Below, piece by piece: positions 1 through 64,000 of a stretch of 64,000 nt of DNA; position 1 is the first letter of the stretch, and each line of letters opens with the position of its first letter. A program made the translations under genes and the position numbers. Source of the stretch: a virus. Location of the stretch: the IMG/VR virus record IMGVR_UViG_3300045988_161245, positions 64,001-128,000 of that record; one strand, 5' to 3'. The notes under the pieces were generated by a model. The model had not been told where the DNA came from, ran no database searches, and worked only from the letters and a program-made list of their open reading frames with translations.

Positions 1-56
1 TTCGTGGGCAGTTTCTTTAATATATCATGTTTTTTCTTCTGCGGTTAAATCTCTTT

Positions 57-470
57 TTAATGCAGCTTGCCAGATACCCATGCATTACCAGATATCTCTG
101 TGTCACCAGACATCTCTATATTGCCAGATATCTCTGCGTTGCCACGTACACATGCGTTACCACGTACCTCTACGTTGCCACGTACACATGCATTATCATA
201 TACTTCTGAGTTGCCACGTACACATGCATTATCACGTACACATGCATTATCACGTACACATGCATTATCACGTACACATGCATTATCATATACCTCTGCG
301 TTGCCAAATACCCATGCGTTACCATACTGACTTAGATTTTCTTCTTTTTCTATCCATCCTCCTTTTTCTCCGGCAATTATAAGTCCAAAAGAAATAAGTG
401 CTTTAATTCTAAAAAGTTTTTTACCACAAATATTAATTTTAGTTTCTGTTGTAAGTTCAAATTTCTTCAT
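57..470 (-). CDS. hexapeptide-repeat (left-handed beta-helix-like) protein
   Basis: ORF 57..497. Internal ATG at 470 follows a GGGAGGAAAAC RBS. The C-terminal two thirds is a 6-aa periodic array (VRDNAC, VRGNAE, ISGNIE...). Confidence 0.6.
   Translation of the reverse strand: MKKFELTTETKINICGKKLFRIKALISFGLIIAGEKGGWIEKEENLSQYGNAWVFGNAEVYDNACVRDNACVRDNACVRDNACVRGNSEVYDNACVRGNVEVRGNACVRGNAEISGNIEMSGDTEISGNAWVSGKLH
215..286. repeat. four perfect tandem 18-bp units (cacgtacacatgcattat) within a longer 18-bp-periodic tract (about 70-330)
   Basis: Counted directly in the sequence. The units encode the hexapeptide turns of the minus-strand ORF. Confidence 0.95.
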
Positions 471-626
471 TTTGTTTTCCTCCCTTAAAAGTTTCATTTT
501 ATCTCATAAATAAGTGAATCCAACTATCATAATGAAAATGACTTCCATCTGAAAGCTTCACATCAATGTCTATAATTCCAAGGGTAATACCTATAAAGAG
601 AACAAAGAATATAAAATATACGTATT

Positions 627-905
627 TCAACAATCCCACTCTCCTTTGCAATATAAAATGTCCATAGCATCCTCTAAGTCTAAGTCATAATGACCAAAGT
701 TTAGCGACTGTGTGGTTTCATTCCAACATGTCCACACTGCATACTTCCCAGTTGTCTTGTGCTGTGCCATTACCCTATAAAGATAAGTTTCGGTTAATTT
801 TTGTCGAACTGATACAAGATTATAATTTTCAACTCCATGTCCAGCTGAAAAGTAAGACCGAACATTTTTATAAACTTTTGATGTTGCTTCAATTGTTGAT
901 GCCAT
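627..905 (-). CDS. hypothetical early protein
   Basis: 92-aa ORF with a GGGAGAT RBS upstream of the ATG. Confidence 0.6.
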   Translation of the reverse strand: MASTIEATSKVYKNVRSYFSAGHGVENYNLVSVRQKLTETYLYRVMAQHKTTGKYAVWTCWNETTQSLNFGHYDLDLEDAMDILYCKGEWDC

Positions 906-997
906 AATTTTTATCTCCCTTCTTGCTTATATAATTTGAGGGCAACAAGTTTTAATTTCGCTTGCTACCCTCTACTTCTTAGTTTATGTAAAGTTTG

Positions 998-2062
998 TTA
1001 TGCAAATTTGCGAATAACTTCAAGTTTCTGTTCATCATCTGAAAGTTTTCTAGTCTGCTGTAAATGCAGATTTTCAACAATTGCATCTTCTATGTAAAAA
1101 CTAAATGCTGCATCAGCGTCAAGATATTCATATGCAACCTTTGATCTTGCTTTAATGAGTGCAGGTGTTTTTCCGTGTAAATATTCTGATAAAAACTGCT
1201 CAGTCTTATTTCTATCACTTGCATAATATCTCCACATATCCCTTAACGCTTTAAATACACATCTTGAATATCCATTTGAAAGACGGTTAAAGCCTGACTT
1301 TTTACAAATATCAAGAATATATTCCATACAGCTTCTTCCATATTTCTCGCACAATTCTCTTGTGTAAGGATATGAACCAAGAATTCCACCCTCTCTTTGA
1401 CCTTTCTTTAAAACCCAGTCAAAATCATACTGGTGCTTTAATTCTTCAAGCAACATAGTAGGGCGATCTTCTCTAATTAATCTTGCACCATGCTTCTGAT
1501 AATCTTTTAATGGCTCTGTTCCAGAATTCTGATATTCGTATTTTTTAGCTTCAAATTTCTGTCTTTCATTTGGGTCACTTGGAGCTTTTAAAAGGACAGT
1601 AACATCAAGTTTTTCGTATTTGTCACTATCAATAACATTAGATGCACGAACTCTACCAGTTCCATCAACAACTGCTATGTATCCATCTTCAAAATGTGGT
1701 ACACCAAGTAATGGATCACATGAATCATAGTCCCATTCTTTTAACAGTTTTCCCAAACTTCTTTCTGTTCGTTCTGGAATCTGATATGCTGTATCCATTG
1801 CAAGTAATCTTACAGGAATTTTAAGTATAACTTTTGATAAACCTGATGCAATAGAAGATGCAAGAATTCCCTTAAGCTCTCCAATATCCTCAGCTCTTTG
1901 TTCTAATGTTCTTTCTTTGTTTCCAAGAATCGGAACAACTGTATTTATAACATTTGCACTAACTTTAGTTTCTGCCTTACTAATCTTTCCAATAACTTCC
2001 TGTACTGCCTTATTTTCATTTACGTTTCCATTTACATAATCTTTCATATTAACTGTTGTCAT
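998..2062 (-). CDS. ParB/Srx-like nuclease-domain protein (putative)
   Basis: 354-aa ORF with an AAGGAGAA RBS. The segment GVPHFEDGYIAVVDGTGRVRAS resembles the ParB N-terminal / DGQHR-type motif. Confidence 0.5.
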   Translation of the reverse strand: MTTVNMKDYVNGNVNENKAVQEVIGKISKAETKVSANVINTVVPILGNKERTLEQRAEDIGELKGILASSIASGLSKVILKIPVRLLAMDTAYQIPERTERSLGKLLKEWDYDSCDPLLGVPHFEDGYIAVVDGTGRVRASNVIDSDKYEKLDVTVLLKAPSDPNERQKFEAKKYEYQNSGTEPLKDYQKHGARLIREDRPTMLLEELKHQYDFDWVLKKGQREGGILGSYPYTRELCEKYGRSCMEYILDICKKSGFNRLSNGYSRCVFKALRDMWRYYASDRNKTEQFLSEYLHGKTPALIKARSKVAYEYLDADAAFSFYIEDAIVENLHLQQTRKLSDDEQKLEVIRKFA

Positions 2063-2153
2063 AATCTTATTCTCCTTTATTCATCAATGTATTTTCAATT
2101 TGCCTTATGGCATCCATTATTCAATTTTCAAAATTTTCCCAATAAAAAAAAGA

Positions 2154-2405
2154 CTACCGAACACGCTCATAAGGAACATAATTGTAGCCTTTTGATTTGA
2201 GATCATCTGCGACCTCTTCAATGGTTCGTTTCCAAACCATCTTATTAATATGATTGTTTACCTCTACGTTGTTTCCTGTAATTGTTGACCGGTATTTGTC
2301 ATGGCTGCCTTTTGAGCAGATATACAAATAACCGTTTGCCTTGAGATAAGACCGGAGCCTTCGTTCCTGTTTCTTATCCCATGATTTTGTGGTTCGCTTA
2401 CCCAT
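2154..2405 (-). CDS. HicA-like toxin-domain protein
   Basis: 83 aa. LKANGY...SKGSHDKY...VNNHINKMVWKRTIEEV matches the HicA (YcfA) pattern G(F/W)...GSH...H. Confidence 0.5.
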   Translation of the reverse strand: MGKRTTKSWDKKQERRLRSYLKANGYLYICSKGSHDKYRSTITGNNVEVNNHINKMVWKRTIEEVADDLKSKGYNYVPYERVR

Positions 2406-2407
2406 TA

Positions 2408-2737
2408 TTACACCTCCAATTCTGTAATTATATTATCTATATGCGCAGTATGGATATAGTCTAAATCCGTTCCGATCATCGGATTAATCATCCTATCCCA
2501 TACAGTACAATCTGGATTAACCTGAATAGATGACAGTCTCTTTCTGTTTCTTTGACTGATTCTGCCATCATGTTTTTTGATTTCTGCGATTGTTGCAAAA
2601 GCTTCATTTGCCTTTGCCTTACCGAATTTTTTGTAAATTGCACTTACTGTTACCTTTGGATTGTTTTGCGGAATAGTTTCTTTATAGATTTCAACAATTC
2701 CATCCCAAATTTTTGCAATTTCTTTCAAATCTGTCAT
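2408..2737 (-). CDS. hypothetical protein immediately upstream of the HicA-like gene (possible cognate partner)
   Basis: 109-aa ORF with an AAGGAGGTG RBS. Its stop lies 2 nt before the HicA-like start. Confidence 0.55.
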   Translation of the reverse strand: MTDLKEIAKIWDGIVEIYKETIPQNNPKVTVSAIYKKFGKAKANEAFATIAEIKKHDGRISQRNRKRLSSIQVNPDCTVWDRMINPMIGTDLDYIHTAHIDNIITELEV

Positions 2738-2742
2738 TTGCC

Positions 2743-2910
2743 TTACACCTCCTTAAACACGCCAGATTTCAACATATCGGTAAACCAACAGTCAAAATCT
2801 TGATACTCTTCTTTGTCTACAAGATCTCTGTAAACCTCATGAAGCTGGTTGATTGTAAAACTTTTTCCTTCCAATGGTTCCTCGTAGGTAATATACTTTT
2901 TCAGTTCCAT
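2743..2910 (-). CDS. hypothetical small protein (55 aa, below the ORF-track cutoff)
   Basis: Hand translation gives MELKKYITYEEPLEGKSF...GVFKEV. AAGGAGGC RBS. The ORF exactly fills the gap between neighbouring genes. Confidence 0.55.
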   Translation of the reverse strand: MELKKYITYEEPLEGKSFTINQLHEVYRDLVDKEEYQDFDCWFTDMLKSGVFKEV

Positions 2911-2915
2911 TTGCC

Positions 2916-3098
2916 TTATGCCTCCTTAATTTTCTCTCTCCATTTTTTAATCCGAACTGGATAATTAACGTTTTCTCTATATGTTTTTAATTGCACCTTT
3001 GCATCTTTTAAGTCTTCACAGTTACACTCAATGCTCCAGCCATGCCCTTCATAAAAACTCTCAATTGCGTAACAATCAACTGTTTTACGTTTATACAT
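2916..3098 (-). CDS. hypothetical small protein
   Basis: ORF 2916..3155. The internal ATG at 3098 has an AAGGGAGGT RBS. Confidence 0.55.
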   Translation of the reverse strand: MYKRKTVDCYAIESFYEGHGWSIECNCEDLKDAKVQLKTYRENVNYPVRIKKWREKIKEA

Positions 3099-3112
3099 TT
3101 TTATACCTCCCT

Positions 3113-3355
3113 TTAAAACTGCCATCCCTGTACAATATTTGCACAGTGGCAACAATTGTTTGAATAGCCATTTGTATAATATACAGAATTGTCTGGATGA
3201 ACCAAGTAGGAAAATTCGAATGCTTTAAAAAGAAGATCTCCCTTTACACGTTCCTTGAAAGTAACATTTACTGTCCAAGTATACGGATCACCGTTTTCAT
3301 CATGCCTTGAAAGCATTAAAGAATACTGTTTCCCTTTGTAAAATCTTTTCACCAT
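3113..3355 (-). CDS. hypothetical protein
   Basis: 80-aa ORF with an AGGAGGAT RBS. Confidence 0.6.
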   Translation of the reverse strand: MVKRFYKGKQYSLMLSRHDENGDPYTWTVNVTFKERVKGDLLFKAFEFSYLVHPDNSVYYTNGYSNNCCHCANIVQGWQF

Positions 3356-3367
3356 TTCTGTATCCTC

Positions 3368-3751
3368 CTACATTCTTCTTAACTGGTTTATCAAGTAAGC
3401 TGCAACTGGTCCTGTGATAATGTACAACCATAAATACACAGCTTCTCTTACAATTACGGTCCCTAAAACCGGAATCAGTAATAACATAAAGATCATCATG
3501 GATAATTCAACCATAGAAAGAAGTTTCTGTTTCTTCTTCTCTCTGATGATTAATTCGCGGTTTCTTTTGCGGATTTCAAGACCGTGAGATTCCAGGTTTG
3601 CCTTGCGTACACCAGATAAAGAATCTTTTAACAGATTAGCAAGCTCATCATTAAGCTCGCTATCTGTGAAGCACCGAACAATTTTATCTGTTGTTTCGGT
3701 TGGTGTATCAATAACATCATAATCATAGTTAATTGCCTCTGCTACTCCCAT
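3368..3751 (-). CDS. hypothetical membrane protein
   Basis: 127-aa ORF with two hydrophobic C-terminal segments (LSMMIFMLLLIPVLGTVIV, YLWLYIITGPVAAYLI). Confidence 0.6.
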   Translation of the reverse strand: MGVAEAINYDYDVIDTPTETTDKIVRCFTDSELNDELANLLKDSLSGVRKANLESHGLEIRKRNRELIIREKKKQKLLSMVELSMMIFMLLLIPVLGTVIVREAVYLWLYIITGPVAAYLINQLRRM

Positions 3752-3752
3752 T

Positions 3753-3938
3753 TCAATTCACCTCTTTTTCTAAGAATCTATTTATTGCTGATATTTCGCT
3801 TCGAGTGGTGAGTAGTTTGATCTGCATATTGTCACCAGATGAAACTACTCTGTGTTTCACTCTTCTGTTTGTTAAATAGTTGCATACTCTTCCTACTGAT
3901 TTTTCAGTAGTATTGATTGTTGCTAATACCTCTACCAT
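3753..3938 (-). CDS. hypothetical protein
   Basis: 61-aa ORF with a GGGAGGTG RBS. Confidence 0.55.
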   Translation of the reverse strand: MVEVLATINTTEKSVGRVCNYLTNRRVKHRVVSSGDNMQIKLLTTRSEISAINRFLEKEVN

Positions 3939-3954
3939 TTTCCTTGCACCTCCC

Positions 3955-4137
3955 TTATAATTCCATTAAAAACTTATCAATAGTTTCTACTTCTACGTCA
4001 TTGCACAGAATTTCAAAATGTGTATAATGCCAGCCAACACCAGATGACTCAAATTCAATTCCCTCTTCTTTCAGTTTTGCCTTGAGTTTCTGAGCATCCA
4101 GCTCTTTAAGTTCGCAGTTATAATATTTGCGTTTCAT
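3955..4137 (-). CDS. hypothetical protein
   Basis: 60-aa ORF tightly packed in the leftward operon. Confidence 0.5.
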   Translation of the reverse strand: MKRKYYNCELKELDAQKLKAKLKEEGIEFESSGVGWHYTHFEILCNDVEVETIDKFLMEL

Positions 4138-4366
4138 CTGTAAGTTTCACCCATCCTTTCTCTTTCATTTCCTTCTCATTTCTTGCCGTATCACATGAGA
4201 TATTTTTAATATCCCCAAACGGCGAAGGGTACTTATACGGATAGTTTTCTCTTGCAAACTCAAACATCATTATGCTTAGTGGAAAACCATCCTCGCAGCG
4301 ATCAAAAATTACGACAGCTTTAGTTTTGTCATATTTTCGCTCAACTAATGCACATGTTCTAACCAT
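4118..4366 (-). CDS. hypothetical protein
   Basis: 82-aa ORF with an AAGGAGGTG RBS. Confidence 0.6.
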   Translation of the reverse strand: MVRTCALVERKYDKTKAVVIFDRCEDGFPLSIMMFEFARENYPYKYPSPFGDIKNISCDTARNEKEMKEKGWVKLTDETQIL

Positions 4367-4474
4367 TTGCTTTACACCTCCTTGTGTTTCTCTTCCAAAA
4401 TCGGAAACTTTTTATATTAAAAAATCCATCTACAAGTCGCAGATGGAATGAAAAGCTTCCTTATTATATAGGTG

Positions 4475-4633
4475 TTAATAATACCGTTTTGTATGTCTGC
4501 CTTCGATCATCAGTCGGCAGATCTCGCTTTCCGTTGTGGCATTGTTTAATCTCGCAAGAATATAATCTGAATATTTCAGTTGCCTTGCAGCTTTGATTGC
4601 ATCTCGCTTATAAGATTTAACTGATTCTGACAT
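4475..4633 (-). CDS. hypothetical small protein (52 aa, below the ORF-track cutoff)
   Basis: Hand translation gives MSESVKSYKRDAIKAARQLKYSDYILARLNNATTESEICRLMIEGRHTKRYY, with a GAGGTG RBS. Confidence 0.5.
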   Translation of the reverse strand: MSESVKSYKRDAIKAARQLKYSDYILARLNNATTESEICRLMIEGRHTKRYY

Positions 4634-4643
4634 TGTAAACACC

Positions 4644-5147
4644 TCACTTTCTAATACTCCAGATATTTCCGTTTGGCTCTGTTACCGTCACGGAATCTAT
4701 AGCTTCCCTTATTGAGACGTAATAGGAATTGACCATCTGTTTGATTTCCTGGTAGCTGATACTGTTAGGATCGTCATTTATACAGCCGTAATCTTTCAGC
4801 TGTAGTGTGGTGTAACCCAGGAAATCCGTGTACACCAGAGCAATATCAGAAACCGGAATACTAACTTCTGGCTTCGCCTGTTTTGCCTTTGGTACTTTGG
4901 AAACTTTAAGGATTGTATCATCCTTTTTTCTGCGAGTTCCTTTAGTGTCAAATTTAACTTGTACACTGGCTCCCTTGTGAAGATGGAGTTTCCGCTTTGT
5001 ATGCCAGATATTACCGTCTGAGGTTGTGATAGATTTTGCACCGGTCACAATTCCGGTACTATACCGGACATTTGCCTTTGCGGAAACTGTGGTTGGTGTG
5101 GTAATTGTTAATGCTGCGAATGTTGCAGCTACGAGAAGTTTTTTCAT
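4644..5147 (-). CDS. secreted protein with N-terminal signal peptide
   Basis: ORF 4644..5378. The likely start is the ATG at 5147 (GGGAGAT RBS), giving MKKLLVAATFAALTITTPTTVSAKA..., a typical Sec signal. Confidence 0.6.
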   Translation of the reverse strand: MKKLLVAATFAALTITTPTTVSAKANVRYSTGIVTGAKSITTSDGNIWHTKRKLHLHKGASVQVKFDTKGTRRKKDDTILKVSKVPKAKQAKPEVSIPVSDIALVYTDFLGYTTLQLKDYGCINDDPNSISYQEIKQMVNSYYVSIREAIDSVTVTEPNGNIWSIRK

Positions 5148-5304
5148 TATTGTGATCTCCCTTCTGAGAATGAATTTATTTCGTGGTTGTTTTTGGAGCT
5201 GACATAATAAACACAATCTCCCTTCTGAAAAATGAGAATTATTTTTGAGCACAAAAAAGGACCTACTAATAACGTAGATCCTTTTTTGTTGCTGATTGTA
5301 ATAA

Positions 5305-5523
5305 TTAAAATTTTTTGCCATCTGGGAACTCAAAATAACAAACGTATTCTGCTCCCATGGCGTGAGCAATCTGCTCAAGTTCCTCTTTGGTAAATTTACC
5401 GCGTGATATTCTTGTACAGATTGTCTGCTGTGTCACATCAAAGGCTTTTTTACCCATTTCAGTCTTGGACATATTTGCATGGGCTAAAGCCCCTTCAATT
5501 TTTTCCTGCATATTCATAGTCAA
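5305..5523 (-). CDS. XRE/Cro-CI family helix-turn-helix regulator
   Basis: 72 aa. MSKTEMGKKAFDVTQQTICTRISRGKFTKEELEQIAHAMG is a classic HTH_XRE pattern. Confidence 0.65.
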   Translation of the reverse strand: MTMNMQEKIEGALAHANMSKTEMGKKAFDVTQQTICTRISRGKFTKEELEQIAHAMGAEYVCYFEFPDGKKF

Positions 5524-5680
5524 ACTACCTCCTGCACTTAATTATAAATTATGCAAAGAGTGTATGCAAGAACCTTTTTCACCTCCTCATAAAAGGGTAG
5601 ACTATGCCCTGGATCATAAATGCTGCGGTTTACGAGTTACGAATGGCACACTTAACGTTGATGCCAGTGTGCCTGTTTAA

Positions 5681-5887
5681 TTACAGAATATTAGACACGT
5701 AATCTTTTACCATGTCTACAACTGCCGTGTCTACATATTTCAACGGATCATCAGCAAACGCTTTCCAGTCCTGCTGAATACACATCCATTGATAAGTGGT
5801 TAAAGGAGTACCAAGAAGGTACTCCGTGGCTTTTCTACGAGTTACTACGCCACTTACGCTGTCAGAAATCTTAACTATAGCTACCAT
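5681..5887 (-). CDS. hypothetical protein
   Basis: ORF 5681..5959. The ATG at 5887 has a GGAGGTGG RBS and abuts the upstream stop. Confidence 0.55.
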   Translation of the reverse strand: MVAIVKISDSVSGVVTRRKATEYLLGTPLTTYQWMCIQQDWKAFADDPLKYVDTAVVDMVKDYVSNIL

Positions 5888-5888
5888 A

Positions 5889-6494
5889 TTAAGCCACCTC
5901 CTGTTTAGTCTCAGCCTCAGCTTTGATTGATTTATCAATTTCAGCCAGTGCATAGTCACAGAATGCGCTCATCCACATTTTATTGAACTGACGTTTGGAG
6001 TACAGACTTGTGAACTGGTTTTTCTCCAGAATCATTTTGTTACTGGAGGCTTTAATACCTACAAGGTCACACAGTCTTTCAGCCATTTTATTAATGGCAG
6101 TATCTGTACCTTTTGCGCCGAATCTGCGGACGAACTCCTGGCAAGCCTGGAGATATTCGCCACGTTTACCCTCGTTAATCTTTTTAAGGTAACAGTCGTA
6201 CATACCCTGTGGTACGAGACAAAGAACACGGTTCAGCTCCTCATTGATAGGTGATACCTCAGCCTTATAACCTTTAGTAAGAGCCTCAATTTCAGCGGAC
6301 AGAGACTTAGAAAGCTCCACATCACCTGTTGAGATAGCCACGTCCAGCTTATCCTGGAGCGGTTTTCTGGCAAGTGCAAAGTCATTAGCTTTCTGTGCCA
6401 GTTCTAACCGAACCTGTTTAAAGGTTCTGAGGTCATCAATTACACCACTGTTCATAGAATTGAAGTTGATTTTTTTGTTTGTAGATTTAGACAT
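5889..6494 (-). CDS. hypothetical protein
   Basis: ORF 5889..6557. The ATG at 6494 has an AGAGGAGAA RBS. Confidence 0.6.
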   Translation of the reverse strand: MSKSTNKKINFNSMNSGVIDDLRTFKQVRLELAQKANDFALARKPLQDKLDVAISTGDVELSKSLSAEIEALTKGYKAEVSPINEELNRVLCLVPQGMYDCYLKKINEGKRGEYLQACQEFVRRFGAKGTDTAINKMAERLCDLVGIKASSNKMILEKNQFTSLYSKRQFNKMWMSAFCDYALAEIDKSIKAEAETKQEVA

Positions 6495-6636
6495 AGTATT
6501 CTCCTCTGGTATTTTTACCAGTCGCTTTTTACTGGGAAGGCATAACCCATCATTCACTGGATATAATCCTAGTGCGTGTTATTCAATTGTGAAACAATAA
6601 TCCTGTGATTGAACCATAGACCTATAGCCTGGATCA

Positions 6637-6672
6637 TTAGAAAAGCCTGTACATTACACCCTGTACAGGCTT
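6637..6672 (-). terminator. Rho-independent terminator (11-bp stem aagcctgtaca/tgtacaggctt)
   Basis: Perfect 11-bp hairpin at 6643-6672, followed on the minus strand by TTTTCT. Confidence 0.6.
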
Positions 6673-6704
6673 GACATTTAGTGACTAATGGTGTAAACTA
6701 AAAG

Positions 6705-6848
6705 CTACTTAAAGCTACCACAGAGAACACTTTTTACAGCGTCCTCGTAGCAACTTTTTAGTTCGTTCGTGTCGCAAGAACACAGAAATCGTCCCTGGAA
6801 GAACAATTCGTAGTGTTCTTTGCACCGAACTACATCAATAGTTACCAT
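6705..6848 (-). CDS. hypothetical Cys-rich small protein (47 aa, below the ORF-track cutoff)
   Basis: Hand translation gives MVTIDVVRCKEHYELFFQGRFLCSCDTNELKSCYEDAVKSVLCGSFK, with a GGAGGTGAAAC RBS. Confidence 0.5.
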   Translation of the reverse strand: MVTIDVVRCKEHYELFFQGRFLCSCDTNELKSCYEDAVKSVLCGSFK

Positions 6849-6899
6849 AGTTTCACCTCCTCTCTGAAAATAAGTTGGTGAAACAATTATGTATTATGT

Positions 6900-7276
6900 A
6901 TTTATAAACCGCTTTTCCAGTTTCGAGCGAATCCAGAACGAATTACTGGTAGCGATGGACAGAATCAGCCTCTTACCGCATGACTTAGGTGTAATCCAAC
7001 ACCTGTAGCTTATTGTAACCGCTGGTCTTTTGGCGGTAGGTCTGCTACAACCCTTCACGCACTTTTACTGGTGGCGCTAATACTGGCGAGAAATCCACAA
7101 GCCAGAACCTTTTATGAGGAAAACAGAAAGACTTCACGCTATCGCTAGACAACTTGCAATTTGTAAGAACTGCTATTCAATCAATCATCATTCACTTTTC
7201 AAAGTACGGAATGCTGAATGCCTAAATCATCAGCGTGGGTTGATTGTTACCGCCGGATTAGTCCGGCAACTTTTTT
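6900..7276 (+). ncRNA. candidate structured non-coding RNA ending at a strong terminator
   Basis: Visibly G+C-richer than its surroundings. Several local hairpins (aggtgt..acacct, accgc..gcggt). The only ORF (7114..7380) lacks an RBS. Terminator at 7252-7276. Confidence 0.3.
7252..7276 (+). terminator. Rho-independent terminator (GCCGGA-ttag-TCCGGC + TTTTTT)
   Basis: Perfect 6-bp GC stem with a tetraloop, followed by a T6 run. Confidence 0.65.
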
Positions 7277-7461
7277 GGGACACTCAACAGACATTTGTCT
7301 GTTGTTGGTGTTACTATATCACATACGTTTGTATGTGTCAACACCTTTTTTTTAAACTTTTTAAAACTTTTTTCTGGTAGGTATTCCAGATACATACACT
7401 TGAACATTCACAACTGAAAAGTCGTTGTTGCTGTATCTCAATTGCTTGACGCAAGTATAAC

Positions 7462-7536
7462 ACTTTGTACAAAGTATTTTCAAGTCGGAATATTGTACAA
7501 AGTGTAGCTTGCTTTTCTGTTTACTTTGTACAAAGT
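7462..7536. promoter_or_regulatory. three operator-like copies of the palindrome ACTTTGTACAAAGT
   Basis: Perfect 14-bp palindromes at 7462-7475 and 7523-7536, and a partial copy (TTGTACAAAGT) at 7493-7503. TATAAT at 7538-7543. Sits between the divergent early arms. Confidence 0.6.
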
Positions 7537-7709
7537 GTATAATTACATACTTTTTTTATTCGCCTTTATTAGAAGGAATATTTCAAAAATACAGAAGTAA
7601 AAACCATGGAAAGTATTGATTTTACTAGCGTTGTGGGCTGTCGTATGGTATAATTCTTGTGAAATTATTTCTATATAATGCAAAAAAATGAAAGTAGGTT
7701 GATATATAA

Positions 7710-7919
7710 ATGTCAGATAATAATGAAAATAAATTCAATAAAGTAAAATATGATAATGATTATATAAAAAATAACTATGACCAGGTACGTTTTACAGTCA
7801 AAAAGGGTAAAAAAGAAGAATTGAAAGAACATTGTAGCAAGTTTGGTTATAAAAGTGTGAATGATTTTATAAATAAAGCTGTAAATGAGAAAATAGCTAG
7901 GGATTTAGGTGAAATGTAA
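7710..7919 (+). CDS. ribbon-helix-helix (CopG/Arc-like) DNA-binding protein
   Basis: 69 aa. FTVKKGKKEELKEHCSKFGYKSVNDFINKAVNEKI fits a beta-strand plus two-helix RHH pattern. Confidence 0.55.
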   Translation: MSDNNENKFNKVKYDNDYIKNNYDQVRFTVKKGKKEELKEHCSKFGYKSVNDFINKAVNEKIARDLGEM

Positions 7920-9071
7920 ATACAATTTAGTGTATTATAGCTATTGCGTGTGTAAATGTATAATTGTTTGAAAACGTCCGTGTATGAAAGACATTTTGTA
8001 AGCAGTGAGTTGAGCTGCGGTATAGGCATATTGCACAAAAGTATTGGATTTAGTGGGATTGTTGGCTGTGGTGTGGTGTGGATTGCATGGTGAAAGTGTC
8101 TTTTTGAGGGTAATTTTTAGGGAATCGGGGAAAGACATTGTGCAAAGTGCATAAAATGGTGTATAGGAATACTATGTCATGTAGTTTTGAAAACTATATA
8201 AGGTAGTTTAGTATTCCATATGTGATAGTTTATAGTATACATGATGTACTATAGTGTACTAGTTAAATTGTTTTGAAAATGATATAACATAGTTTTCGAT
8301 ACTGTATTATATGGTATTACTGCAATGTCTGGTAAAAAATTTCATTTTATCCATAGCCATTAAACCCTTGTAAATACTGGATTTCTACGACTTTTTACCC
8401 TATTTTTTTGAAAAATTCCTACTATATACCAGTTTAAAGCCCTTGCCAGACAACGCCAGAATGTCTTGTATAGTAATTTCTATATTTTCTATCATAGAAG
8501 TATAAAAGCATGTCTACTAATATCTATTAGAAGTCATGGAAAATAAGGATGGGGGTACTTTCCATCCTGGAGCAGATCCAGGATCGGCTCAGCAGCATAA
8601 GCAGGTCAATCTCCACACTGACTGGAAAATCCCTCTTCACAATAAATCCCTACTAACTCACGCTCTCCATTACTCTCTCATCGTATCGACCACCGTATCG
8701 TAAAATCCCAGTTTTTTCCTATCATCTTTCACTCCCACTCCACAAAAATCACACCAAAAATCACACAAAAATCACACACCAATCTCGCTCAACTCAAATA
8801 AATTCAAGCCATCAATCGATACCGTTCAACCATCCAAGTTCCTCCACAACCATCGCTCCCCACTCACCACACCAAAATCTCAATGTTTTCCTGGCATAAC
8901 TAGCAATTTTTCACCACTCTCAAAATATTCATTCGATAAAATCCCAATAAATCCCTACTCAAAACCCATTTTACTCATCACACAAATCGTATTCTTTCCT
9001 ATATAAATACTGTTATCTCTCGGTATCAAAAAAACACAACTTAATTCACACAATTTAAACTAAAAAATTTA

Positions 9072-9110
9072 AAAGCAGCCATCCAATCTGGACGTGCTGC
9101 TTTATTTTTT
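9072..9110 (+). terminator. Rho-independent terminator inside the G-poor tract
   Basis: aaagcagc...gctgcttt stem followed by ATTTTTT. Confidence 0.55.
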
Positions 9111-9352
9111 AACTCTCCACTCACTCAAATCCAGTTTTAACACATCTATAGTCCACACCTATTCTAAATCAAAATTCTACCATAAAAATCGTCCAAACAC
9201 CTCTACCCTACCAATTTACCACTAACCACTATTTCATCAAAAATTACCATCAAAAACTCATCTAAAGTACCGTAATGAGGGGTATGTTTTAGTCTCAGCT
9301 GCACTCACTACCCAGATCACCATCCAGGTCTAATATATAGCTATAATTTTTT

Positions 9353-9445
9353 CGAATCTAACTCAAAGTTAACTCAAATCTAACTTGAATTTAATTCAAA
9401 GTTAATTCAAAGTTAACTCGAATCTAACTTAAAATTACATTAAAC
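9353..9445. repeat. about four tandem 22-bp iterons (RAATCTAACTYRAARTTAAYTC)
   Basis: Read directly: gaatctaactcaaagttaactc / aaatctaacttgaatttaattc / aaagttaattcaaagttaactc / gaatctaacttaaaattacatt. Confidence 0.8.
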
Positions 9446-9619
9446 TAATATACTTCTCATTTCGCATTAAATTTAATTCCTAAGAATAAAATAAAATTCC
9501 ATTTAGAAGTCTATATTGATCCATCTATCTCACTTTCACTATCACTATTTTTAGATTAAATACAAATCTAAACAAGAAAAAAATAATATAGTATATATCA
9601 GTTAAGGAGAATTTTAAAT

Positions 9620-9967
9620 ATGAATAATAACGAAATTCAGAGATACGTATCTATCTTACTTGGCAAAGAAAATGTTGAAACAATATCAGATCTACAACTT
9701 TTGTTTAATCGCTATGACGTACATATCTCCAGACGTTTTGACGCAGTAGAAAATGGCGAACCTATGCTTTACCGTAGAGAAGATCTTACACAATGGGCAA
9801 AAGAAGCATTTGAACGTGGTGAAAAATATTTTTACTGTAAACCAGTTGATGAGAAAAATCCTTATGGACCATTAGTTCTTTGTAAACCAGAATACAAATA
9901 TAGGTTACTTCGTGCACTAACTGAAGAAGAATACAATAACGTTTTTTCAGAATATAAAGAAAAATAA
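9620..9967 (+). CDS. hypothetical protein
   Basis: 115-aa ORF with an AAGGAGAA RBS. Confidence 0.65.
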   Translation: MNNNEIQRYVSILLGKENVETISDLQLLFNRYDVHISRRFDAVENGEPMLYRREDLTQWAKEAFERGEKYFYCKPVDEKNPYGPLVLCKPEYKYRLLRALTEEEYNNVFSEYKEK

Positions 9968-9998
9968 TTTAGAAGTAGATATTAAGGAGGAATTATTT

Positions 9999-10298
9999 AT
10001 GGCTCAACGACCATATACAGAGCTACAAAGATATTTGAGAAAACTTTATAATAAAGGAACTATTTTTCTTATGTGGGCAGATAGAAAAGAATTAATAGAA
10101 ACTATAAATGCTAAAAGTAATGGAAAACTTTTAAAGAGAGCATCTTCTATTAATAAAGTTTTAGAAGAACGAAAAATCAATTTTCGTATAAAACCAATAA
10201 CAAAACAAATTACTTTTGTAGATGAAAATGGAAATAAAATTAGAAGAAGATATAAAAGTGCATGGCGCATTATAAAAATTCCAAAGGAGGAAAAATAA
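9999..10298 (+). CDS. hypothetical basic protein
   Basis: 99-aa ORF with an AAGGAGGAA RBS. Confidence 0.65.
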   Translation: MAQRPYTELQRYLRKLYNKGTIFLMWADRKELIETINAKSNGKLLKRASSINKVLEERKINFRIKPITKQITFVDENGNKIRRRYKSAWRIIKIPKEEK

Positions 10299-10301
10299 TT
10301 T

Positions 10302-11552
10302 ATGATAACTGTAATTGATTCTATCATGGGATCTGGTAAAACCAGTTGGGCAATTCAACACGTTAATGAAGCTGATTACTGTAATGATCGTTTTCTTTAT
10401 ATAACTCCATTCTTAGATGAAGTAAAACGTATTATGGATAAAACGGATGTCGATTTCTTCCAACCACAAAACAGAGGAAAGGGCAAATTAAATAATATCA
10501 ATATGTTATTTCAGAAAGGTTCTAATATTGCTTCTACCCACGAACTATTTAAAAATTTTGATGAAAATACTCGATCTAACATAAGAGAAATTTCACAAAC
10601 ACTTAATTACACTCTTATTCTTGATGAGGTATTAAATGTAATTGAACCTTATACAGAATTAAAACAAGGTGATTTACGAATTCTTAAGCAAGGCGGTTGG
10701 ATTACAATTGACGAAGATGGCTTTGTTATATGGAATGAAAAAGAATATAAACTGGATAGCAAATATAACGACATTAAACAATTAGCAATCACAAAATCAC
10801 TGCTATGTATTAATGACACTATTCTTCTTTGGAGATATCCACCAGAAATTTTTTCTTATTTTAAAAATATTTATATTCTTACATATATGTTTGATGCAAG
10901 TATTTTAAAATATTATTTTGATGTATATCATATCGACTATACAGTAAAAAGTATTATACTTGAAAATGGATTTTATAAAATTGTAGATTATTATAAACCA
11001 GATACAACTAAATATCAGGATATCATTAATATTTACGAAGGTAAACTTAATGAAAATATTCCATGTAAACTTACATCATTTTCAAGTAGCTGGTTTGATA
11101 CTGCAAATAAAAATTATACAGATAAATTAAAAAATAACATTTACAATTATTTTACAAATATTATTAATTCTTCATCAAAAGATATTATGTGGACTTGTTT
11201 TAAGAAAGCAAAAAACAAACTAAAAGGTAAGGGATATACAAAACAGTTTGTTCCATGTAATTGTAGATCAACAAATGATTATAATGAAAAATCTACATTA
11301 GTTTATTGTTGCAATATCTTTTTTCATCCAGGAATAACTAACTTCTTTTCAAAACACAATTTAACATTAAATGCAAATAAATATGCTTTATCAGAAATGA
11401 TTCAATGGATTTGGAGAAGTAAAATAAGAAATGATGAAAAAATTAATATTTACATTCCTTCTGTCCGTATGAGAATGCTTCTCAAAGAATGGTTAAAATT
11501 AGATGATGAGAAAATTAATGAAAAAAAGTTTTTAGGAAGTCAAACTTCCTAA
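10302..11552 (+). CDS. P-loop NTPase with SF2-helicase-like motifs
   Basis: 416 aa. Walker A MGSGKTSW at the N-terminus, ITPF (motif Ia-like), and Walker B LILDEVLN. Confidence 0.55.
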   Translation: MITVIDSIMGSGKTSWAIQHVNEADYCNDRFLYITPFLDEVKRIMDKTDVDFFQPQNRGKGKLNNINMLFQKGSNIASTHELFKNFDENTRSNIREISQTLNYTLILDEVLNVIEPYTELKQGDLRILKQGGWITIDEDGFVIWNEKEYKLDSKYNDIKQLAITKSLLCINDTILLWRYPPEIFSYFKNIYILTYMFDASILKYYFDVYHIDYTVKSIILENGFYKIVDYYKPDTTKYQDIINIYEGKLNENIPCKLTSFSSSWFDTANKNYTDKLKNNIYNYFTNIINSSSKDIMWTCFKKAKNKLKGKGYTKQFVPCNCRSTNDYNEKSTLVYCCNIFFHPGITNFFSKHNLTLNANKYALSEMIQWIWRSKIRNDEKINIYIPSVRMRMLLKEWLKLDDEKINEKKFLGSQTS

Positions 11553-11689
11553 AATTGAAAAATTAGGGCTTTCGATGCCAATAAAATAAAGGGATCTCAA
11601 TTTTGATTCCTTAAAAGAAAAAATAAAAAAATTTATAAAAAGAGCTATATAAAAATAAAACCAATTTTATACAATCAAACCAATTTCGA

Positions 11690-11960
11690 ACGAACAATTT
11701 TGAAGCGTTAGCGAAAAATTGTGAAGTGACTCCAAATGAACGAAGCTTTAGCGTAGTGAATGCGGTGAAGCACTGTCGGAACGACAGGATAGTTAATTTA
11801 AAATATTTGATTATAAATATTTATTATAAATTTGGATTATACTTTACTGGTGTTCCACCAGGTACTGCCGCACTCACTTCGCTTACGCTACGTTCATTTG
11901 TCATCACTACGCTATATGTTTCGCTGCGCTTCACATCTAGCTTCGTTCTATTTGATTTTA
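11690..11960. repeat. long imperfect inverted repeat (arms about 100 bp) around an AT-rich spacer
   Basis: The left arm (tgaagcgttagcgaaa...caaatgaacgaagctttagcgtagtgaatgcggtgaagc) is mirrored by the right arm (cacttcgcttacgctacgttcatttg...tttcgctgcgcttcaca). G+C-rich island in AT-rich DNA. Confidence 0.75.
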
Positions 11961-12227
11961 TTATTTATTATCTATTTTTATTGTCAATATCATTATCTAT
12001 TCAGATAAATAAATTCCAACATAACTCACAACTAAATAGAGAAGAAATTAATAGTCAGGTGTGAAATAACACATTTGCACTTTTTGTGAATAAAAGATTT
12101 TTCTATTAAGAAGAATTTTATATAACCTACTACCCTTCAGCCCTTCACATTTAGTAGGTTATGCAACTTATCAACCTCGCACAGAAAGGATTAATACCAA
12201 TTATGTTAAAAGGAGTAAACACTAAAT

Positions 12228-12527
12228 ATGAATACAGAAGTAAACACAGACAACGTTGCACTTACACAGAGATTATCATCTAAGACTACTAAAAATTATT
12301 ATACAGGCGGTACATTTCCTGCTATACCATCTCGTGAAGAATTTCATCGCTATGCATCAAATGTATTAAATTTATATGCTTTTGAGACTGATTATCCCCC
12401 ATTTCCTAGTTGTAATATTAATGCTGCAGCTTCTTCTATTGGATGGACAAAAAGTAATAATAAAAATAAGGGAAATAAATACAAATTTAAATCAACTAAA
12501 AATTCTACTAAGAAAGATCATCAATAA
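12228..12527 (+). CDS. hypothetical protein
   Basis: 99-aa ORF with an AAAGGAG RBS. Confidence 0.6.
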   Translation: MNTEVNTDNVALTQRLSSKTTKNYYTGGTFPAIPSREEFHRYASNVLNLYAFETDYPPFPSCNINAAASSIGWTKSNNKNKGNKYKFKSTKNSTKKDHQ

Positions 12528-12533
12528 TGTAAG

Positions 12534-15317
12534 GTGGTGATTATCATTAGTGAATTTGGAATTAAAATTAAAAATATCAGTGCTGGTACATTATATGATG
12601 TTAATTTAGGCACAAGAGATTATTTCTCATACACTGAAGCAATGCTTAATAATAGTTTATTTTCTGCTTTTCTTATAAAGAATGGTCTTAATGTATATAA
12701 AGGTGAATCTACTAGAGATATTATTTGCTTAGACTTTGACTTTGGTACAAGATCTTATGAGGATGAGCATAAACGAATTGAGCAGTTGTATAAAAATTCT
12801 GATGGCGAATTAAAGGAACGTCTTAAATACACTTTGGAGAAAGTTGAGAATAACAAGGATCTCTATGATGAGAAAAAGCGTGAGCAGATCAGAGATAAAT
12901 TCTACAACGAAGGTGTAGATGTTACTTATAAAACTAAGAATAAAGATGGCACTATTAAAAGTGAAGAAACAATTCACTATGAGATGTTGTTTCGAACCAG
13001 TGCTAAAGCAAAGCTTGGACAGGTTATCTTTATAAACTCTGAACTTTATGAAGTGGCTTACGAATGGTTAACTATCGGACTTGGAAAACTAATGACAGAT
13101 GACAATGCAAAAATTGTTGAGATGTCTGCCTATGCTCCACTTACTACATCTACCATCGTTGGAACTAAGTATATTCCTGTAGAGGATATTCTCATTCTTA
13201 GGGACCAAGATTCATTTTTTAAGACAATGGCTAACATTGTTCGTGCAGAAGATTACGTGGACTCTAAGGGTCGAATTTGTAAGAAATGTGTCGTAGACAA
13301 GAAGGTTACCGAAGTCAAGAATACACTTTGGGATGGCATGGGACTGATTGAAGCTGATTATTTTAAAGACTGCAGAAATGCTTATAATCCGGATTGGACT
13401 GTTAAGATTAATGGCATGGCTTTAATGAGACATCATTTATTTAAGATGTGTGGTTTTAAATCTCATATACAGTTATTTTTTAAGGATTGGTGTGAGAAAA
13501 CCGGTAATGATTATGAAACTTACCAGGTCCAAGACATGTTTGGTCATTGGCATTATTTGAAAGACATTAAGATTATCACTACTGACAACGCCATCAAATG
13601 GAAAAAATTTAAGGATTTAATGGGCGGCTCATTAGAATCTGCATATGAGTATTGGTGCAATAAGGTAAATGAAGATGGCAGCGTGTTCGGTATTGTAAAA
13701 ACCGATCATCCTAGTAAACTTGGTGAATATCAACAGCTCAGTTATCAGATGGTTAATACTCTCCCATGTACCAAAGATGATGTAAGGGATATTGCAAGCA
13801 CCAGTATTGAATATGTGGAGTTACTGAAGCAGGATAATAATGAGTTTGAGAAATTCTTAAGAAAAAATGCTAATGAGGTAAACCACTATGAGATGATGGC
13901 TGATTTATATGATCACAACCATGAATTTGGCAATAGTACATTTTTCAGACATGAGAAGTCAAAAATTATTTCCGCATATGTACATAAGCTTAGAAAAGGC
14001 AAGATTGTTGTGAACGGAGATAATTTAACTGTTTGTGGTAATCCATACGCTCTTCTACTCTATTCTGTTGGTGAGGATTTTACAAAAGATCCTACCCTTC
14101 AACCAGAATCTGGAACTATTCAATGTTATACAACAAGATTTAAACATGATGAATTTCTATGTGCATTTCGCAATCCGCATAATTCCCCAAATAATATTTG
14201 TTATTTTCACAATGTTTACAGTGATGAAATGGAAAAATACTTTGAATTTTCTTCAAATATTGCTGCAGTGAACTGTATTTGTACTGATGTACAACCACGT
14301 TTAAATGGTTGCGATTTTGACAGTGACTTCGTTTTAGCCACAAATCAGCCTACTATGGTAAGATGTGCAGCTTATTGCTATAAACACTACCCTACTATTG
14401 TTAATGATTTAAAAGAAAGTGGCGTGGTTTATAAAAGTAACAAATCAGAATATGCACGTATGGATAATACATTTTCTAAATCAAGAATCGGAATTGGATA
14501 TTCTAGTAATTTGGCACAGCTTGCCATGACTTATTACTGGAGTGAATTACAGGGTGATAGTCCAGATCCAAAAAGACTTGATGAGCTATCAGATAATTTC
14601 GTAATTCTAAGCGTTCTTGCTCAAGTAATAATCGATAGCTGTAAAAGACTCTATGAAATTGATGGAATTAAAGAGATTGATCGTATTAGCAAACTTCCAT
14701 GTATGACAATGAAAAAAGAAGTAATTGACAAAAATGGAAATAAAAGAATGAAAAAGTGTGACTTCCCTGAATTTATGAAATACACAAGAGAAATTGCTGT
14801 TACTAAGGATGGTAAAGAGCTTCCACAAGAAGATATTGAGGAATCCAAGAACAAATTAAAAGGACGAATCAATAAAGATCTTATATGCCCAATGAACTGG
14901 TTGCAGGAATGGTTGGATAAAATCCAGGGAGCAAGCACTAAGGTTACTACTCCTACTGAGAATTTCTTTATTAAGATGACAGGTGAAGGAAATTATAATC
15001 AAATGACCAAAATTATGACTACCATAGAAGAATATGATTCATATATAAAAAATATGCAATTATTATGTAGTGATAACGAAACATACTATGATTTAATTGC
15101 ACAAAAAGCGGCAGACATGGTGAAGGAAATTTCAAAAATGAAAATTAGAAATGTTGTCACTATTAATCGTCTTATTGAAATCAGTTTAGGAATAAGTACA
15201 GAAAAAGGTAGATCGAGTTATAGAAAAAGTAATCCACAAAAATATGCTAGAAAAACACTTAATCTTTTGTATAAATATAGCAAAGAAAAATTTTTAAATA
15301 ACTTTGTTTGCGAATAA
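12534..15317 (+). CDS. YonO / RdRP-like two-barrel (DPBB) single-subunit RNA polymerase candidate
   Basis: 927 aa. FRNPHNSPNN...(about 45 aa)...NGCDFDSDFVLATN mirrors the beta-prime pattern NRAPTLH...NADFDGDQM. WDGMGLIEAD resembles the RdRP (S/T)DG.G.IS motif. The start codon is ambiguous (GTG within the RBS, or ATT/ATC). Confidence 0.5.
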   Translation: MVIIISEFGIKIKNISAGTLYDVNLGTRDYFSYTEAMLNNSLFSAFLIKNGLNVYKGESTRDIICLDFDFGTRSYEDEHKRIEQLYKNSDGELKERLKYTLEKVENNKDLYDEKKREQIRDKFYNEGVDVTYKTKNKDGTIKSEETIHYEMLFRTSAKAKLGQVIFINSELYEVAYEWLTIGLGKLMTDDNAKIVEMSAYAPLTTSTIVGTKYIPVEDILILRDQDSFFKTMANIVRAEDYVDSKGRICKKCVVDKKVTEVKNTLWDGMGLIEADYFKDCRNAYNPDWTVKINGMALMRHHLFKMCGFKSHIQLFFKDWCEKTGNDYETYQVQDMFGHWHYLKDIKIITTDNAIKWKKFKDLMGGSLESAYEYWCNKVNEDGSVFGIVKTDHPSKLGEYQQLSYQMVNTLPCTKDDVRDIASTSIEYVELLKQDNNEFEKFLRKNANEVNHYEMMADLYDHNHEFGNSTFFRHEKSKIISAYVHKLRKGKIVVNGDNLTVCGNPYALLLYSVGEDFTKDPTLQPESGTIQCYTTRFKHDEFLCAFRNPHNSPNNICYFHNVYSDEMEKYFEFSSNIAAVNCICTDVQPRLNGCDFDSDFVLATNQPTMVRCAAYCYKHYPTIVNDLKESGVVYKSNKSEYARMDNTFSKSRIGIGYSSNLAQLAMTYYWSELQGDSPDPKRLDELSDNFVILSVLAQVIIDSCKRLYEIDGIKEIDRISKLPCMTMKKEVIDKNGNKRMKKCDFPEFMKYTREIAVTKDGKELPQEDIEESKNKLKGRINKDLICPMNWLQEWLDKIQGASTKVTTPTENFFIKMTGEGNYNQMTKIMTTIEEYDSYIKNMQLLCSDNETYYDLIAQKAADMVKEISKMKIRNVVTINRLIEISLGISTEKGRSSYRKSNPQKYARKTLNLLYKYSKEKFLNNFVCE

Positions 15318-15596
15318 AATTACGGTTAAACAAAAATTGACCCTTAATAAAGTCAATAAAAATAAGGGTTTTACAAGGATGCAACAATTACCACGTATAG
15401 GGAGAATAACGTGAAAGCACAGAGTTGTGTTAGTAGGCCCTCGCGCTATTGCCGAGTGCGCGTTATAAATATGGGTTCGCGAATTAAAATGTACAAACAG
15501 CTCACAGGGGTGAGGTGAGTGTATGGGTGACCATTCACAAATTGTGACTGCAGCTGGGCTAGGTTACGTAACTGGTCCAGTTGTGGTTTAAATTGA

Positions 15597-15670
15597 CGCA
15601 GGATAGAGAAGTTTGGTATCTCGTCAGATTCATGCTCTGAAGATCGACAGTTCAAATCTGTCTCCTGCAA
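15597..15670 (+). tRNA. tRNA-Met (CAT) with initiator-type identity features
   Basis: Hand-folded cloverleaf. C1xA72 mismatch, A11:U24 pair, discriminator A73 and T-loop UUCAAAU. Close architectural match to E. coli tRNA-fMet, but it lacks the three G:C pairs of the anticodon stem. Confidence 0.85.
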
Positions 15671-15707
15671 TTATTATCCTCTATTACGAGGAAATTTAGA
15701 ACGAAAG

Positions 15708-15893
15708 GTGTGTATTGTTATTAAAACAATTACAAAAGAGGGTATTCAGTCCCTTATTGATAAGAAAATCTTAAAGCCATACTCAGGTGGGTACATGAAT
15801 TCCAGAGGGTACCATGTGGGGTATTATAAAACCTGTGGAAACAAGAGGTATATTGAGGATTACTATGCAGATAGAGTGGAGAAATTAAAATAA
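15708..15893 (+). CDS. hypothetical small protein
   Basis: 61-aa ORF. GAAAGGTG RBS overlaps the GTG start. Confidence 0.45.
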   Translation: MCIVIKTITKEGIQSLIDKKILKPYSGGYMNSRGYHVGYYKTCGNKRYIEDYYADRVEKLK

Positions 15894-16128
15894 GAAAAAT
15901 ACAACTGAATATATCGCATAAGGCGAAATACTTAAAGAAAGGTGGTTATTTACCATCGAAACAAAAGTAAAATTTTATGATACAAATGCTGTTTTAGCAT
16001 TACAAAAAAATGTATTAGACAGTTATTTTTACATTAGCTCTACTACCCTTCAAGAATTAGAGCATATTAAAGTATCAAGAAATAAAGACGAAGAAACAAA
16101 ATATAAATCACGTAAAATATTACATATT

Positions 16129-17172
16129 TTGGATGAAAATACTGACAAGTATAAAGTTGTTATAACAGACAATTCTATCCTATCTATTATTGAATCAAAA
16201 GGTCTTGAAAATTCCCCAGATAATCAGATTTGTGCATGTGCTTCTACAATTGAAAATGTTATTTTTGTTACAAACGATCTTGCATGTAAAACAATTGCTA
16301 AATGGATTTTTGGTTTAGATGTTGAAAGTGCGATTGAAAATAATTTTGATTATTATAAAGGATACCAGGAAATAAGTCTGTCAGAAGAAAAGATGGCTTA
16401 TTTTTATGAACATCTTAATGAAAATACATTAAATCTTTTGATAAATGAATATGTACTGCTTAAGGATGAGAACGGAAATGAAGTAGATACATTAAAATGG
16501 GATGGTGAAGCTTACCAGTCAATTAGATGTAAACCATTTAAATCTAATATGTTTGGGACATTAAAACCATTAGATAATATTCAGGCATTTGCAATGGATT
16601 CAATTAACACTAATGATATTACAGTATTATACGGTAAGGCTGGTTCAGGTAAAACTACTCTTCCGCTTAATTATATTATGCAAGAAATTGAAAAGGGTAG
16701 ATTTAAAAAATGTTACATTATCTATTCTTATGAGCCATTAAAAAATGCAAAGACGCTTGGATTTGAAAAAGGTGATCATCTTACAAAACTTCTTTATTAT
16801 GGTTCTATTGGAAATATTCTTGCATCAAAATTTGGTGATATGCAGCAAGTAGAATATATGGTTGAACGTGGAATGTTAGATATTATTCCAACTGCAAATA
16901 TACGAGGTATAGAGCTTGAGTCGGATAGTATTTGCCTCGTAACAGAATCTCAGAACTTGGATGTTTATACTTTAAAAACAATAATTCAACGTTGTAAATC
17001 TGGATGTAAACAGATTTATGAGGGAGATATTATTGAACAGAAAGATACTAATATTCAAAATATCGGAATGAATAGACTTATTGACGTGTTTAAAGGTAAC
17101 GAAAGTTTTGGATGTGTCAAATTGAAAAATAACTATAGATCAAAGCTTAGTGAGCTTGCGGATCTTATGTGA
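16129..17172 (+). CDS. phoH: PIN-domain / PhoH-like ATPase (YlaK-type); the true N-terminus probably lies upstream, near 15955
   Basis: Walker A GKAGSGKTT with a PhoH-like C-terminal half. The in-frame upstream extension (open from 15937) encodes the first PIN motif (KFYDTNAVL...LQELEHIK) but has no ATG/GTG/TTG. Confidence 0.7.
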   Translation: MDENTDKYKVVITDNSILSIIESKGLENSPDNQICACASTIENVIFVTNDLACKTIAKWIFGLDVESAIENNFDYYKGYQEISLSEEKMAYFYEHLNENTLNLLINEYVLLKDENGNEVDTLKWDGEAYQSIRCKPFKSNMFGTLKPLDNIQAFAMDSINTNDITVLYGKAGSGKTTLPLNYIMQEIEKGRFKKCYIIYSYEPLKNAKTLGFEKGDHLTKLLYYGSIGNILASKFGDMQQVEYMVERGMLDIIPTANIRGIELESDSICLVTESQNLDVYTLKTIIQRCKSGCKQIYEGDIIEQKDTNIQNIGMNRLIDVFKGNESFGCVKLKNNYRSKLSELADLM

Positions 17173-17212
17173 CTATAAAAATAAAAGATTAAAAGGAAAG
17201 CAGGTAAAACGT

Positions 17213-17833
17213 ATGGATATTTTACCATTATCCCTTGTTGGGACAACAAAAGAAAGTGACGTTCCTACTCCAGAAGAATATACCTACTGGGAGGATCGAA
17301 AAAATAGAACATTCTATATTGATTTTGAAATTGAAGAAGATTATGCATTAATTGAACTTGCAAAAATCATTATTCAGTTAAATATTGCCGAAAAAGATAT
17401 ACCAACTTCCGAACTGCAGCCGATCCGCTTATTAATACACTCTTTCGGTGGAGATCTTGAACAGGCAAACTTCTTTGCAGATTTATGTATTGCTTCGCGC
17501 ATTCCAATTATTACAGTTGCTATGGGAGTAGCTATGTCAGCAGGATTTATTATTTTCCTATCCGGACATAAGAGATATGCATTTAAACATACTCAAATGA
17601 TGGTTCATTCTGGAAATGCATCATTTTCCGGTACTGCGGAACAAATTGATTCTGCACAGAAAAATTATAAGAAACAGATTGAGGATATGAAGTCTTATGT
17701 TCTTGAGCGTACATCTATTGATGAGAAAACTTTCAATAAAAATAGATCTAAAGACTGGTATCTCACTGAGGAAGAGTTAAAAAAATATAATGTTGTTGAT
17801 GAGATTATTTCTGATATTTCAGTTATATTTTAA
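17213..17833 (+). CDS. clpP: ClpP-family serine protease
   Basis: LLIHSFGGDLEQANFFADL...VAMGVAMSAGFIIFLSG...MMVHSG matches the S14 ClpP core, including the Ser (MSAG) and His (VHSG) motifs. Confidence 0.7.
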   Translation: MDILPLSLVGTTKESDVPTPEEYTYWEDRKNRTFYIDFEIEEDYALIELAKIIIQLNIAEKDIPTSELQPIRLLIHSFGGDLEQANFFADLCIASRIPIITVAMGVAMSAGFIIFLSGHKRYAFKHTQMMVHSGNASFSGTAEQIDSAQKNYKKQIEDMKSYVLERTSIDEKTFNKNRSKDWYLTEEELKKYNVVDEIISDISVIF

Positions 17834-17864
17834 AAAAATTTTATGATTAAAAGGAGAAAATAAA

Positions 17865-18101
17865 ATGAGGTCTTGTTTAAGCTTCAAACGTAATACAACT
17901 GATAAATTATCTATTAAAGGAACACTTTCTGATGATTGTTCCACAATTACATATGCAGATGAAAATGGTGATGAAAAAGAAATATTTGTTGTAGATCTTC
18001 TTAATGCAATGAAAAATCAGCATATTGAGATGACTGCTCAGATTAAAACTGAGGAAGAGTTAGATGTAATTCCTGCAGAGGATGCAGATAACGCAGAGTA
18101 G
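17865..18101 (+). CDS. hypothetical acidic protein
   Basis: 78-aa ORF with an AAGGAGAA RBS. Confidence 0.55.
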   Translation: MRSCLSFKRNTTDKLSIKGTLSDDCSTITYADENGDEKEIFVVDLLNAMKNQHIEMTAQIKTEEELDVIPAEDADNAE

Positions 18102-18111
18102 GTGATCGCAT

Positions 18112-19485
18112 ATGGATTTTGAAAAAAGAATAAGTGATTATGGAATGACACCTGAACAGTATGAGGCTTCGTTTGCCGAAATAACTGCAAAAGTACAGGG
18201 AAACTCAGATAAAGATTGGACTGAAATTATTGATCAATATTCTATTCCACTATCTCGCAATACTCTTCGGAATGCTTGTAGCAATGTATATGGCAGCGTA
18301 TTCGTAAAAGAATATTTTGATGAAAAAAGAAGAAAAGAAATGGAAGTAAATAGTGAACCAACTACAGACGAACCGGCTCCTCTCTCGCTTCCAAGATATA
18401 AAGAACAGACAGATGTAAATAAGGATGGCTCTTTTACAAGTGATCGACTTATTGAGATTAATGAGGAAAACTTGAAAAATCCTGAATTTTTACTTAACGC
18501 GCATGGTTATGATCCACTCGAATGGGAACTTGTCTCTGCAAGAAACTCTATTTGGAATCAGGGTGGAAAATCTGGTGTTAAAAATCTGTATGCAAGCAAA
18601 ATCAATGTAAAACCTAGAACTGAAATTTCTCAGATTGAAATTGAAAAGTTTTACGAAGACTTAGTTAGAAACTATAAACCGACAAATAGAGATTATTTTA
18701 CAAAGCCAAAAGTTGATGATGGAGTTTTATATGAGATTCCAATCATGGATTTACATTATGGTAAGTTCGCATCAGGAAATCTTACAAACGGAGCATATGA
18801 TTATATTATAGCTGAAAAATGCTTTAATACGATTATAACCGAGGCTATTGAGGATATTAAATCAAGAAAAGTCGCAAAAATTCTTATGCCAATCGGCAAC
18901 GACCTTCTCCATTTTGATAATGTACAAGGAACAACAACTCGTGGTACAGCACAGGACACAAATATGAGACATCAGGAGATGTTTAAAGGATGCGTTGAAA
19001 TGCTTATTGATGGCATTACTGCATTATCTAAATTTGCTCCTGTTGAACTTATGTATGTCCCAGGAAACCATGATTTTTTAAGCTCTTGGCACGTAGTTAT
19101 GACATTATGGGCTTATTTTCATGAAGATCCAAATGTACTTGTTGATGTAGACATGCATCCAAGAAAATATTTTGAATGGGGCAATTCTCTTATTATGTAT
19201 GCTCATGGAGATAAAGAAGGTAAACGTGTAGACAAAGTAATGCAGGTTGAAGCCAGAGAAGCATTTGGAAGAACAAAATACCATGAAGCACATCTCGCAC
19301 ACCTTCATTCGGAACAGGCAATTAAAGAACTTGGTGGTTTAATCATTCGTAATCTCCCATCTGTTACAGGCGAGGATAACTGGAGTCACGAATCCGGATT
19401 TGTTGGTGCTGTAAGAAAATGCATTTGTTTCATTTGGGACAAAGAAAAAGGTCTTAAAGGAACTAATAACATTGTTATTGACTGA
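18112..19485 (+). CDS. calcineurin-like metallophosphoesterase
   Basis: Ordered motifs MDLHYG (DxH), PIGNDLLH (GD), VPGNHDF (GNHD/E), YAHGDKEG and HLAHLHSE (GHxH-like). Confidence 0.6.
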   Translation: MDFEKRISDYGMTPEQYEASFAEITAKVQGNSDKDWTEIIDQYSIPLSRNTLRNACSNVYGSVFVKEYFDEKRRKEMEVNSEPTTDEPAPLSLPRYKEQTDVNKDGSFTSDRLIEINEENLKNPEFLLNAHGYDPLEWELVSARNSIWNQGGKSGVKNLYASKINVKPRTEISQIEIEKFYEDLVRNYKPTNRDYFTKPKVDDGVLYEIPIMDLHYGKFASGNLTNGAYDYIIAEKCFNTIITEAIEDIKSRKVAKILMPIGNDLLHFDNVQGTTTRGTAQDTNMRHQEMFKGCVEMLIDGITALSKFAPVELMYVPGNHDFLSSWHVVMTLWAYFHEDPNVLVDVDMHPRKYFEWGNSLIMYAHGDKEGKRVDKVMQVEAREAFGRTKYHEAHLAHLHSEQAIKELGGLIIRNLPSVTGEDNWSHESGFVGAVRKCICFIWDKEKGLKGTNNIVID

Positions 19486-19600
19486 TGAAAATCAGTTTGA
19501 GTATAGACAATTAAATAATATGCCGAGCGTGGCGGACCCACGTATAAACAAAAAATAAAATTATAAAAATTTTTAGAAGAAAAAAAGGAGTAACAAAATT

Positions 19601-19873
19601 ATGACAAAGACTGAACTCATTAAAGCAACAGCAACTAAAGCAGAGAAGACAATTAAGGAGACTGGTGATATCGTAGCAGCTCTTCAGGAAGTTATCATGG
19701 AGACACTGAAAGCTGGCGAGGATGTTAGAGTACCAGGATTCGGAAGCCTTGAGGTAAAGGATGTAGCTGGAAGAAAAGGCCGCAATCCGCTCACTGGGGA
19801 AGACCTGATGATTAAACCTCATAAAACTGTTAGGGCAAAACTGGCAAAAGCTGTAAAGGATGCTGCTAGATAA
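19601..19873 (+). CDS. hup: HU/IHF-family histone-like DNA-binding protein
   Basis: 90 aa. MTKTELI...VPGFGSLEVKDVAGRKGRNPLTGEDLMIKPHKTVRAKLAKAVKDA is a near-canonical HU arm. Confidence 0.85.
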   Translation: MTKTELIKATATKAEKTIKETGDIVAALQEVIMETLKAGEDVRVPGFGSLEVKDVAGRKGRNPLTGEDLMIKPHKTVRAKLAKAVKDAAR

Positions 19874-20076
19874 ATAGAATTTTTCATTTTTTGATAAACC
19901 ACAGGGCTGTAATAGTCCTGTGGTAAATATAAAATCGTTATTTTATGTGATGTGATTTGCCGTGAGGCAATTACTTTTTTCGCTCATTATTATAAAATTT
20001 TCTGAAGAGGTGATGGTTAGTGCTGTCATCTCACATAAGATAACGAAATATTTTGATAAAAGGAAGTGATGAAGAA

Positions 20077-21033
20077 ATGGCAGTTGAACGAAGTAAACCT
20101 ATATTATTATATGACGCAGAAAAAGCTAAACAGGTTAATCCGGAAACATTAAGATTGTTTCAAAAATATCAAATTGATATGTCAATTAGAGACCTATCAG
20201 AAAAGACAATTAGGGGTTATAATTCTGATTTAATGCAGTGGTTCATTTATATGTATAATAACCAATTTAATCTATCTGTTCTTGAAGCAAAAGAAGAAGA
20301 TCTTGAAGAATATTATTTCTGGAGAAAACAGCAAGGTAATAATGTTAATCGTCAGAAACGTGTCATGTCTTCTATTTCCGCTTTCTATAAATTTCTTCGT
20401 AAGAAAAAACTCATTACAGAATCCCCAATGGAATTTATTGATAGACCAAAACAAGGACAACCTGTTGTTGTACAAACTTATTTAAAAAAGGAAGAAGTGC
20501 AATTTATGAGAGAAAAACTTTCTGAATATGGTGATGTTCAGTTACAGGTTTATGCTTTTTTATCTCTCACTACAATGGCCAGAGTTAATGCAATTGCTCA
20601 TTTGAAATGGGATCAAATCAATATGGAAGAACGTATTTGCTCTGATGTGCTTGAAAAAGAAGGTAAAATTGTAGAGCTTTCATTTAGTGAAGAAACTCGC
20701 GATTATATGAATGAATTACGTAAATATAGAGAAGACAATAATATAGATGATTATGGTTGGGTGTTCAAAACGGCTTATACAAATGAGAAACAATGTGTAA
20801 GTAATGATACTCTAAATGAATGGTGTAAAAAAATTGGTAATATGATTGGGCATCCTACATTACATTGTCATGATTGGAGACATAGCTATGCTAGTCTGCT
20901 TAAGGAAAATGGGGCAAGTTTAGAAGATGTTTCAGAAATGCTTAATCATGCAGGAACTGATGTTACTAAGAAATATTACATAAAGGTAGATCATTCTAAG
21001 GTTAGAAAAATTAAGGATTCAATCAAAATTTAA
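20077..21033 (+). CDS. int: tyrosine recombinase / integrase
   Basis: Core-binding N-terminal domain. C-terminal catalytic motifs ARVNAI (R), HDWRHSYAS (HxxR) and LNHAGTDVTKKYY (H...Y). The ATG at 20077 has an AGGAAGTGA RBS. Confidence 0.75.
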   Translation: MAVERSKPILLYDAEKAKQVNPETLRLFQKYQIDMSIRDLSEKTIRGYNSDLMQWFIYMYNNQFNLSVLEAKEEDLEEYYFWRKQQGNNVNRQKRVMSSISAFYKFLRKKKLITESPMEFIDRPKQGQPVVVQTYLKKEEVQFMREKLSEYGDVQLQVYAFLSLTTMARVNAIAHLKWDQINMEERICSDVLEKEGKIVELSFSEETRDYMNELRKYREDNNIDDYGWVFKTAYTNEKQCVSNDTLNEWCKKIGNMIGHPTLHCHDWRHSYASLLKENGASLEDVSEMLNHAGTDVTKKYYIKVDHSKVRKIKDSIKI

Positions 21034-21342
21034 TTTAGAAGTACATAATAGAGAAGGTAACACTTTTGATATTGACCATCTTAGTTTATGGTCCAACATA
21101 ACATTTTTGAATTTCTGTGGAATAACAGAGTATTACGACTGTTATCTTCTCTTCTATTATATTTGTTCTGTGGTGGAACATTTTATTCCCAAGACGCTTG
21201 CGACATCAGGTAGGTAAGAAGAGGCTGAAAAGCGGGGATTTGTTCTGGAAGTCTGCACCAGTACCTGATAAACAATAAATGTAGTCTAAAAAACAAAGAG
21301 GCAGCTACAAAAGTAACTGCCCATTGCCGATGAGATAGTCTT

Positions 21343-21540
21343 TTATTGACAATCATCATCTAATACGCTTGCAAAGTTCACAGCAAATTCTGCGTTAACC
21401 TTATCGGCATTAACAGAGATTGTGAGGCTTTGCGGATTATTATTAAAAATCATCCACAGTGCAGCGATTATAATTATAGTAAAACAAAGAAGTCGGATCG
21501 CTAACTTTGCAAGCTTAAGCTTGTTGTGTTCCCTTCTCAT
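21343..21540 (-). CDS. small membrane protein, antisense to the main transcription direction
   Basis: 65 aa with a GGAAGGAGGTG RBS and one TM segment (LLCFTIIIIAALWMIF). Confidence 0.6.
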   Translation of the reverse strand: MRREHNKLKLAKLAIRLLCFTIIIIAALWMIFNNNPQSLTISVNADKVNAEFAVNFASVLDDDCQ

Positions 21541-21544
21541 ATTT

Positions 21545-22200
21545 CACCTCCTTCCTAGCTATAAAGTAGCTAACTGGTTCAGAGGGGAATATGTGAGCAG
21601 AACGCCCAGAATCATATAGACTTCTGATGTGAATGCACCGATCCTTTCCGGTCTTATCTTAAATGCCAGGTGCTATGTCAATAAGTTACAGTGTATCGGA
21701 GTAGTTGAAGTACTCTTCTACACTTTCTATTATGATTCATGGGCGTTAAATAAACAAGCCGGAACTTATGTTTGTTGCCCAGAATAGAAATATTCTGTTA
21801 TGCAGATAAGGAGCGTCTGCCATCGGAGAATGACATAGTTGACAAGTGCCTCAAAGTTATTCGCGCGTAGCCGATGTAAAAGAATCCGTGATTCATCATA
21901 CAGTGTTAGGACTGGAACCTTCCGACTGAGCGGAAGCAAATAATACTCTTCCTGATTTAGTCAGGATAGCTGGCGGACAGCGAAGTAACTACGCAAACAG
22001 AGAGATCCTGCTTTAGTGGACGATTCAAAATTGATGATGAGGTGTGATTGCTAACTATATCACCTCGGTAAAATAAAGAAAAATTAGTGAAATGCGTCCT
22101 GTGACGGTTCTGACAGGAAGTTAAAATAAAAATTGACCGAGTGATGAAGGGTCGGAATGGAGACCTAAAACCCATTTGATTGCAGGAGTGTTATCCTGCT
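21545..22200 (+). ncRNA. ORF-free, G+C-richer structured segment upstream of the tRNA cluster (candidate large ncRNA, strand uncertain)
   Basis: No RBS-supported ORF. Many local hairpins (for example ttccgactgagcggaa, caggagtgttatcctg). Adjacent to tRNAs. Confidence 0.3.
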
Positions 22201-22203
22201 ATG

Positions 22204-22292
22204 GCAGGTATAGCTTAATTGGTAAAGCGTCATATTCAAATTCTGGAAAACATACAAATGAAGACTCCAGGTTCGAGTCCTGGTGCACTGCC
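22204..22292 (+). tRNA. aberrant tRNA-like element (canonical D and T arms, oversized anticodon region, bulged acceptor stem)
   Basis: Hand fold. U8-A9, D stem GCUU/AAGC with a GG loop, T arm CCAGG-UUCGAGU-CCUGG. Acceptor GCAGGUA / UGC[A]CUGC. The anticodon stem UCAU/AUGA closes a loop of about 22 nt containing UUCAAA. Confidence 0.45.
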
Positions 22293-22329
22293 CTACAACT
22301 CAATTTTTATTGAGTATAAAATTTTATTT

Positions 22330-22411
22330 GGATGGATAGCGAAGTGGTTAAACGCTCCTGACTGTAAATCAGGCGGCTCTGCCTTCGAAGGTTCGAATCC
22401 TTCTCCATCCA
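22330..22411 (+). tRNA. tRNA-Tyr (GTA), class II with long variable arm
   Basis: Hand-folded. GGAUGGA acceptor, UAGCGAAGUGGUUAAACGC D arm typical of bacterial tRNA-Tyr, and anticodon loop CUGUAAA. Confidence 0.9.
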
Positions 22412-22509
22412 CTAAATAGGACTACTGTCCTATTCTATTATTCTTCTCTTTTCTTTGTATTTTTCATTTTCATGATTATTTCTCCAAGCTGGGCTTCGGT
22501 CCAGCGTCT

Positions 22510-22583
22510 TGGGATGTAGCTCAGTTTGGTAGAGCGCCTGATTTGGGGTCAGGAGGTCCAGGGTTCAAGTCCCTGTATTCCAA
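22510..22583 (+). tRNA. tRNA-Pro (TGG)
   Basis: Hand-folded. D arm GCUC-AGUUUGGUA-GAGC, anticodon loop UUUGGGG, T arm CAGGG-UUCAAGU-CCCUG. Confidence 0.9.
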
Positions 22584-22589
22584 CTTTCC

Positions 22590-23190
22590 TATATACGACA
22601 TAATATTCCACAGGAGGCATGGTGTAGATTTTGCATACCTGTGACAGAAAAAAATAATGAACAAAAACATTCGAGGTTTTTACTGGGGCGTTGCGTGCAG
22701 TAAACCAGATTTGAGCTTGTGTGGCAAGTGCATTGAAGCTATCTGGACTGGTTCAGGTCTGAAAATAATTATGAACCATGGATAACATGATTGTGAGTAG
22801 GTAATAAGAGAAATAGATGGTCGTACTATCCGCTTGCATTTAATAGGAATAATTTTAGAAGAAACACCGTCAGGTACCTAGAATTGAGTAAGAAAAGAAA
22901 ATCTTTATCAGAGAGATTCGATCCAGACTCAGGTGACAAATTTATTTCTTCCTATCGGTTAGGAAGACTGCGCCAGTGTTCATGAACAAACTCCCACCTA
23001 AAAAGACGGAAGCGCCAATATGCTCTGACGTGTACAGGCTTTAAAATTGTCGGTACAAATGCCATGTAGTTCACCTGCCTCTCGTGTTTATATTTCAAAA
23101 CTGGAGAAACTGACGGTGCTTTGATGTGTATACCTACTAATGTAGATATAAGTATTAGTTTATCACAGATTTATTGTTATTGTAAATGAG
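22590..23190 (+). ncRNA. second ORF-free structured segment downstream of the tRNAs (candidate continuation of a large ncRNA)
   Basis: No credible ORF. Hairpins such as ccacaggaggcatggtgtagattttgcatacctgtg. G+C content is higher than in the coding flanks. Confidence 0.3.
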
Positions 23191-23195
23191 TTTTT

Positions 23196-23271
23196 ATCTA
23201 CTTGGTCTAACTGGTTATGACAGACGGACATTTTGTGCCTTCAGATACAGGTTCAAAGCCTGTAGTAGATA
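23196..23271 (+). tRNA. aberrant tRNA-like element with a 10-nt anticodon loop
   Basis: Perfect 7-bp acceptor stem (AUCUACU/AGUAGAU), T arm ACAGG-UUCAAAG-CCUGU and a GG-containing D loop. The anticodon stem GACGG/CCUUC closes a loop ACAUUUUGUG. Confidence 0.45.
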
Positions 23272-23389
23272 TTAAAGATAGGGATCTTATAACTGATCAT
23301 TATAAGAGAAAGGTGGATACTCGCACCACTGCCCTATCTATTTTTATTAATATTAATTGTATATGCGAGTGGAAAGCGAGTAATGTTTT

Positions 23390-25105
23390 ATGAAAAAGGA
23401 AACACAAGGATGTAAATATTGTGGTTACGAAAAAACATCAAAAAGAACAAAGAAACCGTTTGATGAATTTATAAAAGAATTGAAAGAAAGTCGTGGAGAT
23501 GAATTTACATACGTATCTGGCTATAATGGTGCAAGTTCAAAAGCTATTTTTAGACATCATATGAAAGATGGAAGTCATCATGATTTTAAAATGGTTCCAA
23601 AAAATTTAATTAATGGCACATATTATTGCCCTTGCTGCTCTGGATATCAAATTTATATAGGATATAATGATTTTAATACTAGAAGACCTGAGTTGGTAAA
23701 ATATTTATTAAATCCAGAGGAAGGTACAAAATATAGTGAATATAGCAATCATATATTAGAATGGAAATGTCCGGATTGTGGAAATATATTGAAAAAGAGA
23801 ATATCTGAAGTTAGTACAAGAGGTATTTGTTGTCCTAGATGCTCTGATGGGATAAGTTATCCAAACAAATTTATGTACAATTCATTACTCCAAATAAAAG
23901 ATTATTTAAATTATATTGAAAGAGAATTTCGTCCTGATTGGTGCAAATATACATATAATGAAAAAGAATGCTTTGGCGTATATGATATTTATTTCGAAAA
24001 AGATAATAAAAAATATATAGTTGAAATGGATGGTGGACTTGGACATGGGAATCGAACTTATACAAAATCGGATAAATCAAAAGATGAATTACTGGATATA
24101 GATAAAATAAAAGATCTACTTGCAAAAGAACATGATATTGAAGTTATACGAATAAACTGTGATTATGGATCAAATGATAGATATTCTTTTATATTAAATG
24201 AAGTTTTAAATTCTAAATTATCTTCAATTCTTAATTTATCTTTAATAGATTTTAAAAAATCAAATATTTTATCACAACAATCATTATTATTAAAAACTGT
24301 TGAATTATGGAATGATGGATATTCTGTAGGAAAAATAAGTTCTGAAATTGGTGTTTTTTCAGATACAGTAACACACTATCTTAAATCGGCACAAAAATAT
24401 GGTATATGCAATACATATTCAATAAAGGAAAGTAGAAATAGGTCTATATCAAATAAAATTGTGTGTATTACAACAAATAAAGAGTTTGATTCTATTGTTG
24501 ATGGTGCAAAATTTTATAATACATTAGCTACTTCTGTAAGTAAATGTTGTAGACATAAAGCTGGATATGCTGGTTATTATAATGGACAAAAACTTATTTG
24601 GATGTATAAAACGGAATATGATAATTTTCCAAAAGAAAAATTAAAAGATTATGTCCCAAAGGAAGATAATAATTATACAAAAGTTGTATGTTTAAATACA
24701 GGCGAGATATTTGATGGTATTATTTATGCTGCTGAAAAATATGGAGTGCTAGATAGTGGAATAACGGCATGTTGTTCAAAAACAACACATTATTCAGGTA
24801 AAGATTCTGATGGAAATATTTTGGTTTGGAGATATTTAGATGAATATAAACAAATGACAAAAGAAGAAATTAATACACTTCTATCATATAAAAGTATGGG
24901 TAAAAAGAAAGTTATATGTCTTAATACCTTACAAATATTTGATAATGCATACGAAGCAAGTGTGTGGTGTGGGTTAAATAATAAATTAATACTACAAAGT
25001 TGCTGTAGAAACGAAGTTAGATTTGCAGGAGTTCATCCTGATACCGGTGAAAAATTAAATTGGTTGTATTATAAGGATTATTTGAAAGAAAAAGAGGCTG
25101 CTTAA
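23390..25105 (+). CDS. free-standing homing-endonuclease-like protein: zinc ribbons, Vsr/DUF559-like PD-(D/E)xK core and three C-terminal DNA-binding repeats
   Basis: 571 aa. Multiple CxxC pairs. The core is YDIYFE...YIVEMDGGLGHGN...IEVIRINCDY. There are three repeats of the form KVVCLNTGEIFD...AAEKYG...CC...G...W.Y. Confidence 0.6.
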   Translation: MKKETQGCKYCGYEKTSKRTKKPFDEFIKELKESRGDEFTYVSGYNGASSKAIFRHHMKDGSHHDFKMVPKNLINGTYYCPCCSGYQIYIGYNDFNTRRPELVKYLLNPEEGTKYSEYSNHILEWKCPDCGNILKKRISEVSTRGICCPRCSDGISYPNKFMYNSLLQIKDYLNYIEREFRPDWCKYTYNEKECFGVYDIYFEKDNKKYIVEMDGGLGHGNRTYTKSDKSKDELLDIDKIKDLLAKEHDIEVIRINCDYGSNDRYSFILNEVLNSKLSSILNLSLIDFKKSNILSQQSLLLKTVELWNDGYSVGKISSEIGVFSDTVTHYLKSAQKYGICNTYSIKESRNRSISNKIVCITTNKEFDSIVDGAKFYNTLATSVSKCCRHKAGYAGYYNGQKLIWMYKTEYDNFPKEKLKDYVPKEDNNYTKVVCLNTGEIFDGIIYAAEKYGVLDSGITACCSKTTHYSGKDSDGNILVWRYLDEYKQMTKEEINTLLSYKSMGKKKVICLNTLQIFDNAYEASVWCGLNNKLILQSCCRNEVRFAGVHPDTGEKLNWLYYKDYLKEKEAA

Positions 25106-25142
25106 TGTAGTCTCTTTTTCTGATTAAAAGGATGGTGATTAT

Positions 25143-26195
25143 ATGGCAAACTTGCGTCAAGCAAAAACAGATGCAGAGTTACGAACCATGACTATAACAA
25201 ATGTTAAAAAGGCGTATTCAAATTTGGCAGAAGATTATAATCGCCTTCTTGATTTAGAGTTTATATATTGTCCTCATTGTGGAAAGTGGAAATCTATAAA
25301 AGCAAGTAACTTTTATTCATCAAATGATACAGTTGATGGAATTGAGCATTTTGCATGTAAGGAATGTATACTTAACATGTGTACAGATAAAAATAAAGAT
25401 GGTTCGAGATCTGATAATAAAGAAAAAACAATAAATACTTTTAGAAAATTGGATTGGTGTTTTATCGAAGATGATTATGATAAGCAGTTAGTAAAAACTA
25501 CTGAAGCGGTAAATGAAAAAGTAAGAAGCACAGCCGCACAACAGCTTATTGTAATGGTTCAGTCACTTCCACAGTATAATGGAAAAAATTTTTCAAATAG
25601 TGAATTTAACGATTCTACAGATGGATCTTTATCTTATAAAAGAAAGCCACGAAAAGAAATTGTAAAACTATTTGGTTCAGGACTTTCAAATGAAGATTAT
25701 TTGTATCTTCAAGACCAATATGATGATTGGTGTGAAAGAACACAGGTGGATTCTAAATCTCAACAAACATATATTGTTAGAATTTGTTTTAAATTGTTGG
25801 ATATTTGGAAAGCACAGAAATCAAGTAAAGACACAACAAAACTTGATGAATCTTTAAATAAATTAATGGATGCAGCAAATTTACAACCAAGACAAAATGT
25901 TGGAAATGCTGCTACAGACGCTTTAACTTTTAGTCAGTTGATTGAAAAATGGGAACAGGAAAAACCAATACCTGAACCAGATCCAGAATTTAAGGATTGT
26001 GATGGTATAGGAAAATATATTCGCGTATGGTTTAAAGGTGCACTATCTCATGCTCTTGGCTTAGAAGGCGGTTATTCTAAAGAGTATGAAGATTATGTTA
26101 GTCAATATGCCGTAACTAAACCAGAAGAACAAGATCTTGATGAAAAATCTGAAAGTATTTATAGCCAAATTTTTGGTGATGAAAGTCAAAAGTAA
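25143..26195 (+). CDS. putative terminase small subunit / DNA-recognition protein
   Basis: 350-aa ORF overlapping the terL start. Contains a CPHCG...CKEC zinc motif. Assigned by position only. Confidence 0.3.
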   Translation: MANLRQAKTDAELRTMTITNVKKAYSNLAEDYNRLLDLEFIYCPHCGKWKSIKASNFYSSNDTVDGIEHFACKECILNMCTDKNKDGSRSDNKEKTINTFRKLDWCFIEDDYDKQLVKTTEAVNEKVRSTAAQQLIVMVQSLPQYNGKNFSNSEFNDSTDGSLSYKRKPRKEIVKLFGSGLSNEDYLYLQDQYDDWCERTQVDSKSQQTYIVRICFKLLDIWKAQKSSKDTTKLDESLNKLMDAANLQPRQNVGNAATDALTFSQLIEKWEQEKPIPEPDPEFKDCDGIGKYIRVWFKGALSHALGLEGGYSKEYEDYVSQYAVTKPEEQDLDEKSESIYSQIFGDESQK

Positions 26196-27967
26196 TGGCA
26201 AAACGATTAAAACAAAATCTATCTGATTCCCAAATAAAAAAAAATAAAACTGACAAAATAATGAATATTGTTGCAGAAAGAGCTTCGTATTATAGAGCTA
26301 ATCCACATAGGTTTGTGAAGGATTATCTTGGAATAGAATTAAAATTATTTCAAAAAATACTACTCTTCTGCATGATGCATAATGATGCCTTTTATTATAT
26401 TGCTTCGAGGGGCCAGGGCAAAACTTACTTGGTATCATTATTTTGCGTTGTAAGGTGTCTTTTGTACCCTGGTACAACTATTGTGGTAAGTAGTTATACT
26501 TTTAAACAGGGAAAAGAAACAATAATGAAGATAACGGATGATTTTATGAGAAAATCTCCGTTATTACGAAGTGAAATAGCTAAATACAGTATAGGACAAA
26601 ATGATTGTTCGGTATATTTTAAATCTGGTGGTTGGATACAGGTAAAAGTTGCTGCTGAGTCATCAAGAGGTGCCCATTGTCAGATATTAATCATTGATGA
26701 AAGTCGTATGGTTCAGCAAAAAATAATAGATACCGTATTAAAGCCAATGCTTTCAGCTCCACGTACTCCTCCGTATATAAACAAGCCGGAATATAAGGGC
26801 AAAGGTTATGAGGAAATGAATAAAATCCTTATGATGTCTTCTGCCTGGTATAAACAATCTGAGATGTATGAAATTGTAAAAGCTTATGTGGCAAATATGC
26901 TTGATCCAAAGATGAAATATTTCATTTGTGATTTACCATATACACTTTCAATTGCAGAGCATCTTCTTATGCGTCAATCGATAGAAAATGAAATGTCTGA
27001 AGCTACTTTTTCTGATATTTCATTTAAAATGGAACGAGAAGGTATTTTTTATGGAAGTGGTGACGAATCGCTTTTCAATTTTAATGTATTAAATACACGT
27101 AGAATTTTACAAGATAGTTTCCATGATTTAGATTTTTATAGAAATAGTAATGTAAGGATTCCACAAAAACAAGCTGGAGAAAAACGTATATTAAGTCTTG
27201 ATATTGCACTTCTTGCATCAAAAAAACACGATAATGATGCTTCTGCTTTTATTATTAACAGTGCCCTTCCTACATCCTCAAACGATTACATTAGTAATAT
27301 AAAGTATATAGAAACACAAGAAGGATTAATGACTGAAGAGCTTGGTCTTATGACTATGCGCTATTTTTATCAATATGATTGTGATTATATTGCGATTGAC
27401 GCAAATGGTGTTGGACAAGGTGTATTGGATTATTTAATGCAGGATAGATATGATCCTGTTTATAATATGACATATGGTGCCTTAAATTGTTGTAATAATG
27501 ATGATTTAGCAGACAGGTGCAAAGTTCGTAATGCTCCAAAGGTTATTTATGCAATAAAAGCAAGTGCAAAATCAAATAATGATATGTGTCTTGCTCTTCG
27601 TAGTGGTTTTCAGAATGGAAATATTAATCTTTTAAATTCTGAAACTGAGATTGATGAAAAATTACAAAAGCTTATAAAAGGTTTTAATAAGTTGTCTGAT
27701 ACACAAAAAATAAAGCTTCGTCTTCCATATTATCAAACAACATTCCTTATTGAAGAACTTATTAATCTTGATCATGAAGTAAATAATGGACTTATTAAAG
27801 TTAAAGAAAAATCAGGAATGCGGAAGGACCGTTATTCTTCACTTGAGTATAATTATTATGTTGTTCAGGAACTCGCACTTAAACTTAAGCCAAAGAATAC
27901 AAATATGAAAAACCTCGCTGACATCCTACCAATACGTACAGCGAAGCGTCATTCTTATTTCGATTAA
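26195..27967 (+). CDS. terL: terminase large subunit
   Basis: 590 aa. Walker A ASRGQGKTY, Walker B QILIIDESR, and a C-terminal RNaseH-like nuclease motif YIAIDANGVG. Confidence 0.85.
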   Translation: MAKRLKQNLSDSQIKKNKTDKIMNIVAERASYYRANPHRFVKDYLGIELKLFQKILLFCMMHNDAFYYIASRGQGKTYLVSLFCVVRCLLYPGTTIVVSSYTFKQGKETIMKITDDFMRKSPLLRSEIAKYSIGQNDCSVYFKSGGWIQVKVAAESSRGAHCQILIIDESRMVQQKIIDTVLKPMLSAPRTPPYINKPEYKGKGYEEMNKILMMSSAWYKQSEMYEIVKAYVANMLDPKMKYFICDLPYTLSIAEHLLMRQSIENEMSEATFSDISFKMEREGIFYGSGDESLFNFNVLNTRRILQDSFHDLDFYRNSNVRIPQKQAGEKRILSLDIALLASKKHDNDASAFIINSALPTSSNDYISNIKYIETQEGLMTEELGLMTMRYFYQYDCDYIAIDANGVGQGVLDYLMQDRYDPVYNMTYGALNCCNNDDLADRCKVRNAPKVIYAIKASAKSNNDMCLALRSGFQNGNINLLNSETEIDEKLQKLIKGFNKLSDTQKIKLRLPYYQTTFLIEELINLDHEVNNGLIKVKEKSGMRKDRYSSLEYNYYVVQELALKLKPKNTNMKNLADILPIRTAKRHSYFD

Positions 27968-28072
27968 TAAATCTAACACTATCCATCAACCAACACCAAC
28001 TACTCTCCCACTTCTTACTTCTTAAAATAAATTCCAACCAATCCAAATCCAAATCAAAAATAGAAAGGCAGG
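27963..28072 (+). other. 110-nt completely G-free intergenic tract between terL and portal
   Basis: No G was found on inspection between 27963 and 28072. The composition resembles the 8.6-9.6 kb tract (atctaac, ccaac, cactc words). Confidence 0.9.
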
Positions 28073-28079
28073 TGTACCA

Positions 28080-29843
28080 ATGGGTAGACCCAAAGGTAGT
28101 AAAAATAAGCCAAAGGTGCAGGACGGTACACCTATTTCAAATAAAACCGTTAATACAGCTGCCTCAACTTCCACTTCGAAGTCAAAGGTAGCTCCTAAAA
28201 CAACTAAAACAGTCAATACAAAATCAACCACAACTAGAAATCAAACAAAGAAACTAGATAAAGTTGATAAATTACTGTTAAACAAATCAGCCACTGTTCC
28301 AACTATTGATACACCAAAAGGGAAGAAAACTGTAGCTGAAATGTCAACAACACTTACAAAGCATGAGCGTGTGCTTGAAATGGCAAAAACCACAAAAGCA
28401 ATGATAGATGCCTTGCAGCTTACCGATTTGTCTAAAACTGAATCGCGTACTTTCCAGACCTATTCCAGGGAAACACTTCGTACTTATATGAAATCACCAA
28501 AATCATACGAGTCTCAGTTAAGAAATTTAAGCCGGTATCTGTACAGACTTTGCTATGAGTACAGACGTATCTGTTTACACTATGCGACGATGATTTGTGG
28601 AGATGCATTTAATATTATCCCATTGGATGATCCTACGCAGGAAATGACTCCGGAGGAACGTACCAATACTTGGTATGAAACTATGATTCGTTGGCAACGT
28701 ATGGATTTTGCCAGCGAACTTGTAAAACTACTTCTTGTAGCTTGGCGTGAAGACTCTGTATACGCATATGTTTATGATGACTCTGATCAGGAAGGTGGAA
28801 CTTGTTTCTATCAGATTCTTGATGGAGATTATTGTAGAGTATCTTCTGTTGAAGCAGGTGTATTCAGATTTGCATTTGACTTTTCTTATTTCAGATCACA
28901 TGAAGCATATCTTGAATATTGGGATTCTGAATTTAAGTCTAAATATGAAGCATATCAGAAAGATTCTACATTAAGATGGCAGGAACTTGAACCTGAAAGA
29001 CAAGTTTGTTTTAAAGTAAATAGTGATGATCCGACTATGGATTACAGTCCACTAGCTAGTTTATTTCAGACGATCATAAATAATATTGATCTGTTAGAGA
29101 TTCAGGCAGTTAAGGATGAACTTAGCGCTTATAAACTTCTTGTAGCAAGATTAAAGCCATTAAGTGGAACTTCTGATCCTGACGATTTTGAAATTGATCC
29201 AGATACCGCATTAAAATATTATAACAAACTTGCAGCTAATGTTCCGCCATGTGTTAATGTTGTACTTTCTCCTATGGAAATTGATACAATTGAATTTAAA
29301 GATTTGAATAATACAGATGATACAGATATGGTTTCCAATTCAATATCTAATATTTTCAAGCATATTGGTGGTGTAATTCTTGACTCAGATAAATCTGGAA
29401 CAACAATTTATGAAGCACAGATTATTGCAGATATGAAATATGGTCAAAGTACATTATTACCTCAAGTGCAGAGATATCTAAATTTATATTTTAACTATGT
29501 TGTTGGAACTGGACATGGATACTTTAAGTATATAGATGGTGTTTGTCCTTACACAAAAAAAGCAAAACGTAAAGAACTTATTGAATCTGCCCAGAATGGA
29601 TTACCAAGAATGTCAGTTGGTGTCCTTGATGGAAATACACTTCTTGAGCAAATGTCTATGCTTAAGCTTGAGCGTGATTTAGGGCTTGTTGATTTGATGA
29701 GCAATCCACTTAGTACAAGTTATACGCAATCTGGTGATACTTCTACTACAGATACCGATCCTATTAATGGCGGTGCCCCAAGTAAAGATTCTGATGATCT
29801 AACCGACTCTGGTAGTAAATCCAAAGAACGTGGAAATGAGTGA
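28080..29843 (+). CDS. portal protein
   Basis: 587-aa ORF directly after terL. Typical size. Has a K/T-rich low-complexity N-terminus. Assigned by position and size. Confidence 0.65.
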   Translation: MGRPKGSKNKPKVQDGTPISNKTVNTAASTSTSKSKVAPKTTKTVNTKSTTTRNQTKKLDKVDKLLLNKSATVPTIDTPKGKKTVAEMSTTLTKHERVLEMAKTTKAMIDALQLTDLSKTESRTFQTYSRETLRTYMKSPKSYESQLRNLSRYLYRLCYEYRRICLHYATMICGDAFNIIPLDDPTQEMTPEERTNTWYETMIRWQRMDFASELVKLLLVAWREDSVYAYVYDDSDQEGGTCFYQILDGDYCRVSSVEAGVFRFAFDFSYFRSHEAYLEYWDSEFKSKYEAYQKDSTLRWQELEPERQVCFKVNSDDPTMDYSPLASLFQTIINNIDLLEIQAVKDELSAYKLLVARLKPLSGTSDPDDFEIDPDTALKYYNKLAANVPPCVNVVLSPMEIDTIEFKDLNNTDDTDMVSNSISNIFKHIGGVILDSDKSGTTIYEAQIIADMKYGQSTLLPQVQRYLNLYFNYVVGTGHGYFKYIDGVCPYTKKAKRKELIESAQNGLPRMSVGVLDGNTLLEQMSMLKLERDLGLVDLMSNPLSTSYTQSGDTSTTDTDPINGGAPSKDSDDLTDSGSKSKERGNE

Positions 29844-29849
29844 TAAATA

Positions 29850-30035
29850 ATGAAAGATAAAAAATTTATTTTTACATATGATAAAGAAGTTCGTGAGCAG
29901 TTGATCACTCTAGGTTATATAGAGGTTCAGACACCTGCTCATTTTTATATGTTTGTAAATAACAATAAGATGAATTTTGCTGAAAATGACATTGATATGT
30001 CTAAAGTAAAATTCACAAATATTATGTGTGTTTAG
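29850..30035 (+). CDS. small DUF5659-like protein (paralog family 1 of 4)
   Basis: 61 aa. Shares the pattern (F/Y)xxS..(L/V)R..L...G with ORFs 32005, 41617 and 46854. Confidence 0.5.
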   Translation: MKDKKFIFTYDKEVREQLITLGYIEVQTPAHFYMFVNNNKMNFAENDIDMSKVKFTNIMCV

Positions 30036-30092
30036 TCCTCTTTTCTAAGGGCTATTATATAGAAATTTTCAGAAAGGAGGTAAATACCAAAG

Positions 30093-31940
30093 ATGCGCAA
30101 TAAAACGCTACTTACTATTGATGATTTGGTCAAATTTTGCGAGGAACAGAAATTTGCAAAATTCAGTTCAAATGAAACAGGATATAAACTTGCAGTTAAA
30201 GTCCCTACTACTTTTGAATCGGAAGATTCTGTTGATGAAAATCATCGTGGTATGAAAAAAGTTAAAATTAAGATTTTCCATACTGGAGTAAATCGAAATA
30301 AATCTCGTGTTTCTAAAGAATCAGCAGAACGTGCAATGAAAACAATTCCAGACAGACCGGTACTCGCCGCTATTCATCAGCTTGACGATGGTTCGTGGGA
30401 TTTTGAAGGTCACGAAATGAAAACTGTTAGAAACGAAGAAACCGGTGAAGACGAAACAGTATATATCGAATCCCAAGTTGGATCATTTTCTTCTGAACCA
30501 GCATTTTGGGAACATGATGATAAATTAGATAAAGACTTTGTATGTGCTTATGCTTATATTGCTGAAGACTACACTCGCACCACTTCTATATTAGAAGAAA
30601 AAAACGGTACTAAAAATAGTTGTGAGCTTGTTATTGAGGAATTATCCTACGATGCAAAGGAAAAAGTTCTTGATTTAGATGATTTTTATTTAAATGCAAG
30701 CACCTTCTTGGGGTCTCGTGATGATGGTACTGAAATAGGAGAAGGAATGGAAGGTTCCAGAGCAGATATTGTTGATTTTAGTGAAGCACATAATTCAGTT
30801 TTGATTGATTTACAGACTAGACTTTCTAACGTTGAGTCTAAGTTAGAAAAGGTTTGTTTCAATAATAATACACAAATTAATCAGAAAGGAGGAAATGATC
30901 TGGTGAAATTTGAAGAATTACTTAAGAAATATAATGTAACAGCTGATGATATTACCTTTGATTATGAGGGGTTATCTGATGAAGAGCTGGAACAGAAATT
31001 TGCAGAAACATTTGATGATGACGGTGGCGCAGCTTCTGATGATGGAGCCGGTGATGCAGGTACAACTGATGGTAACTCTGATCCAGAACCTACTTCTGAT
31101 GAAAATGCAGACGAAGGCAATGGTGAATCTGATCATGTAGAAGAACCAGTAAATGAAGAGGGAGCTGGCGAAACTCAGGAAGAAAATCCGGTATCTGAAG
31201 AATCCGAAGATGAGCCTGTTGCAACATCCGATGATTCTAAAGAAAATCCAGTTGAGGAAGAGGCTTGTGGAGCAGATAATAAAAAGAAAAGGAAATACTC
31301 TATCACTACTGGTGAGAAATCTGCCAACTTCGAAGTTTCTCTCGATGAGAAAATTTGGGCACTATCTGATCTAGTAAATGCTCAGTATGGAGAGTCAGAT
31401 AACTGCTGGTACTCTGTAAAGGTTTATGAAAACTATCTTATTATGTATGATTATTGGACATGCATTGCTTATAAGCAGACATATTCTCAGGATGGAGATA
31501 ACTTCTCTCTCACCGGTGATCGTGTAGAAGTATATGCTACATATCTTACCAAAGAGGAATTAGATGAAGTTGAAGCGATGAGAAGCAATTATGCATCTCT
31601 TGTTGAATACAAAGAAAATGCAGAGTTTGCAAAACTTCATACACAGAGAGAAGAAATTCTTAATGCTGAGAAATACAACGATCTAAGAGATACAGATGAG
31701 TTCAAAGCTCTTGTTGAGAACATGGACCAGTACAGTCTTGTTGATCTTGAAAAAGAGGCAAAAGTTATTTTTGCTGACTTTATCACATCTAATGCAGGAA
31801 CTTTTTCTGCACACACTTCTGAAACAAAATCCAAAAAGAAATTTAATGGTGGAATGACATTTGGTGTTGGTTCTGAAAAACCAGAAGCTGATAATGAGAA
31901 TTCACCTTATGGAGATTATTTTAAATCTCTTAAAAAGTAA
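30093..31940 (+). CDS. putative prohead protease/scaffolding protein with a central poly-acidic linker
   Basis: 615 aa located between portal and capsid genes. D/E-rich region around 31000-31260. Coiled-coil C-terminus. Confidence 0.45.
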   Translation: MRNKTLLTIDDLVKFCEEQKFAKFSSNETGYKLAVKVPTTFESEDSVDENHRGMKKVKIKIFHTGVNRNKSRVSKESAERAMKTIPDRPVLAAIHQLDDGSWDFEGHEMKTVRNEETGEDETVYIESQVGSFSSEPAFWEHDDKLDKDFVCAYAYIAEDYTRTTSILEEKNGTKNSCELVIEELSYDAKEKVLDLDDFYLNASTFLGSRDDGTEIGEGMEGSRADIVDFSEAHNSVLIDLQTRLSNVESKLEKVCFNNNTQINQKGGNDLVKFEELLKKYNVTADDITFDYEGLSDEELEQKFAETFDDDGGAASDDGAGDAGTTDGNSDPEPTSDENADEGNGESDHVEEPVNEEGAGETQEENPVSEESEDEPVATSDDSKENPVEEEACGADNKKKRKYSITTGEKSANFEVSLDEKIWALSDLVNAQYGESDNCWYSVKVYENYLIMYDYWTCIAYKQTYSQDGDNFSLTGDRVEVYATYLTKEELDEVEAMRSNYASLVEYKENAEFAKLHTQREEILNAEKYNDLRDTDEFKALVENMDQYSLVDLEKEAKVIFADFITSNAGTFSAHTSETKSKKKFNGGMTFGVGSEKPEADNENSPYGDYFKSLKK

Positions 31941-32004
31941 TTTAGAAGTAAATTATAACAACTGAATATAGAAAAAATTTTATAGTTGAACGAGGTATTT
32001 ATTT

Positions 32005-32259
32005 ATGAGTGATGTATTTTATTGCTACTCTCCTACTCTTAGAAAGGAGCTTATGGAGAATGCACATCAAAGATATATTGCACGATCAGTCAATCCATCT
32101 ACCAATAGAGAATTTTGGATGTTCTTATATACAGATGAGTTGATTGATTATCTTAACAAGCGTCCTAAAACGAAACATAAGTATGTTAAGAATAGGAAGA
32201 ATCCTAAGTTCGAAAATATTGAGAATACTTCTTGTAAAAATACAGAAGTAAAAAAATAA
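32005..32259 (+). CDS. small DUF5659-like protein (paralog 2), upstream partner of an endonuclease gene
   Basis: 84 aa. YCYSPTLRKELMENAHQRYIARSVNPSTNREFWMFLYTDELIDYL parallels ORF 46854. Confidence 0.55.
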   Translation: MSDVFYCYSPTLRKELMENAHQRYIARSVNPSTNREFWMFLYTDELIDYLNKRPKTKHKYVKNRKNPKFENIENTSCKNTEVKK

Positions 32260-32285
32260 AAAGAACTTTTAGGGTTCTTTTTTAA
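32259..32285 (+). terminator. Rho-independent terminator
   Basis: aaagaac-ttttagg-gttcttt followed by TTTTAATT. Confidence 0.6.
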
Positions 32286-32304
32286 TTGAAAGTGAGGTTT
32301 ATTT

Positions 32305-33497
32305 ATGGGTATTACATTAACTAATGAAGAATTTCAAGAAAAGTTTTATAATAAATTTGATAAAAACGAGTATACACTAATTTCTCAATATACTGGTGGA
32401 TCTAATTTTATAAGAATTAGACACAAATGCGGATATGAATTTGAGAAAAGCCTAAAAATATAATTACACCAAGAGAACATCTTAATTGTCCAAAATGTTT
32501 TGGAAAATTATATACTAAGGTAATTCCTGGAATAAATGATATGGCAACAACAAATCCAGAACTAATACCATTACTAAAAAATCCAGATGATGCTTATAAG
32601 TATAAAACTAATACAAATAAGAAAATATATTTTATATGCCCTGTTTGCGGTAATGAACTATATAAAACAGGGAATGAAGTATATATGCATGGATTACAAT
32701 GTAAATATTGTAGTGATGGATTTAGTTACGCCGAAAAATTCATGAAATCTATATTAAGCCAACTTGGAATTAACTATATACATCAATATAATCCTGGTTG
32801 GGCACGACCATATAGATATGATTTTTATTTTGAATTAGATGATAAAAAATATATTATCGAAATGGATGGTGGAATTGGACATGGGAATTTTACTCGTGAT
32901 GGTAAACAAGATGTTGTTGGAAAACAAATTGATGACAAGAAAGATGCACTTGCAAAATCACATAATATAAATGTAGTTCGAGTTGATTGTAATTATATTG
33001 ATATAGAAAATAGGTATGATTATATAAAAGAACATATTTTAATTTCTGAATTATCTCAAGTCTTAGATTTATCAAAAATAAACTTTTCTTTATGCCGTAT
33101 CGTTGCAGAAAAATCAATATTTATTTCAGTTTGTGATTTAGTTAATCAAGGAATGCAAAGTTTTGTAGAAATAGCTGAGAAGCTTGAAATATCAAATACT
33201 ACTGTAAGTAGATATTTAAAAACTGCTTGTGAATCTGAATATCTTGATATAGATTATAACGATCTCAAACAACAATCCCTTGATATTGGATACCAAAAGA
33301 ACAAACAACGAAACGAGAACCGTCCAAACGGATTTAATCGAACACCTGTTAAATGTATTGAAACAGGTGAAATATTTAATTCTATGAATGCAGCGGATAA
33401 AAAATATGGCGGATGTGTAAGTAGTTATTTATCTGGACGAATTAAATATACTGGTCATTTAGATGACGGAACAGTTCTTCATTGGGAACGAATTTAA
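32305..33497 (+). pseudogene. Vsr/DUF559-like homing endonuclease gene disrupted by a frameshift in an A-run (32446-32449)
   Basis: The 52-codon ORF 32305-32463 and ORF 32541-33497 (open from 32445) together are collinear with the intact paralog at 23390. The core is YDFYFE...YIIEMDGGIGHGN... Confidence 0.6.
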
Positions 33498-33505
33498 AAT
33501 CATTC

Positions 33506-33536
33506 AGAACCTTCTATAACGAGGGTTCTTTTTTAT
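33506..33536 (+). terminator. Rho-independent terminator
   Basis: agaaccttc...gagggttct stem followed by TTTTTTATT. Confidence 0.6.
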
Positions 33537-33566
33537 TGCCTAAAAATATTAAAGGAGGAAACCGAA

Positions 33567-34112
33567 ATGGCATCTAATTTCGAAAAATATTTATACGACA
33601 AACATGGCGTATTTCATGCCACATTAATGCACGCAACTGATATTCCAAGTGCATTTTACACAATGGTTAATGAAGATGCAGAGATGGAAAATGGTTCTGT
33701 ATCTGTTCTGAAGCCAGAGAATTACGTAGAGGACGATGTATTTAAAGTAGAGGCACCAAAGATTACAGATAAAATCGTAATCCTTGCTAACGATGTAAAA
33801 ATCTACGAAGAGTACACAAAGAGAATGCAGGAAGAGTCCCAGTATTTTATTGGTCAGGGAGAAAGAATTCGTGCATTTGAAACATTCGAAACAGACAGAT
33901 TTAGCCTTTCTAAAGAAGCTTTCAAGGATGAAACAGAGGTTGAAGTTGGCAAATATGTTGTTGTTGATGGAACTGGTTTCAAATTAACAACTGTTGCTGA
34001 AGACCCAAACAAAACAGCTGTAACACATGGTTTTGTTGGCTATATCTACAAGCAGTGGCCAAACGGTGAATATGCAGTATTCGTTAAGAGAAATGCTGCA
34101 GTTGAAGCCTAA
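33567..34112 (+). CDS. putative head decoration or scaffold-associated protein
   Basis: 181 aa with an AAAGGAGGAAA RBS, immediately upstream of the capsid gene. Confidence 0.35.
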   Translation: MASNFEKYLYDKHGVFHATLMHATDIPSAFYTMVNEDAEMENGSVSVLKPENYVEDDVFKVEAPKITDKIVILANDVKIYEEYTKRMQEESQYFIGQGERIRAFETFETDRFSLSKEAFKDETEVEVGKYVVVDGTGFKLTTVAEDPNKTAVTHGFVGYIYKQWPNGEYAVFVKRNAAVEA

Positions 34113-34133
34113 TAGAAAGGAGGAAATATCATA

Positions 34134-35237
34134 ATGAGAAAATTATTATTTGCTGAATATACTGATTTAAATCAGGCAAAATTTAAAGATGCAAAAGATA
34201 TTAGAACTTTTACAAAAATTTGTATTGATACATATAATGGTACACTTCAGAACCAGTCTGTAGCAGATGCCAATACTGTAATTAGAACAAAATTTAGAGA
34301 AATTGCAGGACTTTCCGAGGACGCAACTGATAATCAGATTAAACGTGCATTAGGAAGAACTGCAGTAAGAGAAGCATTATTCGAGATTATTGAGGACACA
34401 ATTGATGATACATTGGTAACAGGTTGGTCAGCAGATCCATTCTTCAGAAAATATGTTGATTTTAAGAATACAACAATCGGAGAGAAAAACAGTTTCTATA
34501 TTAAAGATGATTGCATCCTTACTGTAGCAAAACTTTCTGGTGGACATCATGCAATTGAACGTCAGAGACTTGGTGCTGGACAGACTCGTACAGTTAGTAC
34601 AAGCTACTTTGGATTAGGCGTATACATGAGTCTTCTTAGATTTATGCAAGGCGTTGAAGATTGGAATGAACTGATTAACAAAATTACAGAGGCATTTGAT
34701 CGTTATGTAAATACAATGCTTCATGATGCCGTTATGTCTGCATCTCAGCAGCTCCCAGTTCCTACAAAATGGAATATCAAAGGTGAAGCTAAAGCTGAAA
34801 ATAGAGCAAAACTGAAAAGACTTATCTCTGACGTGCAGCTTGCTACCGGTTCTAAGGCAGTAATTATGGGTACTGAAGTAGCTCTTGGAGAACTTCAGAA
34901 CTTTGGTAATGTACAGTGGATTTCTAATGAAGCAAAATCTGATATTTATAGAATGGGTCGTCTTGGATCATTCGAGGGAACAGAGATTGTAGAGATTCCA
35001 CAGGCATTTGCTTACAATGATGTTGAGCACTATCTGGAAGATGATAAGAAACTTCTGGTTATGCCTAATAATATTGATAAGTTCGTTAAGTTCGTTTATG
35101 AAGGTTCTGATGCAACATTTGAAAGAAACGAAATGGGCGAGACTGGCGATGAGACAAAAGATTACCGTATTAGAACTTGTATGGGTCTTGAGACAATGAC
35201 TAATGTACGTTTTGGTACATGGACTCTTGAGGCGTAA
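34134..35237 (+). CDS. major capsid protein
   Basis: 367 aa with an AAAGGAGGAAA RBS. Followed by a strong terminator. Position is canonical. Confidence 0.65.
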   Translation: MRKLLFAEYTDLNQAKFKDAKDIRTFTKICIDTYNGTLQNQSVADANTVIRTKFREIAGLSEDATDNQIKRALGRTAVREALFEIIEDTIDDTLVTGWSADPFFRKYVDFKNTTIGEKNSFYIKDDCILTVAKLSGGHHAIERQRLGAGQTRTVSTSYFGLGVYMSLLRFMQGVEDWNELINKITEAFDRYVNTMLHDAVMSASQQLPVPTKWNIKGEAKAENRAKLKRLISDVQLATGSKAVIMGTEVALGELQNFGNVQWISNEAKSDIYRMGRLGSFEGTEIVEIPQAFAYNDVEHYLEDDKKLLVMPNNIDKFVKFVYEGSDATFERNEMGETGDETKDYRIRTCMGLETMTNVRFGTWTLEA

Positions 35238-35260
35238 TTTCGTCTAATATAAAAATATTT

Positions 35261-35293
35261 AGGAGTGTGGTTGATTACTACACTCCTATTTTT
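35261..35293 (+). terminator. Rho-independent terminator after the capsid gene
   Basis: aggagtgt...acactcct stem followed by ATTTTT. Confidence 0.7.
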
Positions 35294-35315
35294 ATGAATG
35301 AAAGGAAAAATAACT

Positions 35316-35978
35316 ATGAAAGTTTTTGAGCTTGCAAAAGAAATTGGTGTACCAAGTTCAGATGTTGTAGCGCTATTAAAGGAAAACGAAGTTCCTGTGA
35401 AAAATCATATGACTCCACTTTCTGATGAAGCAATTGAAATGGTAAGAGCCAATTATATTACGGTTCCGGACGAACCTGAAAAAGTAGAGGTAAAAGAACC
35501 TAAAAAAGTAGTAAAAACAGACGCAGATTACAGACCAGAGGAAATGATTCCATGTAGGTCACTTTTTGCCGGCGTACTCTTGTTTACAGGTGATCATACA
35601 CACATGACATATGCGTTTAATGGTGCTGGTGACAGACGAAATATTGAATATCAGGATTTAAAAGCTGCAATGCTTCAACATAAAGGCTCTATATTTGATC
35701 CAGATATTATTATCGAGGATGAAAATCTTATCAATGACGAGCACTGGTTTGAAGTAAAGGAAGTTTATGAAAATATGTTTAACGAAAAAGATATTGAGAA
35801 AGTAATGAACCTTCCATATCGTGATTTTGAAAAAGCATTTATTCAGCTTCCAATTACAGCAAAAAACAGAATTATTACTACTTACGCTACACAGATGGAA
35901 AACGGTACATTTGAACAGTGGAACAAAGCGAAAATCATTGACAAGGTTTGTGGTACTCGTTTTGATCTGAAAATGTAA
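35316..35978 (+). CDS. protein with an IF2_N-like N-terminal domain
   Basis: KVFELAKEIGVPSSDVVALLKENEVPVKNHMTPLSDEA closely follows the IF-2 N-terminal motif (rVyELAKElgv.sk.ll..L...G..vk.h.s.l.e.). Confidence 0.5.
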   Translation: MKVFELAKEIGVPSSDVVALLKENEVPVKNHMTPLSDEAIEMVRANYITVPDEPEKVEVKEPKKVVKTDADYRPEEMIPCRSLFAGVLLFTGDHTHMTYAFNGAGDRRNIEYQDLKAAMLQHKGSIFDPDIIIEDENLINDEHWFEVKEVYENMFNEKDIEKVMNLPYRDFEKAFIQLPITAKNRIITTYATQMENGTFEQWNKAKIIDKVCGTRFDLKM

Positions 35979-36000
35979 TTAATAAGATCGGAGGTACTAT

Positions 36001-36456
36001 ATGACCTACGATGAAATATTTAACAGATTTTATAATCTAATGGATGATCCAAACTTTTATAAATTACCACAGGATTTTGCGTATGATCGTATGCGTTCAT
36101 GGTTACATGACGCTGCATCAAAGCCATATATTAGGAAGAAATTTTCTCAGCTAAAATTAGATGATAGATTGTTGGAGTTAACTTACTCTCTTAATAATCC
36201 ATCAGATCAGGAGTCAGATGATGATTTTGTTATAAATATCTTCGCTCAATATATGGTGATTGGTTGGTTAAAACCACAGGTTGATAATGCGATTAATACA
36301 GCAAGGATTATTGGTAGTAAGGAAGAAAAGAACATCCAATCTAACTATAAGACGAATATAGAACGACTCGAATCTTTAGAGCGTAATCTTCGAAAATTTA
36401 TCCGTGATGATGGATATATAAATAACAGTTATATCTCCGGAGGTGAAACGTCATGA
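36001..36456 (+). CDS. putative head-tail connector protein
   Basis: 151-aa ORF assigned by position, with a GGAGGT RBS. Confidence 0.4.
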   Translation: MTYDEIFNRFYNLMDDPNFYKLPQDFAYDRMRSWLHDAASKPYIRKKFSQLKLDDRLLELTYSLNNPSDQESDDDFVINIFAQYMVIGWLKPQVDNAINTARIIGSKEEKNIQSNYKTNIERLESLERNLRKFIRDDGYINNSYISGGETS

Positions 36457-36785
36457 CGAAACACCGTTACGGAAAATTCAGTGATATGCAAATGTCGGAA
36501 ATTAAGAAGACATTACGAGGTTCTATTTTTTTCTTATTACAATGTGCAGATCCTAATACTTCAAGTAAATACCCAGGTAAAGACGTAAATGAAATATTTC
36601 AGAATATTCAGTATGATTTAGATGGATTGAACAGCTTACTCTTCTACCCTGTCGAGTTAGTTCCTGTGATTGAATTATTGGAAGCTGCCAGAGTTACATA
36701 CAATAAGCCGGATTCTAAATTTGAGGATTATAGAAAACTCATTTTGGATGCCGGTGTTGCAGTGCTTAAAATAAAGGAGGATTGA
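36453..36785 (+). CDS. putative head-tail adaptor/closure protein
   Basis: 110-aa ORF overlapping its neighbours by 4 nt. Confidence 0.4.
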   Translation: MTKHRYGKFSDMQMSEIKKTLRGSIFFLLQCADPNTSSKYPGKDVNEIFQNIQYDLDGLNSLLFYPVELVPVIELLEAARVTYNKPDSKFEDYRKLILDAGVAVLKIKED

Positions 36786-38750
36786 TTATGCCTACCTTTA
36801 GAGAAATGCAACAATTATACGCGAATATTGGAACAGTTGGTCAGCAGATTAAAAAACAATCTGATGATGCTATGGAAGCAACATGGGATAATTCTATCGC
36901 ATCAAGGGTTTGTTATATCTATGATTATTATCATGATGACTCTCCTACTTTGAATAGAAATATTACCTATGGACCACATACAACCAAAACTCGCATTGAT
37001 GCAAAATTTATTGTCAAATCTTATAGCTCACTGGATAAAGACCAGGTTGAGTATTATCTACAATTTAAACCAAGTCAGAAGACACAATTCGAACCAACTG
37101 ATGAACTCTATTATTTTGAAACAGATTACAGACGAAAATACGGATCAGACGATTTTGTAGGATTATATATTGATATAGCCGATGATCAAGGTATTTATCA
37201 TAGATGGCTTATCTGTACAAAAGAAATAGGCAATCAGTTTGTTAAATATAATATTCTTCCATGTGATTATTGGTTTCATTTTATTGTAAAGAAAAACGGT
37301 AAACGGTATAAACGGAAAATTTGGGGAGTAACGAGGACACAATCCTCGTACAACAGCGGATCTGTTACATGGTCCTTCCCATTAGAAATAAGGGGAAATC
37401 ATCCTTTGAATTGCTGGAAATTCCTAAAGACAATTAAACTACAACGCAAGTATGAAATATAACTAACCGTGAATGTGGCGAAAGCAGAAAAAATTAATTG
37501 TATGAGAACGAGGTTAAAACCCCTGTTCTCTTTTTTAATGGAAAATCAGCAGCGAAGCCTCGAATAGAGGAACGTTCAACGACTAAGCTACCTAAGTAGG
37601 TACTGTGGAGGACATCCGAAAGGATGAAGATATAGTCTGAACTTCTTTCGAAAGAAAGAGAAAACCGAAAGGTCTTATTTGAATTAACGAATCAAATAAG
37701 TAACGCATTTGTATGGACTGATAAGTAATTGTCCACTGCATTTGGAAACTATGCAGTGAATTTCTTCTAATTGCTGGAAACTCTTTAGAAATTTGTAAAC
37801 TACAACGCAAGCATGAAAAATGGCTAATCGTGAATGTTAAAAATTACAAATATTAGATAATCAGCAGCCAAGACTCGAATAGAGTAAGGTTCATCGACTA
37901 TTATGTAGGACAAGTGTCCGAAATGGAGAACACCTAAACCACAAGGCATGGTGAAGATATAGTCAGCACTTCATATGAGAATATGAGAAAAGCATTCGTG
38001 CTCTTTTGCAGCTTAACGAACTGTAAAAGTAACATAAGGTATTACTCTACTTCCACTGAGAACCAGTTTAAGGCAATCGTTCCGTTGAATCCAATTACTG
38101 AAGACATTTACTATGTAGAAGAAGACAATAAAAATATGCGTATAATTATTTCTGCACCTGTAGAAAAACCAAATGTATTCCAGGTAAGTAAAGTTGAAAC
38201 AGCTCCACTATTTGGACTGAAGAGACTTACTTTTGCACAGGATAAATTTGATCCTTATACAGATGGTAGAGATGATGTTGAAATTGCCAAAGGCGACATT
38301 TTTGCTATGTATGCAGATTTGTTTGATAATGAAGTACCTACTGATACTCCATTCCATACAGATACTGAGATAAAAATGGATACTATTCATTGTGATTTAT
38401 CATGCAATGCTAATAAGATTAAGATTGGCGGTAGTTATAAGTTAATTACTGCAAAATTCTTTAATATACAGGGAAGTGAAATTACAGATGAATTTATTCC
38501 ATATTTAGCAAAAAGCAGCTGGTCATGTTATGTAAAAAATAACAGACATGAAGATCCAGATGAAATCGAAGTCACGGATAATACTGATTTAATCACCTGG
38601 TTAGAGCAAAAAGAAAGCAACAAAATTAAAATTAAAATAGCAGACAATAAAGAGTATTTAACGAAAATTCTTGTAATTAAATGCTCTATAAATAAAGATG
38701 GAAGAAATATTGTTGGAGAGATTCAACTTCAAATTTCATCCGTATTATAA
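36782..38750 (+). CDS. structural (neck or tail-completion region) gene apparently split by two tandem group I-like introns
   Basis: ORFs 36782..37462 and 37983..38750 flank two roughly 300-340-nt repeats that carry group I core words. The ORF ends lying inside the repeats are conserved at the nucleotide level but not in frame. Exon limits are approximate (about 36782-37370, a possible micro-exon about 37712-37732, and about 38040-38750). Confidence 0.45.
37367..37711 (+). mobile_element. ORF-less group I-like intron A (boundaries approximate)
   Basis: Candidate P7 pairing GACTA (37581-85) / TAGTC (37633-37) within AAGATATAGTCTGAAC, the J8/7-P7 consensus known from Tetrahymena and T4 introns. 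Several hairpins. Confidence 0.5.
37733..38039 (+). mobile_element. ORF-less group I-like intron B, a diverged tandem copy of A (boundaries approximate)
   Basis: Shares aattgctggaaa, aaactacaacgcaag, aatcagcagc, cgacta and gaagatatagtc blocks with copy A. GACTA 37896-900 / TAGTC 37960-64. Confidence 0.5.
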
Positions 38751-38763
38751 AGGAGGCTCATAA

Positions 38764-39384
38764 ATGGATAAACTTCAAACAAAGCAGGAACTTCTTGCAA
38801 AGCTTACAGCATTAACGAGCGTTCCTGATGATAATAATATTTATCTAAAAGAAAAGGTTAAAAAAGCCTTACTAAAATCTCCAGAACTCTTGTATGCATT
38901 TCATAATTTAGACTTAGAAGATACTGAACTTTTTAATCCAGACGGAACTATTAACTACACAGGTGATTGGTCTATGTATTATGGAGAAGAGGGGAATATC
39001 CACCCTCACTTTTATTTACCTAATACACAAGATAAAGTTCGGCACCATCTTTGTTTTAAAACTGAATTCACAGACATTCCAAAGTACAACCAAATCATGT
39101 GTTATATGAATGTTACTTTTTTAGTAATGGTAGATGTACGTGATGCAATTGATCCACTTACAGGAATTACACGGCATGATCTTATTGGCTCAATTCTTCG
39201 TGAAAGATTTAATTGGTCTAATATTTTTGGTGCACATTGCTATATTGTAAGTGATAAGGAATCTTTTACAGATTCAAATTATATTATTCGCACTATTGTT
39301 CTTGAGCAGGAAACCACAAATAATATCACCGGTATTCGAAATGGAAAGCGACAGGTTATTAATAAACAGCCATGGACAAGTTAG
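38764..39384 (+). CDS. putative tail-completion/terminator protein
   Basis: 206-aa ORF with an AAGGAGG RBS, assigned by position. Confidence 0.35.
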   Translation: MDKLQTKQELLAKLTALTSVPDDNNIYLKEKVKKALLKSPELLYAFHNLDLEDTELFNPDGTINYTGDWSMYYGEEGNIHPHFYLPNTQDKVRHHLCFKTEFTDIPKYNQIMCYMNVTFLVMVDVRDAIDPLTGITRHDLIGSILRERFNWSNIFGAHCYIVSDKESFTDSNYIIRTIVLEQETTNNITGIRNGKRQVINKQPWTS

Positions 39385-40139
39385 AGTTTGATGAATCAAT
39401 CTTTAAATATGATGAGTGCAAACTTCTATTTAGAGAACCATATAGACTGAACAGTTATATAACGATTTCGCAACCGACTATGCAGGATATTATTAATTTT
39501 GGTGAACAGGAATATTATCAGATGATTGGACTGCTATGTGGTACACCATCTGATTTTAAAGTAATGCTTTGGGATAATGGGCAAGATTGGAATAAGATTA
39601 GTGAATTTGATTTTTTCTGTGTTTTTGCTACAAGCTTAACGCCAGACAAAACAGGAATTTTATTTGGAGATTTAGATTTTAGTAAATTCCGCTTGGCTAC
39701 GAAAAATGAGACAGGCGAAACAGTTCTTTATAATGAAGAACTTGATTTTGCAATTGATTCCTTTATTTATCATCACATAGTTTCTTATATAAGGCGTATT
39801 AATGGCATGACTTATACAGGAACTAAGATTATAAAAGGAGCAACTGCAAAGAAATTGGTCATTGAAAGAGACCGAAATAGAATGAAAGCTCAGGCAAATA
39901 AGCCGTATGAATCACAATTAGTTAATTTGATTTCTGCTATGCTTGTTTATCCTGGTTTCAAATATAGTAAAGATCAGTTAAAAGAATGCGGAATATATGA
40001 ATTCATGGATGCTGTTAAGCGTTCACAGATATACACTTCTACTATTGCTCTTACACAAGGAGCTTACAGTGGATTTATGGATACAAAAAATATTAAGCAG
40101 GAATCATTTAACTGGTTACGTAGTACAGACCAAACTTAG
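39372..40139 (+). CDS. hypothetical structural protein
   Basis: 255-aa ORF overlapping the upstream gene. Confidence 0.5.
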   Translation: MDKLEFDESIFKYDECKLLFREPYRLNSYITISQPTMQDIINFGEQEYYQMIGLLCGTPSDFKVMLWDNGQDWNKISEFDFFCVFATSLTPDKTGILFGDLDFSKFRLATKNETGETVLYNEELDFAIDSFIYHHIVSYIRRINGMTYTGTKIIKGATAKKLVIERDRNRMKAQANKPYESQLVNLISAMLVYPGFKYSKDQLKECGIYEFMDAVKRSQIYTSTIALTQGAYSGFMDTKNIKQESFNWLRSTDQT

Positions 40140-40151
40140 GTCTGTTTTTTT
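40125..40151 (+). terminator. Rho-independent terminator overlapping the stop codon
   Basis: acagacc-aaactta-ggtctgt followed by TTTTTTT. Confidence 0.65.
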
Positions 40152-40180
40152 ATGCAAAAATTTAAAAGGAGGATACACAC

Positions 40181-40993
40181 ATGTTTAATCTTGATGGTGT
40201 AATTTGGGACTCAGCCCTTCATGCTGTCGCTGATAATAAAGACACTGGAGAAGTTTATTACAGACTTCCGGATATCAGTGATGTTTCTATCGACATTTCT
40301 GCAGACACCAAAGATTCTGTTGATAAGGATGGTGCTCTTATTAAGAGATCTTATACTGCTAAAGCTGCAACCGTTACTCTGACAAATACTCACCTTGTAC
40401 TTGGTGCTTATGCAGGTACAACTGGATCTAAAAAGATCATGGTTGATACTGTAGGTGAAATGGAAGCTCCAAAAATGCTTCTTGTGGACCCAAGTAAGGC
40501 AGATTTTGATCTTCCAGATGAGCCTGTTACTGGTACTGTTAGTGTAACACCAATTTATAAAGATGGTGGTACCGGTAAATCCTTTACTCTGTCTGATGGT
40601 GAGGCTGACGAGAATACAAAATTCCAGTTGGCAGCAAAGAAGATTACTTTCCCAACTAAAGTAAAGGACAATGCAGAAATCGTACAGCTGCTTATTAAAT
40701 ATGAGTACAAGTGTAAAGACACTGTTATTATTGAGAATCATGCAAATAAATTTCCTAAAACAGTTCGCCTTACAATCGTTGGATTATATTGTTACCCATG
40801 TGAAAAAGACGTTCTGCTTCTTGGTTACATTGTATTCCCAAGCTTCCAGCCAAGTCCAGAGACCACAATTGCTATGAAGAATGATTCTACATTCGATTAC
40901 AAGGGTGATGCTCAGTCTGACTACTGTGCAAGAAAGAAACGTCTGTTCTATATGGTATTCCCAAAAGATGATGTACAGGCAGACGAAGACTGA
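40181..40993 (+). CDS. major tail (tube) protein
   Basis: 270 aa with an AAAGGAGGA RBS, bracketed by terminators. Position upstream of the chaperone/TMP region. Confidence 0.5.
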   Translation: MFNLDGVIWDSALHAVADNKDTGEVYYRLPDISDVSIDISADTKDSVDKDGALIKRSYTAKAATVTLTNTHLVLGAYAGTTGSKKIMVDTVGEMEAPKMLLVDPSKADFDLPDEPVTGTVSVTPIYKDGGTGKSFTLSDGEADENTKFQLAAKKITFPTKVKDNAEIVQLLIKYEYKCKDTVIIENHANKFPKTVRLTIVGLYCYPCEKDVLLLGYIVFPSFQPSPETTIAMKNDSTFDYKGDAQSDYCARKKRLFYMVFPKDDVQADED

Positions 40994-41003
40994 TATTTTC
41001 TTA

Positions 41004-41036
41004 ATCCCATGGGCTAATATGTCCATGGGATTTATT
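41004..41036 (+). terminator. Rho-independent terminator after the tail tube gene
   Basis: atcccatgg...ccatgggat 9-bp stem followed by TTTATT. Confidence 0.6.
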
Positions 41037-41053
41037 GAAGGAAAGGAGATACC

Positions 41054-41506
41054 ATGTCTAAGAAAAGAAAATGTTTAATGTGTGAGACTGAGTATGAATA
41101 CTGTCCGTACTGTTGGGAATATGAACGTCAACCAAGATGGAGAACTCTCTTTGATAGAGCTGAGTGCCAGGATGTTTACTACATTATTAGTGATTGGCTT
41201 GGTAAACGACTTACTCAAAAAGAAGCTAGAGAAAAACTTCTTGCAGTGAATATTAAAAATATTCCGTTCAATTCATCTGTACAGGGAAATATTGATAAAA
41301 TCATGCAGATCTCTGATGAAGAATTAAAAGCAGTTCATGACGAAATTGATGATTCTGATGAGGTAATGGATGGAATCAAAAATATCGAACCAGTTCTTAA
41401 AAATGATAAAGTTTTTGAGAAAGCTGATGAGAAAAAGAAACAGACAGTAAAGATTAAACCGGTTTCTACAGTAAAACCAGTAGTTAATAAAACTACTAAT
41501 AAATAA
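41054..41506 (+). CDS. zinc-ribbon protein
   Basis: 150 aa. CLMCETEYEYCPYC at the N-terminus. Confidence 0.55.
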   Translation: MSKKRKCLMCETEYEYCPYCWEYERQPRWRTLFDRAECQDVYYIISDWLGKRLTQKEAREKLLAVNIKNIPFNSSVQGNIDKIMQISDEELKAVHDEIDDSDEVMDGIKNIEPVLKNDKVFEKADEKKKQTVKIKPVSTVKPVVNKTTNK

Positions 41507-41616
41507 TTTTGAAGAGTGATTAAGGAGGTAAGAAAAATATGACCTATTCGCATTGTTCGCGTTTTAAAATCATTCTTACCTCATTTTTTCGCCTTTCTAT
41601 ATGATCAAAAGGATAA

Positions 41617-41838
41617 ATGCTTATGCGTGAATATAACGAAGTAATGAATAAATACTATGATCCTGAAAAATGTGTATTCTTTGAAAATGCTCTTCAGAGT
41701 AATGCTTATATTTTTCGCGGTAATGCAGAACTACAGGCAGTCTTAGATTCAAAAAGAAATCCAGGACGCTTTGTATTCGCATTCCTTATCAGTGATCATA
41801 AGAGACTTAGAGAAAAATGGAAAAATCACGAATTATAG
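41617..41838 (+). CDS. small DUF5659-like protein (paralog 3)
   Basis: 73 aa. CVFFENALQSNAYIFRGNAE...FVFAFLISDHKRLREKW. Confidence 0.45.
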   Translation: MLMREYNEVMNKYYDPEKCVFFENALQSNAYIFRGNAELQAVLDSKRNPGRFVFAFLISDHKRLREKWKNHEL

Positions 41839-41848
41839 GTGATACATT

Positions 41849-42238
41849 ATGAAATATTTAACAGAAAAAGAATTTGAAAAAGAAATGACTCAGATCAAAC
41901 AGCAAAAGCGTCAATATGAAATGAGAAAAGAACTTAGAGAAGCAAAACGCAGATTTCCTAAGTTTAAGAAACCAAGAACAAGTAAGATGGTGTTATGGAC
42001 TGTGATTGCTATTTGTATACAGATTTTATGGTTTACAGAACATATGGCAACTATTACAGGTGACACAAGTTTTATGTATGCACTTGTCGCTATTCCTGCC
42101 TCATTAATTCCAACTGTTTTAAGTTATATGAAAAATAGTCGTGTGGAACATCAAATGGGACAGTTTGAAAATCCGATAGAGACTCCATATGTAACTTTAG
42201 ACTTAAATAATGAAGAAGAAAATAAAGCAGCCGGTTAA
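41849..42238 (+). CDS. membrane protein (2 TM)
   Basis: 129 aa with a basic coiled N-terminus followed by VLWTVIAICIQILWF and ALVAIPASLIPTVL. Confidence 0.55.
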   Translation: MKYLTEKEFEKEMTQIKQQKRQYEMRKELREAKRRFPKFKKPRTSKMVLWTVIAICIQILWFTEHMATITGDTSFMYALVAIPASLIPTVLSYMKNSRVEHQMGQFENPIETPYVTLDLNNEEENKAAG

Positions 42239-42251
42239 AGAGGTGAAATGA

Positions 42252-42548
42252 ATGAATACAAATACTTTTATTATGTTATTTGCAATTTATAGTATTGCAA
42301 CAGGACTTGTAGTTGAGACAATTAAAAAATTACTTGATGAAGCAAATAGAAAATATGCTTCCAATTTACTTGCTTTTATTGTTGCAATTGTTATCGGAAC
42401 TGTAGGAACACTTGTATATTACCAGTTATATGGTATTGCTTTTGATGTAAACAATATTATTTGTGCAGTGCTACTTGGAATTTTAAGTGGTATTGGTGCA
42501 ATGGTTGGTTTTGATAAAGTAAAACAGTTTATTGGACAGATTAAATAA
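42252..42548 (+). CDS. holin-like 3-TM protein
   Basis: 98 aa with three hydrophobic segments and a charged C-terminus (GFDKVKQFIGQIK). Typical holin size. Confidence 0.45.
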   Translation: MNTNTFIMLFAIYSIATGLVVETIKKLLDEANRKYASNLLAFIVAIVIGTVGTLVYYQLYGIAFDVNNIICAVLLGILSGIGAMVGFDKVKQFIGQIK

Positions 42549-42569
42549 AGAGTAAAAGGATGATTTTAT

Positions 42570-42803
42570 ATGGAATTTGAGAAAAGAACAGAATCAGAAC
42601 ATGAAAAATGGATTGCAGGAAATAATTATAAATATGAATTAAATACATTCTATGATTTCTGGGGAATTAATAAAAACGATTTTTTTGAAATAACTTCTGA
42701 AATTATTTCTTTATTAAAAACAAAAGGACTCACTATGAGGCAAGCCCAAATTGTTTTAATGAGATGTAAAGAGCTTATATTAGATGCAGTCAATGTAGAT
42801 TAG
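42570..42803 (+). CDS. hypothetical protein
   Basis: 77-aa ORF. Confidence 0.5.
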   Translation: MEFEKRTESEHEKWIAGNNYKYELNTFYDFWGINKNDFFEITSEIISLLKTKGLTMRQAQIVLMRCKELILDAVNVD

Positions 42804-42961
42804 TGCTGCAGAAATTCATTGATGATTAAATCGTAAGCATCAATAAAAGTATTAGCAACATTACTTGTATCGTGGTTGTGATTTCGTTCTGTGATTTGCA
42901 ATGCAATTTGTTTAGCAATTTCTTCTTTCTCATTATCTTTAAGCTCCTTAAAATTTCTCAT
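42800..42961 (-). CDS. hypothetical small protein (antisense orientation)
   Basis: ORF 42800..43030. The ATG at 42961 has a TAAGGAGGAT RBS. Confidence 0.5.
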   Translation of the reverse strand: MRNFKELKDNEKEEIAKQIALQITERNHNHDTSNVANTFIDAYDLIINEFLQH

Positions 42962-43047
42962 ATCAAAATCCTCCTTAGTAAAATTTGTTTTGTTTCTATT
43001 AATTATACGAGTAAAAATAATTAAAATCACATGATTAAAGGAAATTT

Positions 43048-43617
43048 ATGACAGAAAAATTATACCTGACCTCTCCTATACCACCATCAGTTAACCATTA
43101 TACTTCTGTACGTACCATAATGAAAAATGGTAGACCACTTTCAATGGTATATGAGACTAAAGAAGCGAAGGATTATAAAAAAGCATTCAAGAAAATAATC
43201 GAGGATGAAGTTAAAAAACAGAATTGGACCAGAGAGGTAAATGATACACAGCATTTTTTTATAGATGCTGTTTTTTATTTCGATAGAATTGATAAAGATT
43301 GTGCAAACTATGAAAAATGCTTAGATGATACAATCACAGAAACACAGCTAATATGGAAGGATGATAATGTAGCACTCTTCCGCCCTCAGAGAATTTACTA
43401 CGACAAGGATAATCCAAGAATTGAACTGACTATTTATCCTGTTGAATATATTGGAATCTTTGATAATGACGATGATAAGGTGAAATTCGAAGATAAGTGT
43501 AAGACATGTAAACGCTATGCAAGAAATTGCAGTTTACTAAGAAAAGCTATTGAAGGAAGGGTTCAACCGGAAATCAAGGATTATGTATGTGAAAAATACT
43601 TTGAAATGAAAAATTAA
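43048..43617 (+). CDS. rusA: RusA-like Holliday junction resolvase
   Basis: PPSVNHYT...ETKEAKDYK...DAVFYFDRIDKDCANYEKCLDDTI...WKDDN follows the RusA pattern (P.S.N ... D.DN..K...D ... DD). Confidence 0.6.
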   Translation: MTEKLYLTSPIPPSVNHYTSVRTIMKNGRPLSMVYETKEAKDYKKAFKKIIEDEVKKQNWTREVNDTQHFFIDAVFYFDRIDKDCANYEKCLDDTITETQLIWKDDNVALFRPQRIYYDKDNPRIELTIYPVEYIGIFDNDDDKVKFEDKCKTCKRYARNCSLLRKAIEGRVQPEIKDYVCEKYFEMKN

Positions 43618-43634
43618 ATATTGGAAAAATTATT

Positions 43635-43814
43635 ATGTACTCTTATGAGATTAGTGAACTATTAACAAGAAGTAACTATAGAATTCCATCGGATGTTTAT
43701 TGGAAAATATGTGAATCACCACAGGTATGCAGAGTTAAATATAATCCATATGGTGATTGTATAGAAATTTGGACATCCGATGGAAACTATTGGAAAGTTA
43801 CTGTTTATGAGTAA
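43635..43814 (+). CDS. hypothetical small protein (59 aa, below the ORF-track cutoff)
   Basis: Hand translation gives MYSYEISELLTRSNYRIPSDVYWKICESPQVCRVKYNPYGDCIEIWTSDGNYWKVTVYE. The RBS is weak. Confidence 0.4.
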   Translation: MYSYEISELLTRSNYRIPSDVYWKICESPQVCRVKYNPYGDCIEIWTSDGNYWKVTVYE

Positions 43815-43847
43815 AAGGAAAAATTGTTTGAAAAGGAGTAATTAACT

Positions 43848-44402
43848 ATGAAAGATATTACCGTACAGGAATTTATTAATACATATAATAAGAAGGAATC
43901 CGATCAGGAAAAGCAGGATTACATTGAATCTATGGTAAAAATTGAATATATGCCGATTAATACAAAAATGACTCTTGCTGAAAAAATTGTTGAAAACGCA
44001 TATTGGAAAGATGTTGAGAAAAAGGATATTGTAAGCGTCAGCTCTCCAGTTAGACATGTGCTTCATGTGTACACGATTATTAACAACTATACATATATTC
44101 ATATGGACAATAAGACTATGGCCGAAGATTATGACTATCTTAACAGAGACGGACTTGTTGTAGAACTTATTAAAGCAATTGGTAATGATGTCAAAGAATT
44201 TACAGCTATTGAGGAAATGACTGCACAGGATTTTATGACTAATCATTATGGAACACAGGCATTTATTCAGAACCAGGTTACCAGACTGAATGATGTGTTG
44301 AAACAGGTTGGTACTTCTCTCGCACCAGTATTTGCTGAAGCGATGAAAGATATTAGTAAGGAAGATATTATAAAGCTTGTTAAAGCGATTTCTTCAAAAT
44401 AA
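43848..44402 (+). CDS. hypothetical protein (possible tail assembly chaperone by position)
   Basis: 184-aa ORF with an AAAGGAG RBS. Confidence 0.45.
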   Translation: MKDITVQEFINTYNKKESDQEKQDYIESMVKIEYMPINTKMTLAEKIVENAYWKDVEKKDIVSVSSPVRHVLHVYTIINNYTYIHMDNKTMAEDYDYLNRDGLVVELIKAIGNDVKEFTAIEEMTAQDFMTNHYGTQAFIQNQVTRLNDVLKQVGTSLAPVFAEAMKDISKEDIIKLVKAISSK

Positions 44403-44477
44403 AATATGAACATTTAGTTAAGATCCATGGCTGTCAAAGGTCATGGAGCTTTTTACAGTTTGAATAGGAGTTAAAAT

Positions 44478-45011
44478 ATGATTTCATTAAAAATTAACGC
44501 TTCTAATCTCAATAAGGCGGCTAGAAAATTTAGAAAATTAGCTGATAGTATTGAGACTGCAGAAAAGAAAACAAATGAAGAAATACCTAAAAAGGCTGCT
44601 CCTGAGATTGAAAATGCAAGCAGGTTCGCAGTTGAAGATTGGTATATGTCATTCAATCCTGAATACTATGAAAGAACTGAATCCCTATTAAATGTATATG
44701 ATGTAAAGCCATTATCAGGGGAAATTAATGTTAATTTAAGCTCTGATGAATTAGGTGGACATAGAGTAGGTAATGACTACATTTATGAGTATATATTTAA
44801 ACAAGGTTATCACGGTGGAGCCATTGATGGTCCTGAACATCCAGCTCCTGGAACTCCATATTGGAGAACAGGATTTAATTTTTCAGAATGGGGAAGACCT
44901 GCTCCAAAAACAACTTCTGCTTATATGCTTATGCAGAAATACATTAGTGAAAAGAAAGATCCAATTAAGGAACTTACGTGGAGTACGTTTATTGGATATC
45001 TAAAATGGTAA
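44478..45011 (+). CDS. hypothetical protein (possible tail assembly chaperone by position)
   Basis: 177-aa ORF with an AGGAG RBS. Confidence 0.45.
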   Translation: MISLKINASNLNKAARKFRKLADSIETAEKKTNEEIPKKAAPEIENASRFAVEDWYMSFNPEYYERTESLLNVYDVKPLSGEINVNLSSDELGGHRVGNDYIYEYIFKQGYHGGAIDGPEHPAPGTPYWRTGFNFSEWGRPAPKTTSAYMLMQKYISEKKDPIKELTWSTFIGYLKW

Positions 45012-45029
45012 GAAAGGAAGTGAATTTAT

Positions 45030-46721
45030 ATGCCTAATGAAGATTTTAGTATAAAAACTGGTATAGAGGTTGATGATAGTAAAGTCAGCCAATTAAAAAG
45101 TATTGCTGATGAGCTTGAAAAAACAGCGAAAGCTTTACAGAAAATTAATAACGTAAAATTTAATGGTGATATTTTCTCTGGGTTGACAAATGCAGGAAAA
45201 AATATTCAAAACGTCACTAAAGAGATTGATAAATTACAGAAGTCTGCCAATGGTGCTGGAAAACCATTAAACAACATTGGAAAAGGCGCAGAAAGTATTG
45301 TTTCAGGAAACTCAACGCAGTTTACATTATTAGATTTAACTTCTATTGATGTAATTAAATCAAGTATGAGTGAAATTGCAGACTCTGCTCAGAATCTTAA
45401 AGAAGCATTAGGATCAGAAGTTACTTCCGGATTAATGACTCAGATTGATGCTATGTTGGCGAAAAAAGATGAGTTACAAAATCTTGCGAACATTTTGAAA
45501 AGCAATAAGGAAGATTTAAATAAGGCTGCGAAAGCAACTGGAAGTAGTAATAAGAAGTCTACAAATAACACATCGTCTTCCACTTCTACTAAAACCCCAA
45601 AATATGTAACTGACCAGTCTTATGTTGGTGATTATAAGACACTTGCAGATAATGAAGCTTTTGTTCATACTCTTAGTACGTTTAGACATAATACAACAGA
45701 AGCTCAAGCCGCCATAGAAGAACGAAATAAAGTTATGGCAAGAGTAAACGCAAAAACACCACAGAACACTTCTGAAATAAATGCAAAGCAGAGATTTGAT
45801 GATATTGATAAGACTATCACAGACAATCTTAGTAAATACGGAAATCGAATTCAGAGCGCCTATGATGCTTTCGACAAGATAAAAGTAGACAAAAGTGGCA
45901 TCGCTGGAATTGAAGATGTATTTAAATCCAGTGAAGAACAGATTAATAAATGGGCTACTGCTGTCGCAAAAGGCAAAATGGGCATTAGTGAATTTGAGAA
46001 GAAAGTCGGTGGATTAAGTGGATCTGTTGGTAGTATTGGTAAAATCATTGATCCTGCAAGTATCACAGATGCAAAAATGGAATTGGAAAGTTATCTGAAA
46101 GAACTTACTAATGTACAGGATATTACTTTTAGTGGATTTACAGAAAAGAATGGAATTGTTTCGCTAAAAGGTACATTTAAGGATAGTGCCGGTGAAGCGC
46201 AGACTTTAAGTGTCCAATTAAATACACTGAATGGACAGATTAAAAATCTTGGAACTTCTGTAAAACCTGTTGAAAGTGGACTAAGTAAATTCTTCTCAGG
46301 TTGGAAAGAAAAAATGGTAAACCTTGCCCAATATTTGACTTCATTCCAGGCAATGAATCAAGTTTGGAATACGTTCAAGCAAGGTTTAGAAATAGTTAAA
46401 GAATTTGATACTGCTCTTACAGAAATGCGAAAAGTATCAGATGAGCCAATCAGTAAGCTGAAAGAATTTCAGAAGGAAAGCTTTGATATGGCTAAGAGCG
46501 TTGGTACTACTGCTCTACAGATTCAGAACAGTACCGCCGATTTCCAGAGGCTCGGAGAATCATTCTCGGATGCCAAGCAGTCAGCTGTAAATGCTAATAA
46601 ATTATTAAATGTATCAGAGTTTGATAATATTGATGATGCAACTTCTGCGCTGATTTCTATGAAAGCTGCGTATAGCGAAGTTGCAGAGTCAGATTTGGTG
46701 GATAAGGTCAACCAAGTAGGT
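45030..46721 (+). CDS. tape measure protein, exon 1 (564 codons)
   Basis: Coiled-coil N-terminal part, then the start of the TP901-type TMP core (...FQKESFDMAKSVGTTALQIQNSTADFQRLG...DKVNQVG). ORF 45030..46772 runs on into the intron. Confidence 0.7.
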
Positions 46722-46853
46722 GTCAGTATTATGCCTAAACACATGGTAACATGTGGGGTTTTACCCTGTTGATAACTATATCGGTAAACGTCTAGCGATA
46801 GATAATACCGAGGTAAGATATTTTAGAATTATATTATGATTAAAGGAGAAGTT

Positions 46854-47027
46854 ATGAAAGATAGTAAATTATATTGTTGTTTTTCAGTTCCACTCAGAGA
46901 TTATTTGATTTCAAATGGTCTTAGGTATGAGGTGTGTGCAAAAAATCCAAATACAGATAATTTGATGTGGATTTTTATTCGAACAGAAAAGCTTAATTCT
47001 CTTTTAAAGCAATGGAGTAATAAATAA
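46854..47027 (+). CDS. small DUF5659-like protein (paralog 4), intron-encoded
   Basis: AAAGGAGAAG RBS. MKDSKLYCCFSVPLRDYLISNGLRYEVCAKNPNTDNLMWIFIRTEKLNSLL. Confidence 0.55.
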   Translation: MKDSKLYCCFSVPLRDYLISNGLRYEVCAKNPNTDNLMWIFIRTEKLNSLLKQWSNK

Positions 47028-47063
47028 TATTATTAATTTTTTAATGAAAGGTATGGATTTATT

Positions 47064-48377
47064 ATGGCAAGACCATCTAATAAAAGTTTTGGAACATGGT
47101 GTGAAGAAAATAATTTAACATATATGATTGATTTATGGGATAATAAATTAAATAAATGCTCACCATATGATATTGCTATGTCAACTGCACATAAGTACTA
47201 CTTTAAATGCAATAGAGGTATTCACGAAAGTGAATTAACATCAATATGCAATATTACTGGCGAAAAGCATTATAGAGTACATTGTAGAAAGTGCAATTCA
47301 TTTGGGCAATGGTGCATTGATAATTCTAAACAAGAATTATTGAATAGGTGGGATAAAAAATTAAATAATTTGGATCCGTTTGACGTTCCATATGGTTCTG
47401 GTAAAAAATATTGGTTTACATGTCCTGTAAATAATCCTAACCACCCAAGTGAACAAAAAATGTTATCTAATGTTGTTCGTCAATCAGGTTCACAAAGATG
47501 TTTAGGATGTGAATCATTTGGACAATGGTGTATTGATAATGTGGATAAAGATTTTATGACAAAATATTGGTCCGATAAAAATACTATTAATCCATTTACA
47601 TTTACATTTCGTTCAGATAGAAAAGTATATATTAAATGCCAGAAAACATCATATCATGACGATTATCTAATTTCTTGTGCTAATTTTGTAAAAGGAAAAA
47701 GATGTTCTTATTGCACTCCTAAAGGACCTACTAAAGTACATAAGTTTGACTCTGTTGGATATAAATTCCCAGATATTTTTAAAATATGGTCAAGTAAAAA
47801 TAAGTATACTCCTTATAATTATACTTTTAGATCGAATAAAAAAGTATTATTTGATTGTCCAAAACATGGTGAATATGAACGAAAAATATGTGATATGTAT
47901 TCATCCTATTTTAAGTGTCCAATGTGCGTACAAGAAGAATCAGCTTCTAAATTACAATATAAAGTAAATTTATATTTAGAATCTCTTGGGTATAAACCTC
48001 TTCACGAACATAATTGCAATCTTCTTCCAAGAAACCCACTAACAAATGCAATTCTTCCATATGATAATGAAATACCAGAATTAAAATTAATTATTGAAGT
48101 AAATGGTATGCAACATTATGAAATAAGTCAGTTTACAGTTTTGTCATCTATGTCGTCAGGAAAAACTCCAGAAGAATGTCTTCAGTATCAAGGAGAGAAA
48201 GATGATTATAAAAGACAATATGCTATAGAGCATGGATATTATTTCTTAGAAATACCATATTTTCTTGATATTGCTTCAGAACCATATAAATATGCAATTG
48301 ATATAGCAATTGATCAATGTAAAGAAAAAATAAGAAATTCTAAAATATCAACCGTAACGACTGCAGGATGTATGTAG
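47064..48377 (+). CDS. intron-encoded homing endonuclease, zinc-ribbon repeats plus Vsr/DUF559-like PD-(D/E)xK domain
   Basis: 437 aa. Repeated W(C/D)...N...P.D......K.YWF.C zinc-ribbon modules. C-terminal core LKLIIEVNGMQHYE...DDYKRQYAIEHGYYFLEIPY. Confidence 0.6.
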   Translation: MARPSNKSFGTWCEENNLTYMIDLWDNKLNKCSPYDIAMSTAHKYYFKCNRGIHESELTSICNITGEKHYRVHCRKCNSFGQWCIDNSKQELLNRWDKKLNNLDPFDVPYGSGKKYWFTCPVNNPNHPSEQKMLSNVVRQSGSQRCLGCESFGQWCIDNVDKDFMTKYWSDKNTINPFTFTFRSDRKVYIKCQKTSYHDDYLISCANFVKGKRCSYCTPKGPTKVHKFDSVGYKFPDIFKIWSSKNKYTPYNYTFRSNKKVLFDCPKHGEYERKICDMYSSYFKCPMCVQEESASKLQYKVNLYLESLGYKPLHEHNCNLLPRNPLTNAILPYDNEIPELKLIIEVNGMQHYEISQFTVLSSMSSGKTPEECLQYQGEKDDYKRQYAIEHGYYFLEIPYFLDIASEPYKYAIDIAIDQCKEKIRNSKISTVTTAGCM

Positions 48378-48544
48378 TAATATATGTGTTGAAGTTATCC
48401 GTCCTTATATTATAAGGATGTAATATACAGTCTGAACTCACGCAATAATCTAAATTTTATGAAACGTGAGACATAGGTAGAAATGCCTATGCGCCATACT
48501 AATTTTGTGTGGTTAGTAGAGCTTGTCTCGAAAGTAACAGCTTG

Positions 48545-49321
48545 AATAATTTTTCCATCTCCACCGATGGGTTAGCATCAGCATTACAAAGATCAGCATC
48601 TGCTCTTAAAACAGCAGGTAATAATATAGACGAAAGTATAGGATTAATTACGGCAGGCAACCAGGTTGTGCAGGACCCAGAATCCGTTGGTGCCGCAATG
48701 AGAACGATTGCTCTCCGTCTAACAGGAACAAGCGTTGCCGTTCAGCAATTGCAAGAACTTGGCGAAGAGACAGATGGTGTTGTAACAACTGTTTCTAAGC
48801 TTAGAGACGTAATTATGAGCGCAACAAAAGTCGCTTCTAATGGTTTTAAAGGTATAGATATTCTTGATAATAACGGAAACTACCGTTCAACGGCAAGTGT
48901 ATTACAGGATATAGCAGATATCTATAATGAGATCGAAGAAACCGATAAAAAGACCAAAAGTAACAATGTAAATCTTTTGCTTGAAACAATTGCCGGCAAA
49001 AACCGCGCAAATACAGCTGCTAGTATATTGCAGTCACCTGATATTTTAAGGGAAGCAATCGAGTCATCAAAAAATGCGAAAGGCTCGGCAGATCGTGAAA
49101 ATGAGACGTATTTATCTTCGTTAGAAGCTCATATCACCCAACTTCAAACACAGCTCCAAGAGCTTGCAACAGTAACTATCAACTCAGATATGTTTAAAGG
49201 CGTAATAGATACAGCAACCGCCTTTCTTAACATCGTAACTCAGATCCTGGATAAACTTCCACTGCTCTCAACAGCAATTGGTGGTCTTGCAGGATTTAAA
49301 CTTTCAAAAGCAGGTCTGGGT
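48545..49321 (+). CDS. tape measure protein, exon 2 (259 codons)
   Basis: Continuation of the TMP core (NNFSISTDGLASALQRSASALKTAGNNIDESIGLITAGNQVVQDPESVGAAMRTIALRLTG...). The ORF-track entry 48509..49354 includes intron sequence at both ends. Confidence 0.65.
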
Positions 49322-49733
49322 AAACAGCTTAACATAAAGTTAGTTTCAATTTAAAATTTTATCGTAGTTAAGATGCCCATTTGATATGCTGCTGTCATAA
49401 TCGCGACAGTTAGTATAGAACTTGTTCAAGATGGTGATTCGACACCTATTGACAGACCTTTAGCCTTAGAGCTATAAAGCCGAATATCGGAGGAAGCCGT
49501 AATCCACATCACTGTGGTACCTTAGTTCTGAAAATGAATGAAAGGGATATATTGAAGATGGTAGTTCCGACACGTTAGCAAGCACATATGTTTAAATTTA
49601 CAAAAGTGGATGATAAATTCACGAATAAAACGCAATTATAAAAGGAAGAAAGAAATAGAGAGTAGAAAGTTGCAGGTAACAACTCTCCACTCTCTTAAAA
49701 GACTAAAAGGAGATTACAAAAATATGAACTAAA

Positions 49734-49907
49734 CTATTTATTATTTTGGGTGTCATCCTTATAGAATTCTCCAGACATGTCAAATCCTTTCAGGAATCCA
49801 AAATGGATGTGAAAGTTTTTCATGTTCTTAGATGGTATTCTGCGGATTAGCGACCATAGGATTAATAATCCTACAAGAGTTAAAACGAATAGAAATACAT
49901 CTTCCAT
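49734..49907 (-). CDS. small single-pass membrane protein (57 aa, below the ORF-track cutoff)
   Basis: Hand translation gives MEDVFLFVLTLVGLLILWSLIRRIPSKNMKNFHIHFGFLKGFDMSGEFYKDDTQNNK, with a GGAAGGAGGTGAG RBS. Confidence 0.55.
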   Translation of the reverse strand: MEDVFLFVLTLVGLLILWSLIRRIPSKNMKNFHIHFGFLKGFDMSGEFYKDDTQNNK

Positions 49908-50364
49908 ATCTCACCTCCTTCCTGTACGAAAGTATCAAGAAAGAGATTTGATGTTGGGAGAATCCCATAGAAATGAATATAATATTTAGAGTACTTCATT
50001 TTAGACAATCTCATTTCTGGTACAAATTGCGTACCAATAATTCAATACTACATGACGACTGTCAGATATACTGTCGTGCAACGGATCATAATGTAGAACT
50101 GTGATCACAAGTATATCTGACTTTGATTGTAGTATAATTGTCTATTTTTGTAAATCCAGAACATATGTGTTTTCATGTAAAAGTGTAGTTTTACAGTTAA
50201 CGTGCGAGAGGCTGACAAAGCATATTATATGTGGCGTTACAACATATAGTATAATATACAGTCCAACCAGGGAAAGCCTGGGTAGCATGATGGATCGAAT
50301 AGTATGGATAGAACCGTGAGGTTACTACTCGCTTACTACCTGAAATGCACTAACTGCACATATT

Positions 50365-50395
50365 CACCACGGCTTGCAAACGTGGTGTTTTTATT
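50365..50395 (+). terminator. terminator-like hairpin (caccacg...cgtggtg + TTTTTATT)
   Basis: 7-bp GC-rich stem plus a T-run. If the intron model holds, this could instead be an intron peripheral helix. Confidence 0.45.
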
Positions 50396-50424
50396 ATTTT
50401 ATTGAAAAAGAAGGTGAATATTTT

Positions 50425-50616
50425 ATGTGTGTTAAAATTTTTGATCATATTTTTTTAATAAGTAATTATGAGGTTATAGATTATTATAATAATGAAGAGG
50501 TAAATAAATTACATAGCCAAATATTACTTTCACCTCAAGATATAAAGGAGTATTTTGAATGGCTCTTTATAAAAGGTAAACATTATTTTTGCGGTCATCC
50601 AGGAGGATTATTGTGA
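50425..50616 (+). CDS. small partner protein S1 (MxVKxFD family), convergent with and overlapping the peptidase gene
   Basis: 63 aa with an AAGGTGA RBS. Paralog of 61819..62037 (MCVKIFDHIFLISNYEV vs MYVKFFDCELFIDSHEI). Confidence 0.55.
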   Translation: MCVKIFDHIFLISNYEVIDYYNNEEVNKLHSQILLSPQDIKEYFEWLFIKGKHYFCGHPGGLL

Positions 50617-51150
50617 TCTTAAAACAACTGTATTAATATTTGTATTTACATTATTATTTACTTTTGCTCTATCATTTATTATTATTTTCATATCATTAAT
50701 AATGTTAGAAAAATCTTTTTGAGTATCTACAAATAAATCAAAGTCATAATCACCTATAGCCATATAATTTATCGGTAGTAATTTACTAATACGACATTGA
50801 TGTTTTTCAGTACCTATAAGATATATTTGTGGTATTTTACACTTATTAAATCCTACAATAAGTAAATGAATTCCATCATTTGATGCATGATTTTCTTCAT
50901 AATCTTTCACTTCTTTATATACGCATTCTACATCATTTGTGTCTAATAATATTGATTTAATTTCTAAATATATTTTTAGGCAATCAAAATCATTTTTACT
51001 ACCAGCATAAGCAATAACAACTTTATCACTAATTTGATAAATCTTATTCTCGTTTTCAGTAACTATATTACTGTTTTTATCAACGATTCTGGAATCACCG
51101 CACACAATGATATCATTATCTTTAGATATTGCAGCAATAACTAGACTCAT
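50608..51150 (-). CDS. HslV/proteasome-beta-like Ntn hydrolase with N-terminal Ser (copy 1)
   Basis: 180 aa with a GGAGGT RBS. MSLVIAAISKDNDIIVCGDSRIV...NKIYQISDKVVIAYAGSKNDFD aligns by eye to HslV TTIVSVRRNGHVVIAGDGQ...[23 protein letters not shown] (nucleophile, Asp and Lys positions conserved). Confidence 0.6.
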   Translation of the reverse strand: MSLVIAAISKDNDIIVCGDSRIVDKNSNIVTENENKIYQISDKVVIAYAGSKNDFDCLKIYLEIKSILLDTNDVECVYKEVKDYEENHASNDGIHLLIVGFNKCKIPQIYLIGTEKHQCRISKLLPINYMAIGDYDFDLFVDTQKDFSNIINDMKIIINDRAKVNNNVNTNINTVVLRSQ

Positions 51151-51189
51151 GTTATACCTCCAATTTTATATTTTAAATATGTTAAAAAA

Positions 51190-51621
51190 TCATTTAAATA
51201 TTCCATTGGCAATATCGGTAATAAATTTAGGATCAGTAACAGCTACTTTAGCAACTTCTACACATACTGCTGAGATCATATTTATAGAAGAAATACCTAC
51301 AGATTTTAATTTAGCTTTACTCTTCCTCCATATAGAGTCAGGTCTAATTGATTCTGCTAATTTATGTCCTTCGAATGTAACATCATAAATTTTACAGTTT
51401 TCATATTTATAGTTATCATCTATAGAATACGATCCTTCTAAGAATCTTCCGTCAAATAAGTTTTTCACACAATATTGTACATCCTCTTCAGTGTATTTGC
51501 CTGAAAAGTGATCCTTTATATCTTTTAACATAATCCGCTTGAAATCTCCATTAAGTTTCATATTATCTTGTTCTTCAATATATAAGAGTACATCTCTAAA
51601 ACAATCATAGTTTAATATCAT
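51190..51621 (-). CDS. DUF2513-like winged-helix protein
   Basis: The ATG at 51621 has a GGAGGATTGAAT RBS. MILNYDCFRDVLLYIEEQ... and DVTFEGHKLAESIRPDSIWRKSK match the DUF2513 pattern (..iL..iEe.., LTweGHeFLd.ir...vW.k.k), recalled from memory. Confidence 0.5.
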   Translation of the reverse strand: MILNYDCFRDVLLYIEEQDNMKLNGDFKRIMLKDIKDHFSGKYTEEDVQYCVKNLFDGRFLEGSYSIDDNYKYENCKIYDVTFEGHKLAESIRPDSIWRKSKAKLKSVGISSINMISAVCVEVAKVAVTDPKFITDIANGIFK

Positions 51622-51652
51622 ATTCAATCCTCCATAGAAAGGTCGTGAAAAT

Positions 51653-51922
51653 ATGTTGTGGTCAATTTCTGAGACAGAAAATATTGCAACAAAAATTATT
51701 AAATTGTTATACGAAAATAATTGTACTGATGAAGGTGATATTGAAACCACATTTACATTAGTACGAAATCATTTTAAGAATATGTCCATTGATGACATTA
51801 TTAAATTCGAAACAACTGGTAAGATGCCGGAAATTGACGTTCATGGTAATCTTACTCAAATTATAAAACAAGTTTCTAGTCAAATAGCTGATGAGTTTTT
51901 GGAAGAACATGGTATTAAATAG
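51653..51922 (+). CDS. hypothetical acidic protein
   Basis: 89-aa ORF that fills the gap between minus-strand genes, with an AAAGG RBS. Confidence 0.45.
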   Translation: MLWSISETENIATKIIKLLYENNCTDEGDIETTFTLVRNHFKNMSIDDIIKFETTGKMPEIDVHGNLTQIIKQVSSQIADEFLEEHGIK

Positions 51923-52077
51923 GTTGTTTTCCAGGTTTCCAAGAATACCAACAAGCTGCACACCTGTTCACGGTTTTATTACTTCCTAAGAAACCAGTTA
52001 TCAACGAGTAACCACGCTGTCCGGTAGTGATCTGAGTGCTTCCACAGCGAGGACAGTGAACAGTATTGGTTTTTGTA
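51915..52077 (-). pseudogene. start-less zinc-ribbon coding remnant
   Basis: Hand translation gives ...NTVHCPRCGSTQITTGQRGYSLITGFLGSNKTVNRCAACWYSWKPGKQPI*. Resembles the C-terminus of ORF 53006..53545 (RHCPKCNGTNFTPVRKKYGLFMGFATNKVELVCNNCGY). No ATG/GTG/TTG lies between the upstream in-frame stop and the motif. Confidence 0.4.
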
Positions 52078-52764
52078 TTAATTTGTATTAGGTTTATTAT
52101 ATTTTTCTATATGTTCCTTTATTGTAGTCTTGACTAAATTATGTAATTTAATTTGATAATTAAGCAATACATTATAATTATATTTTGTTGTTGACAAAAA
52201 ATATTCCGTTATCTCTATAAATAATGAACGAAACATATCTGGTACATACTTATAACTATAAACATATTCGATATTATGCTTTTTAAGTGATGTCAAATAT
52301 CCAACACAATAATATAAAAGTCTTTCGTCACAATATACCTCACCTTTTAAAATAGGATCATTTGGTAATATAAAACTCTCAGTTAAATTTACTATTCCTT
52401 TATCTACATATTTTTTATATGAGAAATTTTCTATTTTTAAATGTATATCCATTTCAACTTCTGAAGCGTGAACTTCAGAATATATGTACATTAATTTAAT
52501 AAAATCTTCAAGCGGATAATTTAATAACTGAGTAGAATCATATACATGTGTGAACTCGTGAAAGAAAATTCCTTTGTATATTTTTGATTCATCTAATTGT
52601 TTGTTAACTTTTAGTATATATTTTTGATTATACAATTCCAATGTATTGAATTGTGCGGCTGCACAATCTCTTTTGTCAACTTCAATATATTCTTGTATTT
52701 CTGGAATTTCATAATATAACTCGTTGTATTCCTTAAATATTTTATCAAGATACTCTTTGTTCAT
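52078..52764 (-). CDS. HExxH zinc metallopeptidase (ImmA/IrrE-like?)
   Basis: The ATG at 52764 has a GGAGAT RBS. GIFFHEFTHVYD contains HExxH, with a downstream Glu-rich YSEVHASEVE. Confidence 0.5.
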   Translation of the reverse strand: MNKEYLDKIFKEYNELYYEIPEIQEYIEVDKRDCAAAQFNTLELYNQKYILKVNKQLDESKIYKGIFFHEFTHVYDSTQLLNYPLEDFIKLMYIYSEVHASEVEMDIHLKIENFSYKKYVDKGIVNLTESFILPNDPILKGEVYCDERLLYYCVGYLTSLKKHNIEYVYSYKYVPDMFRSLFIEITEYFLSTTKYNYNVLLNYQIKLHNLVKTTIKEHIEKYNKPNTN

Positions 52765-52793
52765 TTTTATCTCCTGCATAGAAAGGAATTATT

Positions 52794-53000
52794 ATGATAA
52801 AAAACAAAATGCTAATTATTAGATTAAAACGTGATATATTATATCTAAAGTTTAAGAGTTTAAAAGTAGATATTAAGTTTGCAATTAAAAAAGTATATTA
52901 TAGAATTTTCGACAGCAAAAAGTACCAAAATCTCCTACAAACTCAAAAAGATATGCAAGAGATTTTGGATGCAATTGACGACAGAATGAACTGGGTGTAG
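52794..53000 (+). CDS. hypothetical basic small protein
   Basis: 68-aa ORF that exactly fills the gap between two minus-strand genes, with an AAAGGAA RBS. Confidence 0.4.
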   Translation: MIKNKMLIIRLKRDILYLKFKSLKVDIKFAIKKVYYRIFDSKKYQNLLQTQKDMQEILDAIDDRMNWV

Positions 53001-53005
53001 TAGCT

Positions 53006-53545
53006 TTAATTTTCAGCCTTCATTCTATAACCACAGTTGTTGCACACTAACTCCACTTTATTAGTAGCAAATCCCATGAATAGTCCATATTTCTTCCTAA
53101 CCGGTGTAAAGTTGGTGCCGTTACATTTTGGACAATGACGAGTGTTAACTTCCTGCTGTTTTGCATTTTGTTGTGCTAAATATTCATTGTATCTTTTATC
53201 TAATTCTTCTTCAGCCTTGGCATTTATAATGTTCATTTGATTAGTATATTTGATGATGTCATTTGTATATAAATCGAACATTGTTGCAACAAAACCAGGA
53301 TCATTATTACCATATTCACAGAAATTAAACATATCGTTAAAACTCATATTAGGAACTGGTGTTAATTTATTTCCACATCCAGGACATAAATCTAAACTTT
53401 CACCACTAAGAATACCTGCATAATCTTTAGGTTTATTTGAACTTATTGAAAACATAGATTTTGTGCGTCCTTGTGGTTGTTTAAGTTTATTTCCACTTTT
53501 TAAAATGCATTCTCTACAATAATATATAATCTTATTAGAACTCAT
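53006..53545 (-). CDS. triple zinc-ribbon protein
   Basis: 179 aa with a GGAGGTTGG RBS. CxxC pairs at YYCRECI, CPGCGNKL and CPKCNG...CNNCGY. Confidence 0.6.
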   Translation of the reverse strand: MSSNKIIYYCRECILKSGNKLKQPQGRTKSMFSISSNKPKDYAGILSGESLDLCPGCGNKLTPVPNMSFNDMFNFCEYGNNDPGFVATMFDLYTNDIIKYTNQMNIINAKAEEELDKRYNEYLAQQNAKQQEVNTRHCPKCNGTNFTPVRKKYGLFMGFATNKVELVCNNCGYRMKAEN

Positions 53546-53610
53546 ACGCCAACCTCCAAAATATAATATTATAATGCAAGTATAACATTATATTCTCCAA
53601 TATTCAATTG

Positions 53611-56600
53611 GTCTTTAACTACGATAAAGCAACAGGAAAAGTTGGAAGTAATAAAAATAATTTAGAAAATGCATTAACAGAAGTAAAAGATTTCTTTCTA
53701 AAAAAACAGGATATAGAAAAGCCATATACACTTAGCAAAGATGAATATTCATTTTTTGAGAGAATGAAAAAAGAGCTTTCTGATTCTCAGTTAAATGGAT
53801 CTGCGGAAGATTCTAAAGATGCAATGCTACAACTGGCAGAAGAAATTACAGGTGCAGATAGCTCATTGGTCAAATATATCCAAGACACAGATGTAGCGTC
53901 TGTTTCTCAAGTCGGTTTTGCTCAATCACAAAAAACAGTAATTCAAGGAACAACTAAATTTAGTGCTGTAATGAAAACGGCCGGTGGAGTAGCAAAATCA
54001 TTTGTAGCTACCCTTGGAAGTATGGCTGTAGCCGCCGCAGCAGCTTGGGCTATCGGTAAAGTAATTGAGGGTATTGATTATCTTTATCATTACGATGAAA
54101 ATATCATCAAAGCTGGACAGGAAGCAAAGGATTCCATTGACAGTACATTTAAAAGTTTCGAAGAAGGTAAGCAGTCTATCATGGACCTTGGCTCTTCATT
54201 TGGCAATCAGACAGAGCAGATAAAAAATACCGGTGATGCAATCGATCAAGTTGCCGAAAAATATGTAGAGCTTCGTAAGGGAGTAAATCAGAATACAAAC
54301 GAGAATGTATCATTATCTACAGACGAGTATCAGCAATATATTGATCTCAGTAGTAAGCTTGCCTCTCAGTTTCCTGGTCTGGTAGCAGGTTATGATAGTC
54401 AGGGAAATGCTGTATTAAATCTTGCTTCCAATGCAGATAAGGCTGCTGATAGTATTCGTAATTTATATGAAGCACAAGTTTCTTCTGCAAATGTTGATAT
54501 GGGGAAAAATCTACAAGCAACATATGATGGTGTTGTTACACAGACAAGTCAATATGCTGAGGATATCCAGAAAAAACGTGATGAGTTAGAACAATTAGAT
54601 ACTGATATTTCTGAGAACAAACGTAGTATTTTAACATATGGAAGTAACAATTTTGAAGTACAAGGGCTGTATGGTGATAAAGAAAATGTTATTACTGATG
54701 TTCTAAAAGAGAATGGACTGTATAAAGAAAATACAGGAGATGACGGAAGTATTTGGAACTTCTATGCCGAAGGTCTCGCTGATAAGTCAAAAAAAGAAAT
54801 AGATAGGATGAATGAACAGATTACAGCTGGTTTGGAATCCTATAACTTGTCACTAGAGACTCAAAGAAGCCAACTTCAGAGTGAAATTAACTCCTACGAT
54901 TTAATGATTGAAGATCAATGGCGTAGTATGGCACAATCTCTTGGAAACTATCTTCAGACATCAAAATCATTTAATGAACTTGATGATAGTCTTCAAAGTG
55001 CATTTCTTGCCAACATTTCAAACCTTGACTTAACTGCCTTAAATGATCCAGATGGTAAATACCAAGGACAGGTGCTTGATTTCTTGTATGGAGAATTCAT
55101 TGGACCAATGTCTCGGTTTAGTGCGGATGTACAAGAAAGTCTTGCAGATGCATTACAGATTGATCCTTCTAAATTGACTATTGATGAGTATAAGTCACAA
55201 GTTGATGAAGCATTTAATAAAGCATTTCCAAAGGAAGAAGATGCAGATAAACGAGATAGATTCAAAAACGCTTATGGAATTGATTCTTCTATTGAGGATA
55301 TGGAGGATAATGCATCTCGTCTCAAAGAAGCATATGCAGATTTTCCAAATGCCAGTGATTTTATTGACCATATGCAGACAGGTGATCTGTCAATTGCTGC
55401 ACAGTTAATTGATAATGGTTCAGTTGATATTGAGAAAGGCACAGATGGATTAGTTTCTGCCATTGAAAGATATAAGAAAACGGTAGCTGAAGCAAAATCT
55501 GATACAACTCTTGCTTCTGTTCTTGGCGATTCCGATAATGAAATCTCATCTTCTATTGATTCTTTACAGTCAGATATTTCTTCTTTATCAGATACTCTTA
55601 CCAAGCTTAAAACAGGTGAGTTCAAAGATTCAGATCTCACCGACCTTATTCAACAGTTTCCACAGTTAGCCGATCAAACAGATAATCTTCAAGAAGCTAT
55701 CTCCAATCTTCAGGCAGATAAATTAAAGTCTACTTTGAAAAAAATTGACGATTCTATGGATGGAGCTTCTGATGAAGAGTTAGCTAATGCACAAAAATTA
55801 AAAGATTCTTTAATTAAGTCAGTTGACCTATCTGATATTAATTCAGACAAGATTACAGAATCAATCAAAAGTGCTTTTGAAGGTGATGGCGGAAGTAGGT
55901 ATATTGCTGCAGAACATGGAGCAAAAGCTGCTGAAGAATACAACCAAGCATTTTCAAAAGAACTTAAAAATAGTGCTGGACGAGAAGCTTTCTATAAGGC
56001 AACATTAAATCAAGATGCTGTAAAACAGGGACCTGATGCAATACGTGAATTATATAATCAGTATTTAAAGACAGCCAAAGACATCATCCAAGATACAGAT
56101 ATCCAATCACAGCTTACAAATTATCAGGATAAATACCAGTCACTCTATCAAGCTCAGAAAGATCTAAAGAACGGTCTAATGACTGGTTCTACCAAAAAGA
56201 CATTTCTGGACAAGTTTCCAGATCTTGCAAAGTATGCAGGAAACACTGAAACACTCTCTTCTGCTATTGATGATCTGATGGATTCTATGGACAGTGATGT
56301 AACTAACCAGTTTACAGATGCTATTAAAGCTCTTCAGGATGCCGGACAGTATGCAGATGCAAGTGCATTACAATCTTATGTTGAAGCTGTTTTAGATGGT
56401 GCCCATGATATCGAGGGTGCTTATCAGAAGATCGCAGGTCTTAAAATTCCTACACCTAAGTACGCAGAACTTAAAGAAGCTCTTGAATCTTCAAACGAGG
56501 GTGATCTTTACAATGAACTTCTCTCTCAGTATAAAACCGCAAAAGAGGCATGGGAAAAAGGTGAAGTTGGTACAGATGACTTTAAGTCTTTTGCTTCTAT

Positions 56601-59600
56601 TATTTCTCCTACAGGTGTATCTGATGCAGTAAACTTTGGTGAGAATCAAGCAATGTTTGAAAGATACTTCCAGGATACATCTACTGGTGTTGAGAACTTC
56701 TTAGAAGATCTACAGAAGCTTGACCTTGCTTCTAATGAAAGTGGTCATTGGACCAGTACATTAGGAAATAACCTTGATGAAATGCGAGACGCTGCACAGA
56801 GACTTAATATGGGCTTTGAACCATTTATGATGATGTTTGGTCGTCTCGAAGATTATGGTGCTACTACTGACTTCTTCACTACGGAAGAGGATGGGCAACA
56901 GCATTTATCTGATCTCTATCAGCAGATTGCAGAAAAGAAACAAAAACTTGCAGAAATTAAAGCAGATCCGGATTTAGCTGGCGATCAGTCTGCTATTGAT
57001 TCTCTCAATAAAGATTTAGATGAACTTTATGCGAGAGTAGAAAATACAAAAACTGGAATTGAAGAGCTTCCGGACAAAGCAACTTATTATGAAGCAAAGA
57101 ATCTCGAACAGGCTAAATCAGTTATCACTCAGATGCAGGACGAAATTAATCAGGCAGCTGCAGAAGGAAATGATGAATTAGTCAAAATTCTTGAAAAGAC
57201 TCGTGATCAATATTTAAAAGAAAACGGATATATTCTTAAAGAACAGCCACAAGGTCCAACTCAGCAAGGGACTATTGAAAATCCGTTAGCAAGAGAATTC
57301 ACAAATCCAACTAAATTTGGCGATTATGAGACAGTCATCAAGAAGATTCAGAATGCGACAGATGAACAGACATCTTCTCTTGAGAAAAATCTTAAAGTAT
57401 TAAGCCAATATTCTGAATCTCAGCTCAGTGGAATCAATTTATCCGATGGACAGTATGATACCGGTTTTGAGGATGCCGAACAAGCACTTGACAACCTTTC
57501 TAGCACATTTGGTCTTACAAAAGATCAAGCGGTACAGTTAGCAGCTGTTCTTTCTGATATGGGGCTGATTAAAGCAACTCCTAAAGTTGACTTAACTACA
57601 GTTCAGGATCAGATTGATAATGCAAAAGATGAGTTACAGGATAGTAATATTACTGTTGATTTAGATTTTGATATTTCTACTTCTAGTAAAGAAGAACTTC
57701 AAAAAAAGAGTCAAGAAATTCAGAATGAGCTGAATAATAACGCATCTCTTTCTGATTCTCAAAGAACATCTTTACAGGGAGTAAAAGATTCTGTTGATAA
57801 CCAGGTTGTTACGCTTACAGTACAGGAAAAAGTTGAAAAAGATGGTGATGTAGACGAGCTTCTTGCAATGGATGATCAAACACTTGCCACAACACTTGAC
57901 CTTGATGTTAATAATGCTGACCAATTATCAACAGCTAGGGATGAGCTACAATATATTAAAGACAATCAAGATGCTCAAATTGATATGACTGTTAAACTGG
58001 ATGAGACACAGTTTAATCAGCTATTAGGTGACGGTGAGAACGCTTCTATTGATGTTACAGCAAACAATGAAGAAGCAAAAGAAAAGATAGATGAAGCTAA
58101 GAACTATGCAGAAAGTCAGAAACCTCAAATGAAAATTGATGGCAACAATGATCCTGCTATCAATAAAGGTACTTCTGCTACTCAGATGATCAACAACATG
58201 ACTGGAATTATTAAGGTTAATGCTGACACATCGGGTATGGCAAGTGCTATTAATTCTGAATTGTCAAAGCCTCATACTATCAATATTTCCGCAAATGTGT
58301 CTACGCATGTTAGTGGTGGAACAGGTAAATCTACAGGAACTATGATTAGTGTCGCTCATGCCGATGGAACTGCTTATAATGTTATCAATTATACTCCTGC
58401 TCACGCAAGCGGAAATGTAACACTTTCACATGATGAAACTGCTTTAGTTAACGAAGAAGGCATTGGCGCTGAATCAATTGTGCGTGATGGTAAATGGATG
58501 ATTATTCCTGGTGGTGCCCATTTTGAAAATCTAAAAAAAGGTGACTTAATCTTCAATAAAAAGCAGACATCCGAGCTTATCAATTCAGGACATGTTACAT
58601 CTGGAGGTGGACATGCTAGAGCTTATGCAAATGGTACTGTTGGTGCTTATGCAGGAGGTAATTCTGGTGTTTATTTAAACTGGGATAAAAATCGTACTCA
58701 AGTTGGCAATCAGTCAACATCATCTCCCTCTAATTCCACAATTACCGATAAAAATACAACTTCTGTTAAGAAAAATACAGACACCGTAAATGACAATACC
58801 GAAAAGATAAAAAAATCTACTAAGGTATATGACTGGGTAGAAACTCGTATTAAGCATTGGTCTGATCAGGTTCAAAAAATCGCTGATAAAATCACCGACT
58901 ATATTAAGAAATCACTTAAAACATCTTTGCTCAAACAGCAAATTCGTAAGATGAACTATGAGATTGGTTCAAATGAAAAGGGTGCAAAAGCCTATATGAA
59001 AAAGGCTAACTCTATAGCAAACGAGTACACTTATTACAATAGTGATGGCGAAGAAATTAAAACCAATGTACCAAAGAAATATCAGAAGCTTGTCCAAACA
59101 GGTGCTTATCGTATTGAAGATATGGACACTTCAACAGATCAGGGTAAGGCTCTGGCAGAGGCTATCGATCAGTATAAGACATATTATGACAAAGCACAGG
59201 ATTGTAAACAGGCTGTTGTTGATCTGAAAAAAGAGCAGCTGGAATTGTTTGAACAGTGGGCAAATATGCCAACTGAAAAAGCAGAGCAGAAATTGGAACG
59301 TTTACAAAACGGATTTAATGGATTGAATGCAACTCAGTCAAGGTTATCTGCTGTTCAGACAGGTGGATCAACACAAAAAGCTATAGCAGACGCTGCTACT
59401 GCAAGTTACGAATCAGCACAGGTAGTTACAGAAAAAGCACAATCAAATCTTGACACAGCAACTGCGAAAGCAGATAAGGCAACTACAGCTGTAAATAGAA
59501 AGAAAAAAGCACTTCTTAAATCAAAAGGTCTTACGAATGAGCAGAAAAAAGCTATTAAATCCGGAAAGACTATTGATACCAGTAAGATTACTAACAAGAC

Positions 59601-61755
59601 TACGAAGAAACGTGCCGAAGAGTATAATTCTGCAGTTAAAAATAAAAAGAAAGCAGATTCTAAAAAGAAAACGGCTCAGACTAAATTTAACACTGCAAAT
59701 AAGAATTCTTCATCTCTTAAGACAGATGCAGAAACAGCAATCGCCGGATATCAGGAAGGAAACGAACTTTCCTATATGGATTCCTTAACTGATCAGAATG
59801 TGACACAGACAAAGCAAGCTGCAGATATTAACAACAAGGCTTGGGAGGAAACTAAGAAAAATCTTAACGCACAGGAGAAAGCCAAGAAACAAGCAGACGA
59901 TAAGGTTAGTAAAAAAGCTAAAGCTATTAAGAAAAAGTTTGGTAGTAAACTGAGTGATAATCAGAAAAAGAAATTAGCAGCAGGTAAAGAAATAAATGTC
60001 GATAAGATAAAAGACAAGTCTCTTAAAAAGGCTCTTACAGCATATAATAAATATGTTACTACTGCAGCCGAAACAGAACAGAAATTAAATATTGTCACAG
60101 ATGCAGAATCAACAGCGGCAGCTAATGCAGCGGAATCACAGACAGAAGCAGCTAAAGCCACAGTCGAAGCTATTCAAAGTAAATTTGATAATGCGAAGAC
60201 GTATTATGAAGGATTGTTAGGATATCAGGAAAAGTATAATGAAATGGAAGAAGCAAACATTGATTTATACAATGCTCATGGAAATTATGAGCGTTCTTCT
60301 GATTATGAGATTAAGATCTCAAATACTGAAAGTCTGAGAAATATTGCACAGGATAAAGTTGATGAGCTTGAGAAAAGATTTCAAGAAGGTGTTGATAATG
60401 GCACAATTGTAGAAGGATCTCAGGAATGGATTAATATGAAATCCGAGATTGTAGAAGCAAAAAAAGCTGTAACCGATTACGACACAAGTATTGAAAATCT
60501 GAAACAGCAACAAATTGGTGTTTATTATGAAGAACAGTTTGATCGTGCAATAGAGAAAATTGATCAGTTCAAGGACCGTATTGATATACTAAATGAAATC
60601 ATCTCTGATGATATGAAAGTTGATAAGAATACTGGACTACTTACAGAATTGGGAGCTACTTCTGTAATGTTGAATAGAAATCAGTTTTCTGCAAATCAGA
60701 AAGAAATACAAAAGCTTCTTGAAAAAGAAAATGATGTGAAAAAACGATACGCTAATGGCGAAGATATGTCTTCTGAATTTGGCGAAAAGACTTATGATGA
60801 ATATATAAAAGACATTCAGTCTAAATATAATTCTTTAATTTCATCAAATAGTTCTCTTCAAAATGATATGCTCTCTCTTGTCAAAAATCAGGCTCAAGCA
60901 GAACTTGATGCTCTTAATAAAGTAATATCTAAGCGTAAGGAAGCCCTTTCCGCAAAGAAAGACTATTACGATTACGATAAAACTTTAAAGGATAAGACTA
61001 AAGACATTCAGATCCTTGAACGTCAAGCGGCAGCTCTCCAGGGTTCAACAAACGCTGAAGATAAAGCACGTTTGGCAAAGATCCAGGAACAATTATCAGA
61101 TGCAAGAGAAGATCTTTCTGATACTATGACAGACCATGCTTTCAGTATGCAAAGTGATGCGCTTGATAAATTATCCTCAGATATGAGTGATGATTTTGAC
61201 AAATGGTCTAACGACATAAGCTCTAACGTAGAGAAAATGAGTAAAGCTATTAATGAAGCAGTTTCAAATTCTGCTCTTAGTAATGCGCAGGTTCTCAATA
61301 ATCTTTCTACTATTCTGAAAAATGTTGGATTAACAGATGAGCAGGTTAACTCTACATTATCAGGACTTACCGGTTATGCTTCCGGAACTGACTATGTTCC
61401 AAAATCTGGTATGTACAGAGTTAACGAAAATGGAATGGAATCTGTACTGTCAAGAAAATACGGTACTCTCACATTCTTAAATCAGGGCGATAAAGTATTT
61501 ACAGCAGACTTCACCAAGAGACTTATTGATAATGCAGGTATTGCCACACAGAGTAGTCAACCACAATTTGGCGAGATGTATAAGGAACTTATGAATGCGA
61601 TTACCAACACAAACAATCAGTCTTATGAACATAGTACAGTTTACAATATTGTTGTAAATGAAGCTACTGATGCAAACGCAGTAGGTGATATTGTCGTTAA
61701 GAAGATCGATGCATACGAAAAGAAGCGTGTAAGAGATTTTAAGAGTCTCAGATAA
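53611..61755 (+). CDS. tape measure protein, exon 3 (2714 codons)
   Basis: The giant ORF (track 53608..61755) has no RBS. It starts with a hydrophobic segment (LGSMAVAAAAAWAIG) that complements the one ending exon 2. It is dominated by coiled coil and carries a TMP C-terminal-type motif twice. Confidence 0.7.
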   Translation, partial: VFNYDKATGKVGSNKNNLENALTEVKDFFLKKQDIEKPYTLSKDEYSFFERMKKELSDSQLNGSAEDSKDAMLQLAEEITGADSSLVKYIQDTDVASVSQVGFAQSQKTVIQGTTKFSAVMKTAGGVAKSFVATLGSMAVAAAAAWAIGKVIEGIDYLYHYDENIIKAGQEAKDSIDSTFKSFEEGKQSIMDLGSSFGNQTEQIKNTGDAIDQVAEKYVELRKGVNQNTNENVSLSTDEYQQYIDLSSKLASQFPGLVAGYDSQGNAVLNLASNADKAADSIRNLYEAQVSSANVDMGKNLQATYDGVVTQTSQYAEDIQKKRDELEQLDTDISENKRSILTYGSNNFEVQGLYGDKENVITDVLKENGLYKENTGDDGSIWNFYAEGLADKSKKEIDRMNEQITAGLESYNLSLETQRSQLQSEINSYDLMIEDQWRSMAQSLGNYLQTSKSFNELDDSLQSAFLANISNLDLTALNDPDGKYQGQVLDFLYGEFIGPMSRFSADVQESLADALQIDPSKLTIDEYKSQVDEAFNKAFPKEEDADKRDRFKNAYGIDSSIEDMEDNASRLKEAYADFPNASDFIDHMQTGDLSIAAQLIDNGSVDIEKGTDGLVSAIERYKKTVAEAKSDTTLASVLGDSDNEISSSIDSLQSDISSLSDTLTKLKTGEFKDSDLTDLIQQFPQLADQTDNLQEAISNLQADKLKSTLKKIDDSMDGASDEELANAQKLKDSLIKSVDLSDINSDKITESIKSAFEGDGGSRYIAAEHGAKAAEEYNQAFSKELKNSAGREAFYKATLNQDAVKQGPDAIRELYNQYLKTAKDIIQDTDIQSQLTNYQDKYQSLYQAQKDLKNGLMTGSTKKTFLDKFPDLAKYAGNTETLSSAIDDLMDSMDSDVTNQFTDAIKALQDAGQYADASALQSYVEAVLDGAHDIEGAYQKIAGLKIPTPKYAELKEALESSNEGDLYNELLSQYKTAKEAWEKGEVGTDDFKSFASIISPTGVSDAVNFGENQAMFERYFQDTSTGVENFLEDLQKLDLASNESGHWTSTLGNNLDEMRDAAQRLNMGFEPFMMMFGRLEDYGATTDFFTTEEDGQQHLSDLYQQIAEKKQKLAEIKADPDLAGDQSAIDSLNKDLDELYARVENTKTGIEELPDKATYYEAKNLEQAKSVITQMQDEINQAAAEGNDELVKILEKTRDQYLKENGYILKEQPQGPTQQGTIENPLAREFTNPTKFGDYETVIKKIQNATDEQTSSLEKNLKVLSQYSESQLSGINLSDGQYDTGFEDAEQALDNLSSTFGLTKDQAVQLAAVLSDMGLIKATPKVDLTTVQDQIDNAKDELQDSNITVDLDFDISTSSKEELQKKSQEIQNELNNNASLSDSQRTSLQGVKDSVDNQVVTLTVQEKVEKDGDVDELLAMDDQTLATTLDLDVNNADQLSTARDELQYIKDNQDAQIDMTVKLDETQFNQLLGDGENASIDVTANNEEAKEKIDEAKNYAESQKPQMKIDGNNDPAINKGTSATQMINNMTGIIKVNADTSGMASAINSELSKPHTINISANVSTHVSGGTGKSTGTMISVAHADGTAYNVINYTPAHASGNVTLSHDETALVNEEGIGAESIVRDGKWMIIPGGAHFENLKKGDLIFNKKQTSELINSGHVTSGGGHARAYANGTVGAYAGGNSGVYLNWDKNRTQVGNQSTSSPSNSTITDKNTTSVKKNTDTVNDNTEKIKKSTKVYDWVETRIKHWSDQVQKIADKITDYIKKSLKTSLLKQQIRKMNYEIGSNEKGAKAYMKKANSIANEYTYYNSDGEEIKTNVPKKYQKLVQTGAYRIEDMDTSTDQGKALAEAIDQYKTYYDKAQDCKQAVVDLKKEQLELFEQWANMPTEKAEQKLERLQNGFNGLNATQSRLSAVQTGGSTQKAIADAATASYESAQVVTEKAQSNLDTATAKADKATTAVNRKKKALLKSKGLTNEQKKAIKSGKTIDTSKITNKTTKKRAEEYNSAVKNKKKADSKKKTAQTKFNTANKNSSSLKTDAETAIAGYQEGNELSYMDSLTDQNVTQTKQAADINNKAWEETKKNLNAQEKAKKQADDKVSKKAKAIKKKFGSKLSDNQKKKLAAGKEINVDKIKDKSLKKALTAYNKYVTTAAETEQKLNIVTDAESTAAANAAESQTEAAKATVEAIQSKFDNAKTYYEGLLGYQEKYNEMEEANIDLYNAHGNYERSSDYEIKISNTESLRNIAQDKVDELEKRFQEGVDNGTIVEGSQEWINMKSEIVEAKKAVTDYDTSIENLKQQQIGVYYEEQFDRAIEKIDQFKDRIDILNEIISDDMKVDKNTGLLTELGATSVMLNRNQFSANQKEIQKLLEKENDVKKRYANGEDMSSEFGEKTYDEYIKDIQSKYNSLISSNSSLQNDMLSLVKNQAQAELDALNKVISKRKEALSAKKDYYDYDKTLKDKTKDIQILERQAAALQGSTNAEDKARLAKIQEQLSDAREDLSDTMTDHAFSMQSDALDKLSSDMSDDFDKWSNDISSNVEKMSKAINEAVSNSALSNAQVLNNLSTILKNVGLTDEQVNSTLSGLTGYASGTDYVPKSGMYRVNENGMESVLSRKYGTLTFLNQGDKVFTADFTKRLIDNAGIATQSSQPQFGEMYKELMNAITNTNNQSYEHSTVYNIVVNEATDANAVGDIVVKKIDAYEKKRVRDFKSLR

Positions 61756-61765
61756 ACACAGGATG

Positions 61766-61796
61766 GCGTAGTGTCACAGCTACGCTCTCTTTTATT
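61766..61796 (+). terminator. Rho-independent terminator after the TMP gene
   Basis: gcgtag-tgtcacag-ctacgc followed by TCTCTTTTATT. Confidence 0.55.
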
Positions 61797-61818
61797 AATT
61801 TTGAACAGAGGTGCAATT

Positions 61819-62037
61819 ATGTATGTAAAATTTTTTGATTGTGAATTATTTATTGATTCACATGAAATAAAAATAAAAAATAAAAGAGGAAGTTCCGGAC
61901 AATCTTATGGCGAACATTTTATTCCACCAAATAATGTAAAGGATCTCGTTGAGGAATTTCTAGTTCCAACTGTGTATCAACATAAGTGTATTGAAGAACT
62001 TATGAAAAGAAAACCAGATCCTAACATTAAGTGGTAG
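61819..62037 (+). CDS. small partner protein S2 (MxVKxFD family), convergent with and overlapping peptidase copy 2
   Basis: 72 aa. The ATG at 61819 has an AGAGGTG RBS. Paralog of 50425..50616. Confidence 0.55.
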   Translation: MYVKFFDCELFIDSHEIKIKNKRGSSGQSYGEHFIPPNNVKDLVEEFLVPTVYQHKCIEELMKRKPDPNIKW

Positions 62038-62587
62038 GCGATATATTTTCATTAGCAGTAACCGTACCATTAATTGATGAATCTGTTCTAGCTCTTTCTT
62101 CAATCATTTTTGCAATTTTAAATTTGATTGCTTTAATATCATCATTTTCTTTATCAAAATTTAATACACAATCCAAATCTCCTATAGAGACAGTTCTTTC
62201 TTTAAAATAGTCATAGTTGCCAATAGCTGTTTCACTAGCTCCAATAACATACAAATGTGGATTATTATTACTATCATAACCGGCAGCTAAAAAATGTAAA
62301 TCACCTTTTTCATTTTTATAATTTTCTTTTTCGTATTTTAAAGCTTCTTTATAGATGCTATCAACATCCCATTTACTGTAGTCAAGATGAACTAAATTTA
62401 TATGTATTCTTAAAGGTGTTATTTTTGTATCGTGACCAGCAAAAGCAACAATTAAAGAATTGTTAAATTTAAAGACTTTTCTTGTATCTTCTGTAAGAAC
62501 TTCATTAGTTATTGGATTTACAGATCTTCCTTCTCCGTACACAATAATATCATTATCTTTTGAGATTGCAGCAATTACTAGACTCAT
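62027..62587 (-). CDS. HslV/proteasome-beta-like Ntn hydrolase with N-terminal Ser (copy 2)
   Basis: The ATG at 62587 has a GGGAGAGAAG RBS. The first 16 residues (MSLVIAAISKDNDIIV) are identical to copy 1 and the rest is diverged. KVFKFNNSLIVAFAGHD. Confidence 0.6.
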   Translation of the reverse strand: MSLVIAAISKDNDIIVYGEGRSVNPITNEVLTEDTRKVFKFNNSLIVAFAGHDTKITPLRIHINLVHLDYSKWDVDSIYKEALKYEKENYKNEKGDLHFLAAGYDSNNNPHLYVIGASETAIGNYDYFKERTVSIGDLDCVLNFDKENDDIKAIKFKIAKMIEERARTDSSINGTVTANENISPTT

Positions 62588-62687
62588 CTTCTCTCCCATC
62601 CTTCAAACAAATCTATATATAAAATCCATTATGATTCAAGTAATAATTTTTGTCAATAATAGTCTGAATAGAAAGTAGGTGATTAAT

Positions 62688-63635
62688 ATGGCTATATTTG
62701 GCTCTTCTTTTACATATAACGGAAAATCTTCCGATGATTTTGGAGTTATTATTTGTGCCTCTGAACAGCCAGAATCAATTCCAATGGGATTAACAAGAGA
62801 AATTTTAAAAGGTGAAATTACAAGCAGACGACCTGTATCAAATTGGTATAATACAAAATATTCAGATGTACTTACATTTGAAGTAACAATTACCAAACCT
62901 GAAAATCGTGCTTTTTCAAGAGAAGAAGTTAGAGATATAAACGCCTGGTTAACAGGACCACGTACACCTACTCTTCTATTTTTTGAAGATGAAGCTTTTG
63001 ACCCTATTAATTATTATGGAGTTTTTACAGATGTAACTAACGTATATGGCAGTGGTGTTTTAATGCTTACATATACATTTACTGCAGATTCCCCATATGG
63101 ATGGAGTAACGAACGTGAGTTTGCTTACAACAACTTAGAGAATTGTTTACTTACAGTAAATGATAAAAATGTATCTGTAAACAATAAAAATGTTGAGGTG
63201 ACAATTCAAAACGCAGAATTATTTGAAGTGAACAATGATACAGATGAGATTGGTGATTTTACATATCCGTTAATAGCAATTTATTCTTATGCAGGTACGC
63301 AAATTACAATTGATAATTATTCCGAAATTTCTACTGATGATTTATTAAGTCATAGTCTTACTCTTACAATTCCAAATGCAATTGATTACACAAATCCACT
63401 TTATATAGATTCAAAAAATCATAAAATTTATTATTACAGTAATACAAAGAAAAAGAATATTCCGGTTCAATTATCCGATCTTGGGGTTACATCTGACAAC
63501 CTTACAAATTTAGATAATGGTAGTTTGGGATTATATTGGGTTAGGTTAGTTCCTGGTGTAAACAAATTTAAAATAACAGGTGGATGCAGTATTAAAATGA
63601 CATTCAGATGCCCAAGAAAGGTAGGTGCCTATTAA
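62688..63635 (+). CDS. distal tail protein (Dit)
   Basis: MAIFGSSFTYNGKSSDDFGVII...LKGEITSRRP...YSDVLTFEVTI fits the siphovirus tail-component N-terminal pattern. Lies downstream of the TMP gene, after the inserted 61819-62587 module. Confidence 0.65.
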   Translation: MAIFGSSFTYNGKSSDDFGVIICASEQPESIPMGLTREILKGEITSRRPVSNWYNTKYSDVLTFEVTITKPENRAFSREEVRDINAWLTGPRTPTLLFFEDEAFDPINYYGVFTDVTNVYGSGVLMLTYTFTADSPYGWSNEREFAYNNLENCLLTVNDKNVSVNNKNVEVTIQNAELFEVNNDTDEIGDFTYPLIAIYSYAGTQITIDNYSEISTDDLLSHSLTLTIPNAIDYTNPLYIDSKNHKIYYYSNTKKKNIPVQLSDLGVTSDNLTNLDNGSLGLYWVRLVPGVNKFKITGGCSIKMTFRCPRKVGAY

Positions 63636-64000
63636 TGAATTTTAATTACGACTATTTTGGGCTTGCTGAACCGGCTCGTTTTTATTTATGCAAAACAGAT
63701 AATACAATAATCTGTGAATTAAATGGAATTGATCTTCAATCTGTCAGTTATACGAAACAGCTTAATAATTTTGATACTATCCAGTTTGATGTACATAGAT
63801 ATGTGAACTGCGAAGAATCTAATGGATATGACATGCTTGACGAGGCAATGTACATATTTGTTGATGGAATTGGATATTTTCGTATGTCCTATCCGGAAGT
63901 TTCAAATGATGGATTTGATGAATATAAATCAATATTTGCACAATCATGCGAATGCGAACTTGCATTAAAAACCCTAAAAAACTTTAAGATTAATACAGGT
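63635..64000 (+). CDS. tail-associated (Tal-like) protein, 5' part (truncated by the window end)
   Basis: The ATG overlaps the Dit stop. MNFNYDYFGLAEPARFYLCKTDNTIICELNG... Assigned by position after Dit. Confidence 0.5.
   Translation, partial: MNFNYDYFGLAEPARFYLCKTDNTIICELNGIDLQSVSYTKQLNNFDTIQFDVHRYVNCEESNGYDMLDEAMYIFVDGIGYFRMSYPEVSNDGFDEYKSIFAQSCECELALKTLKNFKINTG

Follow-up and report, generated by a model that had tools for sequence, protein, structure and literature searches.

Group I introns in tape-measure genes have been described in prophages of the Bacillus cereus group (IVS1-3; Tourasse & Kolsto 2008, PMC2504315). I-Bth0305I, the prototype of the EDxHD (Vsr-like) homing endonucleases, is also known (PMC3239194, PDB entry 3R3P), and in the IStrons CdISt1 and BcISt1 a ribozyme at the 5' end is followed by kilobases of coding DNA before a remote 3' splice site (PMC4227781). 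Vsr-like homing endonucleases have already been published, as have introns that interrupt tape-measure genes. We analyzed a stretch of 64,000 nucleotides of viral DNA (the window; positions 64,001 to 128,000 of IMG/VR record IMGVR_UViG_3300045988_161245), in which positions 46722-48544 very probably constitute a mobile group I intron (intron 1) that interrupts the tape-measure gene in a phage or prophage of the SPbeta-like type. Like IVS1-3, intron 1 occupies one of several alternative positions within the tape-measure gene of a prophage whose host is a low-G+C Gram-positive bacterium, and its presence is polymorphic among strains. It differs in belonging to an SPbeta-like lineage from metagenomes and in carrying another type of endonuclease.

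Intron 1 is a 1,823-nt insert on the plus strand of the tail tape-measure gene (TMP). Exon 1 ends in ...CAAGTAGGT, and its unspliced frame continues for 17 codons into the insert before reaching a stop. The insert is missing to the base in six related contigs. In blastn comparisons with contigs L001-L004, the HSPs ended precisely at 46721 and 48545, two bases that are neighbors in those relatives, and the uninterrupted site, with ...AATCAAGTTGGT running directly into AATAATTTTTCC..., is present in L001-L006 (the empty site of L001 reads ...AATCAAGTTGGTAATAATTTTTCC...). The G+C content of the insert is 29%, compared with 35-40% in the exons, and its final base is G48544. Because the HSP breaks are exact, the site is uninterrupted in L001-L006, and the base composition of the insert differs, this arrangement is more than chance. 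Alleles with intron 1 carry the exon end GUAGGU, whereas the empty alleles carry GUUGGU. When the locus was compared by megablast with 50,697 phage records, no match emerged, and a search for the host over one genome per species turned up no relative. Reading the insert as an intein was ruled out by stops in all frames, and a group II intron was dropped for want of matches to Rfam domains.

The initial annotation had proposed that removal of 46722-48544 is in frame and restores an uninterrupted TP901-type core, and our data agree with this. The deletion joins ...DKVNQVG to NNFSISTDGLASALQRSASA..., and the spliced product covers positions 5-194 of the 201 in PF10145 in one stretch with 57 bits (cut-off 33.2); exon 2 by itself scores 36.5 bits, starting at profile position 87. 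Against TIGR01760, the spliced protein matches positions 17-340 of 349 (88.6 bits; cut-off 28.8), which identifies a TP901-type tape-measure protein. Residues 348-563 of exon 1 correspond to positions 498-720 of the phrog_4211 profile and exon 2 to positions 722-942, and the profile crosses the junction from 720 to 722. Homologs with 87% and 52-58% identity are continuous over the junction (e.g. ...DKINQVGNNFSISTDG...), and the tape-measure protein of Enterocloster phage PMBT24 and SPbeta YomI also align across it. The continuity of these homologs therefore removes the objection raised along with the initial annotation, that none might be continuous there.

Table 1. Coordinates of the exons, the intron elements, and the genes they carry at the tape-measure locus (positions in the window).
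Feature	Position	Strand	Details
TMP exon 1	45030..46721	+	ORF, 564 codons
P1 and P10 guide, intron 1	46717..46737	+	P1 UAGGU 46717-21 / GCCUA 46733-37; guide AUUAU 46728-32
P2 and P2.1	46740..46766	+	CACAUG/CAUGUG, loop GUAA; P2.1 GGG 46756-58 / CCC 46764-66
P3	46771..46776 (5' strand); 48394-48399	+	GAUAAC / GUUAUC; strands 1.6 kb apart
P4, enclosing P5	46781..46811	+	UCGGU 46781-85 / ACCGA 46807-11
P5	46790-94 / 46799-803	+	GUCUA / UAGAU; GCGA loop
P6	46812..46826 with 48340-48353	+	GGU-aa-GAUAUUUUAG / CUAAAAUAUC-a-ACC; perfect 10-bp inner stem
Small intron ORF	46854..47027	+	57 aa from ATG 46854 (RBS AAAGGAG); 63 aa from 46836
Homing endonuclease gene (predicted)	47064..48377	+	437 aa; four PF14311 and a C-terminal Vsr/EDxHD-fold nuclease
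P7	48359..48432 (block)	+	GACUG 48359-63 / CAGUC 48428-32
P7.1 region, P3', P8, J8/7	48364-93; 48394-99; 48402-18	+	J8/7 UGUAAUAUA
P9, P9.1, P9.2, 3' end	48438-42/48465-69; 48472-77/48486-91; 48494-99/48507-12	+	terminal hairpin; G48544
TMP exon 2	48545..49321	+	259 codons, ends ...KAGLG; phrog_4211; 3' end set by intron 2 P1
Putative intron 2	49322..53610	+	4,289 nt; 5' ribozyme 49322-50387, gene cargo, short 3' tail
57-aa hydrophobic ORF	49734..49907	-	antisense, in intron 2 ribozyme region
Intron 2 core, P7	50210..50281	+	GGCUG 50210-14 / CAGUC 50259-63
Intron 2 P8, J8/7, P9	~50222-52 (P8 hairpin)	+	J8/7 AAUAUA; P9 CCAGG 50267-71 / CCUGG 50277-81
Cargo, 63 aa	50425-50616	+	
Cargo, proteasome-like	50608-51150	-	PF00227
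Cargo, DUF2513	51190-51750	-	
Cargo, 233 aa	52078-52779	-	HEFTH motif (HExxH protein)
Cargo, 179 aa	53006-53545	-	zinc-ribbon-like
TMP exon 3	53611..61755	+	2,714 codons and stop; starts VFNYDK...

Every element listed for intron 1 was checked in the sequence. Group I identity had first been proposed from P1 and P7 alone: TAGGT pairing with GCCTA 11 nt into the insert, with the U46721·G46733 wobble at the 5' splice site, and GACTG with CAGTC, the latter within TAATATACAGTCTGAAC, followed by three hairpins. These pairings are all present, and RNAfold predicts the three hairpins (48438-69, 48472-91, and 48494-512) in a 3' region, 48438-48544, with a minimum free energy of -41.6 kcal/mol and a z score of -4.0 against shuffles. 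The identification now rests on a full core comprising P1, P10, P2 to P9.2, and the terminal G, together with compensatory changes. The P10 guide AUUAU, which adjoins the P1 guide, pairs with AUAAU of exon 2 (48546-50); in L010 the guide is AUUGU, and the pairing is retained through G·U. P1 with its U46721·G46733 is kept in five versions at the intron 1 site.

We compared three intron versions: the window type, the L010 type (same site, different ORF), and the L001/L011 type, inserted 165 nt upstream and represented by the upstream-site intron of L001 (L001up). Helices P3, P4, P5, P6, P7, and P8 are perfectly paired in all three through compensatory changes, the L010-type P7 with its one C·A mismatch excepted; the helices were assigned by hand, so some risk of fitting attaches to the covariation of the P3-P8 core. 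P3 reads AGUAGC/GCUACU in L010 and L011 and GACAGC/GCUGUC in the upstream-site intron of L001 and L011, all perfect and with at least three double changes. P4 is ACGGU/ACCGU in L010 and UCGGG/UCCGA in L001up, where P5 is GUCCA/UGGAU with a GAGA loop. The P6 helix is formed from unrelated sequence in each case (AUAUGUAAUUAAUU/AAUUAAUUACAUAU in L010, UAAAAUUU/AAAUUUUA in L001up), and P7 of L001up, GAGUA/UACUC, shows two double changes. P8, which RNAfold predicts in the window, appears elsewhere as UCCUAU/AUAGGA, ACCCU/AGGGU, or AUCCU/AGGAU. The 30-nt segment between P7 and P3' (48364-93) is a clear hairpin in two of the versions, of 9 bp in L010 and of 7 bp with a GNRA loop in L001up, and a weak one in the window. 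P2.1 is longer in L010 and L011 (GGGAAU/AUUCCC), and the P9-P9.2 region of L010 and L012 contains G·U-compatible variants. For a phage intron family whose endonuclease is of the zinc-finger/Vsr type, the three versions make up a clean, if small, set for covariation analysis.

Judged by its layout, the insert appears to be a group I intron with a T4 td-like core of the IA2 type. Its apparent helix order, P7-P7.1-P3'-P8, is shared with td, and the R and S elements, CCGUAACGACUG and AAUAUACAGUCUGAAC, are very similar to those of td and other phage IA2 introns. An ORF placed in the P6 loop with its 3' end running into the core is another feature in common with td. In contrast to td, intron 1 has only one clear P7-P3' hairpin, two ORFs in the loop, and a Vsr-like rather than a GIY-YIG endonuclease.

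Could the insert be a free-standing homing-endonuclease cassette, with the tape-measure protein made as two separately translated pieces and no RNA splicing? Exon 2 is called as a separate ORF in hundreds of contigs, and the Rfam group I model RF00028, proposed initially as a check, is blind to the insert: it gave no match on the whole or on either half, whether at the gathering score or at E values up to 10. The same model does detect two other introns in the window, but the compact introns of L012 (searched at 5300-5800), L020, and L021 likewise escape it. In a published survey, one-sided or partial matches were reported where a nuclease loop splits the intron (PMC11878797). Against the cassette, the ORFs are bordered on both sides by a complete group I core that shows covariation across the three versions. 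The called starts of exon 2 lie within the 3' end of the intron and differ between contigs, and no start is conserved at the junction, which cuts the TP901 core domain midway along its length. We regard an unspliced cassette as barely credible. On its own, intron 1 is mainly an annotation matter: gene callers fragment this TMP gene in hundreds of metagenomic contigs, and the Rfam model misses the intron. For the two tandem introns at 37354-37987, a brute-force search for in-frame junctions obeying the U/G end rules found none.

Both ORFs of intron 1 sit in the P6 loop, and the last 13 codons of the endonuclease gene overlap P6', J6/7, and P7. The initial annotation had described a 437-aa nuclease and a small DUF5659-like ORF. 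The first description holds; the second was borne out only weakly (Pfam E value 0.0058, below the cut-off), and the small ORF instead matches phrog_21297 (8e-14). It is retained in L007 and L012 and missing from the L010-type intron. In the 437-aa protein, Pfam identified four copies of the PF14311 (DUF4379) treble-clef zinc finger and no NUMOD. An AlphaFold2 model of the C-terminal 153 aa (pLDDT 92.8) agrees with the Vsr-like assignment, its best PDB matches in Foldseek being E. coli Vsr (1vsr and 1cw0; probability 1.0, TM 0.57-0.65) and I-Bth0305I (3r3p; probability 0.99-1.0, TMt 0.63-0.77). Sequence searches of the PDB with the single nuclease sequence or a 26-sequence profile gave nothing significant, 3R3P included; the fold search alone succeeded. 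The domain is common to 473 cluster representatives. Among 26 family members, E31, D50, E61, G64, H67, and K99 are invariant and D96 is nearly so; the acidic and histidine residues among them were provisionally mapped to D196, H213, and D222 of I-Bth0305I by motif position (YDNE...IEVNGxQH...D).

Like I-Bth0305I, the protein is encoded by a phage group I intron and combines a C-terminal Vsr-fold nuclease with conserved acidic and histidine residues. The two differ at the N terminus, which is a NUMOD2/HTH region in I-Bth0305I and four PF14311 zinc fingers here, and in the position of the ORF, which interrupts P5 there and lies in P6 in intron 1. The protein is best named a zinc-finger variant with the nuclease fold of the I-Bth0305I family and would act as an endonuclease.

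In a further reading, intron 1 is decaying or factor-dependent and has lost efficient self-splicing; the phages that carry it would be defective, or splicing would require the small ORF or a protein of the phage or host. The weak P7.1 in the window, the mismatch in the L010-type P7, and the second small conserved ORF fit such a reading, and for some phage introns splicing has been seen only in vivo (PMC11878797). However, many independent contigs, some of them 100-540 kb, have a core that is 80-94% identical, with compatible changes, and every one of them keeps the endonuclease ORF intact, which makes decay or dependence very unlikely.

Self-splicing of a mobile intron 1 would proceed as follows. 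The late transcript would fold into the td-like core, and an external guanosine would attack the 5' splice site presented by P1 as U46721·G46733. The terminal G48544 would next enter the P7 site, P10 would align the exons, and ligation of exon 1 to exon 2 would join ...NQVG to NNFS.... During co-infection, the endonuclease presumably cleaves those alleles of the relatives that lack the intron, close to the insertion site, and repair of the cut allele would copy intron 1 in. Among close relatives the presence of intron 1 varies, L010 carries a different ORF in the same ribozyme frame, and L011 has two introns.

A second interruption of the TMP gene, at 49322-53610, had been overlooked in the initial annotation. 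Its features suggest a cargo-bearing group I intron (intron 2). P1 would pair UGGGU (49317-21) with GCCCA (49375-79), with a U·G pair; P10 would pair GUCUU (53611-15) with AAGAU (49370-74), adjoining the P1 guide, and could be extended by AACUACGAUAAA (53617-28) with UUUAUCGUAGUU (49358-69). The intron would end at G53610, and the predicted junction, ...GGUCUGGGU joined to GUCUUUAAC..., is in frame and gives ...KAGLG followed by VFNYDK.... This combination of canonical P1, adjacent P10, terminal G, and in-frame junction is found in the window and in four other lineages, L001/L005, L012, L020, and L021, three of which have different intron sequences. The guide covaries with the start of exon 3 (AAGAU/(G/A)UCUU, GAAUAU/AUAUUC, and AUAGCAGA/UCUGCUAU). 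The core helices identified are P1, P10, P7, P8, and P9, and RNAalifold on seven intron 2 variants found 11 double-change pairs, those of P8 and P9 (CUGGG/CCCAG) among them. RF00028 gave nothing relevant on 49250-54000. A long RNAduplex search for a helix that might enclose the cargo yielded conflicting results.

Two earlier candidates were set aside. CUUAAC/GUUAAG (49328-33/49367-72) lacks the U·G pair of a P1, and comparison with L020 and L021 makes it a P1-extension hairpin. The candidate R element ACGACUGUCAG (~50056) was dropped because GAUAG variants break its pairing, and RNAalifold places P7 at 50210-14.

The doubly spliced segment matches phrog_4211 in one stretch with 264 bits, exon 3 corresponds to profile positions 945-1701, and residues 176-329 of the exon-3 ORF align with residues 759-896 of SPbeta YomI. 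If both introns were removed, the full tape-measure protein would have 564 + 259 + 2,714 = 3,537 aa. An alternative is that 49322-53610 is unspliced and that a variable island of accessory genes separates two distinct genes, TMP-N and TMP-C, the ribozyme-like RNA after exon 2 being a relic or serving another role, such as transcript processing. The window-type exon-3 ORF starts with TTG or ATG and has a conserved N terminus, M(I/V)FNYDK; as exon 3 directly follows an NTG codon in this type, independent translation is possible there. In addition, a hairpin with a U-run (50365-50392) resembles a terminator, ~90 residues around the exon 2/3 junction have no counterpart in YomI or the PHROG profile, and no empty-site allele was found among the relatives, the site being occupied in all those examined. 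However, the guide is complementary to the start of exon 3 and covaries with it across lineages with unrelated intron sequences, and no Shine-Dalgarno sequence precedes TTG 53608. In L020 and L021, 48 and 112 open codons, respectively, follow the predicted 3' splice site without an in-frame ATG, GTG, or TTG, and the ribozyme is conserved with compensatory changes. Two separate genes are therefore an unlikely reading.

The cargo of intron 2 consists of six or seven unrelated genes, mostly antisense and including some for small membrane proteins, and its content and length differ among relatives, with ToxN in L020. PADLOC found no known defense family in the cargo. The antisense genes have promoter-like and terminator-like sites of their own. 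The 57-aa antisense ORF in the ribozyme region is accompanied by a 17-bp terminator-like hairpin on the minus strand (49657-49695) and is called in relatives as a gene of 57-58 aa.

We lean modestly toward the view that 49322-53610 is a giant group I intron, with lengths of 2.6-7.2 kb among the contigs we examined, which occupies one TMP site across a clade of SPbeta-like phages and acts as a container for a fast-changing accessory island. The island genes may be expressed independently, for example from the prophage, while the late TMP transcript splices the whole island out. Intron 2 resembles the IStrons in having a 5' ribozyme whose core is followed by kilobases of coding DNA and then a distant 3' splice site, and it would likewise be excised as one unit. 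The T4 sunY/nrdD intron has the same layout. Intron 2 nevertheless differs from the IStrons in its cargo of variable, unrelated, mostly antisense genes, which is neither an insertion sequence nor a homing endonuclease, and in occupying a single site of a single gene throughout a phage clade instead of being scattered. In an IStron the ribozyme is fused at its 3' end to an insertion sequence that encodes a transposase; a Pfam search of the cargo ORFs revealed neither a transposase nor TnpB, and intron 2 is not an IStron despite the similar layout.

Exons 2 and 3 might be joined in cis, or in trans if the terminator-like hairpin at ~50390 is used. In the latter case a transcript of exon 2 and the ribozyme, ending at ~50390, would join an exon 3 transcript carrying a 3' tail of ~30-60 nt through a long P10. 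The terminator-like hairpin lies at the end of the conserved ribozyme, the window-type P10 could reach an unusually long 17-18 bp, the intervening antisense genes bear their own promoter-like and terminator-like sites, and conservation extends to a motif, TATAATGCAAGTATA, that lies 30-45 nt ahead of exon 3. Yet L001, L002, and L004 lack the U-run, P10 is just 6-10 bp in L020 and L021, and TATAATGCAAGTATA may equally be the -10 region of a minus-strand cargo promoter. Trans-splicing is on balance doubtful. A search of the literature revealed, to our knowledge, no trans-splicing group I intron in bacteria or phages, so that this would be the first natural case in a bacterial virus.

One essential late gene holds as many as three group I introns, and one of these apparently shelters a variable gene island. 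If intron 2 splices, introns would allow phages to house accessory genes within essential ones without cost, and the "split" tape-measure genes of SPbeta-like phages should be re-read as single genes of ~3,500 codons. Finally, we observed a 7-bp match in intron 2 between UGCAAGU, close to the 3' splice site, and the loop of the terminal hairpin (GCUUGCA); both are invariant.

Comparison with relatives provided what we regard as the decisive sequence result on the boundaries of intron 1 in the tail tape-measure protein (TMP) gene. A search with the spliced core identified hundreds of relatives, and contigs were fetched for several of these. The blastn alignments to four of them (L001–L004, ~80% DNA identity) break off at 46721 and restart at 48545, which are neighboring bases in these contigs, and the uninterrupted site, in which ...AATCAAGTTGGT is directly followed by AATAATTTTTCC..., is present in L001–L006. 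Thus, the insert comprises exactly 46722–48544 and represents an insertion/deletion polymorphism. At its 3′ end, which is 46721, exon 1 reads ...CAAGTAGGT. The sequence elements on which the initial annotation had based a group I intron were all recovered: GCCTA at 46733–46737, GACTG at 48359–48363, CAGTC at 48428–48432, three hairpins after CAGTC, and a G at 48544. The insert has a G+C content of 29%, compared with 35–40% for the exons. The exon carries GUAGGU, which fits the guide (the internal sequence pairing with the exon ends), where intron 1 is present and GUUGGU where the site is empty.

Removal of the insert preserves the frame, giving ...DKVNQVG joined to NNFSISTDG..., and the predicted uninterrupted TMP core was confirmed: the spliced product matches PF10145 positions 5–194 in one stretch and TIGR01760 positions 17–340 of 349, whereas the PF10145 match of exon 2 by itself begins no earlier than position 87. 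In the PHROG TMP profile phrog_4211, exon 1 ends at position 720 and exon 2 starts at 722. Homologues at 87% and 52–58% identity read through the junction, and Enterocloster phage PMBT24 and SPbeta YomI are also continuous across it.

The Rfam group I intron model RF00028, proposed earlier as a check, did not match the insert, even at E values up to 10 or with its halves searched separately; it detected two other introns in the window. A phage intron survey (PMC11878797) describes the same weakness of RF00028 for ribozymes that are interrupted by a nuclease loop. Because the model was silent at the insert, we built the structure by comparing three intron versions. The window type also occurs in L007–L009 (80% identity) and L012–L014 (94% identity). 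The L010/L011 type shares its insertion site and its 5′ and 3′ ends with the window type; its 398-amino acid ORF and its central core are different. The third version, a paralogue of about 1,430 nt (L001 8466–9898, L011 1336–2764), is found in L001–L004 and L011 at a position 165 nt upstream, corresponding to the junction of 46556 and 46557, which is empty in the window. L011 contains both introns; the TMP gene can therefore hold three introns.

All three versions share one fold, supporting the assignment to group I. At the 5′ end, P1 with its U·G and P10 adjoining on the guide are followed by P2 and P2.1; P3 encloses the ORFs, P4/P5 carries a GNRA loop, and the ORFs lie in the loop of a long P6. 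The 3′ part consists of P7, one hairpin, P3′, P8, J8/7, P7′, P9–P9.2, and the terminal G. Double changes preserve pairing among the window, L010/L011, and upstream (L001/L011) types, respectively, in P3 (GAUAAC/GUUAUC, AGUAGC/GCUACU, and GACAGC/GCUGUC) and P7 (GACUG/CAGUC, GACCA/UAGUC with one C·A mismatch, and GAGUA/UACUC). P5 is GUCUA/UAGAU in the window and GUCCA/UGGAU in the upstream type; P6 is GAUAUUUUAG/CUAAAAUAUC in the window and unrelated AU-rich sequence in both other types. Unaided, RNAfold predicts P2, P2.1, P4, P5, P8, and P9–P9.2 of intron 1, with z-scores of −4.0 (3′ part) and −1.9 (5′ part). We take the order P7-hairpin-P3′-P8 and the R and S elements to resemble those of T4 td.

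Both annotated ORFs are present in the insert; the DUF5659 match of the small ORF fell below the Pfam cut-off, and this ORF matches phrog_21297. The 437-amino acid ORF encodes four treble-clef zinc fingers of the PF14311 type; its PHROG matches are to families labeled as homing or HNH endonucleases, and its final 13 codons overlap P6′, J6/7, and P7. An exhaustive search found its C-terminal 150 residues in 473 cluster representatives, in which the N-terminal parts preceding this common nuclease domain vary in length. Among 26 members, Glu-31, Asp-50, Glu-61, Gly-64, His-67, and Lys-99 are invariant and Asp-96 nearly so. PDB sequence searches with the nuclease found nothing. The best matches of its AlphaFold model (pLDDT 92.8) are Vsr of E. 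coli and the catalytic domain of I-Bth0305I, in agreement with the Vsr-like nature claimed initially. This fold places the nuclease with the EDxHD enzymes described by Taylor et al. (PMC3239194), with zinc fingers replacing NUMOD motifs. The 367-amino acid ORF of the upstream-site intron has the same nuclease domain (E = 2e-6); the L010 ORF has only a DN...LIIEVMG motif in common with the 437-amino acid ORF.

The finding on intron 1 is therefore correct. Prophages of the Bacillus cereus group are on record with group I introns at several positions of their tape-measure genes (PMC2504315), and homing endonucleases of the Vsr-like family are likewise established; hence, intron 1 is of an already known kind.

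A more interesting lead is a second putative intron carrying an accessory-gene island. The phrog_4211 match stops at position 942 in exon 2 and resumes at 945 in a 2,715-amino acid ORF at 53608. Exon-2 homologues, down to 52% identity, all end at one place. Exon 2 is followed by ~1.05 kb of DNA with few ORFs, which is conserved to the same degree as the exons and rich in compensatory changes. From sequence logic and comparison, we infer that the DNA between exons 2 and 3 is a 4,289-nt group I intron, the second interruption of the TMP gene; every relative examined has an insert here as well.

Two distant relatives, L020 and L021, gave what appears to be the key to its splice sites. Exon GUCGGU pairs with GCCGAC in L020 and exon GUAGGU with GCCUAC in L021, both with U·G. 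Directly upstream of the P1 guide, both carry GAAUAU, complementary to an AUAUUC located 2.6 kb (L020) or 3.8 kb (L021) downstream, which is preceded by a G and in the frame matching the downstream tape-measure ORF. The 48 (L020) and 112 (L021) open codons after the predicted 3′ splice site include no ATG, GTG, or TTG, and in the window no Shine-Dalgarno sequence precedes the TTG of the 2,715-amino acid ORF. In the window, a canonical P1 with U·G pairs UGGGU (49317–49321) with GCCCA (49375–49379), and an adjoining P10 pairs GUCUU (53611–53615) with AAGAU (49370–49374), extendable to 17–18 bp; the terminal G would be G53610, with an in-frame junction joining ...KAGLG to VFNYDK.... In L012, intron 2 is of another, compact type with the same splice-site properties; by the ORF coordinates, exon 3 starts there at 8411. 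Across lineages, the guide and the start of exon 3 thus change together. Residues 8–1358 of the doubly spliced segment match phrog_4211 498–1615 in a single stretch (264 bits), and we propose a gene model encoding 3,537 amino acids.

Of the ribozyme, P1, P7, P8, J8/7, and P9 were placed and P3–P6 were not. Its last conserved element is a hairpin, CACCACG/CGUGGUG, followed by a U-run in some variants only; exons 2 and 3 may be joined in cis or in trans. The invariant loop, GCUUGCAAA, is complementary to UGCAAGU in the conserved motif TATAATGCAAGTATA, which lies directly upstream of exon 3 and coincides in part with a promoter-like site of the minus strand (−35 TTGAAT, −10 TATACT).

Proposed TMP gene model and other features of the window
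Feature	Position	Strand	Remarks
Exon 1	45030–46721		
Intron 1	46722–48544		
Exon 2	48545–49321		
Intron 2	49322–53610		
Exon 3	53611–61755		
Last conserved intron-2 hairpin	50365–50392		
Conserved motif before exon 3	~53573–53587		
57-aa hydrophobic membrane ORF	within 49657–49907	−	antisense in ribozyme region; GGAGG ribosome-binding site
63-aa ORF	between intron-2 core and 3′ splice site		
Proteasome-like PF00227 gene		−	intron-2 cargo
DUF2513 gene		−	intron-2 cargo
233-aa HExxH protein	52078–52779	−	HEFTH motif
Zinc-ribbon protein gene		−	intron-2 cargo
Tandem group I introns	37354–37660, 37700–37987		RF00028, 82 and 73 bits
tRNA genes (four, Rfam)	15597–15670, 22204–22583		

The six or seven genes of the cargo are unrelated, and most of them run antisense; the cargo content varies among relatives. 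The antisense 57-amino acid ORF is accompanied by a 17-bp hairpin terminator, is called as a gene in relatives too, and shows third-position-like variation. The 233-amino acid protein has no Pfam or PADLOC family, and its motif suggests a zinc metallopeptidase; PADLOC matched none of the cargo genes. Intron lengths computed from the splice sites are 2,644 nt (L020), 3,073 nt (L012), 3,369 nt (L005), 3,817 nt (L021), 3,907 nt (L002), 4,289 nt (window), 4,985 nt (L003 and L004), and 7,168 nt (L001). L020 carries a ToxN-family toxin gene (PF13958; L020 12703–13206), a candidate abortive-infection module within a tape-measure intron.

T4 sunY presumably has the same layout of 5′ ribozyme, cargo, and remote 3′ splice site. 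IStrons share it, with kilobases of cargo (PMC4227781); in intron 2, however, the cargo is something other than an insertion sequence or a homing endonuclease. No accessory-gene island inside a group I intron of a phage came up in full-text literature searches.

The 94% identity between L012 and the window extends over intron 1 and into exon 2. From 48883 (L012 4902), identity falls to some 72%, and near 49200 it disappears; beyond this point L012 differs in the exon-2 end, intron 2, and the exon-3 start. This marks a mosaic breakpoint inside the TMP gene. The four tRNA genes, together with the YomU-type tail tube and YomI-like tape-measure segments of relatives, suggest that the window comes from a large phage or prophage of the SPbeta-like kind whose host has a low G+C content; relatives were found on contigs of up to 541 kb.

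Finally, a brute-force search found no in-frame junctions with U/G ends for the tandem introns and their putative micro-exon. These are about 39 nt apart and lie between ORFs 36782–37462 and 37983–38750 in a structural-module gene (phrog_5251).

What the first reader, a model, noticed from the sequence alone, without database searches (positions are those of the whole stretch)
49322..53610. 4.3-kb TMP interruption that looks like a group I intron carrying a bidirectional multi-gene island
A contiguous guide sequence AAGAT-GCCCA (49370-79) can pair its 3' half with the exon 2 end TGGGT (U.G at 49321) and its 5' half with GTCTT (53611-15), immediately after G53610. This is the classic P1/P10 geometry, and both junctions are in frame (..KAGLG|VFNYDK..). 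The exon 3 ORF has no RBS of its own. The first 1 kb contains TMP-intron-1-like words (GACTGT 50057 / TAATATACAGTCC 50251-63, then the hairpin ccaggg-aaag-cctggg). The remaining 3.2 kb encodes eight ORFs, mostly antisense. An intron used as a vehicle for a multi-gene cargo would be highly unusual. Caveats: the P1 loop would be 53 nt, a terminator-like hairpin sits at 50365-95, and the island would have to lie in a P9-type peripheral loop.
Basis: partly seen in the sequence, partly recalled or inferred. Interest (0 to 1): 0.85.

Follow-up and report, generated by a model that had tools for sequence, protein, structure and literature searches.

The report
Giant gene-carrying intron in phage tail gene
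A 4.3-kb interruption of a gut phage's tail tape-measure gene is most likely a self-splicing group I intron that carries a variable island of independently transcribed genes and holds its far-away 3' exon with an unusually long 18-base-pair guide, something not described for phage introns before.

Summary
Exon 2 (to U49321) and exon 3 (from G53611) are parts of one ancestral tape-measure ORF. Several relatives have it uninterrupted, and the predicted ligated protein aligns with them as one HSP. The insert starts with group I features: a U.G pair in P1, the guide 49370-79, and P2, P7, P8 and P9 with compensatory changes. Rfam RF00028 does not match, and P3-P5 are unassigned.

A new finding is that the 53-nt P1 loop holds a 14/14 complement (49358-71) to exon 3 nt 5-18.

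Four further lineages have different guide sequences that match their own exon 2 end and exon 3 start. Two of the interrupted lineages have no start codon for exon 3, and no lineage has an RBS.

Every interrupted relative carries a 2.3-7 kb island between the ribozyme core and omega-G. The islands differ in gene content (proteasome-like, DUF2513, Zn-ribbon; GmrSD/NsnA-like elsewhere).

Splicing is inferred, not shown. No spliced junction was found in the public data searched. Cis versus trans splicing is unresolved. This is a new variant of a known kind, of high interest.

The parts
48545..49321 (+). TMP exon 2 (259 aa, PhageMin_Tail). It ends ...GGUCUGGGU; U49321 is the 5' splice-site U.
   Evidence: Pfam PF10145 on homologues
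49317..49379 (+). P1: exon UGGGU (49317-21) pairs with the guide GCCCA (49375-79), with a U.G pair at the splice site. It encloses a 53-nt loop L1 that contains the in-frame stop at 49352-54.
   Evidence: invariant in 6 relatives
49358..49374 (+). Extended 3'-exon guide (extended P10, 5' strand). UUUAUCGUAGUUAAGAU pairs with exon 3 positions 53611-28, about 18 bp with one bulged U.
   Evidence: repeat I20, 14/14; -18.1 kcal/mol, 0/300 shuffles
49391..49446 (+). P2 (49391-96/49405-10) and a P2.1-like hairpin (49433-36/49443-46)
   Evidence: 3 and 1 compensatory pairs against L015
49480..49579 (+). Further hairpins of the 5' half (49480-90, 49504-17) and the 5' strand of candidate P6 (49571-79). 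P3, P4 and P5 are not confidently assigned.
49657..49925 (-). Small antisense gene cassette inside the intron: a 57-aa hydrophobic ORF (49734-49907) with its own RBS and a minus-strand terminator (49695-49657).
   Evidence: a divergent allele is present in L005, L006 and L015
50196..50281 (+). 3' half of the ribozyme core: candidate P6' (50196-204), J6/7 CGAGAG, P7 GGCUG (50210-14) with CAGUC (50259-63), P8 (50222-32/50242-52), J8/7 AAUAUA, P9 (50267-71/50277-81).
   Evidence: P8: 2 compensatory pairs; P9: 2; P7: G.U to A-U; motif resemblance to the RF00028 consensus shown
50282..50395 (+). Conserved post-P9 tail ending in the hairpin 50365-71/50381-87 plus a U-run. This is either a peripheral helix or an intrinsic terminator. 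Sequence conservation among relatives stops here.
   Evidence: 1 compensatory pair in L004; L015 has no U-run
50396..53545 (.). Accessory-gene island. Plus strand: 63 aa (50425-50616), 89 aa (51653-51922), 68 aa (52794-53000). Minus strand: proteasome-like 180 aa (50608-51150), DUF2513 (51190-51750), 233 aa (52078-52779), double Zn-ribbon 179 aa (53006-53545).
   Evidence: gene content varies between relatives
53546..53610 (+). 3' end of the intron, with omega-G at 53610. On the minus strand it holds the RBS and the promoter TTGAAT-17-TATACT (53607-53579) of the Zn-ribbon gene. UGCAAGU at 53575-81 is complementary to the hairpin loop at 50372-78 (a candidate contact only).
53611..61755 (+). 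TMP exon 3 (2714 aa). Its first 18 nt, GUCUUUAACUACGAUAAA, are the target of the extended P10.

Best explanation
Positions 49322-53610 are one 4,289-nt group I intron in the tape-measure gene.

The ribozyme sits at the 5' end. It comprises P1, P2 and the 5' core (49317-49580), a loop holding a small antisense gene, and then P6'-P7-P8-P9 plus peripheral hairpins (50196-50395). The remaining 3.2 kb before omega-G53610 is an island of genes with their own promoters and ribosome-binding sites. About three quarters of its coding sequence is on the opposite strand.

Proposed mechanism, all of it inferred. When late transcription runs through the region, the 5' splice site is set by the U.G pair in P1. 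The distant 3' splice site is brought to the core by an 18-bp helix between the first 18 nt of exon 3 and the P1 loop next to the internal guide (an extended P10), together with omega-G. Exons 2 and 3 are then ligated in frame, and together with exon 1 give one 3,537-aa tape-measure protein.

Shown: the anatomy, the covariation, the ancestral continuity of the ORF, and the missing translation signals. Inferred: the splicing itself, read-through of the hairpin at 50365-95, and cis rather than trans.
For: (1) Continuity of the ORF. Relatives L018-L024, L031-L034 and L037, and phage LIBA2945, carry the ORF uninterrupted across this point. The predicted ligated proteins of five interrupted lineages each align with them as a single HSP across the junction, for example window against L021 at 40% identity, E = 3.5e-124.

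(2) The same phase-0 site is interrupted in lineages only 44-59% identical in exon 2 and is free in lineages in between. This is the patchy distribution expected of a mobile intron.

(3) Guide covariation:
- window: AAGAU|GCCCA against UGGGU and G|GUCUU. Relatives have AUCUU or AUUUU, which still pair.
- L011: AGCAGA|GGAUA against UAUCU and G|UCUGCU.
- L027/L035: GAAUAU|GCCGACA against UGUCGGU and G|AUAUUC.
- L017: GAAUAU|GCCUAC against GUAGGU and G|AUAUUC.

(4) Extended P10. Its energy is -18.1 kcal/mol against -6.2 +/- 2.3 for shuffles. The ordinary intron 1 of the same gene has only about 5 bp.

(5) Structure. Of 67 proposed pairs, 99% are paired and 9 show compensatory double changes, against 1.6 +/- 1.2 in shuffles (0/500).

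(6) Exon 3 has no ATG, GTG or TTG for its first 138 codons in L017 and its first 48 codons in L030. No lineage has a Shine-Dalgarno sequence.

(7) L011 and L025 show CAGAGACUA/CAGAGACUC and AAUGUAUAGUCC/AAUGUAGAGUCC, with a compensatory change in P7.

(8) Translation from exon 2 stops 2-28 codons into the insert, and these tails are not conserved. This is typical of bacterial group I introns (PMC3984707).

(9) The first 18 nt of exon 3 show no synonymous change across window-type lineages whose following codons diverge.
Against: - RF00028 finds nothing here or in the relatives, even at E <= 10, although it finds two other introns in the same window.
- P3, P4 and P5 could not be assigned, and candidate P6 has one disruptive change in L015.
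- A hairpin followed by a U-run (50365-95) lies between the core and the island on the sense strand.
- The island has inward-facing promoters, so a sense transcript would meet converging polymerases.
- In 10 of 13 distinct 3' junctions the three bases before exon 3 form TTG or ATG, so translation from its own start cannot be excluded for the window.
- L025 has A, not G, before exon 3. L029 lacks the U.G pair.
- No spliced or intron-less junction sequence was found in IMG/VR, JGI metagenomes or the protein collection.
- No significant helix closing the island was found.
Confidence: 0.6

Rival explanations
1. The same group I ribozyme works as a natural two-piece (trans-splicing) intron. The exon 1-exon 2-ribozyme transcript ends at the hairpin plus U-run (50365-95). 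Exon 3 is transcribed separately from a promoter near or inside the Zn-ribbon gene. The 18-bp guide, perhaps with the loop contact 50372-78/53575-81, then assembles the two RNAs for exon ligation.
For: - The terminator-like hairpin sits exactly where conservation ends.
- An 18-bp P10 is far longer than a cis intron needs, and it resembles the extended guides used in engineered trans-splicing ribozymes (own knowledge; PMC3895272 deals with such guides).
- The whole core lies upstream of the island.
- No helix closing the island was found.
- The island has converging promoters.
Against: - No promoter for exon 3 was identified. The promoter scan is not enriched over shuffles.
- L015 and L011 lack a U-run after the corresponding hairpin.
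- Other lineages have P10 helices of only 6-11 bp, which is weak for association of two separate RNAs.
- The 63-aa plus-strand gene overlaps the converging minus-strand gene with no terminator between them, so sense transcription into the island appears to be tolerated.
Confidence: 0.2
2. There is no splicing. The tape-measure function is supplied by two polypeptides. One is exons 1+2 ending with the tail KQLNIKLVSI. The other is exon 3, translated from TTG53608. The ribozyme-like RNA is a relic of an old intron, or a 3'-UTR RNA that pairs with the exon 3 start region to regulate its translation.
For: - TTG or ATG abuts exon 3 in 10 of 13 junction types.
- Gene callers always predict two proteins, and no junction-spanning protein or DNA is in the databases.
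- RF00028 is negative.
- L025 has lost the G but has an in-frame GTG two codons upstream.
Against: - L017 and L030 have no start codon for conserved N-terminal codons.
- No lineage has a Shine-Dalgarno sequence, although neighbouring genes have GGAGG.
- A relic would not keep P1 and P10 matched to different exon sequences in five lineages, nor keep nine compensatory pairs.
- A translational regulator does not explain the U.G pair in P1, the exact adjacency of the guide to P1, or the G before exon 3.
Confidence: 0.15
3. Assembly artefact, or excision of the island at the DNA level (as with the skin element) before late expression.
For: None found. It was considered because 4.3 kb is very large for a phage intron.
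Against: The same layout occurs on more than 200 independent contigs from many samples. No recombinase gene is present in the island. No direct repeats flank it. No empty-site DNA was found.
Confidence: 0.03

Closest known systems
Phage T4 nrdD (sunY) group I intron (own knowledge: Michel et al. 1992, Genes Dev, 'Activation of the catalytic core of a group I intron by a remote 3' splice junction'; sunY also mentioned in PMC3984707)
   Same: The catalytic core is at the 5' end. The cargo ORF lies downstream of the core, so the 3' splice site is remote. Pairings that involve the 3' junction matter for activity.
   Different: The T4 intron is about 1 kb with one sense-strand homing endonuclease. 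Here the intron is 2.7-7.6 kb with 3-12 genes, mostly antisense, with their own promoters and variable content. The P10 is 18 bp rather than a few bp.
Ordinary endonuclease-carrying group I introns in phage structural genes, including tape-measure genes (e.g. cluster J mycobacteriophages, PMC3706429; intron 1 of this same gene, 46722-48544)
   Same: Insertion at a conserved, phase-0 site of an essential late gene; a U.G pair in P1; omega-G; an in-frame stop soon after the 5' splice site; patchy distribution among relatives.
   Different: Those introns carry no ORF or a single homing endonuclease in a loop, and have a short P10. No homing endonuclease was recognised in the window's island. Not matched by Rfam RF00028.
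Natural trans-spliced (bipartite) group I introns of organelles (placozoan and lycophyte cox1; own knowledge) and engineered trans-splicing ribozymes with extended guide sequences (PMC3895272)
   Same: A long guide-to-exon duplex compensates for the lack of proximity between the ribozyme and its substrate exon.
   Different: In those cases the two halves are known to be separate transcripts. Here both halves lie on one strand 3-6 kb apart, and continuity of the transcript is unknown. No such intron has been described in a phage or bacterium, as far as my searches went.
Nuclear rDNA group I introns with antisense or promoter-bearing endonuclease genes, twin-ribozyme introns, and fungal mitochondrial introns that carry rps3 or several ORFs (own knowledge)
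   Same: They are precedents for intron cargo that is transcribed on its own or that is not an endonuclease.
   Different: They carry one or two cargo genes. They do not carry a fast-changing island with defence-type genes.
Phage accessory-gene hot spots ('morons')
   Same: Variable gene content between conserved flanks, own promoters, and defence-like genes (NsnA/GmrSD-like in L027 and L030).
   Different: Known hot spots lie between genes. This one lies inside the coding sequence of an essential gene and depends on RNA splicing to be harmless.

Membership tests
Group I intron | 5' splice site after a U that forms a U.G wobble in P1 with an internal guide sequence | tested here: met
   UGGGU 49317-21 pairs with GCCCA 49375-79 and is invariant in 6 relatives. 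Analogous P1 helices with different sequences occur in L011, L017, L027 and L035. L029 is an exception (its exon ends in C).
Group I intron | The last intron nucleotide is G (omega-G) | tested here: met
   G53610. G is present at this position in 12 of 13 distinct junction types. L025 has A.
Group I intron | P10: the start of the 3' exon pairs with the guide segment immediately 5' of the P1 segment | tested here: met
It is 6-11 bp in other lineages. The pairing always starts at exon 3 nt 1 and abuts the P1 segment.
Group I intron | Conserved core: the P4-P6 and P3-P9 domains, with P7 and the J8/7 and J6/7 junctions | tested here: inconclusive
   P2, P7, P8 and P9 are supported by covariation, and the J6/7 and J8/7 motifs are recognisable. 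P3, P4 and P5 are not assigned, and P6 is tentative. Relatives L011 and L025 show canonical J3/4-P4, J6/7-P7 and J8/7-P7' motifs.
Group I intron | Match to the Rfam covariance model RF00028 | tested here: not met
   There is no hit at E <= 10 on window 46600-53800, window 50192-50300 or L011 3050-3620. There is no hit at E <= 1 on L026 and L028, and none at gathering score on five loci. The clear-cut intron 1 of the same gene is also missed, so the model is insensitive to this subtype and to large insertions.
Group I intron | Precise excision and exon ligation (self-splicing with guanosine) | not testable with these tools
   Indirect only. The junction is phase 0, and the ligated protein is collinear with uninterrupted homologues. 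No cDNA-like junction was found.
Group I intron | Optional element: homologous genes exist without it at the same site | tested here: met
   The ORF is uninterrupted in L018-L024, L031-L034 and L037.
Mobile (homing) group I intron | Encodes a homing endonuclease | tested here: not met
   No LAGLIDADG, GIY-YIG, HNH or His-Cys family was found in the window's island. The always-present double Zn-ribbon protein has no known function. Intron 1, by contrast, has an HNH-like ORF.
Trans-splicing (bipartite) group I intron | The two intron halves are made as separate transcripts | not testable with these tools
   A terminator-like hairpin is present at 50365-95, but it is not universal among relatives. 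No promoter for exon 3 was identified.
Two independent genes (split tape-measure protein) | The downstream ORF has its own start codon and ribosome-binding site, conserved in relatives | tested here: not met
   The window has TTG, and 10 of 13 junction types have a start codon. None has a Shine-Dalgarno sequence. L017 and L030 have no start codon at all for conserved codons.

The most novel reading that the evidence does not exclude
The element is a ribozyme activated by its 3' exon, or truly made of two pieces. The core stays idle, with the P1 loop folded on itself (CUUAAC/GUUAAG), until the first 18 nt of exon 3, made 4 kb later or on a separate RNA, invade that loop and complete the active site. 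If so, it would be the first natural trans-splicing or long-range-gated group I intron in a virus of bacteria. The intron would also serve as a protected site for a fast-changing defence and accessory gene island, because any imprecise deletion of the island destroys an essential gene.
Probability: 0.25. Interest if true: 0.92.

Novelty: new variant of a known kind. Interest (0 to 1): 0.82.

Why it matters
Group I introns in phages are thought of as small elements that carry at most one homing endonuclease. If this one splices, it would establish three things.

- An intron can act as a vehicle and safe harbour for a multi-gene island that is transcribed on both strands and changes rapidly, with defence-type genes in some relatives, all inside an essential structural gene.
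- A very long P10-type exon guide would be a natural solution for choosing a 3' splice site several kilobases away, or on another RNA. That bears on ribozyme engineering.
- Many 'split' tape-measure genes in gut phage catalogues would be mis-annotated as two or three proteins. The layout occurs on hundreds of metagenomic contigs of Lachnospiraceae-associated phages.

It would also make it possible to test how transcription of intron cargo and splicing of the host gene are kept apart in time.

Tried and rejected
- **Rfam.** RF00028 was tried at gathering and relaxed thresholds on the window and on relatives, and found nothing in the tape-measure gene.
- **Close phage relatives.** Megablast against GenBank phages found none.
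- **Spliced or intron-less junctions.** The exact junction pattern gave 0 hits in JGI metagenomes and in IMG/VR. The L027-type junction 17-mer gave 35 hits, all chance matches and none in a tape-measure gene. The junction-spanning protein query found no spanning protein.
- **A helix closing the island.** The best duplex between the 5' element and the last 60 nt of the intron is no better than shuffles in 7 lineages. Only short candidate contacts remain, and these overlap minus-strand promoter elements.
Rejected in favour of GGCUG at 50210-14, because the former varies without compensation.
- **An alternative P3** (49383-90 with 50219-26). Rejected because the long P8 hairpin shows covariation.
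- **Excision at the DNA level.** No flanking direct repeats and no recombinase.
- **Intein or translational bypass.** Considered and dropped: there are no intein motifs, and 4.3 kb is far beyond known bypass distances (own knowledge).
- **Variant lineage L074** (exon 3 AA to GG within the P10 target). Its contig lacks the 5' element, so covariation could not be tested.
- **Host and prophage search.** It gave one Kineothrix MAG, which is also interrupted.

Full report
**Setting.** The window comes from a large siphovirus. It has a YomU-type tube gene, distant tape-measure (TMP) similarity to Enterocloster, Clostridioides, Brevibacillus and SPbeta-like phages, and its only genome hit is a Kineothrix MAG. 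Its TMP is in three pieces:
- exon 1, 45030-46721
- exon 2, 48545-49321
- exon 3, 53611-61755

Joined, they give an open 3,537-aa reading frame. The first gap (46722-48544) is an ordinary group I intron with an HNH/DUF4379 endonuclease-like ORF. At the same site relative L011 carries a LAGLIDADG ORF. The finding concerns the second gap, 49322-53610.

**Check of the observation.** TGGGT is at 49317-21, AAGAT-GCCCA at 49370-79, and G53610 is followed by GTCTT. The junction is in frame, KAGLG|VFNYDK, and there is no Shine-Dalgarno sequence before 53608. The island holds four solid minus-strand genes: proteasome-like (180 aa), DUF2513, a 233-aa protein, and a double Zn-ribbon protein (179 aa). It also holds three small plus-strand genes.

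**The gap is an insertion into one ancestral gene.** A junction-spanning query found only proteins that cover exon 2 or exon 3, never both, so close relatives are all split. More distant relatives from IMG/VR tell a different story. L018/19, L020, L021, L022/23, L024, L031-34 and L037 carry one continuous ORF through the homologous point. The large TMP ORF of Clostridioides phage LIBA2945 is also collinear with exon 2 plus exon 3. The predicted ligated proteins of five interrupted lineages each align with these uninterrupted TMPs as a single HSP across the junction. Uninterrupted L024 reads ..KKFGIFDT.. where L027 and L017 are predicted to read ..VG|IFK... The same phase-0 site is occupied in lineages 44-59% identical to the window in exon 2 and empty in lineages in between. 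That is the patchy pattern of an optional intron.

**Group I features in the window.** The first 1.07 kb after exon 2 is 97-100% conserved in relatives whose exon 2 protein is only about 90% identical, and conservation stops exactly at the hairpin 50365-87. A moderately diverged copy (L015) allowed a formal test. Of 67 proposed pairs, 99% are paired. Nine show compensatory double changes, against 1.6 +/- 1.2 in shuffles (0 of 500 reach the observed value). Slid controls drop to 26-42% paired.

The supported helices are:
- P2 (49391-96/49405-10)
- a P2.1-like hairpin
- P8 (50222-32/50242-52)
- P9 (50267-71/50277-81)
- the terminal hairpin

P7 is GGCUG 50210-14 with CAGUC 50259-63 (GACUG in L015). 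It is preceded by CGAGAG, and its 3' strand follows AAUAUA. These resemble the J6/7 and J8/7 consensus seen in the RF00028 alignments. The core is therefore split. Its 5' half lies at 49322-49580 and its 3' half at 50196-50281. Between them is a roughly 616-nt insertion that holds a 57-aa antisense ORF with its own RBS and terminator. I could not assign P3, P4 or P5, and candidate P6 (49571-79/50196-204) has one supporting and one disruptive change. RF00028 does not match this element, its relatives, or the clear intron 1. I count that as a failed membership test of limited weight.

**Relatives show textbook cores.** L011 has AAAUGCUGGGAAA (J3/4-P4), CAGAGACUAC (J6/7-P7), AAUGUAUAGUCC (J8/7-P7') and a P9 hairpin, all within about 400 nt. 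L025 has the same motifs with a compensatory change in P7 (GACUC/GAGUC). L027 and L029 have P7 as AGCGaCA/UGCGCU and AGUGaCA/UGCAUU, and share L011's P9 loop ACUUAUC.

**Guide covariation.** This is the strongest comparative evidence. In each lineage the segment that pairs with the end of exon 2 is immediately preceded by a segment that pairs with the start of exon 3, and that start follows a G:
- window: AAGAU|GCCCA. Exon 3 begins GUCUU; relatives have AUCUU or AUUUU, and all still pair.
- L011: AGCAGA|GGAUA, with UAUCU and G|UCUGCU.
- L027/L035: GAAUAU|GCCGACA, with UGUCGGU and G|AUAUUC.
- L017: GAAUAU|GCCUAC, with GUAGGU and G|AUAUUC.

L025/L030 have GCUUAC against GUAAGC, but their P1 is unclear. 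L029 is degenerate.

**A new feature: an 18-bp extended P10.** The repeat search found that 49358-71 (TTTATCGTAGTTAA), inside the puzzling 53-nt P1 loop, is a perfect 14-nt complement of exon 3 positions 53615-28. The 14-mer occurs nowhere else in the 64 kb (expected 0.05). L015 gives -24.1 kcal/mol. L011, L025 and L027 are also stronger than most shuffles, while intron 1 has no such extension. The first 18 nt of exon 3 show no synonymous change across window-type lineages whose next codons diverge. This explains both the long P1 loop and how a splice site 4.3 kb away could be selected. It competes with a local hairpin (CUUAAC/GUUAAG), which suggests, as inference only, a switch triggered by the 3' exon.

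**Translation signals.** No lineage has a Shine-Dalgarno sequence before exon 3. In L017 the codon before exon 3 is UCG, and there is no ATG, GTG or TTG for 138 conserved codons. In L030 there is none for 48 codons. Against this, 10 of 13 junction types have TTG or ATG abutting exon 3, and its G doubles as omega-G. L025 has lost the G but has an in-frame GTG. A back-up start, or a lineage-specific switch to independent translation, therefore cannot be excluded.

**The island.** Every interrupted lineage has 2.3-7 kb between the core and omega-G. None has a compact intron. Gene content varies. The minimal set is a roughly 65-aa plus-strand gene, the proteasome-like gene and the Zn-ribbon gene. 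Others add DUF2513, aspartic-protease-like, NsnA/GmrSD-like and HD-domain genes. The double Zn-ribbon gene is homologous across most lineages. There it always sits antisense next to the 3' splice site, and its promoter (TTGAAT-17-TATACT in the window) fills the last 60 nt of the intron. No homing endonuclease was recognised.

**Open points.**
- The hairpin plus U-run at 50365-95 could terminate sense transcripts. It has a compensatory change in L004 but no U-run in L015, and L011 has no equivalent.
- No significant helix closes the island. The candidate contacts are the loop GCUUGCA 50372-78 with UGCAAGU 53575-81, and GUUUGA/UCAAAC in the L027 group. They are short and overlap minus-strand promoter elements.
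- No ligated junction was found in any searchable collection.

Splicing is therefore inferred, and cis versus trans is unresolved.

**Comparison and verdict.** In mechanism it is closest to the T4 nrdD (sunY) intron, which has its core first, cargo after the core and a remote 3' junction. It also resembles trans-splicing introns and ribozymes that rely on long guides (own knowledge; PMC3895272; defining features from PMC3984707). Group I introns in TMP genes are known (PMC3706429). Three literature searches found no report of a phage or bacterial group I intron carrying a multi-gene, largely antisense, variable island, or using a roughly 18-bp P10.

I rate it a new variant of a known kind. My probabilities are about 0.6 for cis splicing, 0.2 for trans splicing, 0.15 for no splicing, and the rest for other explanations.

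Noticed in passing
window 37354-37660 and 37700-37987: Two RF00028 group I introns (82 and 72 bits) lie in tandem, separated by a 39-nt mini-exon, inside a structural gene (ORFs 36782-37462 and 37983-38750).
   Followed up: partly
window 46722-48544: TMP intron 1. P1 is UAGGU/GCCUA and P3 is GAUAAC/GUUAUC. It carries a 63-aa ORF and a 437-aa DUF4379/HNH-like homing-endonuclease ORF. The same site holds a LAGLIDADG gene in L011 and is empty in several relatives. RF00028 misses it.
   Followed up: partly
window 49657-49925 (minus strand): A 57-aa hydrophobic ORF with its own RBS and a strong minus-strand terminator sits inside the ribozyme region. L005, L006 and L015 carry a divergent allele. 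It could be a small membrane protein or a type I toxin-like protein.
   Followed up: no
L007 2787-3090 (and L008): Exon 3 of a relative that is 78% identical has a further gap of about 300 nt between two in-frame pieces (619 + 1987 aa). This is probably another intron. The TMP family looks like an intron hot spot.
   Followed up: no
L012 11361-18907: In one relative exon 3 stops after 471 aa and is followed by TniQ/TniB/TnsB-like genes. This is either a Tn7-like insertion in the TMP gene or a chimeric assembly.
   Followed up: no
L010 8717-9040 (Clostridioides phage LIBA2945): The TMP is annotated as two CDS ('ATPase' and 'hypothetical protein') with a 320-nt gap at the position of the window's intron 1. 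This is probably an unannotated intron in a GenBank phage.
   Followed up: no
window 50608-51150; L007 9325-9885: A proteasome/HslV-like gene is present in most of the islands examined. A second copy lies downstream of the TMP in L007. Its function in the phage is unknown.
   Followed up: no
window 53006-53545 and homologues (alignment A5): A double C4 Zn-ribbon protein (invariant CxxC...CxxC and CPxCGS...CxxCG) is homologous across most interrupted lineages, where it always sits antisense next to the 3' splice site. It matches no known family. It is a candidate splicing or mobility factor.
   Followed up: partly
L074 2223-2245: A variant lineage has exon 3 starting AUCUUUGGCUACGAUAAA. The AA-to-GG change inside the extended P10 target would still pair with the guide's UU as G.U. 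The contig lacks the 5' element, so covariation could not be checked.
   Followed up: partly
window 15597-15670, 22204-22583: Four tRNA genes, three of them clustered at 22204-22583.
   Followed up: no

What the first reader, a model, noticed from the sequence alone, without database searches (positions are those of the whole stretch)
50425..51150. Convergent, overlapping pair: Ser-Ntn HslV/proteasome-like peptidase plus a small MxVKxFD protein (candidate novel two-gene system)
The 180-aa minus-strand protein aligns by eye to HslV over its first 60 or so residues. Ser2 takes the place of the Thr1 nucleophile (as in B. subtilis CodW), and the Asp (CGDSR), Lys (NKIY) and AGxAG-like (AYAGS) positions are conserved. 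No HslU-type ATPase is nearby. Its 3' end overlaps by 9 nt the 3' end of a 63-aa plus-strand gene that would be co-transcribed with the tail genes. The peptidase is antisense to late transcription. This layout suggests mutually exclusive expression (lysogen vs lytic) and an enzyme-inhibitor or toxin-antidote relationship. I know of no described phage or defence system built on a stand-alone proteasome-like peptidase with such a partner.
Basis: partly seen in the sequence, partly recalled or inferred. Interest (0 to 1): 0.85.

Follow-up and report, generated by a model that had tools for sequence, protein, structure and literature searches.

The report
Phage proteasome-like peptidase with small partner
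An uncultivated gut phage carries two copies of a swappable gene pair next to its giant tail gene: a stand-alone proteasome-like peptidase and a small partner protein. The two genes are always found together, which gives the first testable clue to what phage proteasome homologues do.

Summary
The 180-aa minus-strand ORF (50608-51150) is a proteasome/HslV-fold Ntn peptidase with no propeptide. It passes Pfam PF00227, its AlphaFold2 model has pLDDT 89, and Foldseek TM-scores to 20S beta subunits and HslV reach 0.77. Ser1, Asp/Glu17, Lys33 and Gly47 equivalents are conserved. It overlaps by 9 nt a real 63-aa gene (dN/dS 0.09-0.36).

The two pairs flank the 2715-aa tail gene.

Every peptidase homologue examined, in about 50 metagenomic or viral loci, has a convergent overlapping small ORF. 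That covers 19 distinct pairs, and relatives down to about 25% identity also carry a convergent small ORF. The cassettes are polymorphic, with conserved 5' ends and variable centres. They are swapped between near-identical phages. Arrays of small genes occur without a peptidase, and in two phages an HExxH protein replaces the peptidase behind the same sigma-A-like promoter.

My best reading (confidence about 0.4) is an early-expressed peptidase plus a cognate small binding or inhibitor protein. It behaves as a polymorphic conflict or regulatory cassette. Binding, inhibition, timing and target are all inferred. The lysogen-versus-lytic switch and co-transcription with tail genes are not supported. 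Phage proteasome homologues are known, but no such partner has been described.

The parts
50608..51150 (-). Peptidase 1: 180-aa proteasome/HslV-fold Ntn peptidase with no propeptide (Met-Ser start)
   Evidence: ORF; PF00227 E=2.5e-8; AlphaFold2 pLDDT 89.3; Foldseek against PDB; catalytic-equivalent residues conserved
50425..50616 (+). Small partner 1: 63 aa, MCVKIFDH...; predicted 4-strand beta-meander, one helix and a disordered tail
   Evidence: ORF with GAAGGTG ribosome-binding site; dN/dS 0.09-0.27 against L005 and L001; AlphaFold2 pLDDT 77.8; no structural match in PDB
50608..50616 (.). 9-nt overlap of the two convergent 3' ends; no hairpin or terminator at the junction
   Evidence: folding z-score about 0 on both strands; the overlap is kept in every lineage, at 4-29 nt, and 24-66 nt in distant relatives
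50365..50400 (+). Terminator-like hairpin (CACCACG...CGTGGTG) plus U-run, directly upstream of small ORF 1
   Evidence: dG -11.1 kcal/mol, z=-3.6; same element in L016, L017, L026 and L034 whatever the cassette type
51190..51621 (-). DUF2513 (winged-helix) gene directly upstream of peptidase 1 on the same strand; probable start at Met44 of the 51750 ORF
   Evidence: PF10711 E=1.7e-15, residues 46-153; 143-aa orthologues upstream of the peptidase in L012 and L019
52078..52779 (-). 233-aa protein with an HExxH motif (HEFTH) in the same minus-strand island
   Evidence: ORF; weak Peptidase_M76 match, E=0.14; weak similarity around the motif to the L048 HExxH protein
53006..53545 (-). 179-aa zinc-ribbon protein, first gene of the minus-strand island, divergent from the giant gene
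   Evidence: 179-182-aa counterparts at the same place in L012, L016, L019, L023 and L024
53608..61755 (+). Giant 2715-aa tail (tape-measure-like) gene, flanked by the two pairs
   Evidence: 2500-2850-aa counterparts in all related loci
61760..61800 (+). Terminator-like hairpin plus U-run between the giant gene's stop codon and small ORF 2
   Evidence: dG -14.8 kcal/mol, z=-4.4; conserved in L007, L009, L020 and L032
61819..62037 (+). Small partner 2: 72 aa, MYVKFFDCELFIDSHE...
   Evidence: profile-profile homology to the group containing small 1: probability 86%, E=5e-6
62027..62587 (-). Peptidase 2: 186-aa paralogue, 32% identical to peptidase 1, with the same first 16 residues
   Evidence: PF00227 E=1.1e-5, above cut-off
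62628..62656 (-). Sigma-70/sigma-A-like promoter (TTGACA-17-CATAAT, 11 of 12 matches) upstream of peptidase 2
   Evidence: hexamers conserved in all position-B loci, including L023 where the spacer has diverged, and upstream of the HExxH gene that replaces the peptidase in L048

Best explanation
Each pair is a self-contained, exchangeable cassette with two genes.

(i) The first gene encodes a proteasome/HslV-fold Ntn peptidase with no propeptide. Removal of the initiator Met would expose its Ser1 nucleophile. It is transcribed against the tail operon from a host sigma-A-type promoter, which suggests early expression or at least expression independent of the late genes.

(ii) The second gene encodes a cognate 63-72-aa protein (beta-meander plus helix). 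It lies convergent to the peptidase gene with overlapping 3' ends.

I propose that the small protein binds its own peptidase, mainly through the variable C-terminal two-thirds, and holds it in check or sets its specificity, as an anti-peptidase or immunity factor. No terminator lies between the convergent genes, so each transcript must run antisense into the other. That adds mutual transcriptional or RNA-level antagonism.

The cassettes are polymorphic and are swapped by recombination within the conserved 5' ends of the two genes. A phage may carry one or two cassettes flanking the giant tail gene, plus extra small genes with no peptidase. This pattern fits a conflict module (phage against phage, or phage against host) better than a housekeeping enzyme.

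Shown: the ORFs, the fold, conservation of catalytic residues, strict co-occurrence, purifying selection, cassette swapping, small genes without a peptidase, and the promoter and terminator motifs.
Inferred: physical binding, inhibition, timing of expression, and the peptidase's substrate.
For: - Fold and active site.
- The Met-Ser start with a ribosome-binding site is conserved, and synonymous sites vary, so the invariant first 17 residues reflect a constraint on the protein.
- Co-occurrence: all 19 distinct peptidase/small pairs in 34 loci plus the window are convergent and overlapping (L009-11). Five more IMG/VR contigs show the same.
- Distant peptidase relatives P0060, P0068, P0132 and P0204 (about 24-38% identity among this set) also have a convergent overlapping small ORF.
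- The pair occupies two different slots, upstream or downstream of the giant gene, and moves as a unit.
- The small gene is under purifying selection.
- Divergence of the small protein tracks the peptidase C-terminal part (rho 0.89) much better than the N-terminal part (0.47).
- Small genes occur in tandem without a peptidase. No peptidase was seen without a small gene.
- In L048 and L049, 2-3 small genes remain while an HExxH protein sits behind the same promoter and ribosome-binding site in place of the peptidase.
- Near-identical phages (97-98.5% identity in the flanks) carry different cassettes.
- TTGACA-17-CATAAT lies upstream of the peptidase.
- There is no terminator at the junction.
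Against: - No interaction or inhibition has been tested.
- Co-variation is confounded by physical linkage, because the covarying parts are encoded by adjacent DNA.
- The small protein resembles no known inhibitor or any solved fold.
- Immunity or antitoxin genes normally lie co-directional with their partner, not convergent.
- One small gene without a peptidase is disrupted (L048), so such copies may simply be decaying.
- The small ORF sits just behind a terminator-like hairpin, so its expression may be low or conditional.
- The constant position beside the giant tail gene, even in distant relatives, could instead point to a tail-related role.
- Promoter and terminator calls are consensus matches only. 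Promoter-like sites in these AT-rich regions were about as frequent as in shuffled sequence.
Confidence: 0.4

Rival explanations
1. Enzyme plus substrate or adaptor. The small protein is the peptidase's dedicated substrate (cleaved, or ligated as connectase does), or an adaptor that delivers a target such as the giant tail protein. It is not an inhibitor.
For: Strict co-occurrence and co-variation fit this equally well. The invariant N-terminal hairpin of the small protein (MxVKxFD) and the invariant 17 N-terminal residues of the peptidase could form a conserved enzyme-substrate interface. The small protein has a disordered C-terminal tail. Connectase shows that proteasome homologues can be highly specific protein-modifying enzymes (PMC8665760).
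Against: Small genes that lack a peptidase, or that sit beside an unrelated HExxH protein, would be substrates without an enzyme. The connectase-type S3/S4 helical insertion is absent from the model. The C-terminal GHPGG motif is not conserved across types.
Confidence: 0.15
2. Tail-morphogenesis role. The peptidase processes the giant tape-measure-like protein or another tail component, and the small protein is an assembly cofactor. On this reading the pairs are core tail genes, not accessory ones.
For: The pair always lies beside the giant gene or the PhageMin_Tail gene, on either side, even in relatives at about 25% identity. In mosaic relatives the N-terminal third of the giant gene changes together with the neighbouring island.
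Against: The peptidase gene is antisense to the tail operon and has a host-type promoter. Copy number varies from 0 to 2 peptidases and 1 to 3 small genes per locus. Cassette types are swapped between near-identical phages, and the peptidase can be replaced by an unrelated HExxH protein. That is unlike a core morphogenetic protease.
Confidence: 0.12
3. One reading: a prophage-expressed defence or toxin peptidase that is active in lysogens, with the small protein made only during lytic growth as an antidote, so that the two are never expressed together.
For: The layout is moron-like, with its own promoter and antisense to the late genes. The island has lower G+C than its surroundings (0.288 against 0.32-0.37). 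The window holds an integrase-family gene. Distant relatives lie on a 1.1-Mb contig and between bacterial genes. HK97 gp15 is a precedent: a moron next to the tape-measure gene that excludes superinfecting phages (PMC3594210).
Against: Close relatives are on 180-217 kb viral contigs. None were found in GTDB reference genomes, though that search only detects close relatives. No PADLOC model matches. A terminator-like hairpin separates the small ORF from the late genes.
Confidence: 0.1
4. Neighbours with no functional link. The small ORF and the peptidase are unrelated accessory genes that travel together only because they are adjacent in a recombination hotspot.
For: All the co-variation evidence is confounded by linkage. 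The slot also accepts other genes, including the HExxH, DUF2513 and zinc-ribbon genes.
Against: Every peptidase has a small-gene neighbour, across peptidase divergence down to about 25% identity and in two different genomic slots. The convergent 3' overlap is always kept even though the overlapping sequences differ. The small family is found nowhere else in the window or the loci.
Confidence: 0.13

Closest known systems
Stand-alone proteasome-like homologues of phages and Firmicutes (PPH, AAH, CPH, FC1-FC5; Fuchs, Alva and Lupas 2021, PMC8665760)
   Same: A compact protein of about 180 aa with the proteasome beta-like fold, no propeptide, Ser/Thr1-Asp17-Lys33-Gly47 retained, no AAA+ partner, phage-borne, function unknown.
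   Different: That survey found no genomic context or co-occurring partner. Here there is an obligate small convergent partner, cassette polymorphism and a fixed place beside the giant tail gene. PPH is about 140 aa and lacks helix H2. This protein has H1 and H2 but only one helix where H3 and H4 are expected. I could not test which published cluster, if any, it belongs to, because no cluster sequences were available.
HslV (ClpQ), including B. subtilis CodW with a Ser nucleophile
   Same: Same fold, similar size, an N-terminal nucleophile exposed by Met removal, and a Ser nucleophile as in CodW (the CodW comparison rests on my own knowledge).
   Different: It falls far below the HslV equivalog cut-offs (17.4 bits against 157.75). 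No HslU is present. The GSGG/H3 region is replaced by IGD plus a loop. In profile searches it is no closer to HslV than to 20S subunits.
Polymorphic toxin-immunity loci (CDI, Rhs, colicin-type) and toxin-antitoxin modules
   Same: A conserved N-terminal part with a variable C-terminal part that co-varies with an adjacent small gene. Arrays of the small gene occur without the large one. Cassettes are exchanged between otherwise near-identical genomes.
   Different: The large protein is a proteasome-fold peptidase with the conserved part holding the active site, not a delivery domain. The genes are convergent and overlapping rather than co-directional. The carrier is a phage tail module. Toxicity and neutralisation are untested.
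Phage morons in tail operons, for example HK97 gp15 beside the tape-measure gene (PMC3594210)
   Same: An independent transcription unit inserted between conserved tail genes next to the tape-measure gene, with lower G+C and variable presence. gp15 acts on incoming phage tails.
   Different: gp15 is a single small membrane protein expressed from a prophage. Here there is a two-gene enzyme-plus-partner unit, in up to two copies, and the phage lifestyle is unknown.
Type I toxin-antitoxin loci of Firmicutes prophages (txpA/RatA, bsrG/SR4), from my own knowledge
   Same: Convergent transcription units that overlap at their 3' ends with no terminator between them, so the RNAs are complementary.
   Different: There one partner is a non-coding RNA and the toxin is a small membrane peptide. 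Here both partners are conserved proteins under purifying selection.

Membership tests
Proteasome-like Ntn hydrolases (Pfam PF00227 superfamily) | Sequence match above the curated cut-off | tested here: met
   Peptidase 1 scores 34.2 bits against a 22.4-bit cut-off. Peptidase 2 scores 25.6 bits.
Proteasome-like Ntn hydrolases (Pfam PF00227 superfamily) | Alpha-beta-beta-alpha sandwich fold of proteasome beta subunits and HslV | tested here: met
   AlphaFold2 pLDDT 89.3. All top Foldseek hits in PDB are 20S beta subunits or HslV, with TM 0.6-0.77. Only one helix is predicted where H3 and H4 are expected.
Proteasome-like Ntn hydrolases (Pfam PF00227 superfamily) | N-terminal Thr/Ser nucleophile plus Asp/Glu17, Lys33 and Gly47 | tested here: met
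   S2, K36 and G50 are invariant and position 19 is always D or E in 25 homologues. The Met-Ser start has a ribosome-binding site in all loci.
Proteasome-like Ntn hydrolases (Pfam PF00227 superfamily) | Peptidase activity and ring-shaped oligomer | not testable with these tools
   No multimer modelling or biochemistry was available.
HslV of the HslVU protease | Equivalog-level sequence match | tested here: not met
   TIGR03692 scores 17.4 bits against 157.75. NF003964 scores 17.1 bits against 137.
HslV of the HslVU protease | Adjacent or co-encoded HslU AAA+ ATPase | tested here: not met
   No AAA+ unfoldase was found among the window ORFs scanned or among genes called in the related loci.
PPH (proteasome homologue of phages and their hosts) | About 140 residues, lacking helix H2 | tested here: not met
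   This protein is 180 aa, and H1 (52-65) and H2 (74-88) are both predicted. Definition taken from PMC8665760.
Other published clusters (AAH, CPH, FC1-FC5) | Sequence clustering with the published cluster members | not testable with these tools
   The cluster sequences are not in the held supplement.
Connectase | Two-helix insertion between S3 and S4, and a methanogen MtrA-type KDPGA substrate | tested here: not met
   The model has no insertion between strands 29-31 and 37-39. The GHPGG tail of small 1 is not conserved in other types.
Known anti-phage defence systems (PADLOC-DB 2.0) | Match of any component to a defence-system model | tested here: not met
   No hits at E<=1 for the five proteins of the island and the pair.
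Toxin-immunity or toxin-antitoxin pair | Tight linkage, with the partner co-varying with the variable part of the effector | tested here: met
   Every peptidase has a small-gene neighbour. Rho is 0.89 with the peptidase C-terminal part. This is confounded by linkage.
Toxin-immunity or toxin-antitoxin pair | Immunity genes present without the toxin gene, but not the reverse | tested here: met
   There are 2-3 small genes per 0-1 peptidase in L001-4, L023-25, L027-31, L044-51. No peptidase lacks a small gene.
Toxin-immunity or toxin-antitoxin pair | The effector is toxic and is neutralised by direct binding of its cognate partner | not testable with these tools
This needs experiments.
Moron | Own promoter and terminator, inserted between conserved phage genes, with atypical composition | tested here: inconclusive
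   A promoter-like TTGACA-17-CATAAT is conserved upstream of pair 2. G+C is 0.288 in the island against 0.32-0.37 around it. No terminator follows the peptidase gene before the small ORF.
Ubiquitin-like or Pup-like small modifier (considered for the small protein) | Beta-grasp fold or a conserved C-terminal GG/GGQ | tested here: not met
   The model is a 4-strand meander plus one helix with no significant Foldseek hit. GG is present only in types A to C.

The most novel reading that the evidence does not exclude
The cassettes are a polymorphic protease-immunity system used in competition between related phages, or between phage and host. An early-expressed proteasome-fold peptidase destroys a specific target. 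The target could be the ejected giant tape-measure-like protein of a superinfecting relative, or a host defence protein. The cognate small protein, along with extra copies that have no peptidase of their own, protects the phage's own proteins from its own and from rivals' peptidases. That would be the first function assigned to any phage proteasome homologue, and a new class of conflict system built on an Ntn peptidase with a dedicated proteinaceous inhibitor.
Probability: 0.2. Interest if true: 0.9.

Novelty: new variant of a known kind. Interest (0 to 1): 0.7.

Why it matters
Proteasome homologues without an ATPase partner are widespread in bacteria and phages. None of the phage ones has a known function, and the main survey (PMC8665760) found no genomic association to guide experiments. 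This family has an obligate small partner that co-varies with it. It also shows the genetic hallmarks of a conflict module: polymorphic cassettes, partner genes left without a peptidase, and alternative peptidases in the same slot. That turns an open question into a direct experiment: co-express cognate and non-cognate pairs, test binding and inhibition, and find the substrate. If the small proteins are specific inhibitors of proteasome-fold peptidases, they would also be a new class of protein inhibitor. The position flanking the giant tail gene may also bear on how tape-measure-type proteins are processed or targeted.

Tried and rejected
- Close DNA and protein matches in deposited phage genomes: none by megablast of 46-56 kb or tblastn of the peptidase.
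- Prophage copies in 185,579 GTDB species genomes: none. The method only finds close relatives.
- PADLOC defence models: no hits.
- Rfam on 49200-53800 at E<=1: nothing. So I dropped the idea that the ORF-poor 1 kb, or the whole island, is a group I or II intron splitting the tape-measure gene.
- Scans of viral contigs with distant peptidase relatives: the alignment was not usable and single proteins found nothing.
- Small protein as a ubiquitin- or Pup-like modifier (63 aa, GHPGG tail): rejected. There is no beta-grasp fold and the GG is not conserved.
- Connectase-like ligase with a 'HPGG' recognition motif: the motif is not conserved and the model has no S3/S4 insertion.
- The invariant 17-residue N-terminus as a DNA- or RNA-level element: rejected, because synonymous sites vary freely.
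- BLASTP between the two small proteins of the window: no alignment. Homology rests on profile-profile comparison (probability 86%), the shared N-terminal motif and the shared position.
- Literature searches for a described phage proteasome-like system with a partner, and for DUF2513: nothing relevant.
Full report
**1. What is at the coordinates**

- The peptidase is 50608..51150 (-), 180 aa, beginning MSLVIAAISKDNDIIVCGDSR.
- The small ORF is 50425..50616 (+), 63 aa, beginning MCVKIFDH.
- Both have Shine-Dalgarno sequences, and their 3' ends overlap by 9 nt.

The peptidase is the last gene of a four-gene minus-strand island:
- a 179-aa zinc-ribbon protein at 53006..53545;
- a 233-aa protein with an HEFTH motif at 52078..52779;
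- a DUF2513 protein at 51190..51621;
- the peptidase.

The island lies between a PhageMin_Tail protein (48509..49354, +) and a 2715-aa tail gene (53608..61755, +). Its G+C is 0.288, against 0.32-0.37 in the surrounding sequence.

**2. The peptidase is a proteasome-fold Ntn hydrolase**

- Pfam PF00227 matches above its cut-off (E=2.5e-8).
- NCBIfam HslV and archaeal proteasome models match only weakly and far below cut-off.
- A profile of 25 homologues finds PDB proteasome alpha and beta subunits at E=2e-6 to 1e-3.
- The AlphaFold2 model is confident (pLDDT 89.3, pTM 0.87).
- Foldseek against PDB returns only 20S beta subunits and HslV at the top (probability 1.0, TM up to 0.77).

In the alignment of 25 homologues, S2, R21, K36 and G50 are invariant and position 19 is always D or E. 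These are the equivalents of Thr1, Arg19, Lys33, Gly47 and Asp/Glu17. The start is always Met-Ser behind a ribosome-binding site, so there is no propeptide.

The model has helices H1 and H2 but only one helix (147-164) where H3 and H4 normally lie. The usual GSG motif is replaced by IGD.

The first 17 residues are identical in all homologues, while the rest falls to about 30% identity. Synonymous sites in those codons vary freely, so the constraint acts on the protein.

No AAA+ unfoldase turned up among the window ORFs scanned. A ClpP-like gene (17150..17833), a PhoH-like gene (16129..17172) and an integrase-family gene (20053..21033) are present elsewhere in the window.

**3. The small ORF is a real gene of a small family**

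Homologues keep the reading frame and the N-terminal M-x-V-K-x-F-D motif. Among close pairs dN/dS is 0.09-0.36, similar to the peptidase.

AlphaFold2 (pLDDT 77.8) predicts four beta-strands in a meander, one helix (residues 37-48) and a disordered C-terminal tail. Foldseek finds nothing significant in PDB (best E 0.68).

The family has two sequence groups, one with FDH/FNF...WLF and one with FDC[DE][IL]FID. BLASTP does not link the two window copies. Profile-profile comparison does, collinear from residue 1 (probability 86%, E=5e-6).

**4. A second pair in the same window**

Directly downstream of the giant gene lie:
- a 72-aa small ORF at 61819..62037 (+), beginning MYVKFFDCELFIDSHE;
- a convergent 186-aa peptidase at 62027..62587 (-), overlapping it by 11 nt.

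This peptidase is 32% identical to peptidase 1 (E=9e-27), has the same first 16 residues, and passes PF00227. So the two pairs flank the giant gene. A DUF6558 tail protein follows at 62679..63635.

**5. Co-occurrence elsewhere**

The peptidase family is small. A profile search of 1.84 billion representative proteins gives 16 hits at E<1e-10 and 227 at E<1e-3. All sources are metagenomic, and sample names point to the human gut.

I examined 34 loci holding close-family peptidases, plus the window. There are 19 distinct peptidase/small pairs. Every peptidase has a convergent small ORF of the same family overlapping its 3' end by 4-29 nt.

The pair occupies one of two slots:
- slot A, between the PhageMin_Tail gene and the giant gene;
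- slot B, between the giant gene and DUF6558.

An HMM of the small family finds members only beside peptidases or in tandem with such a member.

More distant peptidase relatives also carry a convergent overlapping small ORF (24-66 nt overlap). These are P0060, P0068, P0132 and P0204, at about 24-38% identity among this distant set. Again the context is a tail module with zinc-ribbon genes upstream. Two of those small ORFs keep an M-x-x-K-V-x-D-like start. The others are not recognisably homologous.

One distant relative lies on a 1.1-Mb contig. Another lies between a permease gene and a phosphofructokinase gene, so it is probably a prophage remnant.

**6. The cassettes are polymorphic and mobile**

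Across nine types, mean pairwise identity is as follows:
- peptidase: 0.87 for columns 1-20 and 0.29-0.49 for the rest;
- small protein: 0.67 for columns 1-8 and 0.2-0.45 for the rest.

Both genes are therefore conserved at their outer 5' ends and variable towards the shared centre. Divergence of the small protein correlates with the peptidase C-terminal part (rho 0.89) far better than with the N-terminal part (0.47).

Phages 96-98.5% identical to the window in the flanks carry different cassettes in slot A. The homology breakpoint falls about 20 nt into the small ORF. L026 has a recombinant peptidase whose C-terminal half and small gene are of the window type.

Many loci have two small genes and one peptidase.

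In L048 and L049, slot B holds two or three small genes and no proteasome-like peptidase. In its place, behind the same TTGACA-17-CATAAT promoter and ribosome-binding-site region, is a 224-aa HELMH protein. It has a weak match to the putative metallopeptidase family DUF6782 (E=2.4e-4).

One small gene without a peptidase, in L048, is disrupted. Its DNA is still 97.9% identical to the window's slot-A small gene, which shows transfer between the two slots.

**7. Transcription signals (consensus-level evidence only)**

- Upstream of peptidase 2 there is an 11-of-12 sigma-70/sigma-A-type promoter (62656..62628, -). Its hexamers are conserved in all slot-B loci, including L023 where the spacer has diverged.
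- Directly upstream of each small ORF there is a plus-strand hairpin followed by a U-run. One is at 50365-50400 (dG -11.1, z -3.6) and the other at 61760-61800 (dG -14.8, z -4.4). Both are conserved in the relatives. The small ORF is therefore not simply co-transcribed with the tail genes and would need read-through.
- No structure lies at the junction between the convergent genes (z about 0), and no minus-strand terminator follows the peptidase until 49695..49657. Peptidase and small-ORF transcripts must therefore be mutually antisense.

**8. Interpretation**

The strict pairing is more than neighbourhood. It holds across deep divergence and in two slots, the 3' overlap persists while its sequence changes, and the variable parts co-vary. 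Small genes occur without a peptidase but never the reverse. An alternative peptidase-like gene can take the same slot. I read all this as a peptidase with a cognate small binding partner, most likely an inhibitor or immunity factor, in a polymorphic cassette typical of conflict systems.

The sigma-A-like promoter on the strand opposite the tail genes suggests expression that is early or independent of the late genes.

Binding, inhibition, timing and the substrate are all inferences, and the co-variation is confounded by linkage. My confidence is about 0.4. The rivals are:
- a substrate or adaptor role for the small protein;
- a tail-morphogenesis role, suggested by the constant position beside the giant gene but hard to reconcile with variable copy number, swapping and replacement;
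- mere hitch-hiking of unrelated neighbours.

**9. Comparison with what is known**

Stand-alone proteasome homologues in phages and Firmicutes are described (PPH, AAH, CPH, FC1-5; PMC8665760). BFVD holds about 18 phage proteins with this fold at 10-17% identity. The enzyme is therefore a new, divergent member of a known kind. It is not HslV and not PPH by their defining features.

That survey states that no genomic context or co-occurrence was found for these proteins. PADLOC has no matching model. My literature searches found no described partner.

The genetic behaviour resembles polymorphic toxin-immunity loci and tail-operon morons such as HK97 gp15 (PMC3594210). It differs from both in gene orientation, in enzyme type and in being a two-gene unit.

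**10. Verdict**

- Novelty: a new variant of a known kind.
- Interest: 0.7.

Noticed in passing
window 61819-62587: A second, paralogous peptidase/small-ORF pair lies directly downstream of the giant gene. The peptidases are 32% identical, with an identical 16-residue N-terminus.
   Followed up: yes
window 49355-50424: A 1070-nt stretch has no long ORF. It is 96-98% identical in L016-18 and 88% identical in L012, L013 and L019, although the adjacent cassettes differ. It folds far better than shuffled sequence on both strands (z -7.6 and -8.8). Rfam finds nothing. Its function is unknown.
   Followed up: partly
window 49734-49907 (-) and 49657-49695 (-): Inside that stretch is a 57-aa ORF (MEDVFLFVLTLVGLLILWSLIRR...) with a hydrophobic N-terminus and a GGAGGTG ribosome-binding site. 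A 17-bp-stem terminator follows it (dG -26.2, z -7.1). It looks like a small membrane peptide gene, possibly a type-I-toxin-like or holin-like gene.
   Followed up: no
window 52078-52779 (-); L048 3258-3911 (-): There are HExxH proteins in the same antisense islands: 233 aa with HEFTH in the window, and 224 aa with HELMH in L048 and L049. The L048/L049 protein replaces the proteasome-like peptidase behind the same promoter. It has a weak DUF6782 metallopeptidase match (E=2.4e-4).
   Followed up: partly
window 37354-37660 and 37700-37987 (+): Two tandem group I introns (Rfam RF00028, 82 and 72 bits) lie between ORFs 36782-37462 and 37983-38750.
   Followed up: no
window 47064-48377 (+) and 23390-25105 (+): Two DUF4379 (treble-clef zinc-finger) proteins are present. 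The first lies between a 580-aa gene and the PhageMin_Tail gene, where relatives such as L005 have a single 780-aa gene. It may be an inserted mobile gene that splits the tape-measure region.
   Followed up: no
window 53557-56071: The N-terminal third of the giant gene is only about 70% identical in a relative (UViG_7000000036_000202) that is 97-98.5% identical over the rest of the gene. This block changes together with the slot-A island.
   Followed up: partly
window 16129-17833, 20053-21033; tRNAs at 15597, 22204-22583: A PhoH-like ATPase, a ClpP-like protease, a tyrosine recombinase of the integrase family and four tRNA genes are present. Most other large ORFs have no Pfam match. The phage has no close relative in GenBank phage records.
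   Followed up: no
L041 1028-12434: A distant relative of the module (zinc-ribbon genes, peptidase, convergent small ORFs) lies between a xanthine/uracil permease gene and a phosphofructokinase gene. It may be a prophage remnant or a domesticated island in a bacterial chromosome.
   Followed up: no
L005, L016-19, L034 directly upstream of the peptidase: In slot A of several relatives, the gene just upstream of the peptidase is a 181-184-aa protein ending in a CxNCG..W.PG zinc ribbon. Its stop codon lies about 20 nt before the peptidase ATG. It may be a third recurrent component.
   Followed up: no
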